Part shown: positions 1 through 64,000 of the stretch, in pieces | How positions within the stretch are numbered: the stretch's first letter is position 1 | How the letters are laid out: the number at the start of each line of letters is the position of its first letter | Assembly: GCA_016187515.1 (NCBI GenBank) | Contig: JACPJN010000007.1 | Coordinates: forward strand, 228,778-292,777 | Direction: 5' to 3' | Length of the DNA: 64,000 bases | Source: Candidatus Uhrbacteria bacterium | GTDB lineage: Bacteria; Patescibacteriota; Patescibacteriia; GWA2-47-26 | Notes under the pieces: generated by a model | The model's input: the letters and a program-made list of their open reading frames with translations, nothing else | Told to the model about the DNA's origin: nothing | Databases searched by the model: none | Translations under genes and position numbers: made by a program

Positions 1-391
1 GAAATGTCTTTATTGCGCCCATAACTGTCTCAAAAGTAACGCGATGATCCGAATGAATATCGGATCGATTGGGAAGATAGATGGTTGTCGGTTGGACTTC
101 CTTCACCACTTTAGATACCGCGGCCATTAACTCCCGTCTCGGCACAGTATCAAGCATTGTAGTTGCATACTGCAGCGGAAATACCTTTTCAAAATGATAT
201 GCCTCTACCACTTTTTTAATCTCCTCCTCCCGTATGCTAATCTGCTCCGCGCTATAACCGACCACGGGCGACATCTTGGTCATTATCAACCAATACACCT
301 GATCCCCATGGCCCGCATGTTTTAAAAGTGTTCCTCCGCAACCAAGCGTTTCGTCGTCAGGATGAGGGGCTACTACGAGTATTGTGGCCAT
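1..391 (-). CDS. PIG-L/LmbE family deacetylase, N-terminal part only (gene runs off window start)
   Basis: Manual minus-strand translation from ATG at 391: MATILVVAPHPDDETLGCGGTLLKHAGHGDQVYWLIMTKMSPVVGYS... HPDDE and GCGG motifs of PIG-L/LmbE zinc deacetylases. Absent from ORF track because no stop lies inside the window. Confidence 0.6.
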   Translation of the reverse strand, partial: MATILVVAPHPDDETLGCGGTLLKHAGHGDQVYWLIMTKMSPVVGYSAEQISIREEEIKKVVEAYHFEKVFPLQYATTMLDTVPRRELMAAVSKVVKEVQPTTIYLPNRSDIHSDHRVTFETVMGAIKTF

Positions 392-404
392 ATAAGCGAT
401 TAAA

Positions 405-474
405 TCCCCCCTCTTTCCGCCCGAGGCGGATCCGCCTTGGGAGGAAAGGTAAGAGGGGTAGGGGGAGTTATGAG
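405..474. repeat. GC-rich palindromic element (family P), intergenic copy
   Basis: CCCCCCTCTTTCC...GGAAAGGTAAGAGGGGTAGGGGGAGTTATGAG. Shares the ...GGTAAGAGGGG(G)TAGGGGGAGTTATGAG tail with the copy at 19141..19226. Confidence 0.7.
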
Positions 475-1649
475 ATACCGACAAGATTCTTTTTAATTAG
501 CCATTGCTTATCGCTTAGATCTATTGATCGTAGCACATCTCTAATTTTTTCTGAAGTATAACCATTACCGAACGGATTTTTCAGTTCTGCCACTTTTGCC
601 CGATATTCTTCATCTGTGCATGCTTTGTGGATAGCCTGTGTGATACTTTGCAGATCATCCGGCACAAACTCAACATTTCCGGCATTTAATCGTCCCTGTT
701 GTCTATTTCCTACATTAACAACCGGAAGTTTATAAAATGGCGCCTCCAGAAGACCCATGCTGGAATTTCCAACAAGCGCTCTGGCGTGCCGCATAACATT
801 AACAAATATCTCCCGCTCAAGGTTTTTGTAAAATTTAATAAACGGCTTATCCTTATACGACTGAATCGCCTCTACAATGTCGTGCGCGCCCGGATCGGTA
901 TTGGGATGAATGGCCACTACTTTGTAGCCGGATTCTTTAGAGAATCTCTCCAGCGCTTGAAGATTAATATGCATTTGTCGTCCGGCATCCTGCCATTCTG
1001 AAGAAAGTGGATTTCGAATAAACACAACATAGTGTCCATCGGTAATATCAAATTTCAATATATTGCTTATCTCGCTTAAACTGCGCGCTGGGGTCGTCCG
1101 AATAGTATCTAAAGCCGGATCACCAACATTAAAAATCCGAAATTCTTCTTCACCAACCCGCTGCAAATTTTTTGCGTACGCGTCTGCCAGAGTAAAATGG
1201 ATGTGTGCCAATTTTGAAACCGCAAATCGTATGGGGTCGTCGGCATTCCCATATACCGGATCTCCTCCGCCAAGGTGCGCGACAGCGACATCCATATAAT
1301 TACCAACTAACGCGGCGGCGATACTCTCTTCTCTATCTCCGACCACAAAAATAACATCCGGCTTTTCTCTTTCCACTGTTTGCGCGAGCGCATAAGTCAA
1401 CATTCCAACCCCTTTGACGCGCTGGGTCGTCCGATTAGTCATTAACTGGCTATCGATTTTATCAACAACATGAAACCCGTCCGCTTCAATCTCCCGCAGA
1501 GTAAGTCCATGCCAGTCGGACAAATGCGCTCCGGAAACAACAACCCGAACGTCAAACTGCTCATCTTTCCGCAACGCATTAATGACTGGATATAGAATAT
1601 AATATTCGCTTCTGATGCCGGTTAACGCGAGAATTTTTTTTATTGCCAT
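468..1649 (-). CDS. UDP-N-acetylglucosamine 2-epimerase (NeuC/WecB family)
   Basis: 393 aa. ILALTGIRSEYYILYPV, DVRVVVSGAHLS and HLGGGD motifs of UDP-GlcNAc 2-epimerases. Lies in a cluster with a NeuB-type synthase. Confidence 0.85.
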   Translation of the reverse strand: MAIKKILALTGIRSEYYILYPVINALRKDEQFDVRVVVSGAHLSDWHGLTLREIEADGFHVVDKIDSQLMTNRTTQRVKGVGMLTYALAQTVEREKPDVIFVVGDREESIAAALVGNYMDVAVAHLGGGDPVYGNADDPIRFAVSKLAHIHFTLADAYAKNLQRVGEEEFRIFNVGDPALDTIRTTPARSLSEISNILKFDITDGHYVVFIRNPLSSEWQDAGRQMHINLQALERFSKESGYKVVAIHPNTDPGAHDIVEAIQSYKDKPFIKFYKNLEREIFVNVMRHARALVGNSSMGLLEAPFYKLPVVNVGNRQQGRLNAGNVEFVPDDLQSITQAIHKACTDEEYRAKVAELKNPFGNGYTSEKIRDVLRSIDLSDKQWLIKKNLVGIS

Positions 1650-2434
1650 AAATCATCTAATTCACTTTGATCCAATTCGGACTGGTCGGAAATGCCGCTC
1701 GGTATCTCTTGCGCACTCTCGGCGCCACTTTTTACGAGTTCTTCTCTTTGAATATTTCCTTCCATTAGAACTTCCAAACTCTTGCCGCCGCAATTGAATA
1801 GCAGATCGACAATGCTTAATTTCGAGACGAACTCTCCCCACTGTTGAGGATACTTTGGGTAATGATAGTCCTGAAAATACGGCTGGACGCCTGCGCCCTT
1901 GAAATCTTTTGTCTTGACATACCGCTTTCCAAACGCGCCAAAAATATAGGCATCGGCTCCAAGCTTTTTACACATATCCAGCACCAGCTCTGACCCTTTA
2001 CCCTCAAAATGCATTTCCGAGGCCTTAGAATACCTAACCTTGATATCAAGTTCTTTTAAAAACCAAAGTAGTATGTAGTCCGTCAGCTCTGAAAAATATT
2101 TCCAGTCGCGCTTATATACATCTTCAAAAAAATCAGCATAACTGCTCCAGAACGGAGCATGTTTGTAACTAACCATGAGCGACCTAAAATGTTTTGACCG
2201 CCAATCCGTTGAATTATCTATCTCCATCTGCCAGAGCTGTTTTTCTCTGTAACCGTGAGTTAATAGTGGTACCGTGAGAAAACAAGTCCCCTGCGCGGTT
2301 TTGATCGTATTTCTATTAAACCCGCGCCGCCGATACTGCGCAATATCGAAGGAACAAAACGCGTCGCTCAAAGCAATCTTGTGGAAAAACGCGAGCCAGG
2401 GAAGATAAGTTGGCTGATGCGCGGTAAGTATCAT
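1640..2434 (-). CDS. WbqC-like family protein (glycan-cluster protein of unknown function)
   Basis: 264 aa. N-terminus MILTAHQPTYLPWLAFFHKIA fits the WbqC-like family. Overlaps its neighbour by 10 nt (operon). C-terminal SELDQSELD direct repeat. Confidence 0.6.
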   Translation of the reverse strand: MILTAHQPTYLPWLAFFHKIALSDAFCSFDIAQYRRRGFNRNTIKTAQGTCFLTVPLLTHGYREKQLWQMEIDNSTDWRSKHFRSLMVSYKHAPFWSSYADFFEDVYKRDWKYFSELTDYILLWFLKELDIKVRYSKASEMHFEGKGSELVLDMCKKLGADAYIFGAFGKRYVKTKDFKGAGVQPYFQDYHYPKYPQQWGEFVSKLSIVDLLFNCGGKSLEVLMEGNIQREELVKSGAESAQEIPSGISDQSELDQSELDDLWQ

Positions 2435-3561
2435 AGTATTGCATCCTTAAACTGTCCGGCTATAAAGCGGGCTGCATCTTTACTAATCCCGAGATGAATC
2501 GGCAGGCAGATATGGCGCTGTGCCCGACTCTCCGCGTTTAGATATTGGCCGGCTTTTGTGCCATACATCCTCTGAAATGCCGGCTGAAGATGAATAAGCG
2601 GCTGATAAGGCCAGTCAATAACAATGTCTTTTTCTTTCATTCTTTCCCGCACCTTATCACGATTAACGCCGGATTGCAAGAATACAATAAACCGCCAGTA
2701 GGAATGCCGCACTGCATCTGGAAACTGCGAAAATGTAATCCGACCTTCTTTTTCAAACGAGCGCAATTCTTCTTGATATATTCGGGCAATCATATTGCGA
2801 TGCGCCACAAACTCATCCAGCCGTTTGAGCTGAAAGCGTCCTAAAATTCCTTGGAATTCCGTCATGCGCCGATTGCCGCCTATTTCTGAATACTGCTCAA
2901 GGGGCGCATCCACATCAATTCCGAGATGAATTAAACTACGGCACAGTTTCGCGACTGCCTCATTATTAGTCGTAATCATTCCGCCATCACCGGTGGTTAT
3001 TACTTTGGTAGAAAAAAAAGAAAAACATCCGGCGTCTCCGATCGCGCCGGCGCGCACGCCATTGATTTCCGCTCCGGACGCGTGCGCCGCGTCCTCAATC
3101 AATAATATATTACGCTCCTTAAGATAATCACGGATCGCAAAAATTTCTGGATGAATCAGTCCGGCAAAATGCACCATCACCACGGCTTTGGTCGCCGCGG
3201 TAATCTTTGCTTTCAAATCTTCAAACGAGAGAAGGAAATTATCATCCGTGTCGCAAAATATCGGACGGGCGCCAACCATAACCGCGCTTGAAGCGCTTGA
3301 AAAAAACGTCTGCACCGGAACAATTACCTCGTCTCCTGTTCCAATGCCATACGCACGCAACACGACTTCCAGCGCCGAGGTGCAAGAATTAGCAGCTACG
3401 GCATGCCGCACTCCGGTGTACGCGGCAAATTCCTTTTCAAATTCTTTTACCTGCGGGCCCTTGGTAAGCATTCCTTCGCCGGCAAGAATATTCTTGAATT
3501 CGCTTAAAATTCGTTCAATATCTTCTTTCGGGAAATAAGGAAACGCGGAATTATATTTCAT
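2431..3561 (-). CDS. DegT/DnrJ/EryC1/StrS family PLP-dependent sugar aminotransferase
   Basis: 376 aa. GDEVIVPVQTFFSSASSAV and FSFFSTKVITTGDGGMITTN segments typical of sugar-nucleotide aminotransferases (PseC/LegC/PglE-like). 4-nt overlaps on both sides. Confidence 0.85.
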   Translation of the reverse strand: MKYNSAFPYFPKEDIERILSEFKNILAGEGMLTKGPQVKEFEKEFAAYTGVRHAVAANSCTSALEVVLRAYGIGTGDEVIVPVQTFFSSASSAVMVGARPIFCDTDDNFLLSFEDLKAKITAATKAVVMVHFAGLIHPEIFAIRDYLKERNILLIEDAAHASGAEINGVRAGAIGDAGCFSFFSTKVITTGDGGMITTNNEAVAKLCRSLIHLGIDVDAPLEQYSEIGGNRRMTEFQGILGRFQLKRLDEFVAHRNMIARIYQEELRSFEKEGRITFSQFPDAVRHSYWRFIVFLQSGVNRDKVRERMKEKDIVIDWPYQPLIHLQPAFQRMYGTKAGQYLNAESRAQRHICLPIHLGISKDAARFIAGQFKDAIL

Positions 3562-4493
3562 ACAGGCGCGGGCATGCTCTCAATATATTTTTTTATGCCA
3601 TCTTCTAAAGTCATCGGACTAAAACCTAACCGCTGTTTTATTTTTCCAATATTCATATTTACATCCCAAGGAGGGGAAGATGGCTTGTCAATCAATACCA
3701 CCTTGGATGATGAATGTAAATAATCTCTTACATATTCTGCGATCCTGGCCATCGGCAAAGAATTGGCGCTTCCAACAAGAAATATCTCAAACGGCGTGAG
3801 AATCTCCTTTTTCTCGGCAACTCTGCACAGTGCGTCAATCGCGTCGTCAACATAAAGCGCGTTGCGAAGCGTCTCGCCACGACCGTAGACCTCAATCGGC
3901 TTTGCTTCTTTAGCCAGCTGATAGTAGGTATAGATCATCCCGCCCAAATGATTACGGCCGAAAAGCGATGGAAAACGCACTACCGTTGCCTGCACATTCG
4001 TTCGCTGCAGTTCAATCTCAATCAGCCGTTCGGCAATATATTTTGTAAGACCGTAATAATTGCTGGGGACAGCAGGCACATCTTCACTAAGCTCCTTATC
4101 AAAAACACCGCATACGGCAATGGTTGAGACATAAATGAGCTGACTGGCGGATTGTTTGGCTAGTGTGATGACATTACGCGTGGTTGAAACATTGCCTTTG
4201 TAAAAATCGTCAAAACTAAGTGCGGGCGAAGATGGCTGCTGGGCGGCAAGGTGAAAAATGGTCTCAATCTTATACTCTGAAAGCGCGGCGGTAACGTCTT
4301 GTGTGAGGTCGAGTTTACGCAAAATAAATTGGGGATCTTTTACTGCCCTAGCTGATAAAAATCCTTGGTCGCGCCGGCCAATGCCAATCACCCGCTTGCC
4401 ACGATCAAGAAGCGCCCCCGTAAGCGCGCTCCCTAAAAATCCGGTTGCTCCTGTAACCAGATATGTTTGCATACTAACTTGATTTTCTCGCAT
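3558..4493 (-). CDS. NAD-dependent epimerase/dehydratase (SDR) family protein
   Basis: 311 aa. Rossmann motif LVTGATGFLGSAL. True start may be the internal Met MQTYLV at 4472. Confidence 0.75.
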   Translation of the reverse strand: MRENQVSMQTYLVTGATGFLGSALTGALLDRGKRVIGIGRRDQGFLSARAVKDPQFILRKLDLTQDVTAALSEYKIETIFHLAAQQPSSPALSFDDFYKGNVSTTRNVITLAKQSASQLIYVSTIAVCGVFDKELSEDVPAVPSNYYGLTKYIAERLIEIELQRTNVQATVVRFPSLFGRNHLGGMIYTYYQLAKEAKPIEVYGRGETLRNALYVDDAIDALCRVAEKKEILTPFEIFLVGSANSLPMARIAEYVRDYLHSSSKVVLIDKPSSPPWDVNMNIGKIKQRLGFSPMTLEDGIKKYIESMPAPV

Positions 4494-5340
4494 TAATCAC
4501 AAGCGCGAACCCTGCCCATTGTCCAATCGCGCGCTCAAAACTGCTGGGGAGTATGACATCGGCGTCTCCTAAATGCACTCTGTGCCGTTTCCATACATGA
4601 TAAATTCCCGGAAACAGATCAGGCCAGTGAAAAGAATGTTTGCGCAAACTTACAATTTGAAATTTATTAAACAGCTGTTTCATCTGCCGGCCGGAATACA
4701 CTTTCGTCATTGGGTTTAATCTTTCTTCCTTTGTATGCCAAGCCAGTTCAGTAGTGTGCCCGAGCCAGTTGCGGCCATGCCGAAAAATTCCGCCGAGAAT
4801 AATTCCGCGCACCAAAAGTAAACTCACCAGATACTGAAAAGACCACTTTGCGTAGAGCATGACGACCGCATGTCCGCCCGGTTTGAGCACGCGATGTATT
4901 TCATCCACTGCCTTTTGAGTATTGGGCGTATGATGCAAAACGCCACTTGAAAACACTATATCAAAACTATTATCGGGAAACGGTAAATTCTCCGCGTCGG
5001 CCTGTACCGCGTTTCCGGCAAGACCGAGTAGTTCAAATTTCGCTTTAGTAATAGCGACCGCCTCATCCGTTAAATCCGAAGCGGTTACCTGCGCCCCATC
5101 CAGCGCAAAAATTATACTGCTCGTTCCTGCTCCGCAACCGACCTCTAACACTGTCTTATCACGCAGTCCGATATCCTTCATCTCGCGCACCTGTTCACTT
5201 TCTTGCATTTCCAGGAGCATCCGGATTGCGCCAAGTTCTTGAAGGTATCGCTCTTTGGTTTTAGTACTTCCATCATCTCGTCCGCGCTTTTCCCATCCTT
5301 TACCCCAAAATTCCTTCATTTCTTGTTTGAATGTATTCAT
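4474..5340 (-). CDS. class I SAM-dependent methyltransferase
   Basis: 288 aa. SAM-binding motif VLEVGCGAGTSS and DIVFSSGVLHH. Confidence 0.75.
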   Translation of the reverse strand: MNTFKQEMKEFWGKGWEKRGRDDGSTKTKERYLQELGAIRMLLEMQESEQVREMKDIGLRDKTVLEVGCGAGTSSIIFALDGAQVTASDLTDEAVAITKAKFELLGLAGNAVQADAENLPFPDNSFDIVFSSGVLHHTPNTQKAVDEIHRVLKPGGHAVVMLYAKWSFQYLVSLLLVRGIILGGIFRHGRNWLGHTTELAWHTKEERLNPMTKVYSGRQMKQLFNKFQIVSLRKHSFHWPDLFPGIYHVWKRHRVHLGDADVILPSSFERAIGQWAGFALVINARKSS

Positions 5341-5346
5341 ACCCGC

Positions 5347-5622
5347 CTAAGTTTTTGCACTTAATAAGTAGTGCTTTAATGCTTTATGCATATATCGGCG
5401 ACCCCAGCCAGTCTTAAAAAATTTCTCCCTTTGTTCGGCATCTTTTCGATGGGGATAAGCTTCATAGTAAATAAGCATAAATGGGGTGCGTGTTTTAGTG
5501 GCAAACGATAGTTTAGCATTATGTTCTCGTATTCTTTTCCGTAAATTATCCGTACATCCTATGTAGAATTTACCATCTTTGAGACTTCGTAGAATATACA
5601 CATACGAGAACATACGGTGCAA
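5347..5622 (-). CDS. GIY-YIG nuclease family small protein
   Basis: 91 aa. YVYILRSLKDGKFYIGCTDNLRKRIREHN is the GIY-YIG motif. Embedded inside the sugar operon. Confidence 0.7.
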   Translation of the reverse strand: MHRMFSYVYILRSLKDGKFYIGCTDNLRKRIREHNAKLSFATKTRTPFMLIYYEAYPHRKDAEQREKFFKTGWGRRYMHKALKHYLLSAKT

Positions 5623-5626
5623 AAAT

Positions 5627-7012
5627 TTAGGCGGGCGTACAAAAAGTCCTCACCTGCGGGTGATCTTTTGCTTCCTGCTCCATCTTATCAAGAGTCGCGT
5701 CAACCCGCGAATCTTTTAAACGATAAAAATCCCGCAAGGTGCGAAAATTACCGCGTTTATAAAAGCGATATTGATTCCTGAAATAATATGCAAGCGGCGC
5801 CAGCCATAGCGGCACTTTATGAGGAATAGGAAGGGCTTCTTTCCAAGTATCATTTTGGACTTCTTTAAAGTCAGCTAAATCCTTAAGCACATCATCCGCT
5901 ATAACTTCATGCGCGGCTTTTTGATAAGGCCAATTATAGAGATCGCTTAAAAGTCCTGCAACTTCTTCTTTTGATCTTGGCGCAACCGACAACTTCCCGT
6001 CCTGCGCGGCGCGGATTTGATCAAATAATTCGTCTTCGGTTTTCGGTAAATGAAAAGAGGCCACGAATTTTTCAAATCCGCCGGCAACTTTATCAACATG
6101 GCGAAACAAATGCTCCTGATCCATAGTCCCCACAATCGAGACCACTGGAATACCTTCAATATACGCCTCCAGCCCGGTTGTTGACCAAGAAGTCATGAGT
6201 AGATCAATTCTAGATAACCACTCCGATAGCGGCACATTTAACATCACTTTAACCCGCTTGGGGTAGCGCTTTTGCAAAAACATATATTCTTTTTCATCCT
6301 CAAACGGACTTGGCCGGAAAATAACCTTTCCGGGAAAATCTTCAAGAAAACGCTTTAAATATCGCATCGACAGTCGCAGTGTTGCCTGATCAAGCCAGCA
6401 CATATCTTCAAAATGCCGGCGTGGAGGCAACCAAGTAAAGGTTAAGTCCTTGTGAAAATCAAAAAGGGTTTGCGCGTAATGCGGTTCGCCATAGTAGGCG
6501 CTGGTGGTTTTTGCGGAAAATGCCACGCCAAGGGTAAATTCTTTTGAATCCTTCGGTAGTGTGCGCGTCCGCACATGGTGGCGATAAACATCCAGCCGGG
6601 GACTGCCCGCCACCGTCAGCTGATCTTCTCGAAACATGCCGGTTTCCAAAAGCGAATTACGAACATAGTCACTCCAAACATAACACCGGCGTACCCAGTC
6701 AACAGAATCAATGTGTTCGTAAGGATCTCCCTTAAAAACCGCCAGCATGCTTTCCTTAGTAAGATAGGCGCCCTCGGCCGGAAATACATAAATACGGGAG
6801 CACTTTGCCGCTGGCTTGGCAAAGTGCATGTTGGCCCGGTTGGCCATCACGCCGTGCGGTTTAAACCGCCGTAGATTCGGCACCATGTCCAAAAGCGTGG
6901 ATAGCCGCGCATCCGCTCCTTTTTTTAAAAACGCGCGCTGAAGCATGCGGGTCGCGATAAAATCCCGGCGAGCATTATCCGCGACTAAAAGAATTCTTTT
7001 TTTCATAGGCAA
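5627..7012 (-). CDS. hypothetical protein, possibly a glycosyl/nonulosonic-acid transferase or capsule-type polysaccharide biosynthesis protein
   Basis: 461 aa with no motif I can name with certainty. Operon context between sugar-modifying enzymes and the NeuB-type synthase. LLMTSWSTTGLEAYIEGIPVV weakly resembles the C-terminal region of TagB/TagF- or KpsC-like transferases. Confidence 0.35.
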   Translation of the reverse strand: MPMKKRILLVADNARRDFIATRMLQRAFLKKGADARLSTLLDMVPNLRRFKPHGVMANRANMHFAKPAAKCSRIYVFPAEGAYLTKESMLAVFKGDPYEHIDSVDWVRRCYVWSDYVRNSLLETGMFREDQLTVAGSPRLDVYRHHVRTRTLPKDSKEFTLGVAFSAKTTSAYYGEPHYAQTLFDFHKDLTFTWLPPRRHFEDMCWLDQATLRLSMRYLKRFLEDFPGKVIFRPSPFEDEKEYMFLQKRYPKRVKVMLNVPLSEWLSRIDLLMTSWSTTGLEAYIEGIPVVSIVGTMDQEHLFRHVDKVAGGFEKFVASFHLPKTEDELFDQIRAAQDGKLSVAPRSKEEVAGLLSDLYNWPYQKAAHEVIADDVLKDLADFKEVQNDTWKEALPIPHKVPLWLAPLAYYFRNQYRFYKRGNFRTLRDFYRLKDSRVDATLDKMEQEAKDHPQVRTFCTPA

Positions 7013-7018
7013 TTCAAT

Positions 7019-8017
7019 CTAAACATTGTAGATGTCATTTTTATAACGACTAAAATTTTCTGTTTTACGAAACCACTCAATAGTCCGGCGCAGTCCTTCT
7101 TGCAGAGTAACCTTCGGCGTCCACCCGGTCAATTCCTTGATAAGACGGCTATCGCATACGAGCCGCTCCACCTCGCTTCGCTCCGGACGCTGACGCACAT
7201 CGTCTTTTGCAATCATCACCTGAACCCCCATCAGTTCAAATATTTGTTTTGCAAGATCGCCAATCGAAATCTCCGTGCTTGATCCAATATTAACCTCTTT
7301 ACCCACTGCGCCATCGCAACTTCCAAGGGCCACTAACCCCCGACAGGTATCCTCAACATAGTTGAAGTCCCTGGTCGGAGTAAGCGAGCCAAGCTTGATC
7401 TCTTGTAAACCCGCGAGCACCTGGGTCACAATCGTAGGGATCACCGCGCGGGCTGATTGACGCGGACCATAAGTGTTAAACGGACGCGCAATCACCACAG
7501 GAGTTCCAAACGAACAGTAAAACGACTCGGCAAGACGATCTGCTCCCAGTTTCGCCGCGGCATACGGCGATTGCGTCTGAAACGGATGACGCTCGTCGAT
7601 TGGAACATATCGCGCGGTTCCATACACTTCGGAAGTGGACACAATGACAACGCGAGGTGTATTTAATTCACGACACGCCTGCAATACATTAAGCGCGCCT
7701 TTTACATTAGTGTCCACAAACGCATCGGGAGAATGATAAGAAAAAGGGATCGCAATAAGCGAAGCCAGGTGAAATACCGCGTCAACTCCCCTGACGGCGG
7801 CGCGGACCCCGTGCGGATCACGGATATCTCCGGCCACAACTTCTACTTGAGACAATATCTCCTTGGATAGCGTATCCAGCCAACCCCATGAATTAAAGGA
7901 GTTATAAAACACGAATGCGCGTACCCGACATCCTTCTTGGAGCAGATGTTCAACTAAGTGGCTCCCGATAAAACCGTCCGCGCCCGTAACGAGCACATTT
8001 TTCCCCTTGAGTTCCAT
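7019..8017 (-). CDS. NAD-dependent sugar-nucleotide dehydratase/epimerase (SDR)
   Basis: ORF 7019..8047. Probable start MELKGKNVLVTGADGFIGSHLVEHLL at 8017. Y-x3-K catalytic motif present (SPYAAAKLGAD). Confidence 0.8.
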   Translation of the reverse strand: MELKGKNVLVTGADGFIGSHLVEHLLQEGCRVRAFVFYNSFNSWGWLDTLSKEILSQVEVVAGDIRDPHGVRAAVRGVDAVFHLASLIAIPFSYHSPDAFVDTNVKGALNVLQACRELNTPRVVIVSTSEVYGTARYVPIDERHPFQTQSPYAAAKLGADRLAESFYCSFGTPVVIARPFNTYGPRQSARAVIPTIVTQVLAGLQEIKLGSLTPTRDFNYVEDTCRGLVALGSCDGAVGKEVNIGSSTEISIGDLAKQIFELMGVQVMIAKDDVRQRPERSEVERLVCDSRLIKELTGWTPKVTLQEGLRRTIEWFRKTENFSRYKNDIYNV

Positions 8018-8091
8018 AGATTTTACATTGTACTCCCTTCTAAACAAAAAGCAAGGGGGTATGCTCGTCAGAACAATACCCCATGGAACCG

Positions 8092-9093
8092 CTATACCTC
8101 GATCAATTCGTCAGCCCGGAAATCCCGCCTGGACTTTTGCCCAAGCACCCGATCCCACTGCATCGCGCTTATCCCGCTTCCCGGACGCTTGGTGGTCAGA
8201 TTATCTTCACTAAACATTTCGCCAGCGGCAATGTCGCGGGAAGCCACGATACTTTTACGACCAACTGCTTTAAGTACCAGCTCGCGCTCGGTCGGACGCT
8301 TTACTCCATCACCAAGTGCGGATTCCACATTGCGAATCGCGGCCACCATGGCGCTAAGTTCATCGGGTTCAAGCGAGGCCTTGTGATCCGGGCCCGGCAT
8401 ATTGCGATCCAGTGTAAAGTGTTTTTCAATCACGCTCGCGCCGAGCGCCACTGCCGCAATCGGAATCTCAATGCCTGGGGTGTGATCCGAGTAACCCACC
8501 TTAACACCTAAGGCGTCGCGCATAGTTAGCATCGCGCGCAAATTTACATCTTGCATTTGAGTCGGATAATCCGTATGGCAATGGAGCACTGTGATTTTCC
8601 CTTTTGGTGTGCCTGCCTGCACGAGCACATTTAGCGCCGCCTCCACTTCGTCCATGTTTGCCATACCGGTTGACATAATCACCTCACGTCCAAGCCCACC
8701 GATTTTGCGCAGAAGGGGAAGATTAGTAATTTCGCCAGAAGCAATCTTAAACACCGACATCCCAAGTCCTGCGAGAAAATCCACACTCTCCAGATCAAAC
8801 GGTGTGGACATAAACATGATGCCGGTCTGCGCGCAGTACGCAACAAGTTCGCGATGCGCTTCCGCGGACAACTCCAGTGCGCGCAACATCTCTGCCTGCG
8901 ATTCGTTCGTGCCGGTATTTTCTATCTGATACCCGGCTTTTACTGCGCTGGCTATTACCAACTGGTCCGCGCGGAAGGTCTGAAATTTCACCGCATCAGC
9001 GCCCGCGTCAACCGCCGCATCAACCAATTTTTTGGCAATTTCAAGATCGCCATTATGATTTACTCCGGCCTCGGCAATGATAAAGGTATGCAT
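8092..9093 (-). CDS. N-acetylneuraminate synthase family (NeuB/LegI/PseI) nonulosonic acid synthase
   Basis: ORF 8092..9138. Probable start MHTFIIAEAGVNHNGDLEIAKKLVDAAVDAGADAVKFQTF, the NeuB TIM-barrel N-terminus. C-terminal SAF domain (KRPGSGISAMQWDRVLG). Confidence 0.9.
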   Translation of the reverse strand: MHTFIIAEAGVNHNGDLEIAKKLVDAAVDAGADAVKFQTFRADQLVIASAVKAGYQIENTGTNESQAEMLRALELSAEAHRELVAYCAQTGIMFMSTPFDLESVDFLAGLGMSVFKIASGEITNLPLLRKIGGLGREVIMSTGMANMDEVEAALNVLVQAGTPKGKITVLHCHTDYPTQMQDVNLRAMLTMRDALGVKVGYSDHTPGIEIPIAAVALGASVIEKHFTLDRNMPGPDHKASLEPDELSAMVAAIRNVESALGDGVKRPTERELVLKAVGRKSIVASRDIAAGEMFSEDNLTTKRPGSGISAMQWDRVLGQKSRRDFRADELIEV

Positions 9094-9149
9094 AATAGAT
9101 GACCAGTATATCAGAAGCAAACGCGCGCGGCAAGGCACTGATCATCAAA

Positions 9150-9186
9150 GAAAAAAGTCCTACCCCGGATGGCCGGAAATAGGACT
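9150..9186 (-). terminator. rho-independent terminator of the GC-islet gene
   Basis: Minus-strand reads AGTCCTATTTCCGGCCATCCGGGGTAGGACT followed by TTTTTT. 7-bp stem AGTCCTA/TAGGACT. Confidence 0.55.
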
Positions 9187-9230
9187 GCTGACCTGGATCA
9201 GCTAGGAAAAAGGTTCATCGAGCAGAGGGA

Positions 9231-10229
9231 CTACAGGGTCTGGAGCAGGCGCGCCGCCACGGCCATCGGCACTCCGCCATCCACCCCGGTCCAGCTCGTC
9301 ACCTCGGTCAAGACCGCGCGGGCCTCGTCCGTTCTGCCGAGCGACTTGAGCGCCCGGGCCTTGTGGAGCTTGAGCGAGAGCACCACGTTGGCAAACGAGG
9401 TCAGGGTTACCTCCGGAGCAACGAGCGCCGCGTCCGCCGCCGCGATCTGCGTTTCCGGATCGGCGATCTCGGAGACCTGGAACAGCCGCTTCCAGCTAGC
9501 GTACGCCGTCGGGAAGGTACCGCTCCGCAGCTCGTTCCGATCGTCCTCGCGTTCGAGGTAGTCCCGCTCGGCCAAGAGGTGCGCGAACCAGATGTGCCAG
9601 GTCGCGTTCTCCTGCATCCAGAGCGGGTACTTCTCGGTCGTGGCGCGCACAAGCTCCCGCATCTGCCGCAGGTGGGCGAGCTGTACCGCGATCTCCGGGG
9701 AGCTGTCGCGCGTGATGGAGTCGGAGGTGTACTCGACCGCGACCAGGAAAAGGCCAACCGGCGCCTTCTCCTGCCGTCCGGCCGCCATGAAGTAGTTGGC
9801 CGAGGCGAGCTGGGAGTTTCCGGCCTCGCGGTAATGCCGCAAACCGCGAAGCACGATCCCGAGGTTGTAGCAGACGCTCGCTCCCAGCAGGTACTTGAAC
9901 TGACCGGACGGGAGATCCTGGATCAGGTCGTCCCTGATCCGGGCGTACGCCGTGGCTACGGTGTTGTGATCCGCGGCGTTGGGCGGGCGTCGGCGGCCAT
10001 TCCACTCCTCGACCCGGCAGGCGAGCCGCATTGCCGGATCGGTCGTGCGGTTGGAGGCGAGCTCAAACAGGTGGGCGTAGCGGGCCGGATCTTGCGGCGC
10101 GCCGTTTCTGCCGGAAAGCAAATCGCCCACCGGATGACCCATGAAGAAGTCCGCTCCCAACGGCTCGGCGACCAACCTGGCCGCGAGCGCTTCGTCAGAT
10201 GCTGTCCAATCCCAGGGTGTCGAATCCAT
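9231..10229 (-). CDS. hypothetical protein encoded on a GC-rich islet
   Basis: 332 aa minus-strand ORF with balanced composition. Local GC far above flanking genes. Overlapping plus-strand ORFs (9363..10277 and others) are Arg-rich antisense artefacts. Own hairpin + T-run terminator downstream (9150..9186). Confidence 0.5.
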   Translation of the reverse strand: MDSTPWDWTASDEALAARLVAEPLGADFFMGHPVGDLLSGRNGAPQDPARYAHLFELASNRTTDPAMRLACRVEEWNGRRRPPNAADHNTVATAYARIRDDLIQDLPSGQFKYLLGASVCYNLGIVLRGLRHYREAGNSQLASANYFMAAGRQEKAPVGLFLVAVEYTSDSITRDSSPEIAVQLAHLRQMRELVRATTEKYPLWMQENATWHIWFAHLLAERDYLEREDDRNELRSGTFPTAYASWKRLFQVSEIADPETQIAAADAALVAPEVTLTSFANVVLSLKLHKARALKSLGRTDEARAVLTEVTSWTGVDGGVPMAVAARLLQTL

Positions 10230-10335
10230 TGTTGCTTCTCCTCTTGTTTATCTGCCGGTTGCCTTGCCAACCGGTAGATATGATGGAACACTCTTGCACA
10301 AGGTACCTTATATATAACATGGCGGCTTAAAAATG

Positions 10336-10980
10336 TCAAGGCCGCATTTGTAAAATTTTCCTGGCCGGTATACCAACATAGGTACCCGGCTCCAGACAAT
10401 CTTTGGTTACTGCCGCGCCGGCGCCGACAGTACAATGGTCGCCAATAGTTTTATATTGCACCACTGTTGCGCCTACACCTATAAGAGAATGCGAGCCGAC
10501 TTTAACGCCGCCTGAAAAAGTTACCCCCGGCGCAATATGGGTAAAATCTCCGATCACGCAATCATGATCAATGGAAGCACGGGTGTTAATAATCGCGTAA
10601 CGCCCAATGCGCGTACCGGAATTGATGACCACCCCATCCATAACTACGGTACCCTCACCAATTTGTACATCTTCATTCACGACCGCAGTCGGCGATACAA
10701 TCGCCGGCATGGTAAACCCCAACCCGCGCAGTTTCTCAACCAGCCGCTCGCGTAAATCATCTTTGCCTAAATATCCCAGGCCGAGCACTGCCGCACACTC
10801 ACCATGCCGCGCTTTAATATCATGAAGAACATCATCAGTTCCAATATATGGCAAGTAAAGTAGTGGCCCTTGATTCTCGCGGTCGGTATAGCCAAGAATT
10901 TCAAAGGTGTTGAGTTTTTTCAGGATGCTGGTTACAACTTTCGCATGACCGCCACCGCCAATGACGACAATTTTCTGCAT
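10336..10980 (-). CDS. hexapeptide-repeat sugar acetyltransferase (NeuD/PglD-like)
   Basis: ORF 10336..11037. Probable start MQKIVVIGGGGHAKVV at 10980. C-terminal left-handed beta-helix repeats (IGDFTHIAPGVTFSGGVKVGSHSLIGVGATVV). Confidence 0.8.
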   Translation of the reverse strand: MQKIVVIGGGGHAKVVTSILKKLNTFEILGYTDRENQGPLLYLPYIGTDDVLHDIKARHGECAAVLGLGYLGKDDLRERLVEKLRGLGFTMPAIVSPTAVVNEDVQIGEGTVVMDGVVINSGTRIGRYAIINTRASIDHDCVIGDFTHIAPGVTFSGGVKVGSHSLIGVGATVVQYKTIGDHCTVGAGAAVTKDCLEPGTYVGIPARKILQMRP

Positions 10981-10987
10981 ACAATGG

Positions 10988-12151
10988 TTATGAAAAATAA
11001 TTCTTAATCGCGCCTGCCACTGTTTCAATCTGATCATTCGTGATATTCACACTGCAGGGAATATTCAGACATGTCTGCCAGGCATGCAGTGCGTGTGGTG
11101 TGGACTCACCGTAAACATTGCCGCCCTTATACATCGGCAATTCGTGAATTAGATTCCAAATCGGCCGCGCTTGAATCCCTTGGTCGATAAGATATTGCAT
11201 AAGCGGCTCTTTCGCGTTCGGATCAACTTGAATGGTGGAAAGCCAATAGTTGCTCTTGGCCCAAGAGGCCTCCTGCAAAACCTTCAGCTTCCCGCCGATA
11301 CCGGCAAAAAGTTCGCGGTAGCGCGCAGCAATTTCGCGTTTGCGTGTAACATACTCCTCCAATTTTTCCAGTTGGGCCACTCCGAGCGCGGCCTGGATAT
11401 TGGTCAGCCGATAATTGTAGCCGATCTCGTCATGGTCGTAGCGTAGCGGATCTTTTTTTGCTTGCGTACTCAAATGCCGTACACGTGCGGCCCACTCACC
11501 GTTATTTGTTACCAACATGCCTCCGCCGCCAGTAGTAATAATTTTATTGCCGTTAAACGATAGGCATCCGATATTGCCAAGCGCGCCGGCCTTTTTTCCT
11601 TTATATTCCGATCCCAAACTCTCGGTCGCGTCTTCAATCACGCATACCTTATACTGCCGACAAACTTCCATAAGCGCGTCCATGTCCGCCGGGTGTCCCA
11701 AAGCATTAACCGGAATTACCGCGCCGACGCGCTGTCCGGTCTTTTTATAGTAGGCCATCCCATCACCGCGTCTCTCGCATTCACGGCTTAAAAACTGCGC
11801 GATTTGATTTACATCCAAACAAAGCGTTTCCGGATCACAATCAAAAAATACCGGATATGCTCCGACATAACGCACGGTATTAACCGGAGCGATAAAAGTC
11901 AGGGTCGGCACTAGCACGATATCATCCTTTTTGACACCCGCGATAATAAGCGACAGGTGAAGCGCGGCAGTGCCGTTTACCACGGCCACGCCGTGCGCGA
12001 CCCCGAGATACTTGGCCATCTCCTCTTCAAAGCGATTAACAAAACTACCGACCGAAGAAACCCAGCCGGTATCTAGACACTCTTTTATGTAGCGCCACTC
12101 ATTTCCGGCGAGCACTGGTTCAGCAAGCGGTATCATATCGTCAATCGTCAT
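10988..12151 (-). CDS. DegT/DnrJ/EryC1/StrS family sugar aminotransferase (second copy)
   Basis: 387 aa. LAEPVLAGNEWRYIKECLDTGWVSSVGSFV and LSFNGNKIITTGGGGMLVTN segments; PLP-enzyme architecture of LegC/PglE-like aminotransferases. Confidence 0.85.
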   Translation of the reverse strand: MTIDDMIPLAEPVLAGNEWRYIKECLDTGWVSSVGSFVNRFEEEMAKYLGVAHGVAVVNGTAALHLSLIIAGVKKDDIVLVPTLTFIAPVNTVRYVGAYPVFFDCDPETLCLDVNQIAQFLSRECERRGDGMAYYKKTGQRVGAVIPVNALGHPADMDALMEVCRQYKVCVIEDATESLGSEYKGKKAGALGNIGCLSFNGNKIITTGGGGMLVTNNGEWAARVRHLSTQAKKDPLRYDHDEIGYNYRLTNIQAALGVAQLEKLEEYVTRKREIAARYRELFAGIGGKLKVLQEASWAKSNYWLSTIQVDPNAKEPLMQYLIDQGIQARPIWNLIHELPMYKGGNVYGESTPHALHAWQTCLNIPCSVNITNDQIETVAGAIKNYFS

Positions 12152-12187
12152 TCCCGCGGAAGCGGGAATCCAGTCAATACTTAATGC

Positions 12188-13021
12188 TCAATAGGATCTC
12201 AAATCCAAAAGATAGTGATTGGTCTCATGGAGTTTAAACCCGACTTTTTGATACAAACTATTGGCCGCGACGCGTTTGGGATTGGTCGTCAGCTCTACCA
12301 TCTCCACCCCTTGCGCTTTGGCCCAGCGTAAAAGATCATGGAGAATCTTTTCGCCTAGTCCTTTGCCGCGCTGTGCCGGATCAACAATCATATCCTCAAC
12401 TACGGCCTGCCGGCGGAGCATCGTTTGCCGCGGAAAAATCCAACCCATACCCATCAACTTATCGCCTTCGTAGACCATACTCACATACCCGTCCAGCATG
12501 GCTTTATAAAGCGACTGCTCGTCAACAACCGCAGTCGGATCGAGTTGAGCGACTAACTCGCGTACGCGGACGACATCATAATTAAAATGTTTTTTAAGAT
12601 AAGTCAGAATGTCCTGATTAGAATCAAACGCGATCGTGTTAAGTTCTTTAAGCGGGACCCAAGCCAGCTCGGAGTTTTCATGATTAAGCCGCGGCTCGCC
12701 CTGCAGTTCTGCCAGATAGGCAAAACTCAAAACTGGATATTTATGATCCTTATAAGAAGCCGTACCCGGAAACGCGCCAATAAGCGTCTCCGAGCGCACC
12801 CCGACACCCAACTCTTCCTTCAGCTCGCGGCGAAGCGCCTGCTCTGGAGTTTCTCCTTTATGCAAATACCCGCCTAAAAAATCCCACTGATCCTTAAAGG
12901 GCTCTTCGTTGCGTTTGGCCACGAGAATTTTACCGTCGCGTATTACAATGGCCGTGGCTGTCGGTTTTGGGTTTTCAAACGCGCAAAGTTCGCATGTGGT
13001 ATTGTCCATATCTACAAACAC
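12188..13021 (-). CDS. NUDIX hydrolase - GNAT acetyltransferase fusion protein
   Basis: 277 aa. N-terminal half has the NUDIX box GGYLHKGETPEQALRRELKEELGV. C-terminal half has the GNAT acetyl-CoA motif QRGKGLGEKILHDLLRWAKAQG. Start may be MDNTT at 13009, avoiding overlap with the upstream gene. Confidence 0.75.
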   Translation of the reverse strand: MFVDMDNTTCELCAFENPKPTATAIVIRDGKILVAKRNEEPFKDQWDFLGGYLHKGETPEQALRRELKEELGVGVRSETLIGAFPGTASYKDHKYPVLSFAYLAELQGEPRLNHENSELAWVPLKELNTIAFDSNQDILTYLKKHFNYDVVRVRELVAQLDPTAVVDEQSLYKAMLDGYVSMVYEGDKLMGMGWIFPRQTMLRRQAVVEDMIVDPAQRGKGLGEKILHDLLRWAKAQGVEMVELTTNPKRVAANSLYQKVGFKLHETNHYLLDLRSY

Positions 13022-14337
13022 TTATAGATAATGCTGTGCTTCAGCGTGTCGGACGCTTGCACAACAGGTAAAAACCAACTCTTCACATCCATAAGCACTC
13101 CTTTACCGTTGCCATTTCCATTATAGTATTGGATGAGATTTTCAAGTTTCATGTCCTTAAACTGTCGGTGCAATGTTGCAAGAATAATGCCGTCCACTTT
13201 TCCAATCTTTTCAAGATCAGCCACATATTCCACGCCGAACTTTTCTACCTCTTCTTGGTAAAGATTTGGATCATACGCCAAGGGTCGAACACCATATGAT
13301 TTTAGTTTCTTGATTGTATCTCCGATCTTTGAATTACGTGTATCACGAATGTCTTCTTTAAATGTAAGGCCCATGACCAAGACACGCGCGCCTTGCACAA
13401 CTTTACCGGCTTCCACCAGTCCTCGTATAGTGAGATCTGCCACATACTCCGGCATCCAGTCATTAATGCGCCGGCCAGCCAGAATTACTTCCGGATTATA
13501 GCCAAGCTCTTGCGCTTTGTGGGTCAGATAATACGGATCGACTGAAATGCAATGTCCCCCAACGAGCCCTGGCTGATATTTATGAAAATTCCATTTCGTG
13601 CCCGCTGCTTCAATGACATCACGAGTATTGATTCCAAGGCGGTGAAAAATGATCGAGAGTTCGTTCACCAGCGCGATATTCAAATCGCGTTGGGTATTTT
13701 CAATGACTTTTTCAGCTTCCGCCGTCTTGATATTGGGTGTTTTATGCACACCACCTTTGCAAATCTCGCCATACACCGCAGCAACCAATTCAAGCGTCTC
13801 GGTATCCATTCCGGACACCACCTTAACCGTGGTTTCAATCGTATGTTCTTTATCACCAGGATTCGTGCGTTCTGGAGAATATCCCACTTTAAAATCCGCT
13901 CCGCACTTCAACTCAGAATGTTTCTCAATGAGTGACGCGCAAACCTCTTCCGTAACTCCCGGATACACGGTGGACTCATAAACCACCACTGTTCCGGGCT
14001 TCAGATATTTTCCAATGGTTTCCGAGGCCTCAATTACGGGCGACAAATCCGGGGTTTTGGCCTGCGTAATCGGAGTCGGCACCGTAACAATGATAAAATT
14101 CGCGCGCGAAAGCACGCTCGGGTCAGGCGTATACTCCACCTTTGCTGCGGCCATTTCTTCATCGGTAATTTCACCGTTCGGATCATGGCCGGCTTTAAGC
14201 GAGTCAATCCGCGCTTGACTCTTATTCAATCCGATCACCGGCGCAAATCGGCTTTTCCCAAACGCCACCGCCAAAGGCAGTCCCACATAGCCCAACCCCA
14301 CCACTGCAATTTTTATATCTTCAAGTTTTGGTAACAT
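13012..14337 (-). CDS. UDP-N-acetyl-D-mannosamine/glucosamine dehydrogenase (UDP-glucose/GDP-mannose dehydrogenase family, WecC/WbpA/TviB-like)
   Basis: 441 aa. N-terminal IAVVGLGYVGLPLAVAF Rossmann fold and catalytic-Cys region GGHCISVDPYYL. Confidence 0.8.
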   Translation of the reverse strand: MLPKLEDIKIAVVGLGYVGLPLAVAFGKSRFAPVIGLNKSQARIDSLKAGHDPNGEITDEEMAAAKVEYTPDPSVLSRANFIIVTVPTPITQAKTPDLSPVIEASETIGKYLKPGTVVVYESTVYPGVTEEVCASLIEKHSELKCGADFKVGYSPERTNPGDKEHTIETTVKVVSGMDTETLELVAAVYGEICKGGVHKTPNIKTAEAEKVIENTQRDLNIALVNELSIIFHRLGINTRDVIEAAGTKWNFHKYQPGLVGGHCISVDPYYLTHKAQELGYNPEVILAGRRINDWMPEYVADLTIRGLVEAGKVVQGARVLVMGLTFKEDIRDTRNSKIGDTIKKLKSYGVRPLAYDPNLYQEEVEKFGVEYVADLEKIGKVDGIILATLHRQFKDMKLENLIQYYNGNGNGKGVLMDVKSWFLPVVQASDTLKHSIIYKCL

Positions 14338-14453
14338 AGATGAGTGTAATTGACCTAATTAACCTAAGTGCTCTAATTGACCTAAACAATAACCAATATT
14401 GGGATTTGGGACTTGTTTAGAATAATTAGGTTAATTAGAGTAATTAAAAATTC
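14338..14453. repeat. AT-rich intergenic palindromic element, family R subtype 1
   Basis: CTAATTGACCTAAACAATAACCAATATTGGGATTTGGGACTTGTTTAGAATAATTAGGTTAATTAGAG. Arms pair around a central ATTGGGATTT core. Fills the whole ugd-like/ahcY intergenic gap. Confidence 0.75.
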
Positions 14454-15917
14454 TCAAGTACCTTCCTCCCATGAACTCAAATACTTTCTTTGCTCCTCGG
14501 TTAATTCATCTTTGCGCACCTCCATTGCCTCAAGCTGCAACGCGGCAATGTCGTCATCTACTCTGGATGGTAACACATAGACCTTTGGCTCGAGTTTCCC
14601 CAGGTTCTCCACAAGATACGCACAAGCCAAAGCTTGCCCGCAAAATGAAAGCGACATCACCTCTGAAGGATGACCTTCTGCCGCGGCCAAATTCACCAGC
14701 CGCCCTTCGCCGGCGACATACAACACGCGGTCATCCGTCATCGGTTCACGGTTCACGGTTTGTGTTGATTTACTGTGAACTGTCGACTGTGAACTGTCGA
14801 CTGGCAAAGTATATTCATCCAGCATCGTCCGCACCGTCCGCACACCCTTTGCCATCTCCCGCAGTCCTTTCAAATCAATCTCCGCGTCAAAATGTCCGGA
14901 ATTGGCCAGAATCGCGCCGGATTTCATTTTAGAAAAATGCTCTGGACGCAAAACATGTTTGTCACCCGTAACCGTAATAAAAATATCGCCAAGCGTGGCG
15001 GCTTCCGCAAGCGGCATCACCCGAAATCCATCCATCACGGCTTGTAGTGCGCGAAACGCGTCAACTTCACACACAATCACATTTGATCCCATGCCGCGCG
15101 CGCGCAAAGCCACGCCTTTGCCGCAGGAACCGTAACCACACACGACCACGGTTTTGCCCGCCCACAAAATATTGGTCGCCCGCGTAATCCCATCCAGCGT
15201 GGATTGCCCGGTGCCATAGTAATTGTCCATCAGATGTTTGGTCTTATTGTCATTCACTGCTACAACCGGGTATTTAAGCGCGCCGTCGCGCTCCATCGCC
15301 CGCAAGCGGATAAGGCCTGTTGTGGTTTCCTCGGTCCCGCCAATTAAATTCGCAATAAACTCCGGGTGTTTTTTGTGAATTTCACCAACTAAATCCCCGC
15401 CATCGTCAATGGTGATCAAATTTCTCCCACCCCTCCTAGCCTCCCCTCGGGTCCCGGCTGCGGCCGAGGATCCTCGATTCTCGAGAATCGGGACAGGGGA
15501 GGAAATTGATTGTTCTCCCCCTCTTAGAGGGGGAGATTCAGAGGGGGTCCGAACCTCTACTTTCATGAACTCAATCACCCGATTTAGAAAATCGTAGTAT
15601 TCCTCATTACTCTCGCCCTTATGTGCAAATACGGCCACGCCTTCCTCCGCGAGCGCCGCCGCCACATCATCTTGAGTGGATAATGGATTACATCCGGTAA
15701 TCGCAACCTCGGCCCCGCCAGAGCGAAGCGTGCGCACCAGCACTGCGGTTTCTTTGGTCACATGCAAGGCCATACCGACAGTCACACCCGCCAATGGTTT
15801 TTCGCGCGCAAACCGCTTTCGCACTTCCAAAAGCGCGCCCATTCTACGTTCGGCTAATTCAATCTGCAGCCGCCCTTGCGGCGCAAGCGAAATGTCTTTT
15901 ACCTTGTATTGTTCCAT
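14454..15917 (-). CDS. ahcY: adenosylhomocysteinase carrying two in-frame repeat-element insertions
   Basis: ORF 14454..15947; probable start MEQYKVKDISLAPQGR. Conserved AhcY blocks (GCNPLSTQDDVAAAL, NAD site VVVCGYGSCGKGVA, HPSEVMSLSF). Inserted peptides SESPPLRGGEQSISSP...GEARRGG and PVDSSQSTVHSKSTQTVNREPM coincide with DNA repeat elements. Confidence 0.9.
   Translation of the reverse strand: MEQYKVKDISLAPQGRLQIELAERRMGALLEVRKRFAREKPLAGVTVGMALHVTKETAVLVRTLRSGGAEVAITGCNPLSTQDDVAAALAEEGVAVFAHKGESNEEYYDFLNRVIEFMKVEVRTPSESPPLRGGEQSISSPVPILENRGSSAAAGTRGEARRGGRNLITIDDGGDLVGEIHKKHPEFIANLIGGTEETTTGLIRLRAMERDGALKYPVVAVNDNKTKHLMDNYYGTGQSTLDGITRATNILWAGKTVVVCGYGSCGKGVALRARGMGSNVIVCEVDAFRALQAVMDGFRVMPLAEAATLGDIFITVTGDKHVLRPEHFSKMKSGAILANSGHFDAEIDLKGLREMAKGVRTVRTMLDEYTLPVDSSQSTVHSKSTQTVNREPMTDDRVLYVAGEGRLVNLAAAEGHPSEVMSLSFCGQALACAYLVENLGKLEPKVYVLPSRVDDDIAALQLEAMEVRKDELTEEQRKYLSSWEEGT
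14742..14802. repeat. CTGTGAACT-type tandem/inverted repeat (family Q) in-frame in ahcY
   Basis: CGGTTCACGGTTCACGG...CTGTGAACTGTCGACTGTGAACTGTCGAC. Encodes PVDSSQSTVHSKSTQTV. Confidence 0.75.
15425..15552. repeat. family P palindromic element inserted in-frame in ahcY
   Basis: ...CGATTCTCGAGAATCG (perfect palindrome) ...CCCCCTCTTAGAGGGGGAGATTCAGAGGGGGTCC. Encodes SESPPLRGGE...RGEARRGG inside AhcY. Confidence 0.75.
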
Positions 15918-15962
15918 AGTAAATAGTGAAGAAAATAATCCTAACAAATTATATGCCGAGCG

Positions 15963-16736
15963 TCAAAGTTTTTGAGCAATGAATTGCGGGAATTTCAACA
16001 CCCGTGCCCCTTGGTCCGGGCGAATCAACAACGGCTCAACTTCTTTGGCCAGCGCTTTAAAATCAAGTTTTCCGCAATAATCATACACTTGTTTAATCAA
16101 TTTGGAAACTGTCAAACCCATGGCCGCTTTTACATAATCTTCACTGGGTTGTGTAATTCCATACAAAAAACTCACATCATAAAAATCGCGTCCTTTTGTC
16201 CGCTTACGCTGTAAAATCGTGATTAATTTCTGCGCTAGCAAAATATCTTCCGGATTTACTAGCAGATCATAAAACAGATCAAATTTGTTGATGGTATGCG
16301 CACGCGGCGTAAACACTTTCTTTTGCGCCATACTCTCCATTTTAATAAGAATCTTTTCGCTCGCGTGATCACTTATTTTATGCTCATGCAGTAGATGGGG
16401 AAATTTGATGTAGCAATGATACGCGCCTTTTTCTAAAAATCTAAATTCAACCGTAAGGCCCTTACGTCTCATGTCGTCTATTACCTGGTTAAGCATGGCT
16501 TGAAATGCCGAAAAAGAAAGTCCAAAATTATCAAAATCAAGATCTTCGGAAAAGCGATTTCCTTGATAACATATCCGAATTGAGGTTCCGCCCATAAAAC
16601 TTAATTGCTCACTGCCTTTCTGTTTATACAGCGAATCCAGCAGTTCATATTGGAGATATTCAACCAGGACGCGGCGAGGCGAAATAAACTCTTCGTTTTT
16701 TGTATAGTGATCTTTTAACTGCGTGAAGGTGAACAT
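15963..16736 (-). CDS. nucleotidyltransferase AbiEii/AbiGii toxin family protein
   Basis: 257 aa. GGTSIRICYQGNRFSEDLDFD matches the AbiEii hG[GS]...DhD nucleotidyltransferase motif. Overlaps the upstream antitoxin gene by 22 nt. Confidence 0.8.
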   Translation of the reverse strand: MFTFTQLKDHYTKNEEFISPRRVLVEYLQYELLDSLYKQKGSEQLSFMGGTSIRICYQGNRFSEDLDFDNFGLSFSAFQAMLNQVIDDMRRKGLTVEFRFLEKGAYHCYIKFPHLLHEHKISDHASEKILIKMESMAQKKVFTPRAHTINKFDLFYDLLVNPEDILLAQKLITILQRKRTKGRDFYDVSFLYGITQPSEDYVKAAMGLTVSKLIKQVYDYCGKLDFKALAKEVEPLLIRPDQGARVLKFPQFIAQKL

Positions 16737-17335
16737 AGGGCAAGCAATTCGTTAACCAGCTGATCTAAACGCTTGGAGTGGAACTGCTTAACATATTTTT
16801 TAATCCGGGCGCGGTTTAAGGTGGTACTCATGGTTTCGTAATCAAACCGCATTCCCTCCAGGTCGTCGCGAGTCCGTATCGCGCGCGGGTTGAGATAAAA
16901 ATAATCCAGCAATGCTTTTTCAGGGTGCGCAAACAAATACTTACCATGCTTTGTCTCTATATCCCCATATCCCCAAAAAAGTTTGGGTACAATAGTACGG
17001 TAGCTAAACCTGCCAAATTGGTTCGCGATCGTCCGCGTTGGCCGCGTGGTTACCGAAGTGCACACTGCCACCATCTCTGGAATAAACCCATAGTGATGCA
17101 GCGCGTACTCTAAACTAATATAACTTGGTTCATACAGCAGAAACGCGACCTCCTCCGGTATCACCTCTTTCTTACGCGCGGTAAAGACAAAAATCCCGCG
17201 CTGAATTTTTTCAATATCACCCATGCCCTGCCAGCGCGAAAGTTGGTAATCCGGCACCTGGAGATTCCGAATACGCAATTCTGTCCTTGTAAAATAGGGC
17301 TTTTCTATGATTTTAGTAAATTCTCTATATTTCAT
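16715..17335 (-). CDS. type IV toxin-antitoxin system AbiEi family antitoxin
   Basis: 206 aa. Sits immediately upstream of and overlapping the AbiEii gene. N-terminal wHTH-like region (FTRTELRIRNLQVPDYQLSRW), the usual AbiEi architecture. Confidence 0.65.
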   Translation of the reverse strand: MKYREFTKIIEKPYFTRTELRIRNLQVPDYQLSRWQGMGDIEKIQRGIFVFTARKKEVIPEEVAFLLYEPSYISLEYALHHYGFIPEMVAVCTSVTTRPTRTIANQFGRFSYRTIVPKLFWGYGDIETKHGKYLFAHPEKALLDYFYLNPRAIRTRDDLEGMRFDYETMSTTLNRARIKKYVKQFHSKRLDQLVNELLALCSPSRS

Positions 17336-17675
17336 AAACTTAGCAAAAATGATAAGTTACTGAAATACTATAAAATTATCAAAGTCTTGTCAACTGTGGA
17401 TAAAAAAGCCGCCGTGGGGAATTAATCCCGTTGGCGGCAACGCGGCAGGTGCGTGCGACCTGTTATAGCTGTATGGCGGACTCACCCCGTCGGAGACCAC
17501 GAAAAACGGCGGGCGAATCAGTCGGGCATCCTCGCTCACCCGCGCTGACCCCAGATCAAAGAGCGATTCAATTCGCATTACGGCCTCCTTGACGATTGAA
17601 TAATCATCTGCTAACACCCTACCACTGCTCGCCTAAAATGTCAATGCATTGCACTCCCTACTCGACCTCTCCTCA

Positions 17676-18512
17676 CTACCAAATCAGTAACCCTATCCCC
17701 AATGCCAAAACGACAAAAGTCCCTAATTTAATGAGGAGATTTTTCTCATGAAAATATAAATTTCCGGAAAGTACGGACCAAAGTATTGCGGAAGCGCGTT
17801 TTACCGCGGTGATAATGGAAGCCGGAGCAAACACAAATGCAAAACTTTCGAGCGCCACCGCCACGCCCATACCCAGCGATTGCGCGATAAAAATCGGCTG
17901 ACGAAAAAAGCGGAACGGATTTTCATGGGCGCGATAATAGGCGTTTACGAAAAAATATGCCATCAGCACGAGCATAATTATCAACTGCTCAGCGACAACC
18001 GAGTTAAAATGAGTAATGTTGTACTTGTAAAGTGAGATGGTCGCCACGGCATTGACCGCGGTAAACAGCACATACCCGCGGCCTTCCCGCTCAATACCGT
18101 GATTAGCAAACAAAAATAGCAGCGTAATTACAATCAATCCAAGACCGGCGATTTGCGATAAAGACAGCGCATAGCCAAGAAAGACATCCACAACCAAAAG
18201 CAGGGGGATGGTCAGTGAGCGGATAAAACTAAAGGTACTGCGTGCGGCCAGCGCCGCGGCTTTAACCGTCAGATGCGCCTGCGCTACTTCAAGAACCAGC
18301 CGTGGAATAAAAGTAGCGAGCGAAGCGGCGACAAATCGAAAACTGCCCGGCACCAATAACGCGACAGCGAAAAAAGCCAGCACGACCCAGAAAAGATCCA
18401 GAAAGCCCCAGGTAAAAATGCTTTCCTGCCGCTCCGTAACTTTTTTCTTGCCAATCAGCTTGGAACATTCATCAAACAAAGTTCCCAAAGAAGCCAGTAA
18501 AATACCGATCAT
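17676..18512 (-). CDS. EamA/DMT-like multi-pass membrane protein
   Basis: 278 aa, about 9 hydrophobic helices, duplicated-half organisation typical of drug/metabolite transporters. Family call is tentative. Confidence 0.45.
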   Translation of the reverse strand: MIGILLASLGTLFDECSKLIGKKKVTERQESIFTWGFLDLFWVVLAFFAVALLVPGSFRFVAASLATFIPRLVLEVAQAHLTVKAAALAARSTFSFIRSLTIPLLLVVDVFLGYALSLSQIAGLGLIVITLLFLFANHGIEREGRGYVLFTAVNAVATISLYKYNITHFNSVVAEQLIIMLVLMAYFFVNAYYRAHENPFRFFRQPIFIAQSLGMGVAVALESFAFVFAPASIITAVKRASAILWSVLSGNLYFHEKNLLIKLGTFVVLALGIGLLIW

Positions 18513-19804
18513 AATTTTGAAATTAACCGCGTAAGATCCGCTGCGTAGGCCGGCGCGCCGGTGGCTCCGGGAGAGTTATAATTGAGGATGTGGAGCGAGC
18601 GCGGAGTTTGCGCTTCTACAACTTCCGGCACAAATCTGCCGTTGCGATCGATAAGCGAGGCGCGCACGCCGGCAGTGCCGCGCGCCACACAATCCGCCAC
18701 GCGAAGATCGGGCAAGAATTTCTGCACCCGCGCGACCATTGCGTCCTTTGATAAGGCGCTGCGCCACTCCTTACCGCACAAACGTAAAAATTCCGGATTG
18801 CGGAGTAATCGCAATTTGTTGGCCAGTGGTTTTTCAGTGAGCTTGCCAAGCACATTACCCACTCCGCGATAGGCATACGACCCAAACACCGGCACCGCGG
18901 ACGGACCAATTTCCACGCGCCCGTCCACGCGCACCACATAGTGCGGGTCAAGAAACGGAAAATCTGTGTGCCGTGGCACAGAGTACACATTACGCAATGC
19001 CAATCGTGCGCTCTCTCCTTCCACAATCAAATACTCCCCGCGAAAATTCAGATCCGCAAACTCTCGCGCCACTCCCATCAGGTGGGCGATCTTCAGCGCG
19101 GCTCCTCCGGCGCAATTCACCATATAGTGCGCTCGTAACCCCTCCTCGCCTCCCCTTACCCTAAGGGGAGGAACCTCGGCAAAATTCCCCCTCTTAAGGT
19201 AAGAGGGGGTAGGGGGAGTTATGAGTCGTTGATATAAAATATCCACTCCGTCCTTCTTCTCTACGATCTTTTTCACCTCACACCCAAACAAAAATTTCAC
19301 TCCTCTTTCTTCGGCATCATCCCGCAACGCTCGTGTGAATGCACCAAAATCTACGGCCGTATCTGTTGTGCAAAGTAAAGCACCTGCACACCAAGCGCTG
19401 GGTTCAATCTCGCGCACTTCTTCCGCACTCAAAAGCCGCACCTCGCTATCTCCCATCCCATTTTGAAGAGACCAAGCTTTATACTTCTTCAGCCGCGCGA
19501 GCTGCGCCTCATCAAGCGCCACCTCCAGCGTTCCCACCTCGCGCCAGGGCAAACCCTTGCGCGCCGCATACTCTTTCCAAAACTCGTACGACTCTTGCGC
19601 GCAGCGCGCAAACTTCCCCTTGCTGATCGGATCAAGATAAAACGGGCGGTGAATCACGCCCGTGTTTCTACTGCTGGTATGCCGCGCGACACCCTCTTCT
19701 TTTTCCACGACCACAATTCTCTCGCCTGGAATATGTTTGGACAACTGATAGGCAAGCGCTGTCCCCAAAATCCCCCCGCCAACAATAACAATATCATACT
19801 CCAT
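18509..19804 (-). CDS. FAD-dependent oxidoreductase (L-2-hydroxyglutarate oxidase/GlpA-like) with in-frame GC palindromic element insertion
   Basis: 431 aa. DIVIVGGGILGTALAYQL dinucleotide-binding motif. Inserted peptide TPPTPSYLKRGNFAEVPPLRVRGGEEG corresponds to the element at 19141..19226. Confidence 0.7.
   Translation of the reverse strand: MEYDIVIVGGGILGTALAYQLSKHIPGERIVVVEKEEGVARHTSSRNTGVIHRPFYLDPISKGKFARCAQESYEFWKEYAARKGLPWREVGTLEVALDEAQLARLKKYKAWSLQNGMGDSEVRLLSAEEVREIEPSAWCAGALLCTTDTAVDFGAFTRALRDDAEERGVKFLFGCEVKKIVEKKDGVDILYQRLITPPTPSYLKRGNFAEVPPLRVRGGEEGLRAHYMVNCAGGAALKIAHLMGVAREFADLNFRGEYLIVEGESARLALRNVYSVPRHTDFPFLDPHYVVRVDGRVEIGPSAVPVFGSYAYRGVGNVLGKLTEKPLANKLRLLRNPEFLRLCGKEWRSALSKDAMVARVQKFLPDLRVADCVARGTAGVRASLIDRNGRFVPEVVEAQTPRSLHILNYNSPGATGAPAYAADLTRLISKL
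19141..19226. repeat. family P palindromic element inserted in-frame in FAD oxidoreductase gene
   Basis: CTCCCCTTACCCTAAGGGGAG ... CCCCCTCTTAAGGTAAGAGGGGGTAGGGGGAGTTATGAG. Confidence 0.75.
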
Positions 19805-19823
19805 ATAATCCGTGTTCTATCCG

Positions 19824-20753
19824 TTATCTATCTGTGTCCTTCCGTGTCATGGTCTCATACCATTCCATGGTTCTTTTCAATCCTTCTTCAAACTCCACCT
19901 CCGGTTCCCACCCTAAAAGTTCTTTGGCGCGGGAAATATCCGCCAGAGTGTCATGCGGTTCAACTCTGGGCGGGATGTGCGTAGTTGGCCCGCCAATAAG
20001 TTTCGCCACCTGATTAACGCTGTAATTTACACCGGTCCCGATATTGATTGCCTCTCCGCTGCCTACGCTACTGGAATCCATGGCTAGTAAATTTGCGCGC
20101 ACAACATCGTCAACATGGGTAAAATCCCGCGTCTGGGTGCCATCACTGGTAATCGTCATTTCATAACCTTGCGCTTTTTGATCTAAAAAAATAGGAATCA
20201 CTAGTTTATAGGCGCCTTGAAGTGGCATCCGTGGGCCATAGACATTGAAATAACGCAGTGAAACTGTTTGTAATCCCCAAAAAATCGTGGCGAGTTTCAG
20301 ATATCCTTCTCCCACATATTTTTGCAACGCGTAGGGGCTTTTTGGATTGGGAAGAACATTCTCGGGTGTCGGTAGTATCAAGGTATCGCCATAGATTGAT
20401 GACGAGGAGGAAAACACTATGCGCCGGACCCCGGCGCGGGAAGAGGCCTGAATCACGTTAAGGGTGCCGGTAATATTGGCTTCATTCGATTCGAACGGAT
20501 TGTCAATAGATTCCTGCACGCGCGCGAGCGCTGCCGTATGAAATACTCCATCAATCCCATTAAAGGCCTTGGCCATTTTTTTTAGATCAGTAATACTGGC
20601 CTCAAACAACTCCGCTCCCGCGGGCACATTGCCGGGTTTACCGGTTGAAAAATTATCTAACACTCTGACTTTATCCCCACGCTTCAAAAGCGTCTCTGCG
20701 ATATGCGACCCGATAAACCCCGCACCGCCGGTTACCAAATATTGCTTCGCCAT
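19824..20753 (-). CDS. NAD-dependent epimerase/dehydratase family (UDP-sugar 4-epimerase-like)
   Basis: 309 aa. LVTGGAGFIGSHIAETLL Rossmann motif and YALQKYVGE catalytic Y-x3-K. Confidence 0.8.
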   Translation of the reverse strand: MAKQYLVTGGAGFIGSHIAETLLKRGDKVRVLDNFSTGKPGNVPAGAELFEASITDLKKMAKAFNGIDGVFHTAALARVQESIDNPFESNEANITGTLNVIQASSRAGVRRIVFSSSSSIYGDTLILPTPENVLPNPKSPYALQKYVGEGYLKLATIFWGLQTVSLRYFNVYGPRMPLQGAYKLVIPIFLDQKAQGYEMTITSDGTQTRDFTHVDDVVRANLLAMDSSSVGSGEAINIGTGVNYSVNQVAKLIGGPTTHIPPRVEPHDTLADISRAKELLGWEPEVEFEEGLKRTMEWYETMTRKDTDR

Positions 20754-20892
20754 ATTTGAAAAATTCCAATAAACAAGTTACAGATTACAAACAAATCCAA
20801 AATCCCAATATTCAATGTCCAAACTTGTAATTTGGAGATTGTGATTTCCTTGTAATTTGGTGCTTGGGATTTGGAATTTAAATCTTGCCATT
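20754..20892. repeat. AT-rich intergenic palindromic element, family R subtype 2
   Basis: ACAAACAAATCCAAAATCCCAATATTC...CTTGTAATTTGGAGATTGTGATTTCCTTGTAATTTGGTGCTTGGGATTTGGAATTT. Confidence 0.75.
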
Positions 20893-21849
<957 letters not shown>

Positions 21850-21851
21850 AT

Positions 21852-21940
21852 TGGGTAAATCAGGTGAATCAAGTAAATCATGCAAGTCAAGCTCTTGATT
21901 TACTTATCTCGCTTGCTTTACTTGATTTACTTCAATTAAG
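21852..21940. repeat. AATCAAGTAAAT / ATTTACTTGATT hairpin element, family S
   Basis: GTGAATCAAGTAAATCATGCAAGTCAAGCTCTTGATTTACTTATCTCGCTTGCTTTACTTGATTTACTTC. Creates a spurious N-terminal ORF extension of the kinase gene. Confidence 0.75.
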
Positions 21941-22042
21941 GTCTTCCAACTGAAATATAAGTAAAGCCCAACTCCCGCATCTTTTTAGGATCAAGAGGAT
22001 TGTTGCCGTCCACGACCACGGGATTGCGCATGCGGGCTTTTT

Positions 22043-23428
22043 TTATACCATTAACCTATCTTTCTCAACCAGCAGTACTTTTTCCTCGCGCGCGATTTTT
22101 TTCATATCCGCGGTAAAGCCGCTCTTGCTAAACAAAATATACCGCTCTTCCCTGCCCTCCAATCCCCAATCTACCAGTTGCGCTTTCTTTTTTAGCGACT
22201 CATAAATGTTCGTACCGACCGGCTTCTCTGACCACTTACACTCGCCTAAAAGAATTTGGTTTTCACGCTGATTGATTGCCACCACATCTATTTCTTCATT
22301 TTTATCCCACCATTTTCCAACCCGCTCGAAAGGAAATAACTGATCCTGCCAGGTAGGCGCTAATTCACGGCACACCTCCTCATATGCAATCGCAGTGAGC
22401 ATATTAAATTGCTCGCGGAATTTGCGTAGCACCTCATTATGCCGCCCGATTTCCAAATCGCTTTTATAGGGAAATACGTATTGAAACCAAAACCGGAAAA
22501 AATTATCGCAGAGACGATATAATCCTTTGCGGGATTTTACCGGATTTTTTTCCGTAACGGGTAATTCGCGCTCCACGATTAAAAGCTGGGCAAGCGTATG
22601 GAGATACTTATTGACGAGTGTTCTATCGATGCCGGTTTCATTGACAATTTCTCCGAGTTTGCGCTTGCCGAATGAAATGGCGCGCAGAATGGAAAGGTAA
22701 TTTTTCGGTTCGCGCAACTCTTCCTTGAGTACGAATTCTATTTCATTGTATAAAAATTCCGTTTTCGGTAACACATGCGCAACGAGATTTTCCTCCGCAC
22801 TCAAGAGCCCTTCCATCTGCATCAAGTATGCCGGCATACCGCCCACGACCGCATAGAATTCGAGGAAATCGACAAATGACATCTTGGGGAAAAATTGCCA
22901 ACTCTGAGAAAAGGAAAGGGGTTGCAAAAGCAGCTGCCCGGTCCTGCGCCCAAAAAGCGGCGCTTTCTGAATCAAGGTTTCCGATTCCATCATGGCAATG
23001 CTTGACCCCATCAATATCAACATACTCTGCTGTGCGCGCAAGTATTCATCCCACCCCTTTTGAAATACAGAACTTGCGGCCGAATCAACTTCTGCCAAAT
23101 ACGGAAATTCATCCACCACCAGGATGCAACGCTTCTTGCTGTTTCGTTGCAAGTACCGAAATACCTCCAGCCAATCGCCAAAACCCTGCTTCTCAATGAG
23201 GGGGTCGCCGAATGCCTCCCCTACTAAACGACTCACCTCGCGTAACTGGTCAATCATAGTGCGCTTATCCGCTAAAAAGTATATAGCCGGTTTTCCTTGA
23301 ATGAATTTTTTTACCAGTTCGGTTTTGCCTACACGCCGTTTGCCATACACGATAAAAAGTTCCGGTTTTCCGGACTTCCAGCGTTTTTCCAGATCAGCGA
23401 GTTCATTGGTGCGGTTAATGAAATTCAT
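22043..23428 (-). CDS. AAA+ ATP-binding protein (archaeal-ATPase/DUF234-type)
   Basis: 461 aa. Walker A YGKRRVGKTELV. Architecture typical of the stand-alone ATPase family often called 'ATP-binding protein'. Confidence 0.7.
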   Translation of the reverse strand: MNFINRTNELADLEKRWKSGKPELFIVYGKRRVGKTELVKKFIQGKPAIYFLADKRTMIDQLREVSRLVGEAFGDPLIEKQGFGDWLEVFRYLQRNSKKRCILVVDEFPYLAEVDSAASSVFQKGWDEYLRAQQSMLILMGSSIAMMESETLIQKAPLFGRRTGQLLLQPLSFSQSWQFFPKMSFVDFLEFYAVVGGMPAYLMQMEGLLSAEENLVAHVLPKTEFLYNEIEFVLKEELREPKNYLSILRAISFGKRKLGEIVNETGIDRTLVNKYLHTLAQLLIVERELPVTEKNPVKSRKGLYRLCDNFFRFWFQYVFPYKSDLEIGRHNEVLRKFREQFNMLTAIAYEEVCRELAPTWQDQLFPFERVGKWWDKNEEIDVVAINQRENQILLGECKWSEKPVGTNIYESLKKKAQLVDWGLEGREERYILFSKSGFTADMKKIAREEKVLLVEKDRLMV

Positions 23429-23488
23429 AGTTACCTTTTTACCTAGATAATTGTGCCGGAAAGGCCTTATTTGGCATCATAATTAATA

Positions 23489-23510
23489 GTATACTTGTGA
23501 GTATACTATT
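23489..23510. promoter_or_regulatory. candidate operator: perfect 9-bp dyad TAGTATACT-tgtg-AGTATACTA upstream of the AAA ATPase gene
   Basis: Seen directly at ...aattaaTAGTATACTtgtgAGTATACTAtttgtc..., 60-80 nt upstream of the minus-strand ATG at 23428. Confidence 0.35.
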
Positions 23511-23590
23511 TGTCAATGGGCCCCAAACCGGGGTATTTACAATGAAGAAATCCCTCGCCAGCTTTTTCCTCACATACGCCGCGTCCGCAG

Positions 23591-24979
23591 TCAAGGCCGG
23601 CCGACTGAAATGTATTGAAAACCCAGTAAACGCATCTTTTTTGCGTCAAGGAGATTGCGGCCGTCAAAAATAAACGGCTGGCGCATTTTTGTTTTCATTT
23701 CTGCCCACGGCAGATCGCGAAACTGCGGCCATTCGGTAAGCACAAGCACTGCATCGGCGCCTTCAGTGACTTCTTCGGGTGTTGGACATGTCACAAGCTC
23801 GGTGATCTCATGCCTTGCATTGGATTCTGCCTGATAATCAAATGCTTTTATTATCGCGCCTTCTTTCATGAGCAATCGTGTAATATCCAGAGCGGTTGAT
23901 TCCCGCACATCATCAGTATTATTTTTAAACGCCAGTCCCAGCACGCCAATCGTCTTGCCTTCCAGGGCACCAAGTATATCCCGCACACGGCGCACAAAGC
24001 GATGCCGCTGTTCCTGATTGACTTCGATCACGGCCTTGAGCAATTTAAAATCATAATCATGATTTAATGCGATATTGTGCAACGCCCGGGTATCTTTCGG
24101 AAAACACGATCCTGAATATCCTGTCCCGGCCTTGAGGAAGTGTGGGCCAATGCGGGGATCCATACCCATTCCGCGGGCTACTTCGTCTACATTCGCGCCG
24201 ACTTCGTCGCAGACATTGGCAATCTCATTGATAAAGGAAATTTTCGTGGCCAAAAACGCATTGCTGGCGTATTTAATCATTTCCGCAGTCGCAATATCCG
24301 TGACCACGCGCTCACCCGGCAATCCCTCATGCACTTTCAAAAGCGCGTCGCGCGCGCGATCCGAGTCCACCCCGATCACCACACGATCCGGATTCATGGT
24401 GTCATGCACGGCCGACCCTTCGCGCAAAAACTCCGGACAAGACGCCACGTCAAACTCAACCTGTGAACTGTGAACTGACGTCTGTGAACTAATCAATTTG
24501 CGCACTTTCTCCGCGGTCCCCACCGGAACCGTGCTTTTATCCGCGATAACTTTGTATCCCCCTCCCCTAACCCCTCCCACAAGGGGAGGGGGATTGCCGT
24601 TTACTTCCCCTCCCTCGATGGGAGGGGATTGAGGGGAGGGTGAGGGTCCCCAATTTTCCGCCACCTCACGCGCCGCGGCAAACACCTGGCTTAAATCCGC
24701 TTCGCCAGAAGGCAACGGCGGCGTGCCCACGCACAAGAAAATCACCTCGGCATTGGGCACGGCCTCGGCATACGACGTCGTGGGAATGAGCCGGCCGCTA
24801 ACCACGCCTTCGCGCACAAGTTCGGGCAGTCCGGGCTCATAAAACGGTACTTCTCCGCGACGGAGCTTCTTCACCTTGTCCGCATCTTTGCGCACGGCAT
24901 AAACCGTGTGCCCCAACTTGGCATACACTGCCGCAGAAGTAAGGCCAACGTAGCCCGCGCCGATAATCGCAATGCGCAT
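23591..24979 (-). CDS. ugd: UDP-glucose 6-dehydrogenase with two in-frame repeat insertions
   Basis: 462 aa. MRIAIIGAGYVGLTSAAVYAKLGH N-terminus and catalytic GGSCFPKD-like motif (GYSGSCFPKDTRAL). Inserts GPSPSPQSPPIEGGEVNGNPPPLVGGVRGGGYK (element 24556..24650) and SSQTSVHSSQ (24461..24490). Confidence 0.85.
   Translation of the reverse strand: MRIAIIGAGYVGLTSAAVYAKLGHTVYAVRKDADKVKKLRRGEVPFYEPGLPELVREGVVSGRLIPTTSYAEAVPNAEVIFLCVGTPPLPSGEADLSQVFAAAREVAENWGPSPSPQSPPIEGGEVNGNPPPLVGGVRGGGYKVIADKSTVPVGTAEKVRKLISSQTSVHSSQVEFDVASCPEFLREGSAVHDTMNPDRVVIGVDSDRARDALLKVHEGLPGERVVTDIATAEMIKYASNAFLATKISFINEIANVCDEVGANVDEVARGMGMDPRIGPHFLKAGTGYSGSCFPKDTRALHNIALNHDYDFKLLKAVIEVNQEQRHRFVRRVRDILGALEGKTIGVLGLAFKNNTDDVRESTALDITRLLMKEGAIIKAFDYQAESNARHEITELVTCPTPEEVTEGADAVLVLTEWPQFRDLPWAEMKTKMRQPFIFDGRNLLDAKKMRLLGFQYISVGRP
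24461..24490. repeat. family Q repeat in-frame in ugd
   Basis: CTGTGAACTGTGAACTGACGTCTGTGAACT. Encodes SSQTSVHSSQ. Confidence 0.75.
24556..24650. repeat. family P palindromic element inserted in-frame in ugd
   Basis: CCCCTCCCACAAGGGGAGGGG ... CCCCTCCCTCGATGGGAGGGGATTGAGGGGAGGGTGAGGGTCC. Confidence 0.75.
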
Positions 24980-24980
24980 A

Positions 24981-26660
24981 TTACCTAACCGCGTTACTTT
25001 GCTTACCCTCTTCTCGCATAATGGTTTCTATCTCGTCGTATTCCAGTTCTTCTTTCCGAATTAACTCTTGCGCAAAACGATCCAGTAGTTTCTCCTCTTT
25101 CTTCAGTAACTGCTCCACCGCCTGGAGGCAGTCCTGTAAAATTGCCTCGGTGTCGCGGTTGAGTTTCTCTTTTACCGATTCCGCGACTTTATCCTCGCTG
25201 GACTCACCCCGAAAACGCGCCTGCCCAACCAGCAGCTCATAGTCGCCAATCAGTCCCGACGGCCCCATCCCGTATTTCCAGACCATGTTGTGCGCCTGCG
25301 CCATCGCGTTGCGGAAGTCCTGGGCCACCCCGTCGGAAGTTGATTCAAATTTCAACTTTTCCGCCCCGTAACCCCCCAGCGCGACCTTCACGTTCGCTAA
25401 AATCCGGTCGCGGGAAGAAGTAAAGATTTCTTCGCGCGGCTGATGAAACACCATTCCTAAAGCGTCGCGGCGTGAAATGATCGAGGCCTTAAACACATCA
25501 TCTGTGGGATGCAAAAAGTAAGTCACGATCAAATGCCCGGACTCGTGATAGGCCACGCGCTTTTTCTCATCCGCGGTAAGCCGCCGGTGGTGTTTGAATC
25601 CCAGATCAATTCTCTCCATGGCTTCGGACATATCGCGCATCTCCAGGCGCTCCCGTTTATGCCGCGCGGCAATCAGCGCCGCCTCTTTCACCAGATTTTC
25701 AATATCCGCCGGGGACTTCCAAACCGCGCGCCGCGCTAACTTTCCCACGTCCACACTTTCCTCGTGCGCTACCTTTTTAAGATAATGCGCGAAAAGTTGC
25801 GCCCGATCTTCCAGCGTCGGCAGATCCACGTAAATTTTGCGATCAAACCGGCCCGGACGCAAAAGCGCGGCGTCCAGAGCGGACTCGGAGGCATTGGTGG
25901 CGCCAATTACAATCACATCCGCGCCTTTCTCTTGAATGCCATCCATCTCCACTAGCAGCTGATTGACGGTGTTATTCGCTTCGGTACGCGCGCCAAAGCC
26001 CAGGTCGGTCTTCCGCTCGGTTCCGACCGCGTCAAGCTCATCAATAAAAACAATGCAGGCCCCGTGCATTTGCGAAAGTTGGCGCGCCTGTTTAAACAAT
26101 TTGCGCACCCTGGAAGGCCCCACGCCGACAAAAATCTCCACAAATTCGGAGCCGGAAACCGAAATAAACGGAATGCCGGCCTCGGTCGCGATGGCTTTGG
26201 CCAAGTAGGTTTTTCCGCATCCGGGCGGGCCGGTCAAAAGAATGCCGCGCAAAATTTTACCGCCAATGCGCGCGGTCAGCGTCCTGTCCTTGAGCAATTC
26301 GACAACTTCCCACGCTTCCATCTTGGCCTCTTTCAACCCAATCACCTCCTCCCATTTTACATTTACAAATTCCGCCTTCACTTTGGACTTGCCCCATTTC
26401 ATGAATCCGCCGCCGTGATGCAGCCACCACAGTCCAATGATAAAAGTAGCGGCCGAAAGCGTTGACCACATCGGGACCGTAGAGAGTTGGGCCAGATAGC
26501 CCAGGCGCTGCAGTTCATCCAGTTTGCGGTAAATCACGAGCGGCTGGGCGATCGTCAAAATCCAAAAAATGATCGGCAGTACCGTTACGGCTAGAAATAT
26601 GCCGCCCACATATTTTCCCCAATGAAACCGAAAATGCCATTTTAGTTTGTTCCAGGACAT
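24981..26660 (-). CDS. FtsH-family AAA metalloprotease paralog (divergent N-terminus)
   Basis: 559 aa. Walker A GPPGCGKT, second region of homology, M41 zinc site AYHESGHLIV. N-terminal membrane region unlike canonical FtsH. Confidence 0.75.
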   Translation of the reverse strand: MSWNKLKWHFRFHWGKYVGGIFLAVTVLPIIFWILTIAQPLVIYRKLDELQRLGYLAQLSTVPMWSTLSAATFIIGLWWLHHGGGFMKWGKSKVKAEFVNVKWEEVIGLKEAKMEAWEVVELLKDRTLTARIGGKILRGILLTGPPGCGKTYLAKAIATEAGIPFISVSGSEFVEIFVGVGPSRVRKLFKQARQLSQMHGACIVFIDELDAVGTERKTDLGFGARTEANNTVNQLLVEMDGIQEKGADVIVIGATNASESALDAALLRPGRFDRKIYVDLPTLEDRAQLFAHYLKKVAHEESVDVGKLARRAVWKSPADIENLVKEAALIAARHKRERLEMRDMSEAMERIDLGFKHHRRLTADEKKRVAYHESGHLIVTYFLHPTDDVFKASIISRRDALGMVFHQPREEIFTSSRDRILANVKVALGGYGAEKLKFESTSDGVAQDFRNAMAQAHNMVWKYGMGPSGLIGDYELLVGQARFRGESSEDKVAESVKEKLNRDTEAILQDCLQAVEQLLKKEEKLLDRFAQELIRKEELEYDEIETIMREEGKQSNAVR

Positions 26661-26800
26661 AAGAAAAACAGGGAAAAATTCACCTAATTATCCTAATTGA
26701 CCTAATTATTCTAAACAATACCCAAACCCAAAATCCCAATTTTGGTGATTGGAAATTAGGATTTGTTTAGATCAATTAGAGTAATTAGGGCAATTAGAAA
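26661..26800. repeat. AT-rich intergenic palindromic element, family R subtype 1
   Basis: CACCTAATTATCCTAATTGACCTAATTATTCTAAACAATACCCAAACCCAAAATCCCAATTTTGGTGATTGGAAATTAGGATTTGTTTAGATCAATTAGAGTAATTAGGGCAATTAGAAATT. Abuts the hup stop and the FtsH-paralog start. Confidence 0.8.
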
Positions 26801-27079
26801 TTACGCGCGAAGCGCGTCTTTTAAGGTTTTCCCGGCTTTAAATTTGGGAGTTCTGACCGGGGGGATTTCGATTGGTGCTTTGGTCTGCGGATTAATTCCG
26901 GTTCTGCCCTTTCTCATCTTGGCCAAAAACGCGCCGAATCCGGAGAGCGTAACTTCGCCGCCGCCTTTAATCGTCTCGGTAATCACCCCGGTCATGGTCT
27001 CCAGAATCTCCAAAACCTTGGCTTTGGGCACGTCCGCGACCTTTTGAGAAATTACTTCCGCGAGTTCTACTTTGTTCAT
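26801..27079 (-). CDS. hup: HU family DNA-binding protein
   Basis: 92 aa. MNKVELAEVISQK...GFGAF...RTGINPQT matches the HU/IHF fold signature. Confidence 0.85.
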   Translation of the reverse strand: MNKVELAEVISQKVADVPKAKVLEILETMTGVITETIKGGGEVTLSGFGAFLAKMRKGRTGINPQTKAPIEIPPVRTPKFKAGKTLKDALRA

Positions 27080-27080
27080 A

Positions 27081-27170
27081 TTGGTGAGTTATTTAGTTAT
27101 TGGGTTATTAGTTATTAGTTATTAGTTATTTCTGCGCCAATTTTAATAACTTAATCACTTAATAACTTAA
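27081..27170. repeat. palindromic tandem heptamer element (GTTATTA)n / (AATAACTTAATCACTT)n
   Basis: GTTATTGGGTTATTAGTTATTAGTTATTAGTTATTtctgcgccaattttAATAACTTAATCACTTAATAACTTAATCACT, between ymdB stop and hup start. Confidence 0.8.
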
Positions 27171-28001
27171 TCACTCGATCACGATTTGCTCATCAATTCT
27201 TTTTATCGACTTTGCTAATTTAGTGGTTTCATTAATCTCCACCAGCACCGCGCTGATTTGACACAACCCGGTTTCCACTGGCGTGTGCTTGAATGGCTGT
27301 TGCAGTAGGAATGAGCGGATAATCCCATTTTTTTCTTCACCTAAAATTGAATCCACGGCTTGCACTCCGCCCACTTCGGTTACATACGCGGTGCCGCTGG
27401 GCAAAATGCGGGTGTCCGTCGTGCCCATCGAGGTATGCGTGCCCAGCACGGCGGAAACCCGGCCATCAGCGTAATTGCCCAAAGCATTAGCTTCGGAAGT
27501 GGCTTCACAGTGAAAGTCCACCAGAATGCCATTCAATTCTCCCCCTCTTAGGTTAAGAGGGGGCGGGGGGGAGTTATGATACCTCGCCAAAATCTCATCC
27601 AGCTTCCGAAATGGATCATCATACTGCGACTGAAAAAACACCCGGCCCATTAAGTTTACCACCAGCAGCCGAATTTTTCCATCTTTGCTTTCCACTACCA
27701 TATCGCCGCGTCCCGGCAAACCCGGCGGAAAATTGGCTGGCCGCACCAGCGGTAAATCTCCGCGAGCCATCAGCTTGGCCCCTTCGGCCTTAAACGAATG
27801 GTTGCCGCCCGTTACGCAATCCACTCCGGCATCCAAAAGTTCGCGCACGGTTTTTTCAGTCATGCCTACGCCATGCGCCAGATTTTCTCCATTGCCAATT
27901 ACAAAATCCGGCTTGTATTTCTTGCGCCAGCGCGGCAAGACCTCGGCCACGGCCCGCCGCCCGATTTTTCCGAAGATGTCGCCGATGAATATGATGCGCA
28001 T
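27171..28001 (-). CDS. ymdB: YmdB-family metallophosphoesterase (2',3'-cyclic-nucleotide phosphodiesterase) with in-frame palindromic insert
   Basis: 276 aa. MRIIFIGDIFGKIGRRAV...DFVIGNGENLAHGVG metallophosphatase motifs. Adjacent to rny. Inserted SPPPPLNLRGGE coincides with the element at 27541..27578. Confidence 0.8.
   Translation of the reverse strand: MRIIFIGDIFGKIGRRAVAEVLPRWRKKYKPDFVIGNGENLAHGVGMTEKTVRELLDAGVDCVTGGNHSFKAEGAKLMARGDLPLVRPANFPPGLPGRGDMVVESKDGKIRLLVVNLMGRVFFQSQYDDPFRKLDEILARYHNSPPPPLNLRGGELNGILVDFHCEATSEANALGNYADGRVSAVLGTHTSMGTTDTRILPSGTAYVTEVGGVQAVDSILGEEKNGIIRSFLLQQPFKHTPVETGLCQISAVLVEINETTKLAKSIKRIDEQIVIE
27541..27578. repeat. family P palindromic element (short copy) inserted in-frame in ymdB
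   Basis: CCCCCTCTTAGGTTAAGAGGGGGCGGGGGGGAGTTATGAT. Confidence 0.7.
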
Positions 28002-28244
28002 AAGTAAATAAGTTGTAAGTAGTAAGTAGTAAGTAGTGGTAAGTTACTTTTGAATTTTCTTCCAGCCATTGATTAGTTTAGCAGTTTCTTCTGTAACTTG
28101 GTACACCTCCAATGTCAATTCATGAGCTCTCTGCCATGCAATAATTTCACGAAATGTCTTGACCAATATAACTTACAACTTACTCACTTACTCACTTACT
28201 CACTTACTCACTTACTCACTTACTCACTTACTCACTTACTCACT
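28002..28244. repeat. palindromic tandem octamer element: (GTAAGTAG)n ... (CTTACTCA)x9
   Basis: 28003-28050 GTAAGTAGTAAGTAGTAAGTAGTGGTAAGTTAC and 28161-28244 TAACTTACAACTTACTCA(CTTACTCA)n. The two blocks are reverse complements. Spans the whole rny-ymdB intergenic region and generates spurious ORF 28098..28349. Confidence 0.8.
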
Positions 28245-29768
28245 TTAGCGCGCATACTCCACCACCCGCGTCTCCCGAATCACGTTAACCTTCACCTCGC
28301 CGGGATATTGCATCTCGGCTTCGATCCGTTTCGCCACATTTTTGGCTAACTCATAGGCCGACAGGTCGTCAATCTCCTGGGGCTTGACAAAGACCCGCAG
28401 CTCGCGGCCGGCCTGAATCGCGTAGGCATGTTCAACGCCGGGAAAGGCAGTGGCAATTTTTTCCAAATCCTCCAGGCGTTTGACATAGTCCTCGGCGGAT
28501 TCGCGCCGCGCGCCCGGCCTGGAACCGGAGATCGCGTCAGCCACTTTTACGATAATCCCTTCCAGCGTCTTCGGATTGTCTTCATGGTGGGCAATGGCCA
28601 TGTACGCGATATTTTCCGGAAAATTGAATTTCTTCATCAGCTCATAGCCCAAGTGCGTGTGCGCGCCTTTCATGTCCTGATCAATCGCTTTGCCGATATC
28701 ATGGAACAGTCCGCCTTTTTTACAAATGCTCACATCCGCGCCCAGCTCCTCGGCTAAAAGCGTGGCGAGATAGCCCACTTCGGTGGAATGCACTAGGACA
28801 TTTTGACCATAACTCGTGCGATATTTAAGGCGGCCCAGGATGGAGACCATCTTCGGATCAATTCCGGTAATCCCCATTTCATAAAGTACGTCGTCGCCGG
28901 CTTTACGAATGTCCAGCGCGAGTTCCTGGCGGGCTTCTTCCACTTTCTCTTCAATGCGCGCCGGATGAATCCGTCCATCCGCGATGAGTTTATCCAAAGC
29001 GCGCTTGGCCACTTGCCGGCGGATCGGCGAAAATCCGGAAACCGTCAAGGCATTCGGGGTCTCATCAATAATCACGTCAATTCCGGTCAACCGCTCCAGG
29101 GTCTTGATATTCCGGCCTTCTTTTCCAATAATGCGCCCTTTCATTTCATCGGAGGGCAGCGGCACGACGGTAGTGTTAATATCGGAGGCGTGGGAGGCCG
29201 CGATACGCTGGACCGCGGTGGCGACCATGGTCCGGGCTTGGCGATCCAGCTCTTCTTGAGTAGTCCCCTGCAGTTTGCGAATCCGGGTTATCAATTCTTC
29301 TTGGCTATCCTCTTCCACTTTCTTTAAAAGCTCGGCAACGGCTTGCTCGCGGGTCAGTCCGGCCACGGTTTGCAGCCGCTCGATCGCTTGCTGGCGCACT
29401 TGTTCGATCTGCGCTTTAACCCCCTCCACCTGCTTTAATTTTTCTTGCAGTTTTTCTTGCTTATCTTCAAGCTCCAGGAGTTTTTTATCAAACGTTCCCT
29501 CGCGGTCAACCAACCGCTGCTTCTCCACCCGCAACTCTTTGCGTACGGTCTCTTCTTCGGCCTTGGCTTTATCAATAATGACAATACTCTTCTCCCGGGC
29601 TTGAAGAAGAATCTCCTGCTCTTTGGACTTGGCCTCCGCGACGATTTTTTCGGCTTTGGCTTCGGCGCTATGCGCGAGCGTCGCGGCGCGGCTCTTGCGC
29701 AGATACCAGCCGATGGCGGCGCCGATGGCCAGCGCCCCGAGTGTCGAAAGAATGGTAATCAATGACAT
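28245..29768 (-). CDS. rny: ribonuclease Y
   Basis: ORF 28245..29804. Probable start MSLITILSTLGALAIG (N-terminal TM anchor) at 29768. Long coiled-coil, KH domain (GRIIGKEGRNIKTLE), HD domain (HSTEVGYLA...HDIGKA). Confidence 0.9.
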   Translation of the reverse strand: MSLITILSTLGALAIGAAIGWYLRKSRAATLAHSAEAKAEKIVAEAKSKEQEILLQAREKSIVIIDKAKAEEETVRKELRVEKQRLVDREGTFDKKLLELEDKQEKLQEKLKQVEGVKAQIEQVRQQAIERLQTVAGLTREQAVAELLKKVEEDSQEELITRIRKLQGTTQEELDRQARTMVATAVQRIAASHASDINTTVVPLPSDEMKGRIIGKEGRNIKTLERLTGIDVIIDETPNALTVSGFSPIRRQVAKRALDKLIADGRIHPARIEEKVEEARQELALDIRKAGDDVLYEMGITGIDPKMVSILGRLKYRTSYGQNVLVHSTEVGYLATLLAEELGADVSICKKGGLFHDIGKAIDQDMKGAHTHLGYELMKKFNFPENIAYMAIAHHEDNPKTLEGIIVKVADAISGSRPGARRESAEDYVKRLEDLEKIATAFPGVEHAYAIQAGRELRVFVKPQEIDDLSAYELAKNVAKRIEAEMQYPGEVKVNVIRETRVVEYAR

Positions 29769-29810
29769 AGGACTGGGAGGGACGGGATAGTATTGCAACA
29801 CCACAAGAAT

Positions 29811-29858
29811 CTCTCCCCCTTAGGATAAGGGGGAGCAAGAGGGGGTTACGAACCCTCA
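29811..29858. repeat. family P palindromic element in rny 5' region
   Basis: TCCCCCTTAGGATAAGGGGGAGCAAGAGGGGGTTACGAACCC, about 40 nt upstream of the rny start codon. Confidence 0.65.
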
Positions 29859-29990
29859 TGCGGTGTGCCTGCCCCGCACCGAGCTTGCTCTGGTGCTGGG
29901 TTGCGTAATACGTGTTACGTGAATCCATACTATTCCATCCAAATTTACCTGATTTAAGCTATGCTTCTATCCTACCATAGGCCAAAAAGC

Positions 29991-30025
29991 TTGACAAGAG
30001 TTGAAAAATATGCTAGTATAAAGGG
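29991..30025 (+). promoter_or_regulatory. putative sigma70-type promoter and strong SD for the GC-islet gene
   Basis: cTTGACAagagttgaaaaatatgcTAGTATaaa, followed at 30071-30088 by gggagAAAGGAGctggcaATG. Confidence 0.35.
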
Positions 30026-30088
30026 TCCCTTGACAATGGGTTCCCATACCCAAAAACCCCCGTTATATACGGGAGAAAGGAGCTGGCA

Positions 30089-31222
30089 ATGGAAAAGTGC
30101 ATACACGGAATGCGACCCGAGTTTTGCGCTCGCTGCCGGCCCCAAGACCCCCAAAAGAGTCAGCCGGGCAGCAGCGAACCATCTCGCGCCAAGGCAGGGA
30201 CTCTTGATCAGCAATATCGCGAACTTCTAGCTGAACGCCGGCGCGCCCAAGTTGTGGTGCGCAAGGATGCGCGCGCGGCTCTGGAAACCGGATACGTGAG
30301 GATCTGTACTCAGGGAGGAGGACGCCGCCATCACAGCTTCAACGACCTCGACGTGCGCACTCGGGTTGTGCACATCAATGGCTACCCGTTTCTGTGGGCA
30401 ATCGAGCTGATCCTGGAGCGGGCTCCCAACGTGAGTCGGATCGAGGTCATCCCGAGCATGCTCGCTAAACTCCAAGCTATGCAGAGCAGCAGGGCGTTGG
30501 CACTGTGTCGCGAGCGCGCAGTTGAACTGGTGGCGGGTCACGACCGCCCGGACACGGCCTGGGAAGGCAAGGAAAACCGCTCGCCTACCTACGACAAGCA
30601 GCGCGCTTTCCTCGTCGGCCTCGCCGGGACACAAAAGGCGCGCTGGGAAGAGTTGCTCGCCATGGAGTTCGAGGCCGCGCAGCTCACCGCGCGCTACTTC
30701 TGTCTCCGCGGAGAAGAATACCGTTCGCAGAGGATCTTGGGTGAGGACTACGGGATCGCTCAAAGCATGGACCATATGGTCTCGATGCGGATTACCGCGA
30801 TCCTGTACTACCTTGATCCGTCGTTCAAGATCAGTGCGCGATCCAAGCAGTTCGCGGGAATGATGGAACGACGCGCCGCTCGTTTGCGGCCATTTCTCAC
30901 CGATGCAAGGTTGCGGGAAAAACTTGCCACGCAGCTGGGCATCCCTGCCCTTCCCTCTGGCTTGCCACTCAGCAGGCTAGAGGTCTACGACGCCCTGCTT
31001 CAGGCCCGCCAGGACGGGCGACTGGACCGGCTCGCCAAGGACCACGAGAACGCTCACTGCGCGCTTGCGTTGCGCTTTGGCCTGGACAAGCTTGATGCCC
31101 CGGCGTATCTCACTCTGGAGGCAGTTGGTCAGCTCATGGGTGAGGGAGGAGTCACGCGTGAGCGGATCCGTCAGCTCGAAGAACGGGCGCTGGAGCTTCT
31201 CGGAATCCAGGAAGACGAATAG
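30089..31222 (+). CDS. GC-rich ORFan with N-terminal Cys cluster and C-terminal sigma-70 region 4-like HTH
   Basis: 377 aa. N-terminus MEKCIHGMRPEFCARC. C-terminus YLTLEAVGQLMGEGGVTRERIRQLEERALELLG closely matches sigma-70 region 4.2 (LTLEEVG..VTRERIRQIE.KAL.KL). No sigma region 2 recognisable. GC much higher than neighbours. Confidence 0.6.
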   Translation: MEKCIHGMRPEFCARCRPQDPQKSQPGSSEPSRAKAGTLDQQYRELLAERRRAQVVVRKDARAALETGYVRICTQGGGRRHHSFNDLDVRTRVVHINGYPFLWAIELILERAPNVSRIEVIPSMLAKLQAMQSSRALALCRERAVELVAGHDRPDTAWEGKENRSPTYDKQRAFLVGLAGTQKARWEELLAMEFEAAQLTARYFCLRGEEYRSQRILGEDYGIAQSMDHMVSMRITAILYYLDPSFKISARSKQFAGMMERRAARLRPFLTDARLREKLATQLGIPALPSGLPLSRLEVYDALLQARQDGRLDRLAKDHENAHCALALRFGLDKLDAPAYLTLEAVGQLMGEGGVTRERIRQLEERALELLGIQEDE

Positions 31223-31299
31223 CACCCTCCCAATGTCCCGCCGGTCATAACGGCGGGAAAGACGCCCTTCATCCACTGAAGGACGCTGCGAAAAACGCA

Positions 31300-31331
31300 G
31301 AGCCCCACGGCAACGTCGGGGCTCGTTTTTT
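31300..31331. terminator. bidirectional rho-independent terminator
   Basis: GAGCCCCacggcaacgtcGGGGCTC followed by TTTTTT on plus strand. Lies between convergent genes ending at 31222 (+) and 31338 (-). Confidence 0.6.
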
Positions 31332-31337
31332 AAAAAT

Positions 31338-31937
31338 TTATGGCAATTGGGCTAGGATTTTGCGCTTGAGGCGGGAGAATTGATGAGCGTTAAGGTTGAG
31401 CTCGGGTACTTCTATTGTCTTTTGCAATAATTCGCGCAGACGCTCCGTGTGCGAGGTCAAATTGTGGGCCTTAACGAGCTTCGCGTATAAGCTCCAATCA
31501 ATGCCGGTATTAAGCAATCCGATAATGTCCACGCGATCTTTCTCACCTTTTAAACTATGCCCACGATCGTGCCAGGCATGTTGCTTGAGAATAAGTAAGA
31601 CGGCTTTTCGCGGCAGAGTAAATCCTTCCACCTGCGCAGTATGTTTCTGCACCGTCTCAATCGGGAGTCCCAGATCGGAAAAATACGGGACATAAACATC
31701 CACATCAATTTCTTCAAGATGAATCTCGTATTTCTTTAGTCGATCGTTTTTAAAAAGCTCGTGTTCTTTGCGTAAGCGTTCCAACTCGCCATACGCTACA
31801 ATCACATCAATATCTTTTGATTTCAATTGTTTGGTATATAAATATACTGCCCATCCGCCAATTAAAATAAATTGATGCTGACGTTTGAGGTCTTGAAGCA
31901 TCCTCCAGCTTTTTTCAGTAATGAGCTCATGATACAT
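31338..31937 (-). CDS. minimal nucleotidyltransferase-fold protein (candidate toxin)
   Basis: 199 aa. FILIGGWAVYLYTKQLKSKDIDVIV fits the hG[GS]-x(9-13)-DhD Pol-beta-type NTase motif. Immediately downstream (4 nt) of an HTH protein gene. Confidence 0.45.
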   Translation of the reverse strand: MYHELITEKSWRMLQDLKRQHQFILIGGWAVYLYTKQLKSKDIDVIVAYGELERLRKEHELFKNDRLKKYEIHLEEIDVDVYVPYFSDLGLPIETVQKHTAQVEGFTLPRKAVLLILKQHAWHDRGHSLKGEKDRVDIIGLLNTGIDWSLYAKLVKAHNLTSHTERLRELLQKTIEVPELNLNAHQFSRLKRKILAQLP

Positions 31938-31940
31938 ATC

Positions 31941-32582
31941 TCACAGTTTCATTTTTTCTTTTAGCGCTTCGAGAAATTCTTTGGCATACCAATGCGGGGT
32001 ATTCCAGATATCCACGAAGGTTTGCGCGTCGGACGTCAGGTGCGGCTCCGGCGCGCCCAGAGCATCGGGTTTTAAGACCACCAGATTTTCATAGCCCCTG
32101 GTTTTCGGAAAACGCGCTCTGATCGCGTCCACATCAGGGGCATACACATACACCACGTCATAATCCGCCGGCGCGTCCTTGTAGCGCAGGCGATAGGCGC
32201 TGAAGGCCGCAAAGATCGCGCCGGGAACCATCGCCCCCTCGATTTTTTGTACGGATGCGTCAACGTGGGTGGCATAAAGAATGTCGCGCTTGAGGTTACG
32301 CTGCGTTGCCCAAAGATAAAGCAGTTTTTCCGGATCACGCAGGCGAAAAAATCGTCCGGTTACCTCCACCGCGCCGATCTTGCGCGGGATATCCAGGGCG
32401 TGGTGTACGGTGCTCAAAGAAAACCGAAAGCGCCGCGCCAGCTCTTTTTGCGTAAAGGTTGGCAACTTTTTTGGGCTGGCCGTGTCCAAAATATGGCGCC
32501 AAATTAGCTCTTTTTTGGTCATACCCGGTTTCGATTTCTTTACCCTATTTATAGCTTCATTTCTATTATAATCGAAACTCAA
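31941..32582 (-). CDS. winged-HTH DNA-binding protein (candidate antitoxin/regulator partner of the NTase)
   Basis: 213 aa. N-terminal TQKELARRFRFSLSTVHHAL helix-turn-helix. Gene order HTH then NTase mirrors AbiEi-AbiEii modules. Confidence 0.4.
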   Translation of the reverse strand: MSFDYNRNEAINRVKKSKPGMTKKELIWRHILDTASPKKLPTFTQKELARRFRFSLSTVHHALDIPRKIGAVEVTGRFFRLRDPEKLLYLWATQRNLKRDILYATHVDASVQKIEGAMVPGAIFAAFSAYRLRYKDAPADYDVVYVYAPDVDAIRARFPKTRGYENLVVLKPDALGAPEPHLTSDAQTFVDIWNTPHWYAKEFLEALKEKMKL

Positions 32583-32614
32583 TTTTTTGTCAACCCTGAC
32601 CCATCAGAGCCTGT

Positions 32615-35600
32615 TTACGCGCTATTTTTGCTCTTGCGCGTGATAAGAAACCAAGCCGCGCGGGTTCCGGAGACAAAGAGTTTCCGCCGGCGCAGCGCGG
32701 CCGCGGCCGCCACCGCGCCTCCTCCGGCCGCCGTGGCGGTAGTATAGGGAGAGGGTTCGGCGGTTGATGCTCCGTCTTTTTCTGTCTCCGCGCCAGTTGC
32801 GCCCAACAATTCATCTTTACTCAAAATCTCAATATCTTCGGTAAACCTGGGCATGAGTTGATACCCGTTTTTGGTCTGTCCTAAAATACCCGTAACCGCG
32901 ACTCTAAATCCCGGGACAAGCTCGGTCATCTTAATATCGGTCGTATTCTTTACCGCCACATAAACTTCCCCGGCCGCATCCTCCAAAGTAAATCCGGAGT
33001 TTTTTATATCAATAATCGTGCCTTCCATCTTAATTAACGCGGCCTCGGTTTCCTCACCAACTTCATCGCTTAAAACCTGGCGCGGAATTGGCGCTTTTCC
33101 TTTCTTAATAAATCCAACGTCTTCCTTATCTTTAACGCGAATCCGATACTCGCCGCCGGCCTGACCCAGTACGCCTTGAACGGTAACCACATCGCCAATC
33201 TCAAGCGCCGGAAACGCTTTTTTGCTGGAATAAACCTGCAAACCTGATTCCCGGCTTTGCCGAGGATCCTCGGTAGTAAAGCTACCGGGACCGAATAAAT
33301 AAAAAATCTGCGCGCCGAGCATTCCGGGCGGCGCGGAAACCACTCCTTGCACGCGGACTTTTGTACCCAGCTCAAGATCACGCACTTCGGAAAGCGGTAC
33401 TTCCTGCGCGGCGTAAGACCCCTCCTCCGCTCCGCGCGGGAGAGGAGGGGGTGAGGACGATTCAATCACATTTTTCGCGCCCGGTGTTAACTTCCCGGTC
33501 CATCCCCACTGACCGTTTTGCGTCCGCGCGTAACTGTGTCCCTCACGCGCTTCTTCATACTCCACACTATCGATCAGCCGACCGACCGGATCAAACAAGC
33601 GCACCGCGTCCGTTGTATTGTTGAGCGTAAGCCGCGTTTTTGATTTGGGGAAAAGCGCGTAGCTGTGCGGCGCGGCTTTAACCGCCTCAATCGTATGGGC
33701 CGGACTCCCGCCTTCGATGTCATCCAGTTTAAATCCGGCCAGATCCAATTCTTCAGCGCCATCCCAAAACAGTTCAAGCCATTCTCCCTCATCAGATCCC
33801 TCCGGATCAGGAATAAATTCCGAGATGAAAAGTTTATCTCGCACATCAGAAATCCCCTCACCCCCACCCTCTCCCGCAGGGGGCGAGGGAGTACGATTGG
33901 CTTCCTCCCCCTTGATGGGGGAGGATTGAGGAGGGGGTGGTAATTTTGTGTTATCTGTGTCGATTTTCTGTGATTCTTCAATCACGTTTCCCTGCCCTTT
34001 CGTCACCTTCGCCGTTACCGCAAAATCCTTCTGATCATTAGCGGTGTCTTGCCCGTCTACCCGTCGGGCAACCGAATGGGGGTCTTGAGCGGCTGGCGCG
34101 TTATCCGAAGGTATGCCATCCTCCCACACGCCATAGGCCACGCGATCCACTACTGCGTTTTTATCATTTTTTAGCCGAATGATGTCGCCCTTGTTGTTGA
34201 GATTGCCTTTGATTGTCTCCACCACCAAAAACATTCCGGGAACAATGGTGCCTTGCAATTTGGTCTTACTTTCCGCGCCTTCTTCTAAAAACCAACCTTG
34301 AAGATCAACCGCGACCTCGCCGGAGTTAAAAAGTTCAACCCACTCCTCGCCGTCTTCCGGATCAGACACGAATTCGTTGATCACTATTTCCGCGGAAGGA
34401 ATGTTCGATGGCGCGGATACAACATCTGTGCCTCCGCGAGTAACGGTTTCAGTAATAACTTTGATTGCGGTAATGGTATTGGCCGAACCCTTGGTTGGGG
34501 TAGATGAAACCGCAAAATCGACGTTATCTATTCCAGTATCCGCGCCATTGCTTTTGCGCGCCACCGCGTGTCCGGGAGTATCGGGCGCCGGGGCATTGTC
34601 GGAAATGTTTCCATCGTTCCAATCGCCATAAGCGGCTTTATCGAGAAGCAACCCCGCGGCCGACTTCAGTTCAATAACGTCGCCGCTATTGTTGAGCCGC
34701 GCGGACGAAACTTCAAAAACCAAAAAGCCGCGCGCCGAAATTGTGCCCGTAAGCGATTTTATGGAATTGCCGGTGCCGTCATAAATTCTCCACCCGGCCA
34801 AATCAATCGGGAGATTAGTATTGTTGTAAAGTTCAATCCACTCCACGCTGTCGGTCGGATTGGGAACAAACTCATTGATAACCACCTCTCCCGCGCCAAC
34901 CACCCCTTCCTCCCCTCCTGCCAAAGGAGGGGGAAGCGGATCGTTTTCCTCCCCTGCCGGAGGAGGGTCGCCTTCCTCGCTTTCTCCCCCTTCTGAAGGG
35001 GGAGATTCAGAGGGGGTCCCAAGCTCCGGCCGTACCGCACTTACGCTATTTCGCGGATCCGCGCTTGCCCGTAACACAAAATCCGCGACATTGTTATTGG
35101 TATCCGCGCCGTTACCTTCCGCGCCGCCCGGAAGACGCTCAATACTTTCGCCCGCGCCCGGATTTGCCGCGAAAACTGTCCCTTCCACAAAAGCGTTTGC
35201 CGCCGTACCCCAGCCGACCGCGTCAATGATCTCGCCGGTATTTTCCGGGCCGCGGCGAAGGGCGATCCCGTTGTCCGGAGCAATCGTGCCTACGGTGGTT
35301 TCATCCGGCGTAACCGCGATAGCCGTAAACCCGCTATTGGCCCAAAGATAATAGCCGTGGGATGGCACTAGCGCCGCTTCGGTCCAGGATTTCAGAGTAG
35401 TGTCGCTGGTGCCCGTGGCGGTTCGCTTCACCAGCCGTATCCCATTCAAATCTACGGCCGCGGCCGTGGGATTGTAAAGCTCCACAAAATCATTCGTAGT
35501 TTTTCCCGCCCCGCCGGTGATCTGCACTTGGGAAATTAGCAGTCCGGTACCATGCGCGGCCGAGGCAAGGTTCCCCAAATAAAAAAATCCCCCCACTACT

Positions 35601-35635
35601 ACTAAAAATATAGAAATCCTTCGGTAAAACACCAT
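32615..35635 (-). CDS. large cell-surface protein with four lamin-tail domains (LTD) and repeat-element-derived P/G/E-rich linkers
   Basis: ORF 32615..35788; probable start MVFYRRISIFLVVVGGFFYLGNLASA (signal/TM) at 35635, because the longer ORF would run through tRNA-Leu. Four repeats of the LTD pattern, e.g. INEFVPNPTDSVEWIELYNNTNLPIDLAGWRIYDG. Linkers PPSEGGESEEGDPPPAGEENDPLPPPLAGGEEG coincide with GC palindromic elements. Confidence 0.7.
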   Translation of the reverse strand: MVFYRRISIFLVVVGGFFYLGNLASAAHGTGLLISQVQITGGAGKTTNDFVELYNPTAAAVDLNGIRLVKRTATGTSDTTLKSWTEAALVPSHGYYLWANSGFTAIAVTPDETTVGTIAPDNGIALRRGPENTGEIIDAVGWGTAANAFVEGTVFAANPGAGESIERLPGGAEGNGADTNNNVADFVLRASADPRNSVSAVRPELGTPSESPPSEGGESEEGDPPPAGEENDPLPPPLAGGEEGVVGAGEVVINEFVPNPTDSVEWIELYNNTNLPIDLAGWRIYDGTGNSIKSLTGTISARGFLVFEVSSARLNNSGDVIELKSAAGLLLDKAAYGDWNDGNISDNAPAPDTPGHAVARKSNGADTGIDNVDFAVSSTPTKGSANTITAIKVITETVTRGGTDVVSAPSNIPSAEIVINEFVSDPEDGEEWVELFNSGEVAVDLQGWFLEEGAESKTKLQGTIVPGMFLVVETIKGNLNNKGDIIRLKNDKNAVVDRVAYGVWEDGIPSDNAPAAQDPHSVARRVDGQDTANDQKDFAVTAKVTKGQGNVIEESQKIDTDNTKLPPPPQSSPIKGEEANRTPSPPAGEGGGEGISDVRDKLFISEFIPDPEGSDEGEWLELFWDGAEELDLAGFKLDDIEGGSPAHTIEAVKAAPHSYALFPKSKTRLTLNNTTDAVRLFDPVGRLIDSVEYEEAREGHSYARTQNGQWGWTGKLTPGAKNVIESSSPPPLPRGAEEGSYAAQEVPLSEVRDLELGTKVRVQGVVSAPPGMLGAQIFYLFGPGSFTTEDPRQSRESGLQVYSSKKAFPALEIGDVVTVQGVLGQAGGEYRIRVKDKEDVGFIKKGKAPIPRQVLSDEVGEETEAALIKMEGTIIDIKNSGFTLEDAAGEVYVAVKNTTDIKMTELVPGFRVAVTGILGQTKNGYQLMPRFTEDIEILSKDELLGATGAETEKDGASTAEPSPYTTATAAGGGAVAAAAALRRRKLFVSGTRAAWFLITRKSKNSA
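33420..33460. repeat. family P-like palindrome inside LTD surface protein gene
   Basis: CCTCCTCCGCTCCGCGCGGGAGAGGAGGGGGTGAGGACGATTC. Encodes SSPPPLPRGAEEG. Confidence 0.55.
33853..33945. repeat. family P palindromic element inside LTD surface protein gene
   Basis: ...CTCCCCCTTGATGGGGGAGGATTGAGGAGGGGGTGG; the GATTGAGG tail is shared with the ugd copy. Confidence 0.7.
34902..35017. repeat. family P palindromic element (composite) inside LTD surface protein gene
   Basis: ...CCCCTTCTGAAGGGGGAGATTCAGAGGGGGTCCC; the AGATTCAGAGGGGGTCC tail is identical to the ahcY copy. Confidence 0.75.
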
Positions 35636-35728
35636 GGTATTGAAAAACTTTCGGTATTCTGCTATATTATAACATACGCGCCGCGGTGGTGAAATGGCAA
35701 ATTTACCCCGTAAGCTCTTGCCCAGATG

Positions 35729-35750
35729 GCGGAACTGGAATACACAGCCC
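35729..35750 (+). other. degenerate partial copy of tRNA-Leu 5' end
   Basis: GCCCAGATGGCGGAACTGGA versus tRNA 5' GCCGAGATGGCGGAATTGGC, 17/20 identical, lying about 30 nt upstream of the intact tRNA. Confidence 0.5.
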
Positions 35751-35760
35751 TCCAAAATTT

Positions 35761-35844
35761 GCCGAGATGGCGGAATTGGCAGACGCACTGGGTTTAGGAC
35801 CCAGCGATCGCAAGATCATGGGAGTTCAAATCTCCCTCTCGGCA
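35761..35844 (+). tRNA. tRNA-Leu (anticodon TAG)
   Basis: GCCGAGATGGCGGAATTGGCAGACGCACTGGGTTTAGGACCCAGCGATCGCAAGATCATGGGAGTTCAAATCTCCCTCTCGGCA. 7-bp acceptor stem, anticodon loop TTTAGGA, long variable arm, T-arm GGAGTTCAAATCTCC. No encoded CCA. Confidence 0.85.
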
Positions 35845-35910
35845 AATTTAGGCGGGCCAATATAACTTAAACAAACTTAATCTTGACAATCCCGGCTCCG
35901 GATGGTAGGT

Positions 35911-36120
35911 TTAAGGGGACTGTTGCGCAGTGCGCTTTCGTAGCGAAAGGTAAGAATTTCGAGCGAGCCGAAGCAAAAATTATGAAGCATATACGGAGTA
36001 TCTGTTGAGTAATTTTTGCAAAGGCGCAGCCGAAATTCTTACCTTGCAGTAGAAATTTGCAAAGGCGCAGCCGAAATTCTTACCTTGCAGTAGAAATGGC
36101 ACTGCGCAACAGTCCCCTAA
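35911..36120. mobile_element. MITE-like structured element: 19-bp perfect terminal inverted repeats (GGGGACTGTTGCGCAGTGC) enclosing two tandem 42-bp hairpin units
   Basis: TIRs at 35911-35929 and 36099-36120. Internal direct repeat TTGCAAAGGCGCAGCCGAAATTCTTACCTTGCAGTAGAAAT x2 (about 36011-36097); each unit is itself a hairpin. A third solo copy of TTTAAGGGACTGTTGCGCAGTGC lies at 40880-40903. Confidence 0.55.
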
Positions 36121-36145
36121 AGAACTAGGCAATCCCGCCTGGTTT

Positions 36146-36655
36146 ATGGAGGAAGTTATGCCGAAGCAGCGCCAGTCCGGTGCGCGAACCTTCAATCCTG
36201 CCGACGTCTTGAAAATTGCCAGGGAGGCCCTGCGTGATGTCTGCGGAGCCGCCGATACCGACGGCCGGGCCGGCGGATACTTTGGCCTGTTTCCCAAAGA
36301 CCGCTTCCGCCGAAACGGTTTTCCCGCGATTCTGGAGCCCATCGGGAGAATCAAGCCCGGAAAACGCGCCCTGGCCAAAAGGCGCGCGCAGGAAAAGCCC
36401 CGCCGCTTGAGCAGACACCCGGATCATGTGAGCAGCCACCAGAGCCGCGATGAAAAACGCGACCGTTGGGGCGGCGCGATCGCCGCCCAAGAATACTACT
36501 TGTCCTTTTCCGGCCTGCCGGAGCTGTGCGACGAAACGCTGTCCCTCATTGTCGCCCGCAAGCTTGGGCTGTTGACCGATAAGCAAGCCAGACGAATCGC
36601 CGGCATCAGCGGCAACCGGCTCTTCAGAGAATGGGCCGCTACCCATCGCGTCTGA
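36146..36655 (+). CDS. GC-rich hypothetical protein
   Basis: 169 aa; the start may be MPKQ at 36158, preceded by GGAGGAAG. High GC. Basic and Arg-rich. Followed by hairpin CTCCCCGCAGTACTGCGGGGAG (36661-36682) and a T-run. Confidence 0.45.
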   Translation: MEEVMPKQRQSGARTFNPADVLKIAREALRDVCGAADTDGRAGGYFGLFPKDRFRRNGFPAILEPIGRIKPGKRALAKRRAQEKPRRLSRHPDHVSSHQSRDEKRDRWGGAIAAQEYYLSFSGLPELCDETLSLIVARKLGLLTDKQARRIAGISGNRLFREWAATHRV

Positions 36656-36737
36656 ACCCACTCCCCGCAGTACTGCGGGGAGGTCGAAAAGGGTTCTCTT
36701 TTTTTACCGTACCACGGTATGATAGGATTCCACCCGT

Positions 36738-37238
36738 ATGACTCGCTTCACTCTTAAGAATGAACAACAAACTCTTGCGCTGGCCCGCCGCCTTGCCCGT
36801 ACGCTCCGCGGCGGGGACGTCTTGTTATTGCAAGGCGAGCTTGGCGCGGGCAAAACCACTTTTGTCCGCGGCTTGGCCCGCGCGCTTGGCGTGCGCAGCC
36901 GCATCAAAAGCCCGACTTTTACGCTAATACATGTGCATGAATTGGCTAAGGGCAAAGAGCATAGGGCTAAGGGCACTTTGCACAAAACTCTAAGCTCTAA
37001 GCTCTACGCTCTACGCTACCTCGTGCATTGCGATGCTTATCGGATAAAGCGCGCGCGCGAATTACGCGATGCGGGCCTCATGGACTGGCTTGGCCGACCC
37101 GACACGCTCGTGGTCGTAGAGTGGGGAGAAAAAATAAAACCGCTTCTTAAGGGGCGGCGATATATCCTGATCAAATTTGAGCATGGAGAACAAGGGAACC
37201 AGAGAATCATCAAAATGATGGCCTCTCTGCAGAGTTAG
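36738..37238 (+). CDS. tsaE: tRNA threonylcarbamoyladenosine biosynthesis protein TsaE (YjeE P-loop ATPase) with in-frame tandem-repeat insertion
   Basis: 166 aa. [22 protein letters not shown] Walker A and SPTFTL block. About 25 extra residues ([25 protein letters not shown]) encoded by tandem DNA repeats at 36941-37020 (gctaagggca / ctctaagctctacgct). Confidence 0.8.
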
Positions 37239-37294
37239 TTGACAGGTGCCTCTCGTTATGCTACAGTGGTATCGATCGCGGCACAGATGCCGTA

Positions 37295-39031
37295 TTGATC
37301 ACAACCCTGGTTTTCGAAGAAAGGAATGGTGCTAAAATGGCATTCATTGCCCCGAAGTTCCGACGTGAATCGTGGTACGGGCGACTGTACCTGCGCGCGT
37401 ACGGCGAGGATCGCGGGTGGCTCGTCCGCCTCAAGCTGGCGGGCTCGATCGGGTTCGACTACGCGCCGTGCCCGGAGTTCCCCGCCGATGTCCCCGAGGC
37501 CGAGCGCATCGGTGCGGCCGTTGACTGGCGCAGGCGGAGCGACGAAGCACATCAGCGCTCGCTCGCGTTCCTCATGATGCCGCCAGCGGTCCAGCCGTTC
37601 GTCGAGACGGGCCCGAAGGTTTCGATCTGTCCGACGTTCTGGAAGATCGTGTTCGCGATGCTCGTGTACTGTCCGATCGTCGCGCTGCGCGCGATGAGAC
37701 GGGCGATCCGCGATGCGGCGCGGGCGGCGCTCGCGGCGATCGCCTCCGCGTTCCGGTGGACCGGCCGTCGGTTCGGTCGGCCGCTCGCGTGGATGACCGC
37801 CGGCGCGTTCGTACTTGCCAGCTACGGCATGGGCGTCTACATGATCGCAGCGGTGTCGTACGGCGTGACCGGCTATCTCATGGGTCGTGCCGGCATCAGT
37901 CCGGAGGAAGCGCTGCTGCAAGTGGTGGAGGCGCAGACGCGTGCCGAACGCGAGCAGCTTCGCCAGGACTACCTCAAGGAGTGCGCCGCGAGCATCCGAG
38001 CCGAAGCGGAGAGGACCGTTGAGTCCTACCCGGAGTGCGATACGTTCGTTCTCATTGGCGGGATGTCGCACGAAGAGCAGGCGAAGCGGTGCGTCGGCCG
38101 CGACGAGCGGTATCTCTCCGAGATCAAGGCAGTCGAGGGCGGCGACCACGACTGCGTGGTGCAGGAGATGTATGGTTGGAGAGGTCTTGTCTTCGCGCGT
38201 CTGTTCCCCGGTGAGGCCGAACGAAAGGAGCTCGCAACATGGCTCGCGGCAAAGCTCCGCGAGCGGTTCGCGAAGGAGGTGCAGGCCGGTCTCGACTCGC
38301 GCGAGCGGCGGATCGCCGAGGCGCGCAAGGAGGACGCGAAGGTCGTCGGCGCCGCGGTCGCGAAGCTCGTCCCGATGCAGCATGATCCTCGCAAGCTCTA
38401 CGAGCAGTTCACGGCCAACTGTCGGTACGAGGAGTACGACAAGCGGTGGGTCGCGAGGTATGGGCACGGTGTCGTCTCGAACGCGACCTGTGCGACGCTC
38501 GCCGGACTGTTCGGCCCGCAGATCGAGGACGCGCAGTTCACGATCCGGTGGCAGGAGAGGAGAACAGCGCTCCGACAGTACGGGCCGGGCGTCGGGAAGG
38601 GGATCGGGTTCGTGGTCGGTGTCGTGTTCCTTCTCGCACTGCTCGTCGTGCTCCTGGACAGGTACATCCGCGCAATCGGTCGCGCGCTCGCGTGGTTTTT
38701 AGACAGGATTGTCTGGCCAGTCGGCAAATGGACCGTGATCATCGCGACCGCGCCGATCTGGATGCCGGTGCGGTACCTCGTCTGGCCGGCGCTCTGTCTG
38801 GTCGGGCGGAGTTTCCGGTCCGTCGGGCTCGCGTTCGGGCTCGCGTTCTGGAACGTCTGGCTCGTACGCACGGTTCGCTCCGCGTTCGTCTCCGTGTTCA
38901 CCGGCATCGCCTCCGGCATCCGCCGGTTCGCTGCCGCGACGCGGCAGGTCCTCGCGGACACCTGGCACCTCATCCGCGCCTTCGCGTCCGCGAAGTGGGA
39001 ACGCCTCTGCCCGTTCATCGAGTGGTCGTAA
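37295..39031 (+). CDS. GC-rich hypothetical polytopic membrane protein
   Basis: 578 aa; start possibly MAFIAPKF at 37337. Multiple hydrophobic helices at both ends and a central soluble Cys-containing domain. Local GC very high, so several long antisense ORFs appear (37256..38467- and others). Confidence 0.5.
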   Translation: MITTLVFEERNGAKMAFIAPKFRRESWYGRLYLRAYGEDRGWLVRLKLAGSIGFDYAPCPEFPADVPEAERIGAAVDWRRRSDEAHQRSLAFLMMPPAVQPFVETGPKVSICPTFWKIVFAMLVYCPIVALRAMRRAIRDAARAALAAIASAFRWTGRRFGRPLAWMTAGAFVLASYGMGVYMIAAVSYGVTGYLMGRAGISPEEALLQVVEAQTRAEREQLRQDYLKECAASIRAEAERTVESYPECDTFVLIGGMSHEEQAKRCVGRDERYLSEIKAVEGGDHDCVVQEMYGWRGLVFARLFPGEAERKELATWLAAKLRERFAKEVQAGLDSRERRIAEARKEDAKVVGAAVAKLVPMQHDPRKLYEQFTANCRYEEYDKRWVARYGHGVVSNATCATLAGLFGPQIEDAQFTIRWQERRTALRQYGPGVGKGIGFVVGVVFLLALLVVLLDRYIRAIGRALAWFLDRIVWPVGKWTVIIATAPIWMPVRYLVWPALCLVGRSFRSVGLAFGLAFWNVWLVRTVRSAFVSVFTGIASGIRRFAAATRQVLADTWHLIRAFASAKWERLCPFIEWS

Positions 39032-39062
39032 GAGAGCAGATCTTGATCATTCTTGCCCCGTA

Positions 39063-39125
39063 CAGGTTTCCGGCATCACGCCGGGGGCTCGCACGGGGCG
39101 TTTTTCTTTTAAAATCCCCGCTGCT
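39063..39125 (+). terminator. putative rho-independent terminator after GC-islet membrane protein gene
   Basis: GCCCCGTACAGG...CTCGCACGGGGCGTTTTTCTTTT; GC stem CCCCGT(a)C / G(c)ACGGGG with a T-run. Confidence 0.4.
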
Positions 39126-39147
39126 CTTTTAAGTCGTATAAGACCTA

Positions 39148-40866
39148 TCATTCTGCCACTCGGAAGACCTCTTCCACCGTCGTAATCCCGTCTAAGGCCT
39201 TGAGCAGGCCGTCTTGAACCATGGTGATCATGCCGGCTTTGACCGCAATTTCCTGCAGGGTATATTCGGAGATTTTTCCGGCCAGCACCACCTCTTCAAT
39301 TTCTTTATTCATCATCATTACCTCAAAAATACCCACCTGTCCTTTGTAGCCCAGATCAAAACAGCGCGCGCAGCCCCGGCCGCGGTAGAATTTTAAGGCG
39401 GCTAACGGCTGACGGTCCCGGCTTTGCCGAGGACTCTCGGTTTGACCGGAGCTTACCGCGGACTGCTCTTTGGGAAGCGCCGCGAGTATTTCTTTCACGC
39501 GCTTAAGCGTCTCCTCCTCCAATTTCACCTCTTCTTTGCACTCCTCGTGAATCCGGCGAACCAACCGCTGGGCCATTACCGCGTTAAGCGCGGGAGCCAG
39601 CAGAAACGGTTTAGCCCCCAACGCTAAAAACCGCGGAATCGCGCCGGAGGCGGAATTAGTATGGACGGTGGAAAGCACCAAATGTCCGGTAAGCGCGGCT
39701 TGGATCGCGATATCCACGGTTTCCAGGTCGCGGATCTCGCCGACCATAATCACATCCGGGTCTTGGCGCAAAATCGAACGCAGCCCTTCGGCAAAGGAAT
39801 AATGCTTGGCCGTATCAATTTGGCTTTGCGCGATGCCGGGAAGTTTGTACTCGATGGGATCCTCCAGGGTAATGATCTTGGTCTCCGGATTATTGAGTTT
39901 ATGCAAAGCCGCGTAAAGCGTGGTGGTTTTCCCCGAGCCGGTCGGCCCGGTCGTGATAATCATGCCGTTGGGACGCTTAATTTCCGCCATCAGTCGCTCA
40001 AACGGCTTGCCCCGCAACCCCAATTCTTCAAAGTTAAGCCCCTTGGAAATTGGTTTCAAAATACGAATCACCACGGACTCTCCCTCGGAAGTGGGAATAG
40101 TGGAGACGCGCACCTCCACATTTCCCTCTTTTACAAAAATAGTAAACCGCCCGTCTTGGGGACGATCGGTAACATTAATCTTTAGCCCGGAGATTAACTT
40201 GATCCGCGAAACAACCTTGGGCCACTCGGATTTATCAAGCTTGGCGACTTGATGAAGGACCCCATCAATGCGAAAGCGCACCACAATAGCGGCGCTTTCG
40301 GCTTCAATATGAATATCGGAAGAATTGGCCCGCAAGGCCGAGGCGACCAGCAGGGTGACCAGATCGGTAACCGCTGCGCCTTTGAGCCGCGCCTGGAGCT
40401 CGTCAAACGAATGAAATTCTTCTTTAAAATTCGCCAAATCCTCGGCCTTAATTTCCACGCCTTTGACGGACGGCTTAAGGCGAGGCAGTTTCGCGTATAA
40501 CTTAAGCGCGTGATCTAAAGAATCATCCGAGATCATGTAAATCAACCCGCGGGCCTTAATCCGCTCCTGAATTTGATATAGCAGTTCGTGGAGCGCGGGA
40601 TTTTCCGGACGCGGACTCCCTATCCTAAACTCGTCTCCAATATAAAAAAAACACACTACGGATAGCTGCCGGGCCTGCTCCTCCGGGATAATCCGCAGCG
40701 CCTCCGTACTAATCGGAAACTTTACCAACTGAATATAGGGAATGGCGGCGCGCGAGGCGGCCTGTTCAATGTCATGTTCCTTGCCGCGCAAGTTCAGCTC
40801 CTTCATCTTTTCTTCAAACTCCTGCCGGGCCTCTTTGGAACTGATGCGCGGAAACTGATTGTCCAT
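39148..40866 (-). CDS. type II/IV secretion system ATPase (GspE/PilB family)
   Basis: 572 aa. Walker A GPTGSGKTTTLYAAL; GEIRD and tetracysteine motif (GCARCFDLGYKG) typical of PilB/GspE. Confidence 0.85.
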   Translation of the reverse strand: MDNQFPRISSKEARQEFEEKMKELNLRGKEHDIEQAASRAAIPYIQLVKFPISTEALRIIPEEQARQLSVVCFFYIGDEFRIGSPRPENPALHELLYQIQERIKARGLIYMISDDSLDHALKLYAKLPRLKPSVKGVEIKAEDLANFKEEFHSFDELQARLKGAAVTDLVTLLVASALRANSSDIHIEAESAAIVVRFRIDGVLHQVAKLDKSEWPKVVSRIKLISGLKINVTDRPQDGRFTIFVKEGNVEVRVSTIPTSEGESVVIRILKPISKGLNFEELGLRGKPFERLMAEIKRPNGMIITTGPTGSGKTTTLYAALHKLNNPETKIITLEDPIEYKLPGIAQSQIDTAKHYSFAEGLRSILRQDPDVIMVGEIRDLETVDIAIQAALTGHLVLSTVHTNSASGAIPRFLALGAKPFLLAPALNAVMAQRLVRRIHEECKEEVKLEEETLKRVKEILAALPKEQSAVSSGQTESPRQSRDRQPLAALKFYRGRGCARCFDLGYKGQVGIFEVMMMNKEIEEVVLAGKISEYTLQEIAVKAGMITMVQDGLLKALDGITTVEEVFRVAE

Positions 40867-40879
40867 ATTCCCGCGTGGC

Positions 40880-40903
40880 TTTAAGGGACTGTTGCGCAGT
40901 GCC
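40880..40903. repeat. solo copy of the MITE-like terminal repeat TTTAAGGGACTGTTGCGCAGTGC
   Basis: Identical 23-mer to 35907-35929 (the left TIR of the tRNA-Leu-adjacent element). Lies between pilB start and the downstream membrane-protein gene. Confidence 0.65.
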
Positions 40904-40905
40904 GT

Positions 40906-41877
40906 TTAGATTACTTTGCGATGCAGGAGATGACCAAACCGGGAAGTAAGACGGATAATCTTGGCGGTGGCGCCTTCCTCACGCAGGCGCATAAACAGCA
41001 GCACCCAGGAAGCGTATTGAAAAGTCACAAACGCGGAACCGATCAGCAAGAGCGCCGCCAAATACGCGGCCGCCCCGACTGCCACGATTACCCAAAGCAG
41101 CGCCGGAACATTCAAAAACACCGCGATTGAACCCGCCAGCAGCAGCGGTATTCCCAAAGCGAACATGGCGAGCAGAACGCCGACCCCGACCAAAAGCGTG
41201 ATAAAGTAAAGAATCAGCGCCAGCTCGATGGAGACCAGCCAGTGCTGCGCGAAAATTGAAAACGCTTCCCGCAGTGATTGTAAGAAGGTGTGTCCATCAA
41301 GAATAACCAGCACCGCGGCGTAGATGCCCAGAAAAGATAAGATCAGTGAAAGTAAGGTGACTAAAACAAAGGCGAGCAAGAACAGCGTAAAGGTGAGCGG
41401 AGACGGCCCTTGCGCGACTAAAGGATTGATCAAGAACCAATACAGCAGAATGTCCAGCCGCGTCAGCAGGCCAATCCCCAGCAGCGGAAAAAAAGCGCGC
41501 GCTCCGCGCTTTAAAAGCGCCGGAATACTTTCTTTTCGCCCAGGACTAGCGGTCTTCGCCAGCGCCCAAATCAGTCCGCCGCGAGCGGCCGTCACCAAAA
41601 CGAGCAGAGCCGCCATTACGGCAAGCGCAATAAACGAGAGGCCCAAAAGGACGGCGAATTGCCAAAAATTCAGACCGGCAAACGGCAAGAGCAAAGAGCT
41701 TGCTCCGGCAAGAAAGCCGGGTCCTGGCAGGCGTTCCAGGGCTTGGTTAAAGGTCTGGTAGGCGCCCAGATCACCCCAGAATACGGCCAAAAGCCCCAGC
41801 GCCCAAAACCGCTTATAATTCCAGGTCGTTTTCCAGGCCTCCCGCAAAATGTGCCGATAAAGCGTATCCTCCTGCAT
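40906..41877 (-). CDS. hypothetical multi-pass membrane protein
   Basis: ORF 40906..41922. Probable start MQEDTLYRHILREAWK at 41877, since the N-terminal extension is encoded by an intergenic hairpin repeat. About 6 TM helices. Confidence 0.45.
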   Translation of the reverse strand: MQEDTLYRHILREAWKTTWNYKRFWALGLLAVFWGDLGAYQTFNQALERLPGPGFLAGASSLLLPFAGLNFWQFAVLLGLSFIALAVMAALLVLVTAARGGLIWALAKTASPGRKESIPALLKRGARAFFPLLGIGLLTRLDILLYWFLINPLVAQGPSPLTFTLFLLAFVLVTLLSLILSFLGIYAAVLVILDGHTFLQSLREAFSIFAQHWLVSIELALILYFITLLVGVGVLLAMFALGIPLLLAGSIAVFLNVPALLWVIVAVGAAAYLAALLLIGSAFVTFQYASWVLLFMRLREEGATAKIIRLTSRFGHLLHRKVI

Positions 41878-41886
41878 ATTTATGGA

Positions 41887-41970
41887 GTGAATCAAGTAAA
41901 TCAAGCGAGGCATGTAAATCAAGGGCCTGATTTACCTGATTTACCTGATTTACTTATCTTACTTAATTTA
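41887..41970. repeat. family S hairpin element
   Basis: GTGAATCAAGTAAATCAAGCGAGGCATGTAAATCAAGGGCCTGATTTACCTGATTTACCTGATTTACTTATCTTACTTAATTTAC. Confidence 0.75.
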
Positions 41971-41978
41971 CACCACCA

Positions 41979-43895
41979 TTATACCATCGAAGGGCCCAGT
42001 TGGGGAAGTATTCTGGTTGGAACGCGTTCTTTCTTAACCGGCTTCACGGTTCCGCTTGGCGCTTTAGGGCGCCCCTTGGTCTTGACGGTAAAAAGCGCTT
42101 CAAATTCCTCGCGTTCAAGAGTTTCCTTTTCAAGCAGGTGTTCCGCGATCTGATCTAAGATCGGACGCTGCTCTTTAATTATTTTTGTCGCGACATCCCG
42201 AGCATTACCAATGATGCGATCCATCTCCGCGTCAATGGCCTTGGCAATATCTTCGGAATAATTACGCTGCTCGGTAATCTCGCGGCCCAAAAATATCAAG
42301 TCCTCATGATCCCCAAAAGTGCGCGGTCCCAGTTTATCCGACATCCCGTATTCCACGACCAGTTTTCGCGCGAGTTGGGTCGCCACCTTAAGATCGTTGG
42401 ACGCGCCGGTCGTAATATCGCCGAACACTTCTTTTTCGGCGACGTATCCGCCCAGAAGCGCGGCGAGCTCATCCAAAAATTCCGCGCGCGTCTTCAAATG
42501 CCGGTCTTCGGAGGGGAGCTTTAGCGTATAGCCCGCGGCGCGGCCGCGCGAGATAATCGATACTTTATGCACCGGATCGGCGCCGGGCAGCTCATGACCA
42601 ACGAGGGCGTGCCCTCCTTCATGATACGCGGTAACCTTCCGCTCATTTAACGACAGTAAATGGCTCTTGCGTTCCGGACCAAGCATCACCTTCTCAATTG
42701 ATTCAACCAGTTCAGCCATCCCGACCTCTTTTTTGTTTCGCCGGGCGGTCAAAATTGCCGCCTCATTCATCAGATTCGCCAGATCCGCGCCGGAAAATCC
42801 CGGCGTCCGCTCGGCAATTATCCTAACTTTTACCCCGTGGCCGATCGGCTTGCCCTGGGCATGAATCTGCAGGACCGCTTCGCGGTCGTTAATGTCCGGA
42901 AGTTCTAAAATAATCCGCCGATCAAAGCGCCCGGGACGCAGGAGCGCCGGATCCAAAATATCCGGGCGATTGGTCGCCGCCATAATTATTACCCCCAGAT
43001 TGGGATCAAAGCCGTCCATCTCCACCAGAATTTGGTTCAGCGTCTGTTCCCGCTCGTCATGGCTCCCCCCCAGTCCGGCGCCGCGCTGGCGCCCGACCGC
43101 GTCAATCTCATCCACAAACAAAATGCAGGGAGCCGCTTTTTTGGCCTTGCGAAACAGATCGCGCACGCGCGCCGCCCCCACGCCAACAAACATCTCCACA
43201 AACTCGGACCCGGAGATATGGAAAAATGGGACATTGGCTTCCCCGGCAACCGCGCGGGCGAGCATGGTTTTGCCGGTGCCCGGCGCCCCCATCAGCAGGA
43301 CGCCTTTGGGAATTTTCGCGCCGACCGCCGTAAACTTCTTGGGGTTTTTAAGAAACTCCACAATCTCATTAAGTTCTTCTTTCGACTCCTTAAGGCCGGC
43401 CACGTCTTTAAAGGTCACCTTATCTTTGTCATTGGGCGCGGCTTGTCTGGCGCCGGCCTGACCAAAGGACATCGCGCGAGAATTCACCCCCTGGACCTGG
43501 CGCATCATAAAAAATATCACCAGGCCAATGAGCACGAAGGGGATAAGAAAGGGCAGCAATGCCGAGAGCCAGTAGCCGACTCCGCTTTCCCGCTTGACTT
43601 CAATCTGCACCCCCTGCAGCACCGGGGACTCTATTCCATAGTTCTTCAATAAATTGGAAAATGACTCGCCCGGCTCTTTTTGAGTGGTGAGCTGCTTTCC
43701 GTCCTTAAGCGTCGTATGGATAATATCTCCGCGCACTTCAATCTTGGATACTTCGCCGCCGCGCACATGTCCCAGCAGCGTCCCCACATCAATACGATCG
43801 GGACGCGCCTCCGGAAAGCGCACCGAGGACAATACTCCCGCGATAACCAAAAGACCCAAAAGAAAAATGAAAAAATTACGGAACAAACTGGACAT
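41979..43895 (-). CDS. ftsH: ATP-dependent zinc metalloprotease FtsH
   Basis: 638 aa. N-terminal TM, Walker [19 protein letters not shown] zinc site. Confidence 0.9.
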
Positions 43896-43922
43896 GTGTT
43901 TTGTAGGTTAAGAACTAGGTAA

Positions 43923-43978
43923 AATAAGTAAAGCAAGCAGCTTAATTCACTTAATTTACTTAACCACTTGATTTACTG
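43923..43978. repeat. family S-related short element
   Basis: AATAAGTAAAGCAAGCAGCTTAATTCACTTAATTTACTTAACCACTTGATTTACTG, between rpsA start and ftsH stop. Confidence 0.55.
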
Positions 43979-43980
43979 TT

Positions 43981-45180
43981 TCATTGTACCACATCCGATG
44001 CCGGGATACTAGGCGGGGCCTCAACCAGCTCCGACTTCTTCACCTCTTCTGTGGGTTCTGTGTCGGTTTTCTGTGGTTCGGCTTTGGCCTTTTTTTCGGA
44101 AAGGCCCAACCGATGATGTTCGGATTCAATGGAAACCACCTTAAATTCTCGCGTATCCCCGGGCTTGACTTGCTCTTCCACCGGAATACCCGGCGTGATG
44201 TCCAGCTCTGAAACATGCGCCAAGCCGTGGATCTCGGGATCGAGCTCCACAAAAAGTCCAAAGGGATTGACTTTCAAAATCTTGCCTTTAACTACCTGCC
44301 CCACGGCATACCGGCTTTCCACTTGCTTCCAAGGATCCCCAATCAGGACGCGAATGGAAAGGAAGATCTTTGACCCTTGAATGTTTAAGACCTGCGCCCG
44401 AACCGTATCGCCCACCTTGACGACTTGCGAAGGATGATCCAGGCGCTGCCAAGCAATTTCAGAAATATGCACTAAGCCCTCGAGGCCATCAAAACCGACA
44501 AATACTCCGAAGTCCGCGACCGCCGTAACTTGACCCTCAACAATATCGCCGACTTTATACTTCGAGATAAGATCTTTCTGTTCTTCTTCCCAAAGCGTCT
44601 TTTCCGAGAAAATCAATTTATTCTCGTGCGGCACGCAATCCAGCACGCGCAGGCGAAAATTAGTTCCGACAAACGACCGCAGCCGTTCCAAAATTTTGCC
44701 CTTATCGCCCCCGGGCACGCGCGGATAATGCTCCGGCGCCAGTTGTGATACCGGAAGAAACCCGGCCATGCCCAGCCAGGTCACCATCAGTCCTCCGCGA
44801 TTCGCCTCCACGACCTTGCCTTCAACAATAGTATTTTTCGTTTTGGCTTCAATCGCCTTTTCCCAGCCGCGCAGTTCTCCCGCGAACTGAAAAGAGAGTT
44901 CCACTTGTCCTTCTTCGTTTTCCAGCTCGGTAACCGTGGCCTCCACCGGATCGCCGATTTTAAGGTTGGGGTAGACCTGGCTTAACTCTTTCATCTCCAG
45001 GCCCCGCACGATTCCGGTTTTAAATCCGGGAATGTCCACGAGAATTTCGCGCGAGGACAAGGCAATCACCGTACCTTTGACCACGTCCCCTTCTTTGGGA
45101 ACGGTAATGTAAGTTTTATCAGATAATAACCTTTTAAGCTCCGAGTCGTTGGCAGTACTGGCAGTAACCGCTGTTGACAT
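43981..45180 (-). CDS. rpsA: 30S ribosomal protein S1 (short 4 x S1-domain form)
   Basis: 399 aa. Repeated S1 domains (GDVVKGTVIALSSREILVDI, GDIVEGQVTAVADFGVFVGF, GQVVKGKILKVNPFGLFVEL). Confidence 0.75.
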   Translation of the reverse strand: MSTAVTASTANDSELKRLLSDKTYITVPKEGDVVKGTVIALSSREILVDIPGFKTGIVRGLEMKELSQVYPNLKIGDPVEATVTELENEEGQVELSFQFAGELRGWEKAIEAKTKNTIVEGKVVEANRGGLMVTWLGMAGFLPVSQLAPEHYPRVPGGDKGKILERLRSFVGTNFRLRVLDCVPHENKLIFSEKTLWEEEQKDLISKYKVGDIVEGQVTAVADFGVFVGFDGLEGLVHISEIAWQRLDHPSQVVKVGDTVRAQVLNIQGSKIFLSIRVLIGDPWKQVESRYAVGQVVKGKILKVNPFGLFVELDPEIHGLAHVSELDITPGIPVEEQVKPGDTREFKVVSIESEHHRLGLSEKKAKAEPQKTDTEPTEEVKKSELVEAPPSIPASDVVQ

Positions 45181-45303
45181 ACGATTATGAATTAAATTAT
45201 GAATTAAATAAGCAAAGACAGTATATCAGAACGCGAATTGCTTGACAAGGGGGTCACCTTGGAGTAAGGTAAATAGGCCGAAAAGGCATGAAAGTGAGGA
45301 ATC

Positions 45304-45885
45304 ATGAAGACGTTCGTTCTTTGTACAGCAGTTCTGGCCGGATGCCATGCACCCACTCGCGGTACCACGCCCGTCCGCATCAAGGCAGCGCCTTCGCAGT
45401 ATACCTGCCGCGATCTCGCCAGAGACACGGCATCGTATCCGGGAGAGGAAAACGAGAGGCCTTCACCGCGCGTATTCTCTTGCCATGACGATACGTGCTG
45501 TTCGACGGATGTGCTCCATGTGACCCCCATGGTCGAAGAGATGATTGCGGTTGAGGGGTCGTGGGAAAGCGCCGTGTTGATTCCCCATGACTCAAACGGA
45601 GAAATGATCCAGCTGGGCATCCTCTTTCGAGCAGGAGAGCTGGAGGTAGAGCCGGGACTCAAGGTAACGTTGTTCAAGTTCACCTACCCCTCCTTCATGG
45701 CGCTCGAGAATGGCGGAACGCTCACCGCATTCATCACCACCTCCGCAAGCAACATTAAGGCTGGACCGGATGGTCGTCTCCCTTTGCGGGACAGTGGGTG
45801 TCGTGACGTGCGCATCATCCTCGCACCTTCCACGCCGGTTCCTCTACGTCCTGCGGTCCCATCGGAACCGGCACAGTCGATCTGA
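45304..45885 (+). CDS. GC-rich putative lipoprotein
   Basis: 193 aa. Signal peptide with lipobox MKTFVLCTAVLAGC. Elevated GC. Cys-rich. Hairpin + T-run (CCGGTGTCGCG...CGCGACCCGG CCTTTTTTTT) downstream at about 45905-45960. Confidence 0.5.
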   Translation: MKTFVLCTAVLAGCHAPTRGTTPVRIKAAPSQYTCRDLARDTASYPGEENERPSPRVFSCHDDTCCSTDVLHVTPMVEEMIAVEGSWESAVLIPHDSNGEMIQLGILFRAGELEVEPGLKVTLFKFTYPSFMALENGGTLTAFITTSASNIKAGPDGRLPLRDSGCRDVRIILAPSTPVPLRPAVPSEPAQSI

Positions 45886-46025
45886 GATCCGTAGTACCTT
45901 CCCGTCCGGTGTCGCGTGCATATCCTTACCGGATGCACCCCTCGCGACCCGGCCTTTTTTTATTTGCAAAAAGGTGTCCATGATCAGACACCGTCGCTGT
46001 TCGGTTATTTGAACACTGTCTTTGT

Positions 46026-46574
46026 TTATATGTCCAACACTCTGATGCCAGGAATCTTTTGAAATCTTTCAACATCGTAGGTGTAGAGTCGGGCTACACC
46101 ATTGCTAAGCATAGTTGCCGCCAGGACTACATCATAAATATGTTTGCTTCCAAACCCGAGTTGTCTCATCAAGTTAATCACATTGTCGTGTACATTCATC
46201 GGCGGCGTAATGAGGGAAAGAGAATCGGCGAGTTTTGTCATTTCGTCCAGCGCCTCGGTAGGTGTAATAGGTTTTGCCACTCGCGCAGGATTGGTTACTA
46301 CTGCGAAAAATTCAAAAAGAATTTGTGGCGCAAGGCAAGCATTCAGTTCACCCTTAGTCGCACGATCAAGTAGTGCGCGACATGTAGTATGATACTCGCT
46401 GTCCGCATTATATGCGTATACGAGTATGTTCGTATCCAACAAAGCAGTATCCGGAGCAATTCCAGATACTGCAGTCGCATTGACCGTTGTGTTCAACCCA
46501 AGGAAAGGTGGGGCCATTCCGCTAGTAAATGTAGTGAATGCAACACTAGCCGAGGGATCAAATGAGCTCTCCAT
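46026..46574 (-). CDS. vapC: PIN-domain ribonuclease, type II toxin VapC
   Basis: ALLDTNILVYAYN first acidic PIN residue, later DVVLAATMLSNG. ORF track start 46586 overlaps the antitoxin. The true start is uncertain: MESS at 46574, or a non-ATG codon nearer LLDTNIL. Confidence 0.65.
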   Translation of the reverse strand: MESSFDPSASVAFTTFTSGMAPPFLGLNTTVNATAVSGIAPDTALLDTNILVYAYNADSEYHTTCRALLDRATKGELNACLAPQILFEFFAVVTNPARVAKPITPTEALDEMTKLADSLSLITPPMNVHDNVINLMRQLGFGSKHIYDVVLAATMLSNGVARLYTYDVERFQKIPGIRVLDI

Positions 46575-46776
46575 AGATCTCGTCACGTGTCAAACGTCCC
46601 TTAAGAGCCCCAAGATGCCAAACCCCAAGCCGGTACTTCTTTTTTGGAAGCACTGTGTTTATCGTAGTAATAGTGACATTAAGGGGCTGTCCCTCGGGGA
46701 GGTCCACTCGTTCCAGTGGTTCAAACACCCCCCCACGAACTTGTACGCGAATTGTCTTAGTTAATGTAGTTGCCAT
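46558..46776 (-). CDS. vapB: VapB-type antitoxin (DUF104-like, IxAxYENGV...LPEG family)
   Basis: ORF 46558..46797; probable start MATTLTKTIRVQVRGGVFEPLERVDLPEGQPLNVTI. Directly upstream of and overlapping the PIN gene. Confidence 0.55.
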   Translation of the reverse strand: MATTLTKTIRVQVRGGVFEPLERVDLPEGQPLNVTITTINTVLPKKKYRLGVWHLGALKGRLTRDEIYGELI

Positions 46777-46836
46777 ACAAGATATATGATACATCAACAG
46801 TGCAAAATTGACAAGTCGTTTTTCAGCAACTAAACC

Positions 46837-47568
46837 GTGACTTGTCGACTAGCTAAAGATGCGCTACACTATCTTCATATGCTCCATCCCCATCATTATA
46901 CCCTTTCCTTACTTCAGCATCTGCTGGCTAAAGCCGACCATACTCTTTTTCCGCCGGACCGCTTGGCGGAGATGAAAAAAGAATACGCCCGGACCATGGG
47001 CGACCACGAGGTTCCCCAAGTGCAGGTTGAACAAATGGCCAGTAAGTTCGGGCGGGAAATTTGGCCTTACCACGAAGCCCTGGAAGAACTCTATCGCCGA
47101 CATGGCAAGAGTCAAGAAGAAGAGCGGGTGCGCCAAGAACTTAATCCGCAACTTAAAGAAAAATATGAGCGCTTCCTGGCCGGCGGCGGCAGTTTAAATG
47201 ATTTCCGCCGCGGCGCGGAGGTGGAGACGTATTTTACTCCGGAGGAAAAATTCGAACTCGGCTCCGCGGTAGTGGATGCTCATCACGCCGTATTGCAAGA
47301 AATCGCCTCCGGCTGCCGGCTGGATCTTCGACCAGAATGTGAAGAAGTCATCAACGACCATAAACAAAAAATCGAGCGCATCGAGAAAAAGCTCGTCATC
47401 CTAAAAAACCTGGCTTCCCGTTCGGAAAAATGGCGTCCGGAAATTGAAGACAAAGTAAAAACCTTGGAAGAGGCCTTTGGGTACCTGGAACGCACTTTTC
47501 ACGAATCCGATCTGGATGGCGCGATTGACTACTACGAAGGCGTGATTGAGAGTCCGGAATTTGGATAA
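46837..47568 (+). CDS. hypothetical protein
   Basis: 243 aa, helical, charged. No recognisable motif. Confidence 0.4.
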   Translation: MTCRLAKDALHYLHMLHPHHYTLSLLQHLLAKADHTLFPPDRLAEMKKEYARTMGDHEVPQVQVEQMASKFGREIWPYHEALEELYRRHGKSQEEERVRQELNPQLKEKYERFLAGGGSLNDFRRGAEVETYFTPEEKFELGSAVVDAHHAVLQEIASGCRLDLRPECEEVINDHKQKIERIEKKLVILKNLASRSEKWRPEIEDKVKTLEEAFGYLERTFHESDLDGAIDYYEGVIESPEFG

Positions 47569-47679
47569 ATCACAAATCACAAATCACAAACAAATTCAAA
47601 ATCACAATATCCAAACTTTGTAATTTGGAATTTGTAATTTCCTTGTAATTTGTTGCTTGAGATTTGGAATTTTCACCGC
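47569..47679. repeat. AT-rich intergenic palindromic element, family R subtype 2, with (AATCACA)n tandem arm
   Basis: AAATCACAAATCACAAATCACAAACAAATTCAAAATCACAATATCCAAACTTTGTAATTTGGAATTTGTAATTTCCTTGTAATTTGTTGCTTGAGATTTGGAATTTT. Confidence 0.8.
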
Positions 47680-48552
47680 ATGTCCACGGCTATCCAGTTG
47701 TTTATCAACATCCTCATCCAAACCACCCTGCTTGGACTTGTCGCCGCAGGGTTTAGTGTATTTTATTCCGTCTCTAAAGTACAGCACCTGGCCCACGGCG
47801 CGATTATCACCGGATCCGGCTACATTTTTCTGGCCTTGCTAAAGGCCGGATTGGGCATTCCGCTGGCCCTTGGCGGCGCGCTTGGCGGCGCGATCGTTGC
47901 CGGCTTACTTTGCAATTTTTTACTTTATGAGCGGCTGCAAAGGCGGCGCTGGTTTTCCGGCCTGGTCGCGCTGATCGCTTCACTCATCTTGCTTTCCGGA
48001 CTCCAGAGCATGCTTTTAATTATTTGGGGATCGCAGCCGCGAGTTATCCCGCTCGAAGGGACCCACGAACGCCTGGACCTTTGGGGGGCCTCGCTCACGC
48101 CGCTCCAAATCCTCATCATGGCCTTGTCGCTATTTTTAATTGGCATTTTTTACCTATATCTTAAACGCTCCCGCCTGGGAGTGGCGATCCGAGCCGCTGC
48201 GGATAATCCCGAAATGGCGGAAATTATCGGAATCAGCACTCGCGCCGTGCGTTATCGCACCATGGCGTTAATTTCTTTGCTTGGCGGAGTTGCCGGGGTG
48301 CTGATCGCTCTGGAATACAATCTTGATCCCTACTCCTCTACGCTGCATGCCGTACGCATGTTTGCGCGCACGATTGTGGCCGGGGTTGGTTCGGTGCCCG
48401 GAGTAATCGCTTCCGGACTGCTGATTGACGGCGCGGAAAATCTGGGCGGATACTTTATTTCCAGTTCGTTCAAAGATGCCTACTCCTTTCTCTTGGTTTT
48501 CTTATTTTTATTGCTGCGTCCGCGGGGATTATTTGGCCCAAAAAAAGATTAG
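47680..48552 (+). CDS. livH: branched-chain amino acid ABC transporter permease (LivH-type)
   Basis: ORF 47650..48552; probable start MSTAIQLFINILIQTTLLGLVAAGF. Confidence 0.8.
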   Translation: MSTAIQLFINILIQTTLLGLVAAGFSVFYSVSKVQHLAHGAIITGSGYIFLALLKAGLGIPLALGGALGGAIVAGLLCNFLLYERLQRRRWFSGLVALIASLILLSGLQSMLLIIWGSQPRVIPLEGTHERLDLWGASLTPLQILIMALSLFLIGIFYLYLKRSRLGVAIRAAADNPEMAEIIGISTRAVRYRTMALISLLGGVAGVLIALEYNLDPYSSTLHAVRMFARTIVAGVGSVPGVIASGLLIDGAENLGGYFISSSFKDAYSFLLVFLFLLLRPRGLFGPKKD

Positions 48553-48558
48553 GAGAGT

Positions 48559-49422
48559 ATGTTCAATTCCGGCTACATCATCTATCTAGTCAATCTGGTG
48601 GCTCTGTTTGCCATCCTGGGACTTTCATATAATCTGCTGGTCGGCTTTACCGGTCTGGGCAATCTTGGGCATCCGGCTTTTTTTCTGGTCGGGGCCTATA
48701 CTACCGCTCTGCTTACTGTAAAAGCGGGTTGGCCATTGCCGGTTGCCTGGGCTTTGGGAACGCTAGCGGGTATGATCACGGGCGCGCTGCTTTCGCTGGT
48801 TACCCGCAAAGCGCGCGGGGATGTGGTTTCGGTGCTGACTTTATTTTTTCTCATCACCGTGATTACGGTTACCCTAAATTGGACTACGGTCACCCGCGGA
48901 GCCCTGGGCATCCCGGGAATTCCCCGGCCAACCGCTTTTCAAACTCCGGAACAATTCCTGCTGCTAACCGTGTTTGCTTTTATTCTAGTGTATGGCATAG
49001 TTTGGAAAATTACCCGCAGTCCGTTTGGCCGGGTCTTGGGAGCAGTCCGCGATGATGAACTCGCCGCCGCGACTCTGGGCAAAAACGTATTCAAAGCGCG
49101 AGTGGTTGCCTTTTTGATTGCCGGGGCGCTCGCGGGTTTTGGCGGCGGACTGTTTGGTATGTTTTTTCGATTTGTTGATCCGGGGAGTTTTTATTTTCCA
49201 ATGCTGATCTCGGTTTTAACCATCGTCTATATCGGCGGGCTGGCTTCGCTTCCGGGCACCATCCTTGGCGCGGTGGTGGTCATCTTGCTTCCGGAAATTT
49301 TGCGCTTTCTTCCGCTAAACCCCGAGGTCGTCGGCGCCCTGCGCCAAATTATCTTCTCCGCGCTGGTGCTGATCGTAATCATTTGGAGACCCAAAGGGAT
49401 GCTGGGTAAAGTGGAGTTATAG
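48559..49422 (+). CDS. livM: branched-chain amino acid ABC transporter permease (LivM-type)
   Basis: 287 aa; hydrophobic, LivM-like order after LivH. Confidence 0.75.
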   Translation: MFNSGYIIYLVNLVALFAILGLSYNLLVGFTGLGNLGHPAFFLVGAYTTALLTVKAGWPLPVAWALGTLAGMITGALLSLVTRKARGDVVSVLTLFFLITVITVTLNWTTVTRGALGIPGIPRPTAFQTPEQFLLLTVFAFILVYGIVWKITRSPFGRVLGAVRDDELAAATLGKNVFKARVVAFLIAGALAGFGGGLFGMFFRFVDPGSFYFPMLISVLTIVYIGGLASLPGTILGAVVVILLPEILRFLPLNPEVVGALRQIIFSALVLIVIIWRPKGMLGKVEL

Positions 49423-49424
49423 TT

Positions 49425-50159
49425 ATGCTGGGAGTTCAAAATCTTAAAAAAAACTTCGGCGGCATCCAGGCCGTTGACAACTGTACTTTTAGCGTTGAAC
49501 CGCGGCGGATCACCGCGCTTATTGGTCCCAATGGCGCCGGAAAAACCACACTCTTTAATGTGGTGGCCGGGGTGGTTCCATCGGATGGCGGCACGGTGCG
49601 CCTGGGGGGGCATGACCTCACGCGTCTGCCAATCCACCTCCGGGCTCGGCTCGGGATCTCGCGAACCTTCCAAACCGTCCGCAATTTTTCCAACCTGAGT
49701 TTGGAAGAAAATCTGCGGCTGGCGGCCGAGCCGCGGGATCAGCATTTTTGGCAATCAATTTTTATTCCACGGAGCGCTCCCAAAAACCAACTGCTCGAGA
49801 TATTGAAGCGTGTCGGTCTAGAACAACCGCTTAATTACCCGTCCAAAGATCTTTCCTACGGGCAGAGTAAACTACTGTCGCTGGCCCGCGCGCTCTTAAT
49901 GCCGCACAAAATTCTGATGTTGGATGAGCCGGTCGCCGGAGTCGCTCCAACCTTGCGCGAGCAGTTTAAAGAGTTGTTGCCTGATCTTCAAGCGCGCGGC
50001 GAAACCATCTTTTTTATCGAGCACGATATGGATTTTGTCCGCGCCGTCGCCGACACGGTGATTGTCATGGATCAAGGCCGGGTGCTTACGGAAGGAACAC
50101 CCAATGAGGTACTTCGCGACCAGCGTGTACTTGATGCCTATCTTGGGGAACAACTCTAA
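49425..50159 (+). CDS. livG: ABC transporter ATP-binding protein (LivG-type)
   Basis: 244 aa. Walker A GPNGAGKTTLFN; signature LSYGQSKLL; Walker B ILMLDEP. Confidence 0.85.
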   Translation: MLGVQNLKKNFGGIQAVDNCTFSVEPRRITALIGPNGAGKTTLFNVVAGVVPSDGGTVRLGGHDLTRLPIHLRARLGISRTFQTVRNFSNLSLEENLRLAAEPRDQHFWQSIFIPRSAPKNQLLEILKRVGLEQPLNYPSKDLSYGQSKLLSLARALLMPHKILMLDEPVAGVAPTLREQFKELLPDLQARGETIFFIEHDMDFVRAVADTVIVMDQGRVLTEGTPNEVLRDQRVLDAYLGEQL

Positions 50160-50283
50160 AATTTCTAATTCACCTAATTAACCTAATTATTCTAAACAAT
50201 GTCCAATTCTCAAGCCCCAATTTTGGTCATTGGATATTGGGATTTATTTAGGTCAATTAGAGCAGTTAGAATAATTAGAAATT
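50160..50283. repeat. AT-rich intergenic palindromic element, family R subtype 1
   Basis: AATTTCTAATTCACCTAATTAACCTAATTATTCTAAACAAT...ATTGGGATTTATTTAGGTCAATTAGAGCAGTTAGAATAATTAGAAATT. Ends immediately at the livF ATG. Confidence 0.8.
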
Positions 50284-50988
50284 ATGCTTCGTATAAGCAA
50301 TCTCACTTCCGGTTACTCCGGCAATGAAGTCCTGCACGATATTTCCCTGCATGTTGCGCCCGGAGAAATTGTGGGACTGATTGGCCCCAACGGCGCCGGA
50401 AAATCCACGGTGCTGCGCTCGATTTTTCAGTTGGCGCAGATCAAGCGCGGTGCGATCACGTTCAAGAAACATGACGTCACGCGCCTGCACACCCACGATC
50501 TGCTGGAGCTGGGGATTGGCTTTGTGCCCCAGGGCCGGCTAGTATTTTCCAATCTGACGGTGCAGGAAAATTTGCGCATGGGCGGGTTCCTGCTCAACAA
50601 CAAAGATGTGCTCACGCGCAACATGAACGATGTGCTGGCGCGCTTTCCAGTGCTGCGCGAGAAACTCCGCGACAAAGCCCGCAACCTTTCCGGCGGCCAA
50701 CAGCAAATGCTGGCCATTGGCCGGGCGCTCATGATGACCCCGCAACTGCTTTTGCTTGACGAGCCCTCGCTTGGGCTCTCACCAAAAATAATGGGTGAAA
50801 TTGTGGAGATTTTGAAACAGCTCAACGCCGCCGGCGCCACCCTTATGATTGTTGAACAAAACGTGCACCTGCTTTTGGAATTCGCCACCCGTCTTTACGT
50901 GCTGGCCGCCGGCCGCGTGGTTGCGGAAGGCCCGCCTGAACAATTTCACGATCCGGCCGTACTGCGAAAACTTTACTTTCAGGAATAA
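50284..50988 (+). CDS. livF: ABC transporter ATP-binding protein (LivF-type)
   Basis: 234 aa. GPNGAGKSTVL; LSGGQQQML; LLLLDEPS. Confidence 0.85.
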   Translation: MLRISNLTSGYSGNEVLHDISLHVAPGEIVGLIGPNGAGKSTVLRSIFQLAQIKRGAITFKKHDVTRLHTHDLLELGIGFVPQGRLVFSNLTVQENLRMGGFLLNNKDVLTRNMNDVLARFPVLREKLRDKARNLSGGQQQMLAIGRALMMTPQLLLLDEPSLGLSPKIMGEIVEILKQLNAAGATLMIVEQNVHLLLEFATRLYVLAAGRVVAEGPPEQFHDPAVLRKLYFQE

Positions 50989-51158
50989 AAAAGCAAATTT
51001 TTGCTCGATCAGCTAGGCGGCCTTGACCCAAAGATGAGCGCAAGGGCGCCCAAATAGAAGAAGCCGATCCTTCGATGAAGGATCGGCACGGAAGAACAGC
51101 TGGATGCGGCGACGCTACATGCCGCGCGCGAGCACGCTGATCGCGCACATCTGGGTCG

Positions 51159-51608
51159 TCAGCGACGGTCCCGCGCCTGCGTCATGACATCTCGGGTCGC
51201 CTTGAGCTCGCCCTGGAGTGCCGCAACCTCCGGCCGGAGGTTGTTGACGGTCTCCCGGAGGTTGTTGACGGTCTCCGTAAGGTGCTGAACGCTCTCATCG
51301 AGCTTGGTGACCTTCTCGCCGAAGGGCTCGATGGCCCGCGAGACCCTGTCCTCGAGGCCCTTGACCGTCGTCCACGCGGTACCTGCGGAAATCATGGCTA
51401 CGGCGACGATCACCGTCGCAAGCCACCACCAGGATGGGCGCGAATCTCGCGTTCCCTTGAATTCCCGACGTTGTAAGTCCACGACGACCGCTCTGAATTC
51501 TGTGATCGCCTGCAACATCACCGCACGTTCTGGCCGCAGCGCTTCCAGAATCTCTCTGACGTCCGACTTGGTAGCCGGCGTTGGCTCGGCCGGTGGCAGA
51601 GGATCCAT
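51159..51608 (-). CDS. GC-rich hypothetical membrane-anchored coiled-coil protein
   Basis: 149 aa. Central TM WWWLATVIVAVAMISAG. C-terminal tandem peptide repeat TETVNNLRETVNNLR. GC well above neighbours. Perfect 11-bp-stem hairpin GCCGATCCTTCgatgAAGGATCGGC downstream at 51061-51086. Confidence 0.5.
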   Translation of the reverse strand: MDPLPPAEPTPATKSDVREILEALRPERAVMLQAITEFRAVVVDLQRREFKGTRDSRPSWWWLATVIVAVAMISAGTAWTTVKGLEDRVSRAIEPFGEKVTKLDESVQHLTETVNNLRETVNNLRPEVAALQGELKATRDVMTQARDRR

Positions 51609-51764
51609 GGGTGCCGTCCTGTCTTGGCGCTGGTCCTCACCTGACCACCAGGGCGCCGTGCCTACTGGTCATGGCGCGGACCCCCGCCGACCACCTCTCC
51701 TTCTATTCAACCACACCGGCAGGATCCGTCAAGGACGCATAAGTTAAGATACATCTTGCACTCC

Positions 51765-51793
51765 TTGTCAAAATGAGAAAATTGTGGTATACT
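51765..51793 (+). promoter_or_regulatory. near-consensus sigma70 promoter giving a leaderless transcript
   Basis: TTGTCA-17nt-TGgTATACT (-35 at 51765-51770, -10 at 51788-51793). ATG of the small protein at 51803, only about 3 nt past the predicted start site. Confidence 0.6.
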
Positions 51794-51802
51794 ATTATTG
51801 TT

Positions 51803-52060
51803 ATGACCATCAATGACTTTATAAAACAGCGCCCGCATCTGATTTGGTATACCAAGAATTATGCCGGTCTTAATGCGGAGGCAATTGTCGAGGCAACGCT
51901 CAATTACGGAAATTGGAAGGACGTACAAACGCTGATAAAAATTATGGGGGTGAAGGAGGTGGCACGCGTCTTTACTACCTACGCGAACCGGCCAAGATGC
52001 AATTATCGTCCTGATATTAAGCATTTTTTTACTCTTTACTTTAAGCGCCATGCCCCGTAG
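51803..52060 (+). CDS. small AbiEi-like wHTH protein (candidate antitoxin), cassette 1
   Basis: ORF 51773..52060, but its first ATG lies inside the promoter spacer, so the start is taken as MTINDFIKQRP. Homologous to the small protein at 54709 (shared L[YW]Y...YG[ND][WL]K..Q...G......R.....YR pattern). Confidence 0.5.
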   Translation: MTINDFIKQRPHLIWYTKNYAGLNAEAIVEATLNYGNWKDVQTLIKIMGVKEVARVFTTYANRPRCNYRPDIKHFFTLYFKRHAP

Positions 52061-52067
52061 TGAAACC

Positions 52068-52679
52068 ATGCATAAAGAAATTCTTACTTCCGAGCAAGTT
52101 GAGCTCTTGCCGCTGGTTGGCTCGTTTTCCAAAGAGTTTGGTTTGGTAGGCGGTACGGCGGTTGCCCTTCAGCTTGGCCACCGGCGTTCCATTGACTTTG
52201 ATCTTTTTTCTTTTAAGGGCTTCAATAATTTAAGCATCAAGCAAAAAATATCGCGGAAACGTAAGATTGATGAAATTTATGTGAACAGAAAAGGGGAGTT
52301 TACTTTTCTGATGAATGGGGTTAAGGTAACTTTTTTTCACTATCCTTTCGAGCTTGATTTTTCAGAGCGGTTTGACCGCGTAATCCGCATGCCGGACCTG
52401 CTGACCCTTGCCGCAATGAAGGCCTATACATTGGGGCAAAGAGCCAAATGGAAAGATTATGTAGATCTGTATTTTATCATGCAAAAATATCATGGCATCT
52501 CGGCAATCGCCGAGAAAGCCGAGACACTCTTCGGCAATGAGTTTAATGAAAAATTATTCCGCACCCAGCTCACATTTTTTCAAGATATTAACTATGCGGA
52601 AAAAGTTGAGTATCTGCCGGGGTTTGAGGTTGAACAACATACCATTGAAAAAGCGCTTGAAAACTACAGCGTAAGTTAG
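52068..52679 (+). CDS. AbiEii/AbiGii-family nucleotidyltransferase (candidate toxin), cassette 1
   Basis: ORF 52050..52679. Start MHKEILTSEQVELLPL at 52068 aligns with the paralog's MHHETIEKK. GLVGGTAVALQLGHRRSIDFDLF NTase motif. Confidence 0.7.
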   Translation: MHKEILTSEQVELLPLVGSFSKEFGLVGGTAVALQLGHRRSIDFDLFSFKGFNNLSIKQKISRKRKIDEIYVNRKGEFTFLMNGVKVTFFHYPFELDFSERFDRVIRMPDLLTLAAMKAYTLGQRAKWKDYVDLYFIMQKYHGISAIAEKAETLFGNEFNEKLFRTQLTFFQDINYAEKVEYLPGFEVEQHTIEKALENYSVS

Positions 52680-52683
52680 GACT

Positions 52684-54216
52684 ATGTCAACTAAAGTTCT
52701 CTCGGTCGCGCTGGTGGGGCTGGAAGCGGCGCAAGTGGAGGTGGAAGCCGGCATTACCTCGGCCCTTACCGCGTTTACGATTGTGGGACTGCCGGATACC
52801 GCGGTTCAAGAAGCGCGTGAGCGCGTGCGTCTCGCCATTAAATCCAGCGATCTGAATTTTCCAACGACTAAAACCACGGTTAACCTCGCGCCGGCGGACG
52901 TAAAAAAGGAAGGGCCAAAGTATGATTTGCCGGTCGCGCTTTCGGTCTTGCTGGCGCACGAAGAATTAAAGCCCGCGGCCGGCCTGGGCCCGAATTTTTT
53001 CGGGCGTTTTTTATTTTTGGGCGAACTCGCGCTTGACGGCCGTTTGCGCCCGGTTTCCGGCGTGCTCCCCGCGGCGCTTTTTGCGGCCGCGCGCGGACTG
53101 GAAGGAATGTTTGTGCCGGAGCAAAACGCGGCCGAAGCCGCGATTATTAAAAAGATCAAAGTGTATCCGGTACGCGATCTGCGCGAACTGGTGGAGCACA
53201 TCCAATGCAATGAACAAATTGAACCGGCGCCGCCCACAGAAGTGGAGCGTGAGCGCGGCCAAATCGAAGTGGATATGGCCTATATTGCCGGGCAAGAGCA
53301 TGCCAAGCGCGCGCTTGAGATTGCCGCGGCCGGACACCATAATGTGCTCATGCACGGGCCGCCCGGATCCGGCAAAACGCTGATGGCCAAGGCCACCGCC
53401 GGACTGCTCCCGCGTCCGTCTTTAGATGAGATGATTGATGTGACGCGGATTTATTCGGTGGCGGGATTGCTTCCGCCCGGAGTGCCGTTAATTACGGAGC
53501 GCCCCTATCGCGCGCCGCACCACAGCGCCTCATCTGCCGCGCTGGTCGGCGGAGGTACCGCGGTCAAGCCCGGGGAGATTACGCTGGCGCACCGCGGCGT
53601 GCTCTTTTTGGATGAACTGGTGGAGTTTCATCGCGACGTGCTGGAATCGCTGCGGGAGCCCTTAGAGAACGGCGCGATTACGATTTCCCGCGCCGCCGGA
53701 TCGCTGCGTTTTCCCGCGAAGTTTATGCTCATTGCCGCGTGCAATCCGTGCCCGTGCGGTTATCTGGGCGACCGGGAAAAACAGTGCGTGTGTATGCCCG
53801 GGGCTGTTGCAAAATATCGGAAAAAACTTTCCGGTCCAATTCAGGATCGCATTGACTTGCATGTGGAAGTGCCGCGGCTTAAATTTGATAAATTAACCTC
53901 GGAGGCAGTGGCCGAGCCATCGGAAACAATCCGCGCGCGCATTGAGAAGGCGCGCGAAATTCAGCGCGCTAGATTTGCGGAGCGCGGGTATGCCGTAAAC
54001 GCCGAAATGCCGGTGCAAGACATAAAAAAATTCTGCGCGGTGGACGCCCAAACGCAAGATGTACTTCGAAACGCCGTAGATCGCCTGCATCTTTCCGCCC
54101 GCGCTTATCACCGCGTGCTCAAACTCTCCCGCACCATTGCCGATCTTGCCGGGGCCGAGCGTATTGAACAGAATCACGTTGCCGAGGCGATAAATTATAG
54201 ACCCAAGAGTGACTGA
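52684..54216 (+). CDS. comM: YifB/ComM family Mg-chelatase-like AAA+ ATPase
   Basis: 510 aa. N-terminal Lon-like domain (VLSVALVGLEAAQVEVEA), Walker A GPPGSGKTLMA, C-terminal zinc motif CNPCPCGY...C. Confidence 0.85.
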   Translation: MSTKVLSVALVGLEAAQVEVEAGITSALTAFTIVGLPDTAVQEARERVRLAIKSSDLNFPTTKTTVNLAPADVKKEGPKYDLPVALSVLLAHEELKPAAGLGPNFFGRFLFLGELALDGRLRPVSGVLPAALFAAARGLEGMFVPEQNAAEAAIIKKIKVYPVRDLRELVEHIQCNEQIEPAPPTEVERERGQIEVDMAYIAGQEHAKRALEIAAAGHHNVLMHGPPGSGKTLMAKATAGLLPRPSLDEMIDVTRIYSVAGLLPPGVPLITERPYRAPHHSASSAALVGGGTAVKPGEITLAHRGVLFLDELVEFHRDVLESLREPLENGAITISRAAGSLRFPAKFMLIAACNPCPCGYLGDREKQCVCMPGAVAKYRKKLSGPIQDRIDLHVEVPRLKFDKLTSEAVAEPSETIRARIEKAREIQRARFAERGYAVNAEMPVQDIKKFCAVDAQTQDVLRNAVDRLHLSARAYHRVLKLSRTIADLAGAERIEQNHVAEAINYRPKSD

Positions 54217-54313
54217 ATCATGCCTGTCTGACAAATCGGGTATGGCCTGAATATAGGCGAGCCCAGCGAGTTGTAGTCAAAAGCCCATATTCTGTATTCT
54301 GTGGCCCATATTC

Positions 54314-54349
54314 TGTCCCAAAATCTCACGGCCGTGAGATTTTGGGACA
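54314..54349. repeat. 36-nt perfect palindrome TGTCCCAAAATCTCACGGCCGTGAGATTTTGGGACA (copy 1)
   Basis: Identical copy at 60673..60708. Both lie just downstream of plus-strand genes. Preceded by a direct repeat GCCCATATTCTGT x2. Confidence 0.8.
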
Positions 54350-54669
54350 ATTTTGAAATGTGTAAAAGTACCGGTTCACTTATGCAACACGAAGACTAAG
54401 CTTCCGGAAAAGTATGGCTGTTGGCAATACAATGCGCGGGACAAGCATCTTTATTATTACCCAAATTTTAAATCACAGACATCGAGGTAACCCTCTCTTC
54501 CGTCATTTCGACCGAGGATCCGACCGCGGTCGGATCGAAGTGGAGAAATCCCACCCCCTGCCATAATGCAAGAGGAATTTTGCAAGCAGTAACAACCCGC
54601 CGCGTCTGCCGGTGCCACAGCACCGAAGCGAAGCGGAGGCATGTGCGTCGGTGGGAGAGGCGGGTCTTT

Positions 54670-54698
54670 TTGACAAACCCGCGATTTTGTGATATCAT
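54670..54698 (+). promoter_or_regulatory. consensus sigma70 promoter giving a leaderless transcript (cassette 2)
   Basis: TTGACA-17nt-TATCAT with TG extension (tgTGaTATCAT). ATG at 54709. Confidence 0.6.
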
Positions 54699-54708
54699 AT
54701 TGTGTAGT

Positions 54709-55029
54709 ATGAAGACCAAACTTCCCAAATCCCTCTACCGTTATTTTTGGGATATTGAACCGGAGAAACTTGACGTGCGCCAATACTCCACCTATGTAAT
54801 TTCACGATTGTTTGAGTACGGTGATCTCAAGTCGATTCAATGGATGCGTAAGACATACCGCACACCGACACTCCGTGCTGCCCTGACCCGACGAGGTCTT
54901 TCACTTAGATCCCGGCACTATTTTGCCCTCCTGTTTGATCAAAAACTTCATAAAATTTTATGCACCACGAAACCATCGAAAAGAAAACTCGCGCTGCTCT
55001 CGAGCTTTTGGGATCGTCGCGACTCCTAA
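54709..55029 (+). CDS. small AbiEi-like wHTH protein (candidate antitoxin), cassette 2
   Basis: ORF 54580..55029, trimmed to MKTKLPKSLYRYFWDIEPEKLDVRQ... directly after the promoter. Its 3' end overlaps the NTase start by about 70 nt (possibly a frameshifted or extended tail). Confidence 0.45.
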   Translation: MKTKLPKSLYRYFWDIEPEKLDVRQYSTYVISRLFEYGDLKSIQWMRKTYRTPTLRAALTRRGLSLRSRHYFALLFDQKLHKILCTTKPSKRKLALLSSFWDRRDS

Positions 55030-55574
55030 ACGATTTTTATCTTGCCGGCGGCACCGGACTTGCGCTCCATCTTGGCCATCGTCTTTCCTACGATCTTGAT
55101 TTTTTTTCTCCCAAAGAGTTCTCACCCCAATCGATGATCATTAAACTTCGAAAGGCGGGACATTTTGCTCTTGACAGTAAAGACAAGGGAACCGTGCACG
55201 GACAATTTGGGGGCGCCAAATTGAGTCTTCTACGCTATCCCTACCCGCTTCTTTTTCGTCCCGCACAATGGTTGGGTATCGCAATCGCGGATCCGCGCGA
55301 TATCGGCTGCATGAAACTTGACGCGATATCCTCCCGTGGCACAAGAAAAGATTTTATTGATCTCTTTTTCCTCCTCAAAACAATCTCATTAAAAGACCTG
55401 CTCGCATTATTTGAGAAAAAATATCGTCGCGTCAGTTATAATCTTGCGCATGTATTAAAAAGCATTGTGTACTTTGAGGATGCGCGGTCAGAGCCGGAAC
55501 CCACTATGCTTCTTCCATACTCCTGGGAAAAAATTGAACGCCTGCTTGAACAGCAAATAAAAACAACCCTATAA
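54960..55574 (+). CDS. AbiEii/AbiGii-family nucleotidyltransferase (candidate toxin), cassette 2
   Basis: 204 aa. FYLAGGTGLALHLGHRLSYDLDFF NTase motif. Paralog of 52068..52679. Confidence 0.7.
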   Translation: MHHETIEKKTRAALELLGSSRLLNDFYLAGGTGLALHLGHRLSYDLDFFSPKEFSPQSMIIKLRKAGHFALDSKDKGTVHGQFGGAKLSLLRYPYPLLFRPAQWLGIAIADPRDIGCMKLDAISSRGTRKDFIDLFFLLKTISLKDLLALFEKKYRRVSYNLAHVLKSIVYFEDARSEPEPTMLLPYSWEKIERLLEQQIKTTL

Positions 55575-55610
55575 ATGGTCGCATTTATCCGCCCGCGCTT
55601 AGCGCGCGGC

Positions 55611-55639
55611 TTGACCTCTGATTTGCAATGTGATAAACT
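55611..55639 (+). promoter_or_regulatory. sigma70-type promoter for the zinc-ribbon miniprotein
   Basis: TTGACC-17nt-TAAACT. AGGAGG Shine-Dalgarno 8 nt before ATG 55660. Confidence 0.45.
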
Positions 55640-55659
55640 GCTGATCAGGAGGTACATCC

Positions 55660-55857
55660 ATGTCCAAAATCGCTCCCCCATTGCCATGGAAAGAGGGTGA
55701 TGCTGACCGGAATCCTGACGAGCTTCAGGAAAGAGGAACCCGGGTCTGCTTCAACTGCGGTGAACCTCGGGTGGTCGGGCAACCGCATCGCTGCGGCGAG
55801 CTGGATGCGCTGGCAAGACCGCGCGAAAAAGCGCCCCCGCAACCCAAGCGGAAGTGA
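55660..55857 (+). CDS. small zinc-ribbon-like protein
   Basis: 65 aa. CFNCGEPRVVGQPHRCGE gives a C-x2-C...H-x-C cluster. Strong RBS and promoter. GC-rich. Confidence 0.4.
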   Translation: MSKIAPPLPWKEGDADRNPDELQERGTRVCFNCGEPRVVGQPHRCGELDALARPREKAPPQPKRK

Positions 55858-55959
55858 CTATTCGGCTCTTTTCAATACTCTCTCAAATCCCTGCGACCGC
55901 TCCGGCGGTCTTTTTTTATTTCGAGCAATTGACCTGATTGACAGGACATGATACAGTAC

Positions 55960-56050
55960 TGTGTACGAATTACGAATCTTGTCCGAATGTTACGAATACA
56001 TTGATTAATGCAAATTCGTAGTATTCGCAGCGTCATTCGTAATTCGTATA
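55960..56050. repeat. long imperfect palindrome of TACGAAT / ATTCGTA heptamer repeats in the infB 5' region
   Basis: gtgTACGAATTACGAATcttgtccgaatgtTACGAATacattgattaatgcaaATTCGTAgtattcgcagcgtcATTCGTAATTCGTAtac. Also a 10-nt perfect palindrome ACAGTACTGT at 55953-55962. Confidence 0.7.
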
Positions 56051-56054
56051 CAAT

Positions 56055-59000
56055 ATGAACGTTACTGAACTCGCTCGTCGGCTTAAAGTGTCTCCGCAAG
56101 AGCTTCGGGAAATGCTCCCGGCGCTTGGTTTTGATATTGGCATGCGCGCGGTTAAAGTTGACGATCGGACGGCCTGGCGCATTATTGAGCAGTGGCCGCA
56201 ATTGCGCCGCCAATGGCAGACCCTGAAGCAAAAAGAAGACGTGGCCAAAGTCGCCGAGGTGGCCAAGGCCGCCCAGGAGGTAGAGCTTCCCGCGATGATG
56301 ACTGTCCGCGAATATGCCGCCTATCTGGGACTCCCGATTGCCCGAGTGATCTCCGAACTGATGAAAAACGGGATTTTGGCGGCCATGAATGAACGCCTGG
56401 ACTTTACAACGGCTTCCATCATCGCGCAGGATTTGGGCTTCAAGATCAAAGAAAAAACCAAACCAACCTCCATCGAGGAAGAGGTAATCTCCGATGTAAT
56501 CCGTGAGCGGCTCGGTCAAGAGACCGCCGAGCAGCTTAAAGAGCGTCCGCCGGTAGTGGTCGTTATGGGCCATGTTGATCACGGCAAGTGTATTACCGGC
56601 GATACTGAAATTGTGTTGGGGAATGGTGAATTAAAAACGGCTCAGGCATTTTGGGAGGAAGAAACTGCCACGCAATCTCCAATTGCTTCACCTGATGGTG
56701 AAGGTGAATTTGTTGCGCCTCGCTCAAATATCAGCACCATGAGTTATGACCCAGACAGCCATACCATGAAAGCTTCTAAAATTGAGGCGCTGTGGAGGAT
56801 GCCAGCGCCTCAAGCGCTTACTGAAATTAGGCTGCGCTCGGGTGATAAAGTAACGACCACGCCAGAGCACCCCTTCTTTGTGACAGACCTTTCGGGCGAC
56901 ATCAGGCAAGTACCAGCCCAAAATATCTCTGAGGGGCAGTTTGTGATTATTCCTCAAAAATTACCCACGCACAATACTCTCGAAAAATTAGCTCATGAAA
57001 TCATAGAAAGACTTGGCAAGAGCAAAGATTTACTTATTCTTCTTCACAAAACACGGGGTAAAGACTTTCTCACGCGCCTGGAATCAGCCAATAAACAAGA
57101 ATTGTTACGCCAAGGTATACTTTCTACAAAACCACGTTCAAAACAGTATGGACTAAGGAGATTGCGCGCCAGGGATTATATTCTTCTTGGTCGTAAGTGG
57201 CGCTACTGCGACTATGAACTGTGGGAAAGTGTTGAAGCCATAAAACATGCTTCAGAAAAACAAAGAGCATCTCACAAGAGCTTCTTTATACGCTTTCCTC
57301 AACCCAGTGATGACTTACGACAACTCGGATATATTATGGGATGCCTGGCTGGTGATGGTCATATTCCAACAATGCAACTTTCCAATAACGACGGTGATAT
57401 TCAAGAAGCCTATAAGGAAGCGCTGGAAACAATCTTTGGCATCACGACTACCAAATACTCCTACGCAGGCGCGTGTGATACTATCGTCACAACTGGCGGC
57501 GAATCTTTAGCTCGATTCATGTTCGAGATAGCGGGCTTTCCCAGAAAGCAAAAAAGCGCTACTATCACCCTCCCTGTAATCGCACAAATAAATTCGGATA
57601 TCTTTCGCGGCTTCATCGAAGGGTGGTTCGATACTGACGGATATGTATCACCGTTTAATTGGTGGGTAGAAATCACCAGCAAAAGTCACGCGCTGGTACA
57701 ACAATGCGCCACACTCTTACTGCAGGATGAAATTCATAGTGTGATTGCTGAAAAGAAGGGGTTTTTTACCTTGCGGATTGCCAACGAACCTTATCTTTCC
57801 AAGTTTGCCTCTGTCTATCACCCTTGCTGCATGAGAAAAGTCTCCAGATTGGCAGATGCCGTGCACCATGCGGGCACGAGCCGTATTTTTGATCTGACGC
57901 CACTCTCCGGGGGTAGTCTTTTATCTCAAATCAACGTACGAGGGGGTAATAAGACGGTGCCTTTCTTAAGTCGCTATCGAGATTATAGTCAACTGTCACG
58001 GCCATTTTTGCAAGGCTTATTGCCCAACGTCACTCCTCAGAGTGTCGCGGTACTGGACAGAATTAAACCCTGGCTGACAAGCGAGATAAGTTTAGTTCCT
58101 GTCATATCAGTCAGACAGGTGCCGCCCGGTGATGCTTTTGTCTATGATTTCACCGTACATAAAACTCATACCTTTATTGGAAATAGGATTGTACTCCATA
58201 ACACCAAATTGCTCGATGCCATTCGCAAAACTAATGTCGTGGCTACGGAAGCCGGCGGAATTACCCAGCATATCGGCGCTTATCAAACCGTCCGGCACAA
58301 CCGCAAAATTACCTTCATTGATACCCCCGGACACGAGGCCTTTACCACCATGCGCAGCCGCGGGGCGCGGGTGGCGGATGTCGCTATTTTAGTGGTGGCG
58401 GCCGACGATGGGGTCCAGCCGCAAACCGTGGAAGCGCTAAACATCATCAACGCCGCGAAAGTTCCGTTTGTGGTCGCCGTGAATAAAATGGACAAACCGG
58501 AGGCCAGCGCAGACAAAGTAAAACGCGAACTTTCGGAAAAAGGAGTAATCCCGGAGGATTGGGGCGGCAAAACTCCTTTCGCACCCATCTCGGCGAAATC
58601 CGGCCTGGGGATTGACGCGCTTCTGGATGTCATCCTCTTGGTCGCCGACCTGGAGAAAGAAAAAATCACGGCCAATCCGGAGGCGCGAGCGCTCGGCACC
58701 ATTATTGAGGCCCACGTTTCCCCGGGCGAGGGCGCGGTCGCGACTATGCTGGTCCAAAACGGAACTTTAAAAGTCGGCGATGCGCTGGCTGTGGGCCACT
58801 CACTCTACGGCAAAGTCCGCGCGATGAAGGCCTGGGACGGCGCGCTGGTTAAAACCGCCCCGCCCGGAATGCCGGTGCGCATCCTGGGGTTCAAGGTTGC
58901 TCCGGAAGTCGGAGACATCGCGGAGGTGCCGGAAAATCCCAAACTGCTCGAACTTAAAAAAGCCCGTCCAACTTTTGAAAAACTGGTGATTAGTCCTTTC

Positions 59001-59651
59001 AACACCCGGACGGAAGAAGAAATTAAGGCCCAAACCCTGATTAATGTGGTAATCAAGACCGACGTGCTTGGCTCGCTGGAGGCCATCCTGGCGAAATTGG
59101 AGCAACTGCAGACCCCGGAGGTCGCGGTAAAAGTCGTGGCTAAAGGACTGGGTAACATTACGGAAGCCGAGATTCTCCAGGCCGAGTCCTCCAAAGCCAT
59201 TGTCTATGGCTTTCAGGTGATCGCCCCGCCGGCCGTCCTGGAACTCGCGCGAGAAAAAAGCGTGGAGATTCAAATGTATAAAATTATTTACGAACTGCTT
59301 GACGACATTAAAGGCCGCTTGGAGGTGCTGCTGAAACCGGAAATTCTGCGCATTGCTTTGGGGAAACTAAAAGTCCTGGCGGTGTTTCGAAAAGAGCGGC
59401 ATCATGCTATTATAGGAGGACGGGTGGAGGAGGGCAAAGCCGTTAAAAAAGCCAGGGTAACGATCATGCGCGCGGGCGCCGAGGCCGGAGGCGGCGAGAT
59501 TACGGAATTGCAATCCGCTAAACAGGCGGTCTTGGAAGTGCCCGGCGGTTCGCAGTGCGGTCTGAAAATCAACACCAAAGCTGAAATTCAGGAAGGGGAC
59601 GTGCTCGAGCTGTACCGCGAAGAGAAAAAAGAGCGCAAACTTGCGCTTTGA
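56055..59651 (+). CDS. infB: translation initiation factor IF-2 precursor interrupted by an intein in the GTPase P-loop
   Basis: 1198 aa. G1 motif GHVDHGK split after K178 by CITGDTEIVL...FIGNRIVLHN, then TKLLDAIRKTNV resumes IF-2. Downstream G motifs DTPGHEAF and NKMDK. C-terminal IF-2 domains present. Extein about 660 aa. Confidence 0.9.
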   Translation: MNVTELARRLKVSPQELREMLPALGFDIGMRAVKVDDRTAWRIIEQWPQLRRQWQTLKQKEDVAKVAEVAKAAQEVELPAMMTVREYAAYLGLPIARVISELMKNGILAAMNERLDFTTASIIAQDLGFKIKEKTKPTSIEEEVISDVIRERLGQETAEQLKERPPVVVVMGHVDHGKCITGDTEIVLGNGELKTAQAFWEEETATQSPIASPDGEGEFVAPRSNISTMSYDPDSHTMKASKIEALWRMPAPQALTEIRLRSGDKVTTTPEHPFFVTDLSGDIRQVPAQNISEGQFVIIPQKLPTHNTLEKLAHEIIERLGKSKDLLILLHKTRGKDFLTRLESANKQELLRQGILSTKPRSKQYGLRRLRARDYILLGRKWRYCDYELWESVEAIKHASEKQRASHKSFFIRFPQPSDDLRQLGYIMGCLAGDGHIPTMQLSNNDGDIQEAYKEALETIFGITTTKYSYAGACDTIVTTGGESLARFMFEIAGFPRKQKSATITLPVIAQINSDIFRGFIEGWFDTDGYVSPFNWWVEITSKSHALVQQCATLLLQDEIHSVIAEKKGFFTLRIANEPYLSKFASVYHPCCMRKVSRLADAVHHAGTSRIFDLTPLSGGSLLSQINVRGGNKTVPFLSRYRDYSQLSRPFLQGLLPNVTPQSVAVLDRIKPWLTSEISLVPVISVRQVPPGDAFVYDFTVHKTHTFIGNRIVLHNTKLLDAIRKTNVVATEAGGITQHIGAYQTVRHNRKITFIDTPGHEAFTTMRSRGARVADVAILVVAADDGVQPQTVEALNIINAAKVPFVVAVNKMDKPEASADKVKRELSEKGVIPEDWGGKTPFAPISAKSGLGIDALLDVILLVADLEKEKITANPEARALGTIIEAHVSPGEGAVATMLVQNGTLKVGDALAVGHSLYGKVRAMKAWDGALVKTAPPGMPVRILGFKVAPEVGDIAEVPENPKLLELKKARPTFEKLVISPFNTRTEEEIKAQTLINVVIKTDVLGSLEAILAKLEQLQTPEVAVKVVAKGLGNITEAEILQAESSKAIVYGFQVIAPPAVLELAREKSVEIQMYKIIYELLDDIKGRLEVLLKPEILRIALGKLKVLAVFRKERHHAIIGGRVEEGKAVKKARVTIMRAGAEAGGGEITELQSAKQAVLEVPGGSQCGLKINTKAEIQEGDVLELYREEKKERKLAL
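56589..58202 (+). mobile_element. intein (538 aa) with double-motif LAGLIDADG homing endonuclease
   Basis: Begins with Cys (block A CITGDTEIVLGNG), block B TTPEHPFFV, ends VLHN before extein +1 Thr. LAGLIDADG motifs YIMGCLAGDGHI and GFIEGWFDTDGYV. Confidence 0.85.
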
Positions 59652-59683
59652 AATTTCTTTAGATATTTTCAAATCTAGCTAGT

Positions 59684-59941
59684 ATGACCATTCCGCTTTG
59701 GTTCATCCTTGTCCTCTGGGGAATCTTTATCGGCTTTACCGTACTTTTATCACTGGTCAATCTTTTTCATATCCTGCATTACGGCTTTTGGACTTTCAAG
59801 TCCGCGCTGTTTTCGCTCTTTTATTACGGAGCTGTAATCATTATTCTGTATTGGGCTTGGACCGAGCTCGGCAGTTTTAATTGGAATCAACCGCTCGTTA
59901 CGTTTGGCATACCGGCTTTTAGCATACCCGCTTCTTTATGA
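59684..59941 (+). CDS. small hydrophobic membrane protein
   Basis: 85 aa, three predicted TM helices (WFILVLWGIFIGFTVLLSLV...). Confidence 0.4.
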   Translation: MTIPLWFILVLWGIFIGFTVLLSLVNLFHILHYGFWTFKSALFSLFYYGAVIIILYWAWTELGSFNWNQPLVTFGIPAFSIPASL

Positions 59942-60045
59942 GTAAATCAAGTAAATAAGGTAAATCAAGCTCTTGATTTACTTGCCCCGTAGTAGAGCGA
60001 AGCTTCACTACAGGGCTTGCCTCGCTTGATTTACTTGCTTTACTT
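59942..60045. repeat. family S hairpin element with nested GC hairpin
   Basis: GTAAATCAAGTAAATAAGGTAAATCAAGCTCTTGATTTACTTGCCCCGTAGTAGAGCGAAGCTTCACTACAGGGCTTGCCTCGCTTGATTTACTTGCTTTACTTC. Confidence 0.75.
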
Positions 60046-60052
60046 CAATAAT

Positions 60053-60661
60053 ATGGATTTTTCAAAAATTCTTAAAAAACTGCTGCCGGTCCCCAAGGAA
60101 TACGAAAAACTGGCCGTCATTGTCAAGCGGCACTGGGTCACTTTTATTCCGTATGCGGCCCTGTTTTTACTGCTCGCCGCTCTGCCGGCGGGCGGGTATT
60201 TCTTTGCCAAAACCTACGAGCCGCAGCTTTTGGCCACTGTCTGGCTCCCGCTGATTTTTGTGCTGGGCGGCAGCGCTTGGTATCTTTTCGCGCTGCTTTT
60301 ATTTTTCACGCACTTCACGGATTTTTTTCTGGACGTCTGGATTGTTACCAACGAGCGCGTCATCGCGATTGTGCAAAAGGGTCTGTTCCATCGGGAGGTC
60401 TCCCAAGCGCGGCTGTATCAAGTTCAGGATGTCCGCGCGATCGTTAAAGGCCCGATCCAAATGATTTTTGGACTGGGAGATTTGCGGGTGGAGACGGCCG
60501 GACTGGGGCATGGCGAATTCCATTTTGACAATATCCCGGCGCCAAACGAAGTAGCCCGTCGAATTATGGAGCTCGTCGAAGGCGACCGCAAATATCATGA
60601 GGAAAAAATTCGTTTGCTCAAAATTGAAGAAACGCCCAGAATTATTGATTCCGGAGCGTAG
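60053..60661 (+). CDS. membrane protein with bacterial PH (YdbS/YdbT-like, DUF304) domain
   Basis: ORF 60017..60661; start MDFSKILKK. The upstream extension is encoded by a hairpin repeat. Two TM helices, then a PH-like region (DVWIVTNERVIAIVQKGLFHREVSQARLYQVQDV). Confidence 0.5.
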   Translation: MDFSKILKKLLPVPKEYEKLAVIVKRHWVTFIPYAALFLLLAALPAGGYFFAKTYEPQLLATVWLPLIFVLGGSAWYLFALLLFFTHFTDFFLDVWIVTNERVIAIVQKGLFHREVSQARLYQVQDVRAIVKGPIQMIFGLGDLRVETAGLGHGEFHFDNIPAPNEVARRIMELVEGDRKYHEEKIRLLKIEETPRIIDSGA

Positions 60662-60672
60662 TGGTGTTATAT

Positions 60673-60708
60673 TGTCCCAAAATCTCACGGCCGTGAGATT
60701 TTGGGACA
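60673..60708. repeat. 36-nt perfect palindrome TGTCCCAAAATCTCACGGCCGTGAGATTTTGGGACA (copy 2)
   Basis: Identical to 54314..54349. Confidence 0.8.
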
Positions 60709-60802
60709 GAATGGACGGGGTAGTTGCCGACGGCGGTTTCCAGGAAAATCAGAAAATCAGTGGTCTCCAGAAAAATTTAGAAGAATTGTACGAATCATTC
60801 TC

Positions 60803-63800
60803 CTACTTCACCCACTCTCCGATTTTCTTGTAGTTTTGAACTGCCCACTGACCGACCGACATTTTTGGATTGGCCTCATGAAGTTCCATGGCCTGGGCCA
60901 GCTTATAATGCGCATCATTTTCCGCTGAAAATAATCGAGCCGGACTAAATCGTGCCGGGGCATCTTCGATGAAATCCTTAACTGGCATATCATCCCACGC
61001 CATAAACCATCTTTCCGGAATCGCAAATTCGCCAAAGTGCAGCTTACCGTCCGCCGCTCGAAGTCCCCCTTCGTCAATCGGCCGCGTCAGCGCGCGCGCG
61101 TCGCGTGGAACCTGTACTCCCGCCTCATCAGGTGCTGGCGCCTCAACTGCTCCGCCTTCTGGCGCGACTGCGACCGCTGCGGCCTCGGCTTTTCCTCCAA
61201 ATTCTTTAATCGCGGACGTATAGGCCTTATCCAGCGCTTGTGCTAATTCATCTCCGGCATAGGGGTGGTCAAGATCAATGGGCGCGTCCAGTGCATGCGT
61301 ATATTCCTGCCCTTGCCAAGCCGCCGTGATTTTGTGAATAACGCCGTTTTCAACCGGCACAACATTATTTCCAAGATGCGCCGCGTAGTTATGCTCATCC
61401 GCCACATCTTCCGGCCTGACTTCTAATCCCGGAATGCCGGTAGTTTGGGCTTCATATTGCGCCACTTGTATTTCTGCTTTATGCACGGCTGGGCTCTTGT
61501 CAAAATCATCCACTATAATCTTTATACCAGTGCCATGTGCACGCGCGTCCATAATGCCCTGTGAGATACTTCGTTTCGTATTATTAAGGTAGGCCATCAT
61601 GGAAACATTGTATTTATCCGCCATGTGTTCAAGCTCCGGCATCAATGTTTTAAACTTGTCCACATCTTCAACAACAAGATCGCCATGGTCATCAAGGTGC
61701 ACTACATCCTTGGCTTTTGCAAGAAGCGCGTCTATTTTTGCTTGATCAAAATCTTTTGCAAACCACTGCGCGTGCAACCGCTCGTGATGCACCGTATGCG
61801 TCAATATTTTAATAATTTTCTCCGCGCGGTCCATTTCAATATCGGTTAAGTGATCACCTTTAACATCAAGATCCTGCAATATCACGCGCCGGAGCCCTTG
61901 CTGCACTTCTTCAAACCCATGCGCGCGATCACCAAGCGGAATTGTCAAACGATGACCATCAAGAACAGCCCGGTGCTCTTCCACAAGCGATTTAATCACC
62001 CCATGCTTGCTCAAAAATTCTTCCGGTGTCTCCACAGGCGGTGCTTCCGCCGCAGGGACCCCTGCGATAGCAGCGGGTTTCACTGGATGTACTTCCGAAT
62101 GCGTTTGTAGCGTTTCCTGTCCGCGCTCGCCGCCAAAGACAAGATGCCAAGCGCCCTTCATTCCTTTCCAAACCCGCTCTGGATAGCGCACAAAACTATT
62201 CCCAATCGCCGTAAATGGGCCATCTTTATCCCATTGATCCTGAAATTCCTGAACATTGCGCCGGATCGCTTCGGTTACTCCGCCATGATCCCATTGTGAA
62301 TACGCAGAAAATCCAATAGAAGCATAGCGCGCAGTAATGAGCAGTGCTTTTAATTTGTCCATTCCTTTCCCAGCCCAAAGCATGCCATATTCTTTCACGC
62401 CTTCCGCAATGGTTCGCTTGGCCACCACTTCCCACGCTTTTTCCAAAACTCCCGGCTCCAGCGCTTCTCCCTCACGCAAGGCCTTGGCGCGCAAATCCAG
62501 TTCATATTCTTTTTTCTGTTTAAGCGCGCGTTCAATCGGACCCATGGCAAAAAGAGCCAGACCGCGTGCAAGATACTGTTGGGTGACAAAAAGACCAGTA
62601 TTCACTGCCTCCTTTGCCAATGTAAAACCAGTTACTTTTTTAATTAAATAATCATCGACAATCCGGTCTCCGTCTTTTATTACCTGTTCGGTTGGAGCAT
62701 CGAATTCTTTTGCGCGCTTACTTAATGTATCCGCAATTTCTCCCAGTATTTGATCACGCCGTTTTGCCGATAATTTTCCATCTGAAACAAGCTGATTAAC
62801 TTGCGTCCGCAAGGTTTCCACTTTTTGGTCAAATACTTGGCGCTGATCTTCTGGCAGTGCAAAAAACCATAACGGCTCGTTTTCGCGGGTAAGTTTTCTC
62901 GCCTCCTGGGTAAACAGCTGGTCAATTTCTTTCATGATATTTCCCACGTTCTCGCCCACTGATTTCCGTGTCTTGCTTTCTTGCCTGCGTAGCGCAATGG
63001 CAAGCGGCAAATTTGCCCCAAATGCTTTAGTCAAGTTGTCAATTACAGTATTGTTAAGCAGTTTTTCAAATAATCTTCTTTTTGCCTTGCCTGGCTCTCG
63101 GGGCAATTGTTCAGTCGCGGCTTCGGCCGGCGGCGGTTCTACAAGTCGTGGGGTCTCCGGGACTGAAGGCGCTTCACGGGTCTCTGGAGTCACAGCAGGC
63201 GGGGCTGCTTCTGGCACGACCTCCGGCGCGGCCTGGCGAATCTCCTCGTCGGTTGCGCCTAGCCGCTCTTTAGCATCGCGGGCGGCTTTATCAAGTTCAT
63301 CACGCAAGCGAACAATTTCATCAAATCTCTGGGTTTGCAGTTCTTGAAGTGTACTTTGAAGGTCCGGGGGAATATCCGGCAAATCCAGAGCTGCTTGCGC
63401 ATTTATCGCTCCAAGTTGGTCAACAAGCTGACGATATTCTCGTGCTTCAGCGGGCTGTTTTTGAAAGCGCTGGCGACGGGCTTTAGGTGAAAGATCAAGA
63501 TAAGGACGCAACTTATCCAAAATACTTTGGGCCACAATTTTCAAATCCGCGATTTGCCCAGCGTAGGATTCCACCTCTTTTAGCGCATCTGCCTTGGCTG
63601 CCCGCGGACGGTACGGCACCACTGGCCCGCGCTCTAATTTCCGGGGAGAGATTTCTCCAGCGACAGCAAGACGCTCCCGCGCGCCTTCCGGCGGCGGGAT
63701 GACTGCTGGTCTGGTGTCTGGAAGCCCGGCGCCTGGCTCTACGCCAACTTCAGCCGGGGATGCGCGCTTAGCCGCAATCTCCCGGCCAATCGCAACACGC

Positions 63801-63859
63801 TCTGCATCGCTAAGCCGAGCGGCATTCGGCACTTCAAATTTTATCCGTGGTCTTGCCAT
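60803..63859 (-). CDS. large hypothetical protein (1018 aa ORFan)
   Basis: Single long minus-strand ORF, moderately GC-rich. P/A/E-rich N-terminal third, no nameable catalytic motif. Start overlaps/abuts the upstream partial gene. Confidence 0.5.
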   Translation of the reverse strand: MARPRIKFEVPNAARLSDAERVAIGREIAAKRASPAEVGVEPGAGLPDTRPAVIPPPEGARERLAVAGEISPRKLERGPVVPYRPRAAKADALKEVESYAGQIADLKIVAQSILDKLRPYLDLSPKARRQRFQKQPAEAREYRQLVDQLGAINAQAALDLPDIPPDLQSTLQELQTQRFDEIVRLRDELDKAARDAKERLGATDEEIRQAAPEVVPEAAPPAVTPETREAPSVPETPRLVEPPPAEAATEQLPREPGKAKRRLFEKLLNNTVIDNLTKAFGANLPLAIALRRQESKTRKSVGENVGNIMKEIDQLFTQEARKLTRENEPLWFFALPEDQRQVFDQKVETLRTQVNQLVSDGKLSAKRRDQILGEIADTLSKRAKEFDAPTEQVIKDGDRIVDDYLIKKVTGFTLAKEAVNTGLFVTQQYLARGLALFAMGPIERALKQKKEYELDLRAKALREGEALEPGVLEKAWEVVAKRTIAEGVKEYGMLWAGKGMDKLKALLITARYASIGFSAYSQWDHGGVTEAIRRNVQEFQDQWDKDGPFTAIGNSFVRYPERVWKGMKGAWHLVFGGERGQETLQTHSEVHPVKPAAIAGVPAAEAPPVETPEEFLSKHGVIKSLVEEHRAVLDGHRLTIPLGDRAHGFEEVQQGLRRVILQDLDVKGDHLTDIEMDRAEKIIKILTHTVHHERLHAQWFAKDFDQAKIDALLAKAKDVVHLDDHGDLVVEDVDKFKTLMPELEHMADKYNVSMMAYLNNTKRSISQGIMDARAHGTGIKIIVDDFDKSPAVHKAEIQVAQYEAQTTGIPGLEVRPEDVADEHNYAAHLGNNVVPVENGVIHKITAAWQGQEYTHALDAPIDLDHPYAGDELAQALDKAYTSAIKEFGGKAEAAAVAVAPEGGAVEAPAPDEAGVQVPRDARALTRPIDEGGLRAADGKLHFGEFAIPERWFMAWDDMPVKDFIEDAPARFSPARLFSAENDAHYKLAQAMELHEANPKMSVGQWAVQNYKKIGEWVK

Positions 63860-63865
63860 ACTGGT

Positions 63866-64000
63866 TAAGTCCTATTTTTCTTGCGCGGACGCACTTTGAC
63901 CCATTCCACAAACTCCGGCAATTGCTTAACATAGTCCGGCAGGTAGGTGACCAGAACATGGTTGGGGCAACTCACCTCCTCCGGGGAAACGCCGGATTGT
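63866..64000 (-). CDS. hypothetical protein, C-terminal fragment only (gene starts beyond window end)
   Basis: Manual translation of minus strand: ...QSGVSPEEVSCPNHVLVTYLPDYVKQLPEFVEWVKVRPRKKNRT, stop at 63866-63868. Confidence 0.3.

What the first reader, a model, noticed from the sequence alone, without database searches (positions are those of the whole stretch)
14742..24490. A second in-frame element: CTGTGAACT(GTCGACTGTGAACT) repeats encoding SSQSTVHSSQ in three unrelated enzymes
Near-identical DNA repeats (CTGTGAACTGTGAACTGTCGACTGTGAACT) sit inside ahcY (14742-14802, with an inverted CGGTTCACGGTTCACGG partner forming a hairpin), the PfkB kinase gene (21451-21483) and ugd (24461-24490). 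In each case they add the peptide SSQ(S/T)(T/S)VHSSQ in frame. The kinase also carries (TTTTCCA)x4 encoding WKMENGKWKM. ahcY and ugd each carry both a family P and a family Q insert. This looks like a general tolerance, or a mechanism, for repeat invasion of coding DNA. Candidate mechanisms are slipped-strand or hairpin-mediated insertion.
Basis: seen in the sequence. Interest (0 to 1): 0.68.

Follow-up and report, generated by a model that had tools for sequence, protein, structure and literature searches.

The report
Heptamer-repeat hairpin elements inside enzyme genes
Three enzyme genes (and a fourth, TsaE) of a Candidatus Uhrbacteria genome carry short, translated copies of a seven-base-repeat hairpin element that sits between genes in many other bacterial phyla but lies inside genes, at protein surface loops, in this bacterial group.

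Summary
CTGTGAACT occurs 8 times in the window (0.24 expected), all in three sites inside ahcY, a PfkB kinase gene and ugd. Each copy is in frame and absent from orthologs.

It is not a local oddity. The unit is a heptamer (coding strand AGTTCAC/AGTCGAC) from a repeat family found in at least 81 species-representative genomes across many phyla and at least 120 metagenome contigs. The typical form is a four-unit arm, often paired with an inverted arm to make a hairpin.

- **AhcY copy:** a complete two-arm element, a clean 66-nt insertion relative to an empty orthologous site.
- **PfkB and Ugd copies:** single 30-nt arms.

In high-GC phyla these hairpins avoid genes. In low-GC CPR-like contigs they sit inside housekeeping genes (DnaX, RadA, CarB, Pol I, tRNA synthetases). 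In-gene copies look filtered for translation: stop-free orientation, no third TGA-bearing unit, and a hairpin about 12 kcal/mol weaker on the mRNA strand. They lie at predicted loops, and orthologs carry other repeat families at those same loops.

The mobilising mechanism is unknown. No transposase, target duplication or strain polymorphism was found.

Verdict: a new variant of known kinds (heptamer SSRs; Rickettsia-type in-frame palindromic elements).

The parts
14739..14804 (-). Complete two-arm Q element inside ahcY. It is a 66-nt (22-codon) insertion encoding PVDSSQSTVHSKSTQTVNREPM. On the coding strand it reads: (C)AGTCGAC AGTTCAC AGTCGAC AGTTCAC, an A-rich loop, then ACCGTGA ACCGTGA ACCGATG.
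   Evidence: Filled versus empty site comparison with L001/P0004. Exact coordinates. Fold results. The same architecture and TVNREP peptide occur in L013, L017, L066 and 18 low-GC metagenome copies.
14742..14758 (+). Stop-prone arm, CGGTTCACGGTTCACGG on the + strand (ACCGTGAACCGTGAACCG, TVNREP, on the coding strand). Its G residues give G.U wobbles on the antisense strand and A.C mismatches in the mRNA.
14772..14804 (+). Four-unit arm, (ACT)GTGAACT GTCGACT GTGAACT GTCGACT GG on the + strand. On the coding strand it is the stop-free AGTTCAC/AGTCGAC array.
21454..21483 (-). Single-arm Q element (4 heptamers + 2 nt = 30 nt) inside the PfkB/adenosine-kinase-like gene, encoding SSQSTVHSSQ.
   Evidence: An identical 30-mer occurs in a Pol I gene of another CPR genome, L071. 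The model places it in a connector before strand E149-154.
24461..24490 (-). Single-arm Q element (30 nt) inside ugd, encoding SSQTSVHSSQ. The variant unit is GACGTCT.
   Evidence: The ortholog P0246/L003 has AGTTTAC AGTTCAC AGTTCAC AGT (24 nt) at the same codon position.
21130..21159 (-). A different heptamer family, (TGGAAAA)x4+2 = 30 nt, in the same PfkB gene, encoding WKMENGKWKM.
   Evidence: The L001 ortholog carries a (GAAATTC)4...(AGTTTCC)4 hairpin at the same loop. The model shows the tip of a beta-hairpin, E239-244/E250-255.
36961..37017 (+). Probable two-arm heptamer hairpin of a third family, (ATAGGGC TAAGGGC)...(CTCTAAG x2, CTCTACG x2), inside tsaE, encoding [20 protein letters not shown].
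   Evidence: TsaE spans 147 residues for 123 Pfam profile positions, so about 24 residues are extra. Insertion status was not checked against orthologs.
14454..15947 (-). Host gene ahcY (S-adenosylhomocysteine hydrolase). It also carries a P-type G-rich insert at residues about 122-176.
20893..21885 (-). Host gene for a PfkB-family (adenosine-kinase-like) kinase. From ortholog alignment the real start is probably MILISGS at about 21849.
23591..24979 (-). Host gene ugd (UDP-glucose 6-dehydrogenase family). It also carries a P-type insert at residues about 111-143.
14347..14446 (.). Example of the same architecture outside genes: an intergenic hairpin just downstream of ahcY whose arms are tandem 9-mers, (TAATTGACC)n ... 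(TTAGGTCAA-like)n. Similar hairpins lie at 20754-20892, 21855-21932, 26677-26798, 27087-27175, 28009-28245, 41886-41971, 47567-47640, 50165-50280 and 59941-60045.

Best explanation
The Q repeats are copies of a small non-coding repeat element whose building block is a heptamer. The consensus on one strand is GT[G/C]AACT, and on the other AGTT[C/G]AC. A module is an arm of four heptamers (28 nt), often joined through a 10-35-nt loop to an inverted four-unit arm, which makes an imperfect hairpin. The family is widespread in bacteria and normally sits between genes.

In Uhrbacteria and other CPR/Patescibacteria, copies also land in, or are generated within, protein-coding genes. There they survive only if they pass a translation filter:
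(i) the added length is a multiple of three (30 or 66 nt here);
(ii) the long arm is oriented so that the coding strand reads AGTTCAC, which is stop-free in all three frames, whereas GTGAACT gives TGA in every frame within three units;
(iii) the stop-prone arm keeps at most two TGA-bearing units and the third is mutated;
(iv) the site encodes a surface loop or beta-turn.

The element is then simply translated into a short hydrophilic Ser/Thr/Gln-rich loop, and the enzyme keeps working. In-gene copies have also lost most of their hairpin stability on the mRNA strand through U-to-C type changes. These leave G.T wobbles on the other strand.

What is shown: family membership, distribution, the clean filled and empty sites, the translation-filter signatures and the loop location. 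What is inferred: that copies arrive as pre-formed modules (by an unknown trans-acting enzyme, or by template switching or gene conversion between dispersed arrays) rather than growing locally, and that they are neutral or slightly deleterious passengers rather than functional modules.
For: Enrichment and exact repeats in the window:
-.
- Period-7, 8 and 9 tandem arrays number 8, 3 and 5, against 0.25, 0.1 and 0 in shuffles, while periods 4-6 are near chance.

Family breadth:
- The 21-mer GTGAACTGNCGNCTGTGAACT is found in 81 species-representative genome loci from many phyla. My own estimate of the chance expectation is about 4, assuming equiprobable bases.
- At least 120 metagenome contigs carry the two-arm form.
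- Arm size is four units: periodicity vanishes at the fifth unit, and the modal array is 4 units in 27 of 73 loci.

Genic versus intergenic placement:
- High-GC contigs have 33/109 copies in open frames of at least 150 aa, against 84% for random windows.
- Low-GC contigs have 21/28, against 65%, and 18 of these are on the strand opposite the GTGAACT arm.
- Hosts are conserved proteins: RadA, AlaRS, LeuRS, Pol I, 5'-3' exonuclease, DnaX, CarB, GT4 and UvrD.

Insertion status:
- A clean 66-nt insertion relative to the empty orthologous AhcY site.
- Orthologs lack the peptides.

Translation filter:
- Different reading frames of the same DNA in different hosts.
- No in-gene copy has 3 or more consecutive TGA-bearing units (0/18), against 27/77 intergenic copies; Fisher p = 0.0025.
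- The mRNA-strand hairpin is weaker in 18/18 in-gene copies (mean -19.3 versus -31.0 kcal/mol), while intergenic copies are nearly symmetric; Mann-Whitney p = 1.6e-6.

Loop location:
- The AhcY insert lies between strands E376-381 and E407-412 with pLDDT below 50, at the break between residues 334 and 337 of PDB 7zd8.
- The PfkB inserts lie in a connector and at a beta-hairpin tip.

Independent assemblies show the same kind of insert at orthologous sites: L003 for Ugd, L089/L112 for DnaX, L108/L163 for RadA.
Against: - No mobilising enzyme was found. There is no transposase or HUH gene in the 64-kb window.
- There are no target-site duplications or terminal features beyond the arms.
- No phage carriage was seen: 0 hits in viral contigs.
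- No strain-level presence/absence polymorphism could be found. The nearest relatives are at most 78% identical, and the L001/L002 differences are assembly gaps.
- In PfkB and Ugd the host loop is variable in every ortholog, so no clean empty site exists there. Net length gain against PDB homologs is only about 3 aa, which would also fit local remodelling.
- The Ugd ortholog differs by 6 nt rather than by whole units, so local slippage plus compensation does occur.
- Native sequence next to the AhcY insert (ACC GAT GGC in the empty site) resembles an element unit. This could mean microhomology-guided copying or local origin.
- Translation of the inserts is inferred from frame and stop avoidance, not observed.
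- The genic/intergenic classification uses stop-to-stop frames, not gene calls. Some 'in-ORF' low-GC copies near the start of a frame may really be upstream of the start codon.
Confidence: 0.6

Rival explanations
1. Local origin. Each array arose where it now sits, by polymerase slippage (microsatellite birth) on a chance heptamer duplication. The inverted arm arose by intramolecular template switching. Similarity between sites and phyla would then be convergence, because certain heptamers are intrinsically slippage-prone.
For: - Heptamers are the over-represented class of long SSRs in prokaryotes, and a polymerase-footprint explanation has been proposed (Mrazek 2007, as cited in PMC4679880 and PMC4692102).
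- The orthologous Ugd site shows a different unit number.
- Native flanks resemble units: ACCGATGG next to the AhcY insert and GTGAAG 12 nt from the PfkB array.
- 55 of 73 genome-scan arrays have no inverted partner.
Against: - The same irregular unit order (GTGAACT GTGAACT GTCGACT GTGAACT) recurs exactly in unrelated genes and in another genome.
- Arm length is fixed at four units rather than broadly distributed.
- The two-arm module, with its A-rich loop and TVNREP arm, recurs in distant CPR lineages in unrelated proteins.
- The AhcY copy is a clean 66-nt block.
- A 7-nt step would frameshift essential genes at every intermediate stage.
Confidence: 0.17
2. Contingency loci. The heptamer arrays are kept inside genes as phase-variation switches, because gain or loss of one unit shifts the frame and turns the gene off or on.
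For: - The unit length is not a multiple of three.
- Ugd and the neighbouring genes belong to a surface-polysaccharide and nucleotide-sugar cluster, the usual setting for phase variation.
Against: - The arrays are short (four units) and interrupted by variant units, which suppresses slippage.
- Hosts include essential single-copy genes such as DnaX, AlaRS, LeuRS, Pol I, CarB and AhcY, where off-switching would be lethal.
- All copies seen are in the ON frame.
- No length polymorphism was found.
Confidence: 0.06
3. Protein-level function. The S/T/Q-rich peptide (SSQSTVHSSQ) is a selected functional loop, for example a modification or interaction site, acquired convergently by several enzymes.
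For: The peptide is hydrophilic and lies in exposed loops. The same decapeptide appears in several proteins.
Against: - The same DNA is translated in other frames in other hosts (QFTVDSSQFT, QFTVVSSQFT, VHSSQFTVHS).
- The same sequence is abundant in non-coding DNA of other phyla.
- Orthologs carry unrelated repeat-derived peptides, or nothing, at the same loops.
Confidence: 0.05
4. Artefact or untranslated intervening sequence. The repeats are assembly chimeras, or they are skipped (by translational bypass) or removed before the mature protein is made.
For: All data come from metagenome assemblies, and short repeats can confuse assemblers. Mitochondrial hairpin elements that are bypassed are known from my own background knowledge (yeast 'byps').
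Against: - Every copy is in frame and stop-free, with specific stop-avoiding changes. None of that would be needed if the sequence were skipped or artefactual.
- Independent assemblies from different samples show the same kind of insert at orthologous sites.
- The 30-66-nt size is far too small for an intein or a group I/II intron.
- No Rfam family matches.
Confidence: 0.03

Closest known systems
Rickettsia palindromic elements (RPEs; Ogata et al. 2000, as reviewed in PMC3184786)
   Same: A dispersed palindromic repeat inserted in frame into unrelated, conserved protein-coding genes. It is translated as an extra surface segment without destroying the protein, and it also occurs in non-coding DNA.
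   Different: RPEs are about 105-146 bp (PMC3184786), are not built from tandem heptamers and are restricted to Rickettsia. Q modules are 30-66 nt, are built from 7-nt units and belong to a family seen across many phyla.
Heptanucleotide long simple sequence repeats: cyanobacterial STRR, TAACTGA repeats of Beggiatoaceae/Cyanobacteria/Bacteroidetes (PMC4679880), GGGAATC repeats of Xanthomonas (PMC4692102)
   Same: - Tandem 7-nt units, strongly over-represented and mostly intergenic.
- Patchy cross-phylum distribution with no known vector.
- Modal array of four units and occasional inverted pairs (PMC4692102).
- Orientation inside ORFs dictated by stop codons (PMC4679880).
- TAACTGA read as ACTGATA shares the ACTG junction present in ...GTGAACTGTGAACT... 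arrays.
   Different: - The described cases sit mainly at gene peripheries or in hypothetical ORFs. Here, copies lie deep inside conserved enzymes at loop sites.
- A CPR subfamily here carries translation-adapted features.
- The unit sequence GT[G/C]AACT and the two-arm hairpin module with fixed polarity (17 upstream to 1 downstream) were not found described in the papers I could search.
REP/BIME elements and REPINs mobilised by RAYT (Y1 HUH) transposases; MITEs such as Correia or Nezha
   Same: Short, abundant, non-autonomous, hairpin-forming, mostly extragenic repeats. Some are found fused to ORFs (PMC3184786).
   Different: - No GTAG head is present.
- No RAYT or transposase was seen in the window.
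- No terminal inverted repeats plus target-site duplication are present.
- The arms are internally tandem-repetitive, which REPs and MITEs are not.
Phase-variable contingency loci (intragenic SSRs of Haemophilus/Neisseria)
   Same: A tandem repeat whose unit length is not a multiple of three, inside a coding region.
   Different: The arrays here are short, interrupted and sit in essential housekeeping genes. No evidence of length switching was found.

Membership tests
Heptamer long SSR / STRR-like repeats | Head-to-tail tandem copies of a 7-nt unit, present far more often than chance | tested here: met
   TRF finds period 7 at all Q sites. There are 8 period-7 arrays against 0.25 in shuffles, and CTGTGAACT occurs 8 times against 0.24 expected.
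Heptamer long SSR / STRR-like repeats | Predominantly intergenic location | tested here: not met
   Met for family members in high-GC phyla: 33/109 in long open frames against 84% for random windows. Not met in this window (all 3 Q copies are genic) or in low-GC CPR-like contigs (21/28).
Heptamer long SSR / STRR-like repeats | Copy number varies between related strains or species | tested here: inconclusive
   The orthologous Ugd site has 3 units + 3 nt where the window has 4 units + 2 nt. No close strains were available, and the L001/L002 differences are assembly gaps.
Rickettsia palindromic element-type 'selfish DNA in protein-coding genes' | Dispersed palindromic repeat inserted in frame in unrelated conserved genes and absent from orthologs | tested here: met
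   A 66-nt insertion in AhcY against an empty ortholog. The inserts are absent from orthologs. Hosts are unrelated.
Rickettsia palindromic element-type 'selfish DNA in protein-coding genes' | Element of about 100-150 bp with RPE family sequence, restricted to Rickettsia | tested here: not met
   The elements are 30-66 nt, built from heptamers and present in many phyla.
Rickettsia palindromic element-type 'selfish DNA in protein-coding genes' | Insertion at positions that do not disturb the fold (surface loops) | tested here: met
   Models place the inserts at a beta-turn or connector with low confidence, outside core elements. They coincide with alignment breaks against PDB homologs. This rests on prediction only.
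REP / REPIN-RAYT | Conserved 5' GTAG tetranucleotide and a 20-40-nt imperfect palindrome | tested here: not met
   The arms are GT[G/C]AACT tandem units and there is no GTAG head.
REP / REPIN-RAYT | A cognate RAYT (Y1 HUH transposase) gene in the genome | not testable with these tools
   None was found among the 55 ORFs of the window. The rest of the 318-kb contig and genome could not be scanned.
MITE | Terminal inverted repeats flanked by a target-site duplication | tested here: not met
   No direct repeat flanks the AhcY insertion or the 14 aligned in-gene copies. The tandem GATGACG/GATGACC next to the AhcY element lies on one side only.
Phase-variable contingency locus | Long uninterrupted array with ON/OFF length variants in a population | tested here: inconclusive
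   The arrays are 4 units and interrupted. Only ON-frame copies were seen. Read-level data were not available.
Curated structured RNA family (Rfam) | Match to a covariance model at gathering score | tested here: not met
   The only match in the window is a tRNA at 35761-35844. Nothing matches at the hairpins, even at E up to 1.

The most novel reading that the evidence does not exclude
The GT[G/C]AACT four-unit hairpin is a genuinely mobile, cross-phylum element with a still-unidentified mobilisation machinery. It has fixed arm length, fixed arm polarity and is absent from phage contigs. CPR bacteria would then host a subfamily that has adapted to living inside essential genes: stop-free, weakened as an mRNA hairpin but preserved as a G.T-wobble hairpin on the other DNA strand, and repeatedly re-occupying the same permissive loops. 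This would make repeat invasion a major source of the many lineage-specific insertions in CPR proteins.
Probability: 0.3. Interest if true: 0.8.

Novelty: new variant of a known kind. Interest (0 to 1): 0.6.

Why it matters
CPR/Patescibacteria proteins are full of unexplained lineage-specific insertions. This case ties a class of them to a concrete DNA source. That source is a heptamer-array hairpin family which stays between genes elsewhere but, in these small genomes, sits inside DnaX, RadA, Pol I, tRNA synthetases, CarB, AhcY and others.

- **A natural experiment:** the same element under two regimes shows what selection does to a non-coding repeat once it must be translated (stop avoidance, loss of mRNA structure, restriction to loops).
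- **An older puzzle:** why heptamer repeats with a shared core recur across unrelated phyla with no known vector. The fixed four-unit arm and fixed hairpin polarity are testable constraints on any mechanism.
- **Practical consequences:** these inserts can mislead annotation, alignment and phylogeny of CPR marker proteins, and they mark permissive loop sites in enzymes.

Tried and rejected
- **Strain polymorphism.** L001 and L002 are 99.8% identical strains of a related Uhrbacteria. Their differences are N-gaps and scaffolding breaks, not repeat-length changes. The window's own genome has no close relative in the protein database; the next hits are at most 78% identical.
- **Palindromic core idea.** GTCGAC versus GACGTC looked like a compensatory change that preserved a palindrome. 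Across 93 matches the two free positions are TA 45, TG 18, AA 9, CA 9 and so on, so palindromy is not maintained.
- **Phage vector.** There were no hits in 2.9 million viral contigs.
- **Known RNA.** There is no Rfam match.
- **Mobilising enzyme.** Pfam annotation of all 55 window ORFs found no transposase, integrase or HUH protein. It found only a small GIY-YIG ORF, AbiEii fragments, a PIN protein and an intein in IF-2.
- **Target-site duplication or target motif.** None was evident at the AhcY site or in 14 aligned in-gene copies.
- **PfkB 'third array'.** The array at 21584-21614 (TRF, 75% matches) encodes residues that align with orthologs without a gap. I rejected it as an insertion.
- **Resemblances from memory only.** I considered the integron attC core sites, V(D)J-type heptamers (CACAGTG) and IS200/IS605 target sites. 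The sequences do not fit, and I did not pursue them.
- **Literature search.** I found no description of heptamer hairpins inside CPR genes. The library excludes most subscription journals, so this absence is weak evidence.

Full report

Yes. CTGTGAACT occurs 8 times in the 64-kb window against 0.24 expected from dinucleotide-preserving shuffles, and no shuffle reaches 8. All hits are on the + strand, in three clusters: 14773-14795, 21454-21483 and 24461-24490. The hexamer GTGAAC alone is at chance level (22 versus 22), so the signal lies in the tandem arrangement.

The clusters lie in minus-strand ORFs at 14454-15947, 20893-21885 and 23591-24979. Pfam and PDB searches identify these as S-adenosylhomocysteine hydrolase, a PfkB/adenosine-kinase-like kinase and a UDP-glucose dehydrogenase.

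On the coding strand the PfkB copy reads AGTTCAC AGTCGAC AGTTCAC AGTTCAC AG. That is four heptamers plus two bases, 30 nt, giving SSQSTVHSSQ. The Ugd copy is 94% identical and gives SSQTSVHSSQ. The kinase's (TGGAAAA)x4+2 array, also 30 nt, gives WKMENGKWKM.

**2. What organism, and are these insertions?**

The three proteins match NCBI entries from a Candidatus Uhrbacteria (CPR/Patescibacteria) contig of 318,452 nt at 100% identity. The next relatives are 70-78% identical. None of them shares the Q peptides.

For AhcY, many orthologs have nothing at the site. DNA comparison with the syntenic Uhrbacteria locus L001 shows a clean 66-nt (22-codon) block, window 14739-14804, between ...TAT ACT TTG and ACG GAT GAC....

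For PfkB and Ugd the loop is variable in every ortholog, so no clean empty site exists. Against PDB homologs the net gain is only about 3 residues.

The same loop positions in orthologs are hypervariable and carry other repeat-derived segments:
- G-rich 'P-type' peptides (PSPHPLPRGEGGRR, APQPPLNLRGG).
- Other heptamer-type peptides (NVKLKMQNVKC, CRMKNAE).
- L001's PfkB has (ATAGGGC)2...(GCCCTAA)3 at the Q loop, and (GAAATTC)4...(AGTTTCC)4 where the window has (TGGAAAA)4.
- A Ugd ortholog from an independent assembly (L003, 75% identical) has AGTTTAC AGTTCAC AGTTCAC AGT (24 nt) at exactly the window's Q codon position.

This argues against an assembly artefact. It also shows that Q-type heptamers occupy the same site in a second lineage, whether by descent or by recurrence.

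**3. What is the element?**

The window is full of tandem arrays with periods of 7, 8 and 9 nt: 8, 3 and 5 arrays against 0.25, 0.1 and 0 in shuffles. Periods 4-6 are near chance and periods 10-12 are absent. In intergenic regions these arrays come as inverted pairs, which makes hairpins whose arms are tandem repeats. The AhcY insert has this architecture inside a gene.

A scan of one genome per species for GTGAACTGNCGNCTGTGAACT returned 81 loci and 93 matches. My own estimate of the chance expectation is about 4. The loci come from Acidobacteriota, Chloroflexota, Actinomycetota, Planctomycetota, Bacteroidota, Gemmatimonadota, Omnitrophota, Patescibacteria and a few cultured isolates. Viral contigs gave none.

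Units flanking the matched part, which the search pattern does not bias, give the consensus G-T-[G/C/T]-A-A-C-T. Periodicity persists for exactly two further units and then vanishes, so an arm is four heptamers. Four is also the modal array length in the genome scan (27 of 73).

When a second arm is present it lies upstream of the GTGAACT arm in 17 cases and downstream in 1. Hairpin polarity is therefore fixed.

These features (fixed size, fixed polarity, recurrent irregular unit orders, including the window's exact 30-mer inside a Pol I gene of another CPR genome, L071) describe a discrete module rather than an open-ended microsatellite. No Rfam family matches.

**4. Genes versus spacers.**

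In high-GC contigs the hairpins avoid genes. Only 33 of 109 lie in an open frame of at least 150 aa, against 84% for random windows in the same contigs. In low-GC, CPR-like contigs they do not avoid genes: 21 of 28 against 65%, and in 18 of those the frame is on the strand opposite the GTGAACT arm.

All five CPR hits of the genome scan lie deep inside long ORFs. Pfam-identified hosts are RadA (two different sites), AlaRS, LeuRS, Pol I (next to the QVHDE motif), 5'-3' exonuclease (two sites), DnaX, CarB, three GT4 glycosyltransferases and UvrD.

Within the window, TsaE carries a further two-arm heptamer hairpin of another family.

**5. Signatures of a translation filter.**

(a) Orientation. A GTGAACT array meets TGA in every frame within three units, whereas AGTTCAC is open in all frames. 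All in-gene copies have AGTTCAC on the coding strand. MacGregor made the same argument for TAACTGA repeats (PMC4679880).

(b) Reading frame. The same DNA is read in different frames in different hosts: SSQSTVHSSQ, QFTVDSSQFT, VHSSQFTVHS. The conserved entity is therefore DNA, not peptide.

(c) Stop avoidance. In two-arm copies the stop-prone arm is read in the one frame that tolerates two units (ACC GTG AAC CGT GAA CCN = TVNREP/L). The third unit, which would give ...CCG TGA, is altered at exactly those bases (ATA, AAA, ACA, TCA, TTA; ATG in the window), while the GTTNNCN scaffold continues. Runs of three or more TGA-bearing units occur in 0 of 18 in-gene copies against 27 of 77 intergenic copies (Fisher p = 0.0025).

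(d) mRNA structure. In-gene copies use GGTTCAC rather than AGTTCAC in that arm: 26 of 28 low-GC copies against 22 of 109 high-GC copies. This gives A.C mismatches in the mRNA and G.U wobbles on the other strand.
- For the window's AhcY copy, the antisense strand folds at -30.6 kcal/mol (z = -4.2) and the mRNA strand at -17.1 (z = -1.3).
- Across the data set the antisense strand is more stable in 18 of 18 in-gene copies (mean -31.0 versus -19.3). Intergenic copies are nearly symmetric (-39.0 versus -36.4). Mann-Whitney p = 1.6e-6.
- This may reflect selection against stable hairpins in translated mRNA, acting through transitions; any disruptive transition leaves a wobble on the other strand. 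It may instead reflect retention of a DNA-level hairpin on one strand. I cannot tell which.

(e) Protein location. AlphaFold models built on the ortholog alignments place the AhcY Q insert (residues 382-406) at the turn between strands E376-381 and E407-412, with pLDDT below 50. This coincides with the break between residues 334 and 337 of PDB 7zd8. The PfkB Q peptide lies in a connector, and WKMENGKWKM forms a beta-hairpin tip.

**6. How it most likely works.**

Shown: the Q copies are members of a dispersed, cross-phylum heptamer-hairpin family. They are additions to the host genes, and they bear the marks of being translated.

Inferred: copies arrive as ready-made four-unit or two-arm modules, and only those that are in frame, stop-free and in a permissive loop persist. 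Loops that have accepted one repeat are later re-occupied or remodelled by others.

The mobilising process is unknown:
- There is no transposase or HUH gene in the window.
- There is no target-site duplication.
- There is no phage carriage.

Template switching or gene conversion between dispersed arrays is a plausible enzyme-free route. The native AhcY target (ACC GAT GGC) resembles an element unit (ACCGATR), which hints at microhomology. This rests on one site.

The main rival is local slippage with convergence, which I rate at about 0.17. It is favoured by the known general excess of heptamer SSRs (PMC4679880, PMC4692102) and by the 24-versus-30-nt difference at the orthologous Ugd site. It is disfavoured by the fixed arm size, the recurrent irregular orders and the clean 66-nt block. 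Phase variation, a selected peptide function, and artefact or bypass are each unlikely, for the reasons given under the rivals.

**7. Comparison with what is known.**

- **In behaviour,** the closest analogue is the Rickettsia palindromic element, a palindromic repeat inserted in frame into unrelated conserved genes (reviewed in PMC3184786). RPEs are about 105-146 bp, are not heptamer-built and are confined to one genus.
- **In sequence organisation,** the element belongs with heptamer long SSRs: cyanobacterial STRR, TAACTGA repeats and Xanthomonas GGGAATC. These share the 7-nt unit, the four-unit mode, occasional inverted pairs, a patchy cross-phylum spread and no known mechanism. In those cases the in-ORF copies are peripheral or lie in hypothetical proteins.
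- **It fails the defining features of REP/RAYT and MITE elements:** no GTAG head, no terminal inverted repeats plus duplication.

I found no description of heptamer hairpins inside CPR genes in the searchable literature. That library is incomplete.

**8. Verdict.**

- Observation: confirmed, with small coordinate and peptide corrections.
- Interpretation: partly supported. Repeat invasion and tolerance hold. Slippage or hairpin-mediated insertion is not shown.
- Novelty: a new variant of known kinds.
- Interest: about 0.6. The CPR-specific residence of a cross-phylum intergenic hairpin inside essential genes, with clear translation-adapted signatures and recurrent loop hot spots, would surprise many specialists and gives testable constraints on the old heptamer-repeat puzzle. 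The mechanism remains open, and all evidence is computational, from metagenome assemblies.

Noticed in passing
window 15430-15570 (AhcY residues ~122-176), 24556-24650 (Ugd residues ~111-143); also 452-487, 19186-19238, 27540-27593, 29812-29842, 34982-35026: These are 'P-type' G-rich hairpin repeats (CCCCTCCC...GGGGAGGGG) encoding PSPSPQSPPIEGGE...GGVRGG-like segments. Several are inside genes. A nearly identical P peptide (SPSPQSSPIKGEEAIGNPPPLVGGVRGG) occurs in the LeuRS of another Uhrbacteria (L057), and orthologs carry P-type inserts at the very loops that hold Q here. The model gives pLDDT below 50 for the AhcY P insert.
   Followed up: partly
window 36961-37017 (tsaE, 36738-37238 +): This is a fourth host gene. 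TsaE carries a two-arm heptamer hairpin of another family, (ATAGGGC TAAGGGC)...(CTCTAAG x2, CTCTACG x2). It shares the 12-mer AGGGCTAAGGGC with PfkB codons for RAKG at about 21600-21611, which there are native residues.
   Followed up: partly
window 56055-59651 (+): The translation initiation factor IF-2 gene is interrupted by an intein with a LAGLIDADG homing-endonuclease domain (Pfam Intein_splicing 223-716, LAGLIDADG_3 518-586). The Ugd ortholog in L001/L002 also carries an intein.
   Followed up: no
window 28178-28245: A perfect 8-mer array, (ACTTACTC)x8.5, abuts the start of the RNase Y gene (28245-29804, minus strand). It pairs with (TAAGTAG)x4 at 28009-37 across about 140 nt. The fold is -73 kcal/mol on the minus strand against -51 on the plus strand.
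   Followed up: no
window 36015-36097: A perfect tandem duplication of a 41-nt unit (TTTGCAAAGGCGCAGCCGAAATTCTTACCTTGCAGTAGAAA) lies in the spacer next to a tRNA (35761-35844). Weak copies occur at 18747 and 44095. The GC content of 36-40 kb jumps to 0.60.
   Followed up: no
window 54309-54349 and 60668-60708: Two 95%-identical copies of a 41-nt near-perfect palindrome (TGTCCCAAAATCTCACGGCCGTGAGATTTTGGGACA) are present. This is a different, non-tandem hairpin repeat.
   Followed up: no
window 15963-16736, 52050-52679, 54960-55574; 46026-46586; 5347-5622: There are three AbiEii-type toxin ORFs or fragments, a PIN-domain ORF and a small GIY-YIG ORF scattered among housekeeping genes. One AbiEii gene sits directly upstream of ahcY.
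   Followed up: no
L001 ~6290-6320 (LeuRS gene of a related Uhrbacteria): An (AAATCCG)n heptamer array lies inside the LeuRS coding region. That LeuRS also shows an unexpected alpha/beta-hydrolase Pfam hit in the middle of the protein.
   Followed up: no
L110 (metagenome contig Ga0209541_10001800), L108: Single proteins can carry several Q-type elements. A 1539-aa glycosyltransferase-like ORF has at least four, and a RadA has two, at sites that are each occupied singly in other lineages.
   Followed up: partly
L004-L084 (genome scan): Several intergenic arrays in other phyla abut tRNA genes or terminator-like hairpins (L008, L010, L011, L026, L056). Hairpin polarity is strongly biased, with the inverted arm upstream in 17 cases and downstream in 1.
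   Followed up: partly

Follow-up and report, generated by a model that had tools for sequence, protein, structure and literature searches.

A sigma region 4 protein without a sigma core lies tail to tail with a MenT1-like nucleotidyltransferase pair in Candidatus Uhrbacteria

Two convergent units

Three genes on a contig of Candidatus Uhrbacteria (Patescibacteria) meet tail to tail, and the reading we favor is that they form two independent units which share only a terminator region: a DNA-binding regulator built around region 4 of a sigma factor, and a two-gene module of the AbiE/MenAT type. We regard this combined reading as about evenly poised between right and wrong. The genes lie in a stretch of 64,000 nucleotides, referred to here as the window, and all three open reading frames are real (Table 1).

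The preliminary description of the locus had treated the three genes as one compact candidate regulatory and defense module. Linkage and base composition both speak against this proposal. A sigma-like gene is found within 4 kb of the pair in none of 83 pair loci, and neither the pair nor any common neighbor is found at any of 6 independent sigma-like loci. The genes upstream of the homolog at locus L002 were tested as relatives of the pair and are not related to it. The gene for the 377-aa protein had rightly been called GC-rich: its GC content is 61%, as compared to 51% for the window and to 43% and 54% for the two genes of the pair. Because of the missing co-occurrence and the difference in composition we treat the genes as two separate units; the adjacency of the sigma-4-like gene and the pair is coincidental. 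For annotation, this means that the three genes should not be labeled as one system.

The convergent spacer of 115 nt contains four hairpins. The last hairpin, which has T-runs on both strands and z scores of -5.4 and -3.7, probably serves as terminator for both convergent units, in agreement with the shared bidirectional terminator that had been described. In the favored reading, the 377-aa gene is a single-gene insertion that has a promoter and a terminator of its own and whose base composition is foreign. Insertion beside a tRNA was considered and rejected: no tRNA adjoins the gene, and the sole tRNA is located at 35760.

Table 1. Features of the two convergent units, with positions in the window.
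Feature	Position	Strand	Remarks
Promoter-like site of the 377-aa gene	29991..30019	+	TTGACA-17-TAGTAT with TG extension; 10/12 matches
Shine-Dalgarno sequence	30076..30082	+	AAAGGAG, 6 nt before the ATG of the 377-aa gene; read from sequence
Gene for the 377-aa sigma-4-like protein	30089..31222	+	ORF confirmed; Patescibacteria/phage family
N-terminal CHCC zinc-knuckle motif	30098..30136	+	C4, H6, C13, C16; CHCC in 80/81 relatives covering it
Four-stranded alpha/beta domain, DUF1699_N-like	30290..30583	+	aa 68-165; H95 nearly invariant
Middle helical HTH	30614..30826	+	aa 176-246; motif RYFCLxGEE
Sigma-70 region 4 domain	31019..31204	+	aa 311-372; recognition helix TRERIRQ, as in primary sigma factors
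GC-rich hairpin (31300-31324) with T-runs	31300..31331	both	GTTTTTT on +, TGCGTTTTTCG on -; probable terminator
Gene for the 199-aa MenT1-like minimal nucleotidyltransferase (putative toxin)	31338..31937	-	ORF confirmed
Gene for the wHTH partner (putative antitoxin/repressor)	31941..32522 (ORF up to 32582)	-	193 aa from ATG 32522
Candidate operator	32528..32578	-	Inverted repeat, 9 nt, 100% complementary
Promoter of the pair	32565..32593	-	Perfect TTGACA-17-TATAAT; 12/12 matches

The wHTH and nucleotidyltransferase pair

The pair (31338-32593, minus strand) would constitute a two-gene module of the AbiE/MenAT type. In 83 of 83 loci the wHTH gene is found directly upstream of the nucleotidyltransferase gene, separated by a gap of a few nucleotides, which bears out the AbiEi-AbiEii-type gene order that had been ascribed to the pair. 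The 199-aa protein has a Pol-beta-type nucleotidyltransferase fold of the MenT kind, and its closest structures are all MenT family toxins; both the fold and the hGG-x13-DID motif, seen here as GG-x13-DID, had been anticipated. The four conserved motifs described for DUF1814 toxins (PMC7450476) are all present (I, hGG..DxD; II, acidic; III, K..R; IV, DxxD), with residues assigned to motifs by inspection against that description and against the residues of MenT1. G27, G28, D42, D44, D80, K118, R125, D134 and D137 are invariant in 37 nucleotidyltransferase sequences. The homology is supported by the MenT fold and motifs, but not by Pfam: AbiEii (PF08843) remains below its gathering score in the 199-aa protein (16 bits versus 22.5), and among 37 relatives AbiEii is matched by 10 at E<=0.01 and DUF6036 weakly by 30, with curated cut-offs not reached.

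The partner has a Crp-like wHTH at its N-terminus (HTH_Crp_2 matches 24 of 27 members, with a best E of 6.6e-6), and its profile matches neither the AbiEi Pfam families nor the AbiEi chains in the PDB. Its comparison with the nucleotidyltransferase family using hhalign, which aligned the two on the S..DxD segment, was not significant (P 0.023). The open reading frame comprises 213 aa, and the protein almost certainly starts at M21, because the promoter overlies the TTG start, the homologs are about 195 aa long, and an independent gene call also gives 193 aa.

The -10 box of the pair promoter is located within the near-palindrome TTTCGAtTATAATaGAAA. The arms of the candidate operator are GTTTCGATT at 32578-32570, abutting the -10 box, and AATCGAAAC at 32536-32528, just before the ATG. 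Of 76 loci, 73 retain the palindrome enclosing the -10 box and the distal half-site, compared to 1% of shuffles, and the arms of the palindrome and the distal half-site co-vary. According to PMC7450476 and to titles cited in PMC11375011, AbiEi-type antitoxins repress their own promoters via inverted repeats; the conserved palindrome at the -10 box fits a predicted autorepression site of this style. The 193-aa protein would then repress the operon through the palindrome and a third half-site located at the start codon, and the 199-aa nucleotidyltransferase would extend the 3' ends of tRNAs by extra nucleotides and thereby block translation. The partner may also restrain the enzyme, possibly via phosphorylation of Ser40. 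In MenT1, T39 of the T39-x-D41-x-D43 segment is the phospho-acceptor (PMC11375011), and S40-x-D42-x-D44 of the 199-aa protein has the same spacing.

The pair is found in more than 1550 clusters, with matches in 371 species-representative genomes, and both proteins are 45-60% identical across very distant Patescibacteria lineages, in which the operator is retained as well. Most toxin-antitoxin modules show less conservation than this, which counts against a toxin-antitoxin system and could point to a housekeeping function. The pair might instead be a self-regulated function of Patescibacteria, for example an enzyme that modifies or repairs tRNA or RNA 3' ends together with its own repressor, and have no role as toxin-antitoxin or in defense. 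This explanation would account for the wide distribution, the level of identity and the retention of promoter and operator; however, we consider it rather unlikely. The genomic context is variable, the wHTH and nucleotidyltransferase genes being the only ones common to 80 pair loci with no third gene conserved, and the closest structures all belong to toxins. Furthermore, similarity does not track taxonomy: another copy from Uhrbacteria is 51% identical, whereas copies from Kerfeldbacteria and Peribacteria are 58-61% identical. This suggests that the pair spread laterally.

The sigma region 4 protein

The preliminary description had recognized a region 4.2 HTH at the C-terminus of the 377-aa protein and neither region 2 nor region 3, leaving an ordinary sigma factor with region 2 as the competing possibility; profile searches agree with it on each point. 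Residues 340-369 match Pfam Sigma70_r4 (E 1.6e-5, 24.8 bits with a cut-off of 24.1), the family profile matches primary-sigma domain 4 with E 1.9e-13, and Sigma70_r4 is detected in 22 of 23 family members. The C-terminal domain is 44-47% identical to primary-sigma region 4, the LRFGL segment of region 4.1 included, and TRERIRQ is identical to the helix of sigma-70 and sigma-A. Sigma70_r2 (tested at E<=0.1) and Sigma70_r3 are matched by none of the 23 relatives, alignments to NCBIfam and PDB profiles are confined to region 4, and similarity to sigma region 2 was found nowhere in the 64-kb window. Since no family member has region 2, we do not consider the protein a sigma factor, and lacking this region it cannot serve as one on its own. 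These comparisons support its assignment as a stand-alone region 4 protein without a sigma core. A full-length match to MzaA, the sigma factor of the MZA system (NF041931), was not found; the alignment is limited to profile positions 659-701 of 726 and scores 28.7 bits against a cut-off of 800.

The family has a common order of parts: a CHCC zinc knuckle, a DUF1699_N-like alpha/beta domain, a degenerate HTH, a helical linker and the sigma-4 domain. The AlphaFold2 model of the 377-aa protein has a mean pLDDT of 84.9. The cysteine cluster reported earlier as C-x9-C-x2-C is present, but the spacing from C4 to C13 is x8 and a histidine is conserved, so that the motif reads C-x-H-x6-C-x2-C; it presumably binds zinc. 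The middle HTH aligns in register with the C-terminal domain (hhalign P 7e-5, probability 62%) and is likely to be a degenerate copy of region 4; a search of the PDB with its profile gave no significant match, just chance ones to UBA domains.

Neither structure nor sequence searches revealed an informative relative of the alpha/beta domain; its profile alone found one 111-aa DUF1699_N protein and no relative in the PDB. PF08004 (DUF1699) is matched by 7 of 23 members, with a best E of 5.2e-6, and reaches at best 29.1 bits in ten fusion or outlier relatives scanned singly; these scores lie under the gathering cut-off of 33.4. PF28505 (DUF1699_N) has precomputed matches in 5 of 23 members, some of them marked weak or faint, and the protein in the window matches neither family. 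Our literature search on DUF1699 returned only misprints of DUF1669/FAM83. Low-scoring fold matches to NarL/DevR and to a "response regulator" prompted us to consider a receiver domain; this was rejected because the conserved residues H95, P122, G150 and H/Y151 do not correspond to the acidic pocket of receivers.

In the reading we favor, the 377-aa protein would regulate transcription by binding specific DNA sequences, namely -35-like hexamers (TTGACA-type), which it would read with a captured domain 4 of a primary sigma factor, and the second HTH and the alpha/beta domain may provide a second DNA contact or a dimerization surface. The positions of TRERIRQ are retained in about 75-85% of 131 relatives, and about a quarter of the relatives differ there. 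This variation in recognition residues, the lack of conservation of a second upstream TTGACA, and the uninformative alpha/beta domain count against a free DNA reader.

The gene is preceded by the host-like promoter that had been attributed to it (Table 1). A second TTGACA is located at 30030-30035, 3' of the -10 box, and is not kept in homologs; autoregulation through two upstream TTGACA hexamers was therefore rejected as a feature of the family.

The protein had been regarded as an ORFan, a label that no longer applies: its relatives group into 23 clusters when the threshold is 90% identity, and its architecture is shared by about 195 representatives clustered at 50% identity (E<=1e-30). The family occurs in Patescibacteria and in phage-like contigs; four contexts look phage-like, and cellular ones occur as well. 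A version with two HTHs that lacks the alpha/beta domain is found in a viral contig. Some relatives have an entire sigma factor (r2+r3+r4) as fusion partner, and these forms contain a DnaA_C-like HTH; in three representatives, DnaA domain IV is found at the C-terminus (Bac_DnaA_C, E ~1e-19). These fusions suggest that the module moves together with further domains that bind promoters or origins. A metagenome scan with the family alignment returned no full-length relative and mostly ordinary sigma factors, owing to one search pattern being the generic TRERIRQLE. PADLOC gave chance-level matches only, to REase_II (a disordered stretch) and to mad1.

An alternative explanation is that the 377-aa protein acts on RNA polymerase, with its region 4 docking on the beta-flap tip in place of that of the host sigma factor, either by supplying region 4 to a split sigma factor or by retargeting or blocking the host enzyme as an appropriator or inhibitor, e.g., during phage infection. 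SigO with RsoA, and T4 gp33 with gp55, provide parallels for a split sigma factor. The AsiA-like, anti-sigma and -35-competitor roles that had been put forward earlier are speculative. The domain resembles region 4 of primary sigma factors more closely than it resembles ordinary HTH regulators, several relatives are from phage-like contigs, and some are fused to a full sigma factor. Nevertheless, we judge this explanation unlikely. At seven sigma-4-like loci neither the adjacent region-2 gene that a two-subunit sigma factor would require nor any other shared neighbor is present. The protein stops about 10 residues beyond the recognition helix and lacks the segment that follows, which we take to be the counterpart of sigma-70 residues 605-613. 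Searches of viral and plasmid collections also speak against it: PHROGs contains no match for any of the three window proteins, the BFVD viral fold search gave nothing at E<=1e-3, and tblastn against GenBank phages and PLSDB plasmids found no match.

It is quite unlikely, in our estimation, that the protein mimics region 4 of the host primary sigma factor, occupying the beta-flap or titrating the binders of region 4 (anti-sigma proteins, activators or phage appropriators). If this were the case, it would represent a sigma-4 surrogate or decoy of Patescibacteria and their phages that redirects or protects transcription, with the zinc knuckle and the DUF1699_N-like domain as its regulatory or anchoring part. 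A role as an origin- or partition-type DNA binder of a mobile element (initiator accessory or centromere binder) is also quite unlikely: the DnaA-type domains of the fused relatives agree with it, as does the ParB-like gene next to the sigma-4-like gene at locus L004, on a contig that also encodes DNA polymerase A, thymidylate kinase and DHFR, but the copies in the window and at locus L003 are single genes amid housekeeping genes, in surroundings that lack genes for replication or partition, and no iterons were seen beside the 377-aa gene.

Significance and comparison with known systems

Transcription control has hardly been explored in the Patescibacteria (candidate phyla radiation), which have very few recognizable regulators. 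With an intact -35 reading head and an alpha/beta domain, and with members in bacteria and their phages, the 377-aa family offers a tractable entry point, and its predicted TTGACA-like target can be tested in vitro with no need for host cultures. The MenT1-like module with its wHTH partner occurs throughout the phylum; the predicted site of its repressor can be defined from sequence alone.

The closest system to the 377-aa protein is region 4 of primary (group 1) sigma factors (S. aureus sigma-A domain 4, 4g6d; Taq sigma-A, 1ku3/1ku7). In contrast to these, the 377-aa protein lacks regions 1.2, 2 and 3 and the tail after the recognition helix, and the remainder consists of the zinc knuckle, the DUF1699_N-like domain and the degenerate HTH. 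SigO-RsoA of Bacillus subtilis is similar in having a region 4 without a conventional region 2. SigO depends on the adjacent RsoA gene as its source of region 2, whereas the 377-aa family has no conserved neighbor. WhiA (3hyi, 8dy9) also belongs to the close systems, as it carries a sigma-4-like HTH on a non-sigma scaffold. DUF1699 and DUF1699_N (PF08004, PF28505) are archaeal proteins whose profiles some members of the 377-aa family match over the first ~60 residues of the alpha/beta domain; the 377-aa family differs in scoring under the curated cut-off.

The closest known systems to the pair are MenT1/MenA1, MenT3/MenA3 and AbiEii/AbiEi (PMC7450476, PMC10435456, PMC11375011). The similarity of the 199-aa protein to AbiEii and DUF6036 stays under threshold, and no similarity of the partner to AbiEi families could be detected at the sequence level. 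The antitoxin of MenT1 itself is a 68-aa helix, whereas the partner in the window is a wHTH protein. Unlike the MenT and AbiE systems, the subfamily to which the window pair belongs is found almost exclusively in Patescibacteria, and its conservation is unusually high.

Layout of the Locus

The three ORFs of the preliminary description were all recovered at the same coordinates, with an RNase Y gene and a YmdB-like gene upstream and the gene for a large repetitive protein and a tRNA-Leu downstream. The gene for the 377-aa sigma-4-like protein has the promoter TTGACA-17-TAGTAT with a TG extension and the ribosome-binding site AAAGGAG. The 115-nt convergent spacer 3' of it holds four predicted hairpins (z -5.4), the last with T-runs on both strands, which is consistent with the shared bidirectional terminator proposed earlier. 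A second TTGACA in the leader of this gene, 39 bp past the promoter -35, was considered as a possible self-binding site and rejected as a feature of the family, as the homologues examined are without it.

Several intergenic spacers contain perfect or near-perfect AT-rich tandem repeats with a period of 7-8 nt, such as (ACTTACTC) x 8.5 directly 3' of the RNase Y gene; these are perhaps contingency or spacer repeats of a kind typical for this genome. The tRNA-Leu, the direct repeat and the GC-rich block that lies past them may represent an element integrated at the tRNA. The 1057-aa ORF, whose product is large, repetitive and secreted-looking, overlaps the tRNA-Leu with its GTG start, and its true start therefore probably lies farther downstream; one candidate is the M of MVFYRRISIF, after which comes a hydrophobic segment.

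Coordinates of the features of the locus and its surroundings
Feature	Position	Strand	Remark
AT-rich short-period tandem repeats	21130-21161; 27087-27130; 27143-27175; 28009-28037; 28178-28245
Second TTGACA	30030-30035		candidate self-binding site, rejected for the family
377-aa ORF	30089-31222	+	sigma-4-like protein
Last spacer hairpin	31300-31324
199-aa ORF	31338-31937	-	nucleotidyltransferase (NTase)
213-aa ORF	31941-32582	-	winged HTH (wHTH) partner; start almost certainly ATG 32522, product 193 aa
1057-aa ORF	32615-35788	-	GTG start on strand opposite to tRNA-Leu
tRNA-Leu	35760-35845
Direct repeat, 41 nt x 2	36015-36097		perfect
GC-rich block	37000-39000		62-66% GC vs 51% for the window

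The 377-aa Protein

The 377-aa protein had been described as an ORFan, but a word-indexed search found 23 related clusters and an exhaustive profile search (E<=1e-30) found 195 representatives at 50% identity, mostly 300-380 aa long and aligned end to end. From N to C terminus the family has a putative zinc knuckle, a disordered linker, a four-stranded alpha/beta domain (aa 68-165, with VH-x-G-x-P-x-LW and GH-x-x-P-x-x-AW nearly invariant), a helical HTH (aa 176-246, motif RYFCLxGEE), two long helices and region 4. The N-terminal cysteine cluster noted earlier is real; its spacing is better written C-x-H-x6-C-x2-C than C-x9-C-x2-C, with all four ligands kept in 80 of the 81 relatives that cover the region.

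Three comparisons agree on a C-terminal sigma region 4, in line with the first description. The single sequence narrowly passes Pfam Sigma70_r4 (24.8 bits, cut-off 24.1), the top NCBIfam matches are all primary sigma factors with only region 4 aligned, and in the PDB the profile of 23 relatives finds chains of primary-sigma domain 4 (E 1.9e-13). The recognition helix, TRERIRQ, is the same as in S. aureus sigma-A and identical to residues 583-589 of E. coli sigma-70, where R584, E585, R588 and Q589 touch the -35 hexamer. None of the 23 relatives matched region 2 or region 3, so the statement that a sigma core is missing holds, and without region 2, which defines a sigma factor, the protein is not one.

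We favor the interpretation that the protein is a free-standing DNA-binding regulator of TTGACA-like hexamers, since it combines a complete -35 reading head with a second HTH and has no region 2; it might act by repression through occlusion or as an activator. An alternative explanation is that it serves as a region-4 surrogate on the beta-flap, either as half of a split sigma or as an appropriator. This is unlikely. Against a split sigma in particular, the chain stops about ten residues past the recognition helix, and an all-against-all ORF comparison of seven loci found no common neighbor gene that could be a conserved partner. The contexts of these genes are in fact entirely different from locus to locus. 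The neighbors are housekeeping genes for the window copy and one relative (L003); the surroundings of another (L002) are variable and include an AbiEii-like gene as well as an AAA ATPase. Four are phage-like: L004 (DNA polymerase A, methyltransferase, thymidylate kinase, DHFR and a ParB-like gene), L088 (a 162-kb IMG/VR contig), L094 (a radical SAM gene of phage type and an HNH gene) and L096 (numerous small ORFs plus a Cro-like HTH). Searches of PHROGs, BFVD, GenBank phages and PLSDB gave no match.

Four long relatives (P0244, P0218, P0225 and P0238) carry an N-terminal sigma part in place of the zinc knuckle; in one of them this part comprises regions 2, 3 and 4, whereas the rest match region 3 more weakly or partially or show no significant sigma similarity, and at least two (P0244, P0218), judged by eye, have a DnaA_C-like HTH. 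Three others (P0219, P0234 and P0229) carry an additional C-terminal DnaA domain IV (E about 1e-19). A 223-aa version on a viral contig (IMGVR_UViG_3300009285_001742, L089, 7920-8591), directly 3' of a Dam-like DNA methyltransferase gene, consists of the RYFCL HTH and region 4 without the alpha/beta domain. Taken together, these forms indicate a module that associates with promoter- and origin-binding domains. That the 377-aa protein is an origin or partition protein of a mobile element is distinctly improbable; that it is a decoy imitating region 4 of the host sigma is also unlikely.

The Nucleotidyltransferase Pair

A protein identical to the 199-aa NTase is deposited as a Candidatus Uhrbacteria hypothetical protein, which assigns the window to a Patescibacteria genome, and its family in Patescibacteria is very large (>1550 clusters at 90% identity), with distant members 53-60% identical to the window copy. 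Its sequence matches DUF6036 and AbiEii weakly, but the predicted structure is excellent (pLDDT 94.4) and in structural comparison is nearest to the M. tuberculosis toxin MenT1 (15.6), followed by TglT/MenT3 (11.6) and MenT4 (10.8), with AbiEi at 9.0. G27, G28, S40, D42, D44, D80, K118, R125, D134 and D137 are invariant in the 37 sequences compared.

A wHTH homologue lies directly 5' of the NTase gene in all 83 loci, and these two genes are the only ones common to 80 loci; the other neighbors vary and often belong to sugar metabolism. The partner matches no AbiEi family in sequence, and 24 of 27 members have a Crp-like winged HTH. What is most striking about the pair is its control region, with a conserved candidate operator: the -10 of a perfect TTGACA-17-TATAAT promoter lies inside the near-palindrome TTTCGA-TATAAT-GAAA, with a further AATCGAAAC just 5' of the partner ATG. 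This arrangement is kept in 73 of 76 loci, spanning Microgenomates, Parcubacteria, Saccharibacteria and Peregrinibacteria, but occurs in 1% of the shuffled controls. Arms with the sequence TTTCTA are accompanied by ATAGAAA at the distal site, a co-variation that would be expected of an operator read by a co-evolving wHTH protein.

One could assume from this unusual conservation that the pair is a housekeeping enzyme with its own repressor. However, similarity among the copies does not follow taxonomy and the genomic context is variable, which makes this rather unlikely and favors a laterally moving module. The pair was also seen in a 2.7-Mb chromosome labelled Elusimicrobia (OY969767.1, L042), in a Bathyarchaeia MAG (L053) and in several MAGs labelled Gammaproteobacteria, records that are explained either by errors in binning or labelling or by genuine lateral transfer out of the phylum.

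Two Separate Units

The three genes had been proposed to form one module. However, none of the 83 pair loci has a sigma-like gene within 4 kb (the lone weak match is an ordinary sigma region 4), and the sigma-like loci lack the pair except for L097, a 4-kb contig whose copy of the window genes is identical and which was left out of the linkage count. Base composition also differs among the three genes. The 377-aa gene and the pair are thus two separate units, convergent neighbors that have a common terminator region through accident of position. With 61% GC against 51% for the window, the 377-aa gene looks like a single-gene acquisition. Within the pair (31338-32522), the wHTH gene has 54% GC (GC3 62%) and the NTase gene 43% (GC3 46%), though they are always linked.

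Comparison with Known Systems

Two features stand out: in the sigma-like family the sigma and DnaA fusions, and in the pair the deeply conserved operator. Split sigmas of the SigO-RsoA type have a partner, whereas the 377-aa protein is without a conserved one; it does not belong with MzaA either. The likeness to WhiA is one of principle only, a region-4-like HTH on a non-sigma scaffold. The 377-aa protein is best described as a probable regulator with an HTH built from sigma region 4.

The invariant residues of the 199-aa family fit the four motifs described for DUF1814 toxins (PMC7450476), and S40-x-D42-x-D44 mirrors T39-x-D41-x-D43 of MenT1, in which T39 is the auto-phosphorylation site through which the toxin is silenced (PMC11375011). 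MenT toxins block tRNA charging through the addition of nucleotides at the 3' end (PMC7450476, PMC10435456). Autorepression is known from AbiEi-type antitoxins (PMC7450476; titles cited in PMC11375011), with which the candidate operator would agree. Spread across Patescibacteria, the pair is probably a new member of the AbiE/MenAT kind.

What the first reader, a model, noticed from the sequence alone, without database searches (positions are those of the whole stretch)
32615..35635. Four-LTD surface protein whose inter-domain linkers are built from palindromic elements; the unadjusted ORF start overlaps tRNA-Leu
The 1006-aa protein has an N-terminal anchor/signal, four lamin-tail domains (INEFVPNPTDSVEWIELYN...DLAGWRIYDG pattern) and an Ala/Gly-rich C-terminus. 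At least three family P elements sit between the domains, translating to acidic Pro/Gly linkers. This may show selfish repeats being exapted as flexible spacers in an adhesin-like protein. The longest ORF (to 35788) would run antisense through tRNA-Leu, so the start must be the internal MVFYRR at 35635.
Basis: partly seen in the sequence, partly recalled or inferred. Interest (0 to 1): 0.5.

Follow-up and report, generated by a model that had tools for sequence, protein, structure and literature searches.

The report
Hairpin repeats form surface-protein linkers
A surface protein of an uncultured Candidatus Uhrbacteria bacterium has floppy inter-domain linkers made largely of short hairpin-forming DNA repeats, and the same repeats sit in frame inside housekeeping enzyme genes, much like the palindromic elements known from Rickettsia.

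Summary
ORF 32615-35635(-) encodes a 1006-aa protein, identical to an NCBI entry from Candidatus Uhrbacteria.

Three of the four inter-domain linkers carry six C-run/G-run hairpin elements. These linkers coincide with the disordered segments of the AlphaFold model.

The elements are not a by-product of Pro/Gly/Glu coding:
- The hairpins are more perfect than synonymous-codon resampling allows.
- The window holds 13 such hairpins against about 1.4 expected.
- Eleven of the 12 that belong to this family lie inside ORFs, including AhcY, UDP-glucose dehydrogenase, a DAO-type oxidoreductase and YmdB.
- One ~90-nt two-hairpin unit recurs with sharp boundaries in a different gene of a different genome.
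- In syntenic orthologues (71-84% identity) the five largest internal indels all fold into strong hairpins (-26 to -45 kcal/mol).

Orthologues of the LTD protein have linkers at the same sites, but with zero or one element, sometimes in another reading frame.

Best reading: tiny mobile palindromes, like Rickettsia palindromic elements, that persist where the encoded peptide is tolerated. They have lengthened existing linkers. Exaptation is possible but not shown. The start-codon call at 35635 is correct.

The parts
32615..35635 (-). CDS of the 1006-aa LTDx4 / tandem-OB surface protein (stop codon 32615-32617)
   Evidence: ORF. Identical to an NCBI protein. Pfam domains. AF2 model mean pLDDT 82.
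35555..35635 (-). Signal peptide / N-terminal hydrophobic helix (aa 1-27, ..LASA|AHG)
   Evidence: Sequence shows RR, a hydrophobic core and ASA-A. AF2 helix at 2-23. Cleavage is inferred, not tested.
35036..35548 (-). LTD1 (aa ~30-200)
   Evidence: One of 4 Pfam LTD stretches. pLDDT above 90.
34886..35026 (-). Linker 1 (aa 204-250), disordered. A composite of three hairpin elements.
   Evidence: pLDDT below 50 at 205-243. Hairpins. Shares the architecture of the DAO and UGDH composite elements.
34983..35005 (.). Element A: TCTCCCCCTTCTGAAGGGGGAGA, 11-bp perfect stem (translated SPPSEGGE)
   Evidence: The sequence from the 5' flank GGACCCCCTCTGAA to the start of the stem (23 nt, 34997-35019) is identical to the AhcY copy at 15514. 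RNA dG -22.3.
34950..34970 (.). Element B: degenerate hairpin CCTCCTCCGGCAGGGGAGG (PPPAGEE)
   Evidence: Weak on its own (z -1.3). Orthologue P0006 has an intact 10-bp version, TCCTCCCCTCCGGCAGGGGAGGA, at the same linker.
34912..34932 (.). Element C: CCCCTCCTGCCAAAGGAGGGG (PLPPPLAGGEEG)
   Evidence: dG -24.4, z -4.0.
34466..34885 (-). LTD2 (aa ~251-390)
34394..34465 (-). Linker 2 (aa ~391-414). Disordered, with no palindrome.
   Evidence: pLDDT below 50 at 394-411. No hairpin found. Better conserved among orthologues than the other linkers.
33980..34393 (-). LTD3 (aa ~415-552)
   Evidence: Best Pfam LTD stretch, 413-502..
33836..33970 (-). Linker 3 (aa 556-600), disordered. A two-hairpin composite element.
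   Evidence: pLDDT below 50 at 557-593. Aligns with the UGDH and DAO composites.
33903..33925 (.). Element D: TCCTCCCCCTTGATGGGGGAGGA (SSPIKGEE)
   Evidence: dG -19.5, z -6.7.
33855..33889 (.). Element E: CCCTCACCCCCACCCTCTCCCGCAGGGGGCGAGGG (TPSPPAGEGGGEG)
   Evidence: dG -27.2, z -4.5.
33470..33835 (-). LTD4 (aa ~601-722)
33401..33466 (-). Linker 4 (aa 724-745) between LTD4 and the OB module
   Evidence: pLDDT below 50 at 728-740.
33419..33450 (.). Element F: CCCCTCCTCCGCTCCGCGCGGGAGAGGAGGGG (SPPPLPRGAEEG)
   Evidence: Its 3' end GAGGGGTCTTACG resembles the 3' terminus GAGGGGTTACGA of the DAO composite.
32816..33400 (-). Tandem OB-fold module (aa ~746-940)
   Evidence: PF01336 at 33.4 bits against a cut-off of 27; weak DUF5689 and DUF4131. 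Foldseek matches HIN-200, Teb1, RPA and the Lys/Asp-tRNA synthetase anticodon-binding OB fold.
33244..33290 (.). Family-2 palindromic insertion (GPGSFTTEDPRQSRESG, aa 782-798) in a loop of OB1
   Evidence: pLDDT below 50 at 785-788. Absent from 6 of 7 orthologues. 45/48 nt identical to the copy in the P0004 gene, the most conserved window of the gene.
32618..32815 (-). Low-complexity stalk, conserved P-Y..T motif, TM helix (aa 973-1000) and RRRK
   Evidence: Invariant P963, Y964, T968, R982-984 in orthologues. No known sorting-signal model matched.
35666..35693 (-). Promoter-like site TTCACC-16-(TG)TATAAT, about 30 nt upstream of the ATG
   Evidence: A consensus match only.
35760..35845 (+). 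tRNA-Leu(tag), divergent from the LTD gene
   Evidence: ARAGORN. Rfam RF00005 at 57.4 bits.
15514..15536 (.). Family P copy in frame in adenosylhomocysteinase (SPPLRGGE), within a ~47-aa insertion
19149..19211 (.). Two-hairpin composite in frame in a DAO-type FAD oxidoreductase (+26 aa against the syntenic orthologue)
   Evidence: The same ~90-nt unit lies in the AhcY gene of L128.
24556..24628 (.). Two-hairpin composite in frame in UDP-glucose 6-dehydrogenase
27539..27565 (.). Single hairpin in frame in a YmdB-type phosphoesterase (exactly +10 aa)
29813..29835 (.). The only intergenic family P copy, upstream of RNase Y

Best explanation
The gene. It encodes a secreted, C-terminally membrane-anchored surface protein of a Candidatus Uhrbacteria (Patescibacteria/CPR) bacterium. 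The order is signal peptide, four Ig-like lamin-tail domains, a tandem OB-fold module of the nucleic-acid-binding type, a stalk and a TM helix.

The linkers. Three of its four disordered linkers consist largely of six copies of a short repeat. The repeat is a pyrimidine C-run arm, a small loop and the complementary G-run arm (23-35 nt). It is often flanked by an extra C-box and G-box, and often paired into a ~90-nt two-hairpin unit.

The elements. These belong to a dispersed, MITE-like family of palindromic elements that insert into protein-coding genes. Copies persist only when they keep the reading frame, contain no stop codon, and land where a Pro/Gly/Glu(/Arg)-rich coil is tolerated, such as enzyme surface loops and inter-domain linkers. 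This is the behaviour described for Rickettsia palindromic elements.

In the LTD protein they have been added to linkers that already existed, roughly doubling their length.

Shown here: the repeat family, its in-frame location, presence/absence between orthologues, the same unit in different genes of different genomes, and coincidence with disordered segments.

Inferred: mobility by transposition (no transposase identified), translation of the inserts, and any benefit to the protein. The protein's role is inferred to be binding of extracellular nucleic acid at the cell surface, without nuclease activity of its own.
For: 1. Repeat family. The window has 13 hairpins against a simulated mean of 1.4. 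Of these, 11 are inside ORFs and all are stop-free and in frame.
2. DNA-level signal. Stems exceed synonymous-codon resampling in all three linkers (P 0.009, 0.045, 0.015). Copies 34983 and 15514 share an identical 5' flank and differ in the stem by compensatory changes.
3. Insertions relative to homologues. AhcY has about +47 aa against PDB 7zd8. UGDH has about +29 aa against 4a7p. YmdB has exactly +10 aa against a 72%-identical syntenic orthologue.
4. Variable content in close relatives. Sixteen AhcY orthologues at 68-85% identity range from about 418 to 505 aa. Their P-type inserts sit at three hot spots, present in some and absent in others.
5. Syntenic comparison with L128 (71-84% aa identity). 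The five largest internal indels (9-26 aa) all fold into strong hairpins, dG -26 to -45 kcal/mol. Smaller internal indels (4-7 aa) do not.
6. Same unit, different gene, different genome. A ~90-nt composite (ATAACTCCCCCTACCCCCTCTTACCTTAAGAGGGGG...GGGGAGGCGAGGAGGGGTTACGA) lies in the window's DAO gene and in L128's AhcY gene. Similarity starts and stops sharply at the element ends.
7. LTD orthologues. P0002, P0012 and P0006 each carry one hairpin in a linker, two of them read in other frames (NLPLQKGER, SPLPSRREGS). P0004 carries none.
8. Structure. The element-encoded segments match the pLDDT<50 segments 205-243, 557-593 and 728-740.
9. Spread. About 24 of the first 80 loci are Patescibacteria, and about half of those lie inside long ORFs.
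10. Protein function. LTD and OB domains confirmed. LTD plus OB are the accessory domains of the surface nucleases ExeM and Xds, in which the OB region is required for activity (PMC6085458, PMC6746945).
Against: - No transposase or RAYT-type gene was found among about 50 of the 58 ORFs of the window scanned with Pfam, so the mobilising activity is unknown.
- No strain-level (>90% identity) relatives exist in the databases searched, so recent insertion or excision in this gene cannot be shown directly.
- There are no expression or proteomic data, so translation of the inserts is inferred only from frame and stop-codon conservation.
- All copies in the window lie between 15.5 and 36.7 kb. That clustering is unexplained.
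- Hairpin B is weak on its own.
- The eDNA-binding role rests on domain analogy only.
Confidence: 0.75

Rival explanations
1. The palindromes are a by-product of selection for Pro/Gly/Glu-rich flexible linkers. CCN (Pro) and GGN (Gly) codons are reverse complements, as are CTC/GAG and TCT/AGA, so a P...G peptide yields hairpins without any repeat element.
For: The linkers are P/G/E/S-rich. With the peptide fixed, the expected hairpin count is not zero (0.04-0.19 per linker). Hairpin B is weak.
Against: - Observed stems exceed synonymous resampling in all three linkers.
- The same sequences, including non-palindromic flanks, occur in enzymes where no linker is needed.
- Orthologues read the same hairpin in three different frames, giving different peptides.
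- Only 3 of 120 family members show the peptide motifs, so the family does not need them.
Confidence: 0.05
2. The hairpins are maintained for a nucleic-acid-level function. One option is mRNA structures that pause ribosomes at domain boundaries to aid co-translational folding of each LTD. Another is DNA sites for recombination, replication or gene conversion. On this view they are not merely tolerated selfish DNA.
For: Compensatory changes keep the stems intact. In the LTD gene the elements fall exactly at domain boundaries. The family-2 insert is 94% identical at nucleotide level between orthologues that are 58% identical overall, making it the most conserved 48-nt window of the gene.
Against: Most orthologues lack the elements at those boundaries and one has none. 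The same elements lie in enzyme loops that are not domain boundaries. Presence/absence among close AhcY orthologues looks erratic. Stem conservation is equally expected if the hairpin is what the mobilising enzyme recognises.
Confidence: 0.12
3. The inserts are intervening sequences removed after transcription or translation (mini-intron-like or intein-like), so the mature protein has short linkers.
For: CPR genomes are known for insertions in rRNA genes (my knowledge). This window has a bona fide intein in IF-2.
Against: All 11 intragenic copies keep the frame and are stop-free, which excision would not require. One frame of several copies would contain TAA/TAG and is never the frame used. 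The inserts have no splicing motifs, and 23-90 nt is far too small for known self-splicing elements. There was no Rfam hit.
Confidence: 0.04
4. Assembly or sequencing artefact of a metagenome-assembled genome.
For: The source is a MAG. Hairpins can cause polymerase errors.
Against: Equivalent in-frame elements occur in independent assemblies from NCBI, JGI, ENA and Logan. The ORFs remain intact.
Confidence: 0.01

Closest known systems
Rickettsia palindromic elements (RPEs; Ogata et al. 2000, from my knowledge; summarised in PMC10969869)
   Same: A dispersed palindromic repeat family. Many copies are inserted in frame in unrelated housekeeping genes and add a peptide segment without destroying the protein. 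Copies are present or absent between related genomes.
   Different: RPEs are ~100-150 bp and restricted to Rickettsia. These elements are 23-35 nt single hairpins or ~90-nt double hairpins with a C-run/G-run stem. They occur in Patescibacteria, and the bare hairpin type occurs in many phyla. Sequence relationship to RPEs was not tested. Here several copies stack in the linkers of one multidomain surface protein.
REP elements / BIMEs mobilised by RAYT (Y1) transposases (PMC3733652, seen)
   Same: Size (20-40 nt), G+C-rich imperfect palindromes, high copy number, often clustered in pairs.
   Different: REPs are extragenic by definition and carry GTAG/CGTC tags. Here 11 of 12 copies are intragenic, the ends look like TAAC...GTTA, and no RAYT gene is in the window.
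MITEs that form in-frame fusions (ERIC, QMITE1, enterobacterial RU elements; PMC10969869, PMC2759123)
   Same: Non-autonomous, with terminal inverted repeats, and occasionally intragenic with an open frame. The composite unit has TIR-like ends flanked by TA.
   Different: Those are mostly intergenic and larger than 100 bp. No parent IS has been identified here.
GC clusters, double-hairpin elements and coding palindromes of mitochondrial genes (e.g. Nematomorpha, PMC6649704)
   Same: Hairpin elements embedded in coding sequence and translated.
   Different: They occur in organellar genomes and belong to different sequence families.
ExeM (Shewanella) and Xds (Vibrio) surface nucleases (PMC6085458, PMC6746945)
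   Same: Signal peptide, LTD, OB-fold region, long unstructured linkers, envelope association through a C-terminal hydrophobic segment.
   Different: No EEP or other nuclease domain here. There are four LTDs instead of one. NF033680 scores 57 bits against a cut-off of 1300.

Membership tests
Lamin-tail-domain (PF00932) proteins | Pfam LTD match above the gathering score | tested here: met
   184.5 bits against 34.3, 4 stretches.
Lamin-tail-domain (PF00932) proteins | Ig-like beta-sandwich fold like the lamin A/C globular domain | tested here: met
   AF2 model has all-beta domains with pLDDT above 90. Foldseek hits 1ifr and 3gef with TM(target) 0.60-0.64.
OB-fold nucleic-acid-binding domain (PF01336) | Pfam match above the gathering score and an OB fold | tested here: met
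   33.4 bits against 27. Tandem OB matches to HIN-200, RPA, Teb1 and aaRS anticodon-binding domains. Nucleic-acid binding itself was not tested.
ExeM/Xds-type extracellular nuclease | Catalytic endonuclease/exonuclease/phosphatase domain | tested here: not met
   No EEP or other nuclease domain in Pfam. NF033680 scores 57 bits against a cut-off of 1300 and matches LTD only.
Sortase / exosortase / archaeosortase substrates | Recognised C-terminal sorting signal (LPXTG, PEP-CTERM, PGF-CTERM and similar) | tested here: not met
   No NCBIfam model matched. A conserved P-Y-x3-T + TM + RRR(K) tail exists, but its processing is unknown.
RPE-like in-frame palindromic elements (functional class) | Multi-copy palindromic repeat in one genome | tested here: met
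   13 against 1.4 expected. Shared flanks.
RPE-like in-frame palindromic elements (functional class) | Inserted in frame in unrelated protein-coding genes, including housekeeping genes | tested here: met
   AhcY, UGDH, DAO, YmdB and the LTD protein.
RPE-like in-frame palindromic elements (functional class) | Presence/absence polymorphism between related genomes | tested here: met
Rickettsia RPE families proper | Sequence homology to RPE-1..10, length ~100-150 bp, Rickettsia host | tested here: not met
   Length is 23-90 nt and the host is Patescibacteria. Sequence comparison with RPE consensus sequences was not run.
REP/BIME | Extragenic location | tested here: not met
   11 of 12 copies are inside ORFs.
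REP/BIME | Associated RAYT (Y1 transposase) gene | tested here: inconclusive
   None among about 50 of the 58 window ORFs scanned. The rest of the genome was not available.
MITE | Terminal inverted repeats and target-site duplication | tested here: inconclusive
   The composite unit starts TAACTCCCC and ends GGGGTTA in two independent copies. This is compatible with a TIR plus TA duplication, but no empty site was compared at nucleotide resolution (one search was ambiguous).
MITE | Cognate autonomous IS with matching ends | not tested
   Needs the whole genome. Only an rve-family integrase gene was seen in L128 and its ends were not compared.

The most novel reading that the evidence does not exclude
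Ultra-short hairpin elements (single ~30 nt, double ~90 nt) may be a major, so far undescribed source of protein indels across Patescibacteria, and possibly other phyla. On this reading they routinely insert in frame and supply ready-made disordered Pro/Gly/Glu segments, which become the linkers of multidomain surface proteins.

The family-2 copy is 94% conserved at nucleotide level, at the same codon, in two orthologues that are only 58% identical overall. That hints at site-specific homing, gene conversion or an RNA-level function rather than passive decay.
Probability: 0.3. Interest if true: 0.75.

Novelty: new variant of a known kind. Interest (0 to 1): 0.55.

Why it matters
If these elements are mobile and translated, they extend the Rickettsia idea of selfish DNA inside proteins to the very large uncultured CPR radiation, with elements three to five times smaller.

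Three consequences follow:
- Many puzzling length differences between CPR orthologues would be explained. AhcY ranges from about 418 to 505 aa among close relatives.
- Annotation and phylogenetic pipelines should mask such inserts.
- There would be a concrete route by which disordered linkers in surface proteins grow.

The protein itself is a catalytically silent LTD/OB module anchored at the cell surface. That makes it a candidate extracellular nucleic-acid receptor in organisms that, from my knowledge, generally lack de novo nucleotide synthesis and must scavenge nucleotides.

Tried and rejected
- Rfam over the whole window found only the tRNA. There is no described RNA family for the hairpins.
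- Five literature searches for such elements in CPR/Patescibacteria found RPE, REP and MITE papers but no description of these elements. Absence from this library is not proof of novelty.
- Pfam scans of about 50 of the 58 window ORFs for a transposase or RAYT found none. There is only a stand-alone GIY-YIG protein and an intein LAGLIDADG.
- NCBIfam found no sorting signal.
- Nucleotide alignment at the YmdB insertion site, intended to define a target-site duplication, was ambiguous because the site is in a variable stretch.
- A metagenome scan for the family-2 core gave only 3 hits, so that family is rare or variable.
- A viral-contig scan for the DAO hairpin gave 1 hit, which was not followed up.
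- The terminator interpretation was rejected. No T-run follows the hairpins, and the terminator scan found none at these sites.
- A Foldseek search with the full-length model gave only local domain hits, as expected.

Full report
**1. The observation**

The ORF listing gives 32615..35788(-), 1057 aa. ARAGORN and Rfam place tRNA-Leu(tag) at 35760-35845(+), so the first 29 nt of the longest ORF run antisense through the tRNA.

The internal ATG at 35635 gives a 1006-aa product. Four lines of evidence support this start:
- It is identical to an NCBI entry, 'lamin tail domain-containing protein [Candidatus Uhrbacteria bacterium]', on a 318-kb contig.
- Orthologue N-termini align with MVFYRR.
- A promoter-like TTCACC-16-TG-TATAAT sits at 35693-35666, inside the discarded extension.
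- The gene and the tRNA are divergently transcribed.

Pfam finds four LTD stretches (184.5 bits, cut-off 34.3) and also an OB-fold (PF01336, 33.4 bits against 27), with weak DUF5689 and DUF4131 matches.

**2. Anatomy of the protein**

An AlphaFold2 model built from a 53-sequence alignment has mean pLDDT 82. Confident all-beta domains lie at about 30-200, 251-390, 415-552 and 601-722 (the four LTDs) and at 746-940. Segments with pLDDT below 50 lie at 205-243, 394-411, 557-593, 728-740, 785-788 and 943-977. There are helices at 2-23 and 973-1000.

Foldseek against the PDB matches the C-terminal module to tandem-OB DNA binders (HIN-200 domains of p204, IFI16 and AIM2; Teb1; RPA) and to the anticodon-binding OB of Lys/Asp-tRNA synthetases. 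It matches the LTDs to the lamin A/C globular domain.

The N-terminus looks like a Sec signal peptide (RR, hydrophobic core, ASA|A; inferred). The tail is P-Y-x3-T, then a hydrophobic helix, then RRRK. It is invariant among orthologues but matches no known sorting-signal model.

No nuclease domain is present. The ExeM model matches only through LTD (57 bits against a cut-off of 1300).

**3. The palindromes**

A hairpin scan of the window finds 13 hairpins with a pyrimidine C-run 5' arm and a G-run 3' arm. Markov-1 simulations give 0-3 (mean 1.4).

Five lie in the gene, at 34983-35005, 34912-34932, 33903-33925, 33855-33889 and 33419-33450. A sixth, degenerate copy lies at about 34950-34970. Its intact counterpart is present at the same linker in orthologue P0006.

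All six fall in linkers 1, 3 and 4, which are the disordered segments of the model. Linker 2 has none. Predicted RNA hairpin energies are -19 to -27 kcal/mol, with z = -2.7 to -6.7, except for the degenerate copy.

CCN/GGN codon complementarity could create hairpins in any P...G peptide, so I resampled synonymous codons with the peptide held fixed. The observed stem length is reached with P = 0.009, 0.045 and 0.015 for the three linkers, and codon shuffling gives P ≤ 0.01. The palindromy is therefore a property of the DNA, not of the peptide.

**4. The same elements are inside enzymes**

Copies are distributed as follows:

| Position | Host |
|---|---|
| 15514 | adenosylhomocysteinase (AhcY) |
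| 19149 and 19185 | DAO-type oxidoreductase |
| 24556 and 24606 | UDP-glucose dehydrogenase (UGDH) |
| 27539 | YmdB-type phosphoesterase |
| 29813 | intergenic, upstream of RNase Y |

Another hairpin at 36661 is intergenic and looks different. So 11 of 12 family members are intragenic, in frame and stop-free.

Compared with solved structures, AhcY has about 47 extra residues at one site and about 22 at another. UGDH has about 29 extra. Compared with a syntenic, 72%-identical orthologue (L003), YmdB has exactly 10 extra residues, NSPPPPLNLR.

Copies 15514 and 34983 are identical from the 5' flank GGACCCCCTCTGAA into the stem (23 nt). They differ inside the stem by paired, compensatory changes.

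An alignment of all copies shows a common plan: C-box, hairpin 1, a ~10-nt spacer, hairpin 2, G-box. Linker 3, the UGDH insert and the DAO insert are such two-hairpin units. Linker 1 is one with a third hairpin in the spacer. Linker 4, YmdB and AhcY carry single hairpins.

**5. Evidence for mobility**

(a) Sixteen AhcY orthologues at 68-85% identity range from about 418 to 505 aa. Their P-type inserts lie at three hot spots, present in some and absent in others.

(b) L128 is a syntenic locus from another metagenome with 71-84% protein identity. The five largest internal indels (9-26 aa) are all strong hairpins (-26 to -45 kcal/mol). The smaller internal indels (4-7 aa) are not.

(c) The ~90-nt composite in the window's DAO gene recurs in L128's AhcY gene. 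Similarity begins at ATAACTCCCC and ends at GGGGTTACGA, and the flanks are unrelated. That is the signature of a discrete transposed unit. The ends are compatible with terminal inverted repeats flanked by TA, but a target-site duplication was not proven.

(d) Orthologues of the LTD protein (46-56% identity) have conserved domains and hypervariable linkers. At DNA level P0002 and P0012 each have one hairpin in linker 3, read in two other frames (NLPLQKGER, SPLPSRREGS). P0006 has one in linker 1. P0004 has none in 13.8 kb.

My arithmetic gives about 9 expected by chance. About 24 of the first 80 loci are Patescibacteria, and about half of those lie within long ORFs. Recurrent translations are TPSxSPPYQGGDxEGV, PPLNLPLxKGE and NPLxISPLxRGR, the three frames of one nested palindrome.

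**6. What this means for the finding**

The exaptation step is not supported by anything beyond location. Linkers exist at the same junctions in every orthologue with or without elements. Only 3 of 120 family members show the peptide motifs. Enzyme loops are colonised equally.

The economical reading is survivorship: inserts persist where a P/G/E coil is harmless. They still lengthened the linkers substantially. Linker 1 is 47 aa, against about 14-46 aa in orthologues.

A functional contribution such as reach, flexibility or negative charge, or an mRNA-level pausing role, remains possible but untested.

**7. Function of the protein (inference)**

LTD plus OB are the accessory domains of the envelope-associated nucleases ExeM and Xds. 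In those proteins the OB region is essential for DNA degradation and the LTD is dispensable (PMC6085458, PMC6746945). Relatives in the search carry source names such as 'DNA/RNA endonuclease YhcR' and 'Nucleic acid binding OB-fold'.

With no catalytic domain, the protein is most plausibly a surface-anchored binder of extracellular nucleic acid or another polymer. 'Adhesin' is not excluded, but it has no specific support.

**8. A further insertion**

Residues 782-798 (GPGSFTTEDPRQSRESG; 33244-33290) form a low-confidence loop in OB1. The loop is encoded by a different palindrome, with consensus GGTCCCGGCTTTGCCGAGGA|TCCTCGGCAAAGCCGGGACC. A second copy lies in the PilB/T2SSE gene at about 39395-39433, and a partial copy lies in AhcY.

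It is absent from six orthologues but present at the same codon in P0004. There it is 45/48 nt identical, while the genes are 58% identical overall. It is the most conserved 48-nt window of 846 tested. This points to recent acquisition at the same site, gene conversion, or nucleotide-level constraint. I could not discriminate among these.

**9. Comparison and novelty**

The behaviour matches Rickettsia palindromic elements, which are in-frame, occur in housekeeping genes and are polymorphic (Ogata 2000 and Claverie & Ogata 2003 from memory). The elements differ from RPEs in size, sequence type and host.

They fail the defining extragenic criterion of REPs. The MITE criteria (TSD, parent IS) remain open. 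No transposase was found in the window. I found no description of such elements in CPR in the literature library.

I therefore rate this a new variant of a known kind. The LTD protein itself is an already annotated member of a large Patescibacteria family, with 1438 hits at E ≤ 0.001.

Noticed in passing
window 33244-33290; ~39395-39433; partial copy 15445-15480; L003/L126 (P0004 gene); L127 1919-1960: A second palindromic insertion family (~40-nt near-perfect palindrome GGTCCCGGCTTTGCCGAGGA|TCCTCGGCAAAGCCGGGACC) lies in frame in the LTD gene (OB1 loop), the PilB/T2SSE ATPase gene and AhcY. The LTD copy is 94% identical to the copy at the same codon in an orthologue that is only 58% identical overall.
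   Followed up: partly
window 14773-14797 (AhcY), 21461-21485 (PfkB kinase), 24461-24475 (UGDH): A third in-frame repeat family (ACAGTTCACAGTCGACAGTTCACAG..., translated SSQSTVHS...) also forms a hairpin with a downstream GTGAACCGTGAAC arm.
   Followed up: partly
window 35718-35746 and 35747-35770 / 35834-35857; L127 1896-2055: A 29-nt, 83% copy of the tRNA-Leu 5' end lies just upstream of the gene. The leader and trailer form a 24-nt inverted repeat. In L127 a 24-nt copy of the tRNA-Thr 5' end, followed by a family-2 palindrome, precedes the real tRNA-Thr, and the same GCCCnCCnAAATTT leader is present. These could be an integration scar or a processing stem.
   Followed up: no
window 54314-54349 and 60673-60708: An identical 36-nt perfect palindrome, TGTCCCAAAATCTCACGGCCGTGAGATTTTGGGACA, occurs twice, 6.36 kb apart. 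The pair brackets an AbiEii-like gene, IF-2 and a bPH_2 gene.
   Followed up: no
window 56055-59651 (+): The translation initiation factor IF-2 gene is interrupted by an intein with a LAGLIDADG homing endonuclease (1198 aa).
   Followed up: no
window 15963-16736, 52050-52679, 54960-55574, 31338-31937 with 31941-32582: There are several AbiEii-type nucleotidyltransferase toxin genes or fragments. A DUF6036 NTase pair lies directly downstream of the LTD gene. The 15963-17335 module is inserted between DAO and AhcY relative to the syntenic locus L128.
   Followed up: no
window 5347-5622 (-): A stand-alone 91-aa GIY-YIG nuclease gene sits in a sugar-biosynthesis cluster. It is the only free-standing nuclease-type candidate seen that could act on hairpins; the other nuclease domain seen is the intein LAGLIDADG. 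This link is pure speculation.
   Followed up: no
L128 6626-7690 (PfkB orthologue): This gene has two extra in-frame hairpins that the window's PfkB gene lacks. One belongs to yet another family (GTAGCGCGGGGCTTTATGCCCC...GTGCCGCGCTAC, -37 kcal/mol).
   Followed up: no
alignment A1, linker 1 of P0004 and P0009: In place of hairpin elements, these orthologues carry a Cys-rich mini-motif (CGN[DS]TCETGE..TSCS.DC) in linker 1.
   Followed up: no
window 15.5-36.7 kb against the rest of the window: All family P hairpins cluster in about 21 kb of the 64-kb window. None lies in 1-15 kb or 37-64 kb, although gene density and strand are similar in 1-15 kb.
   Followed up: no
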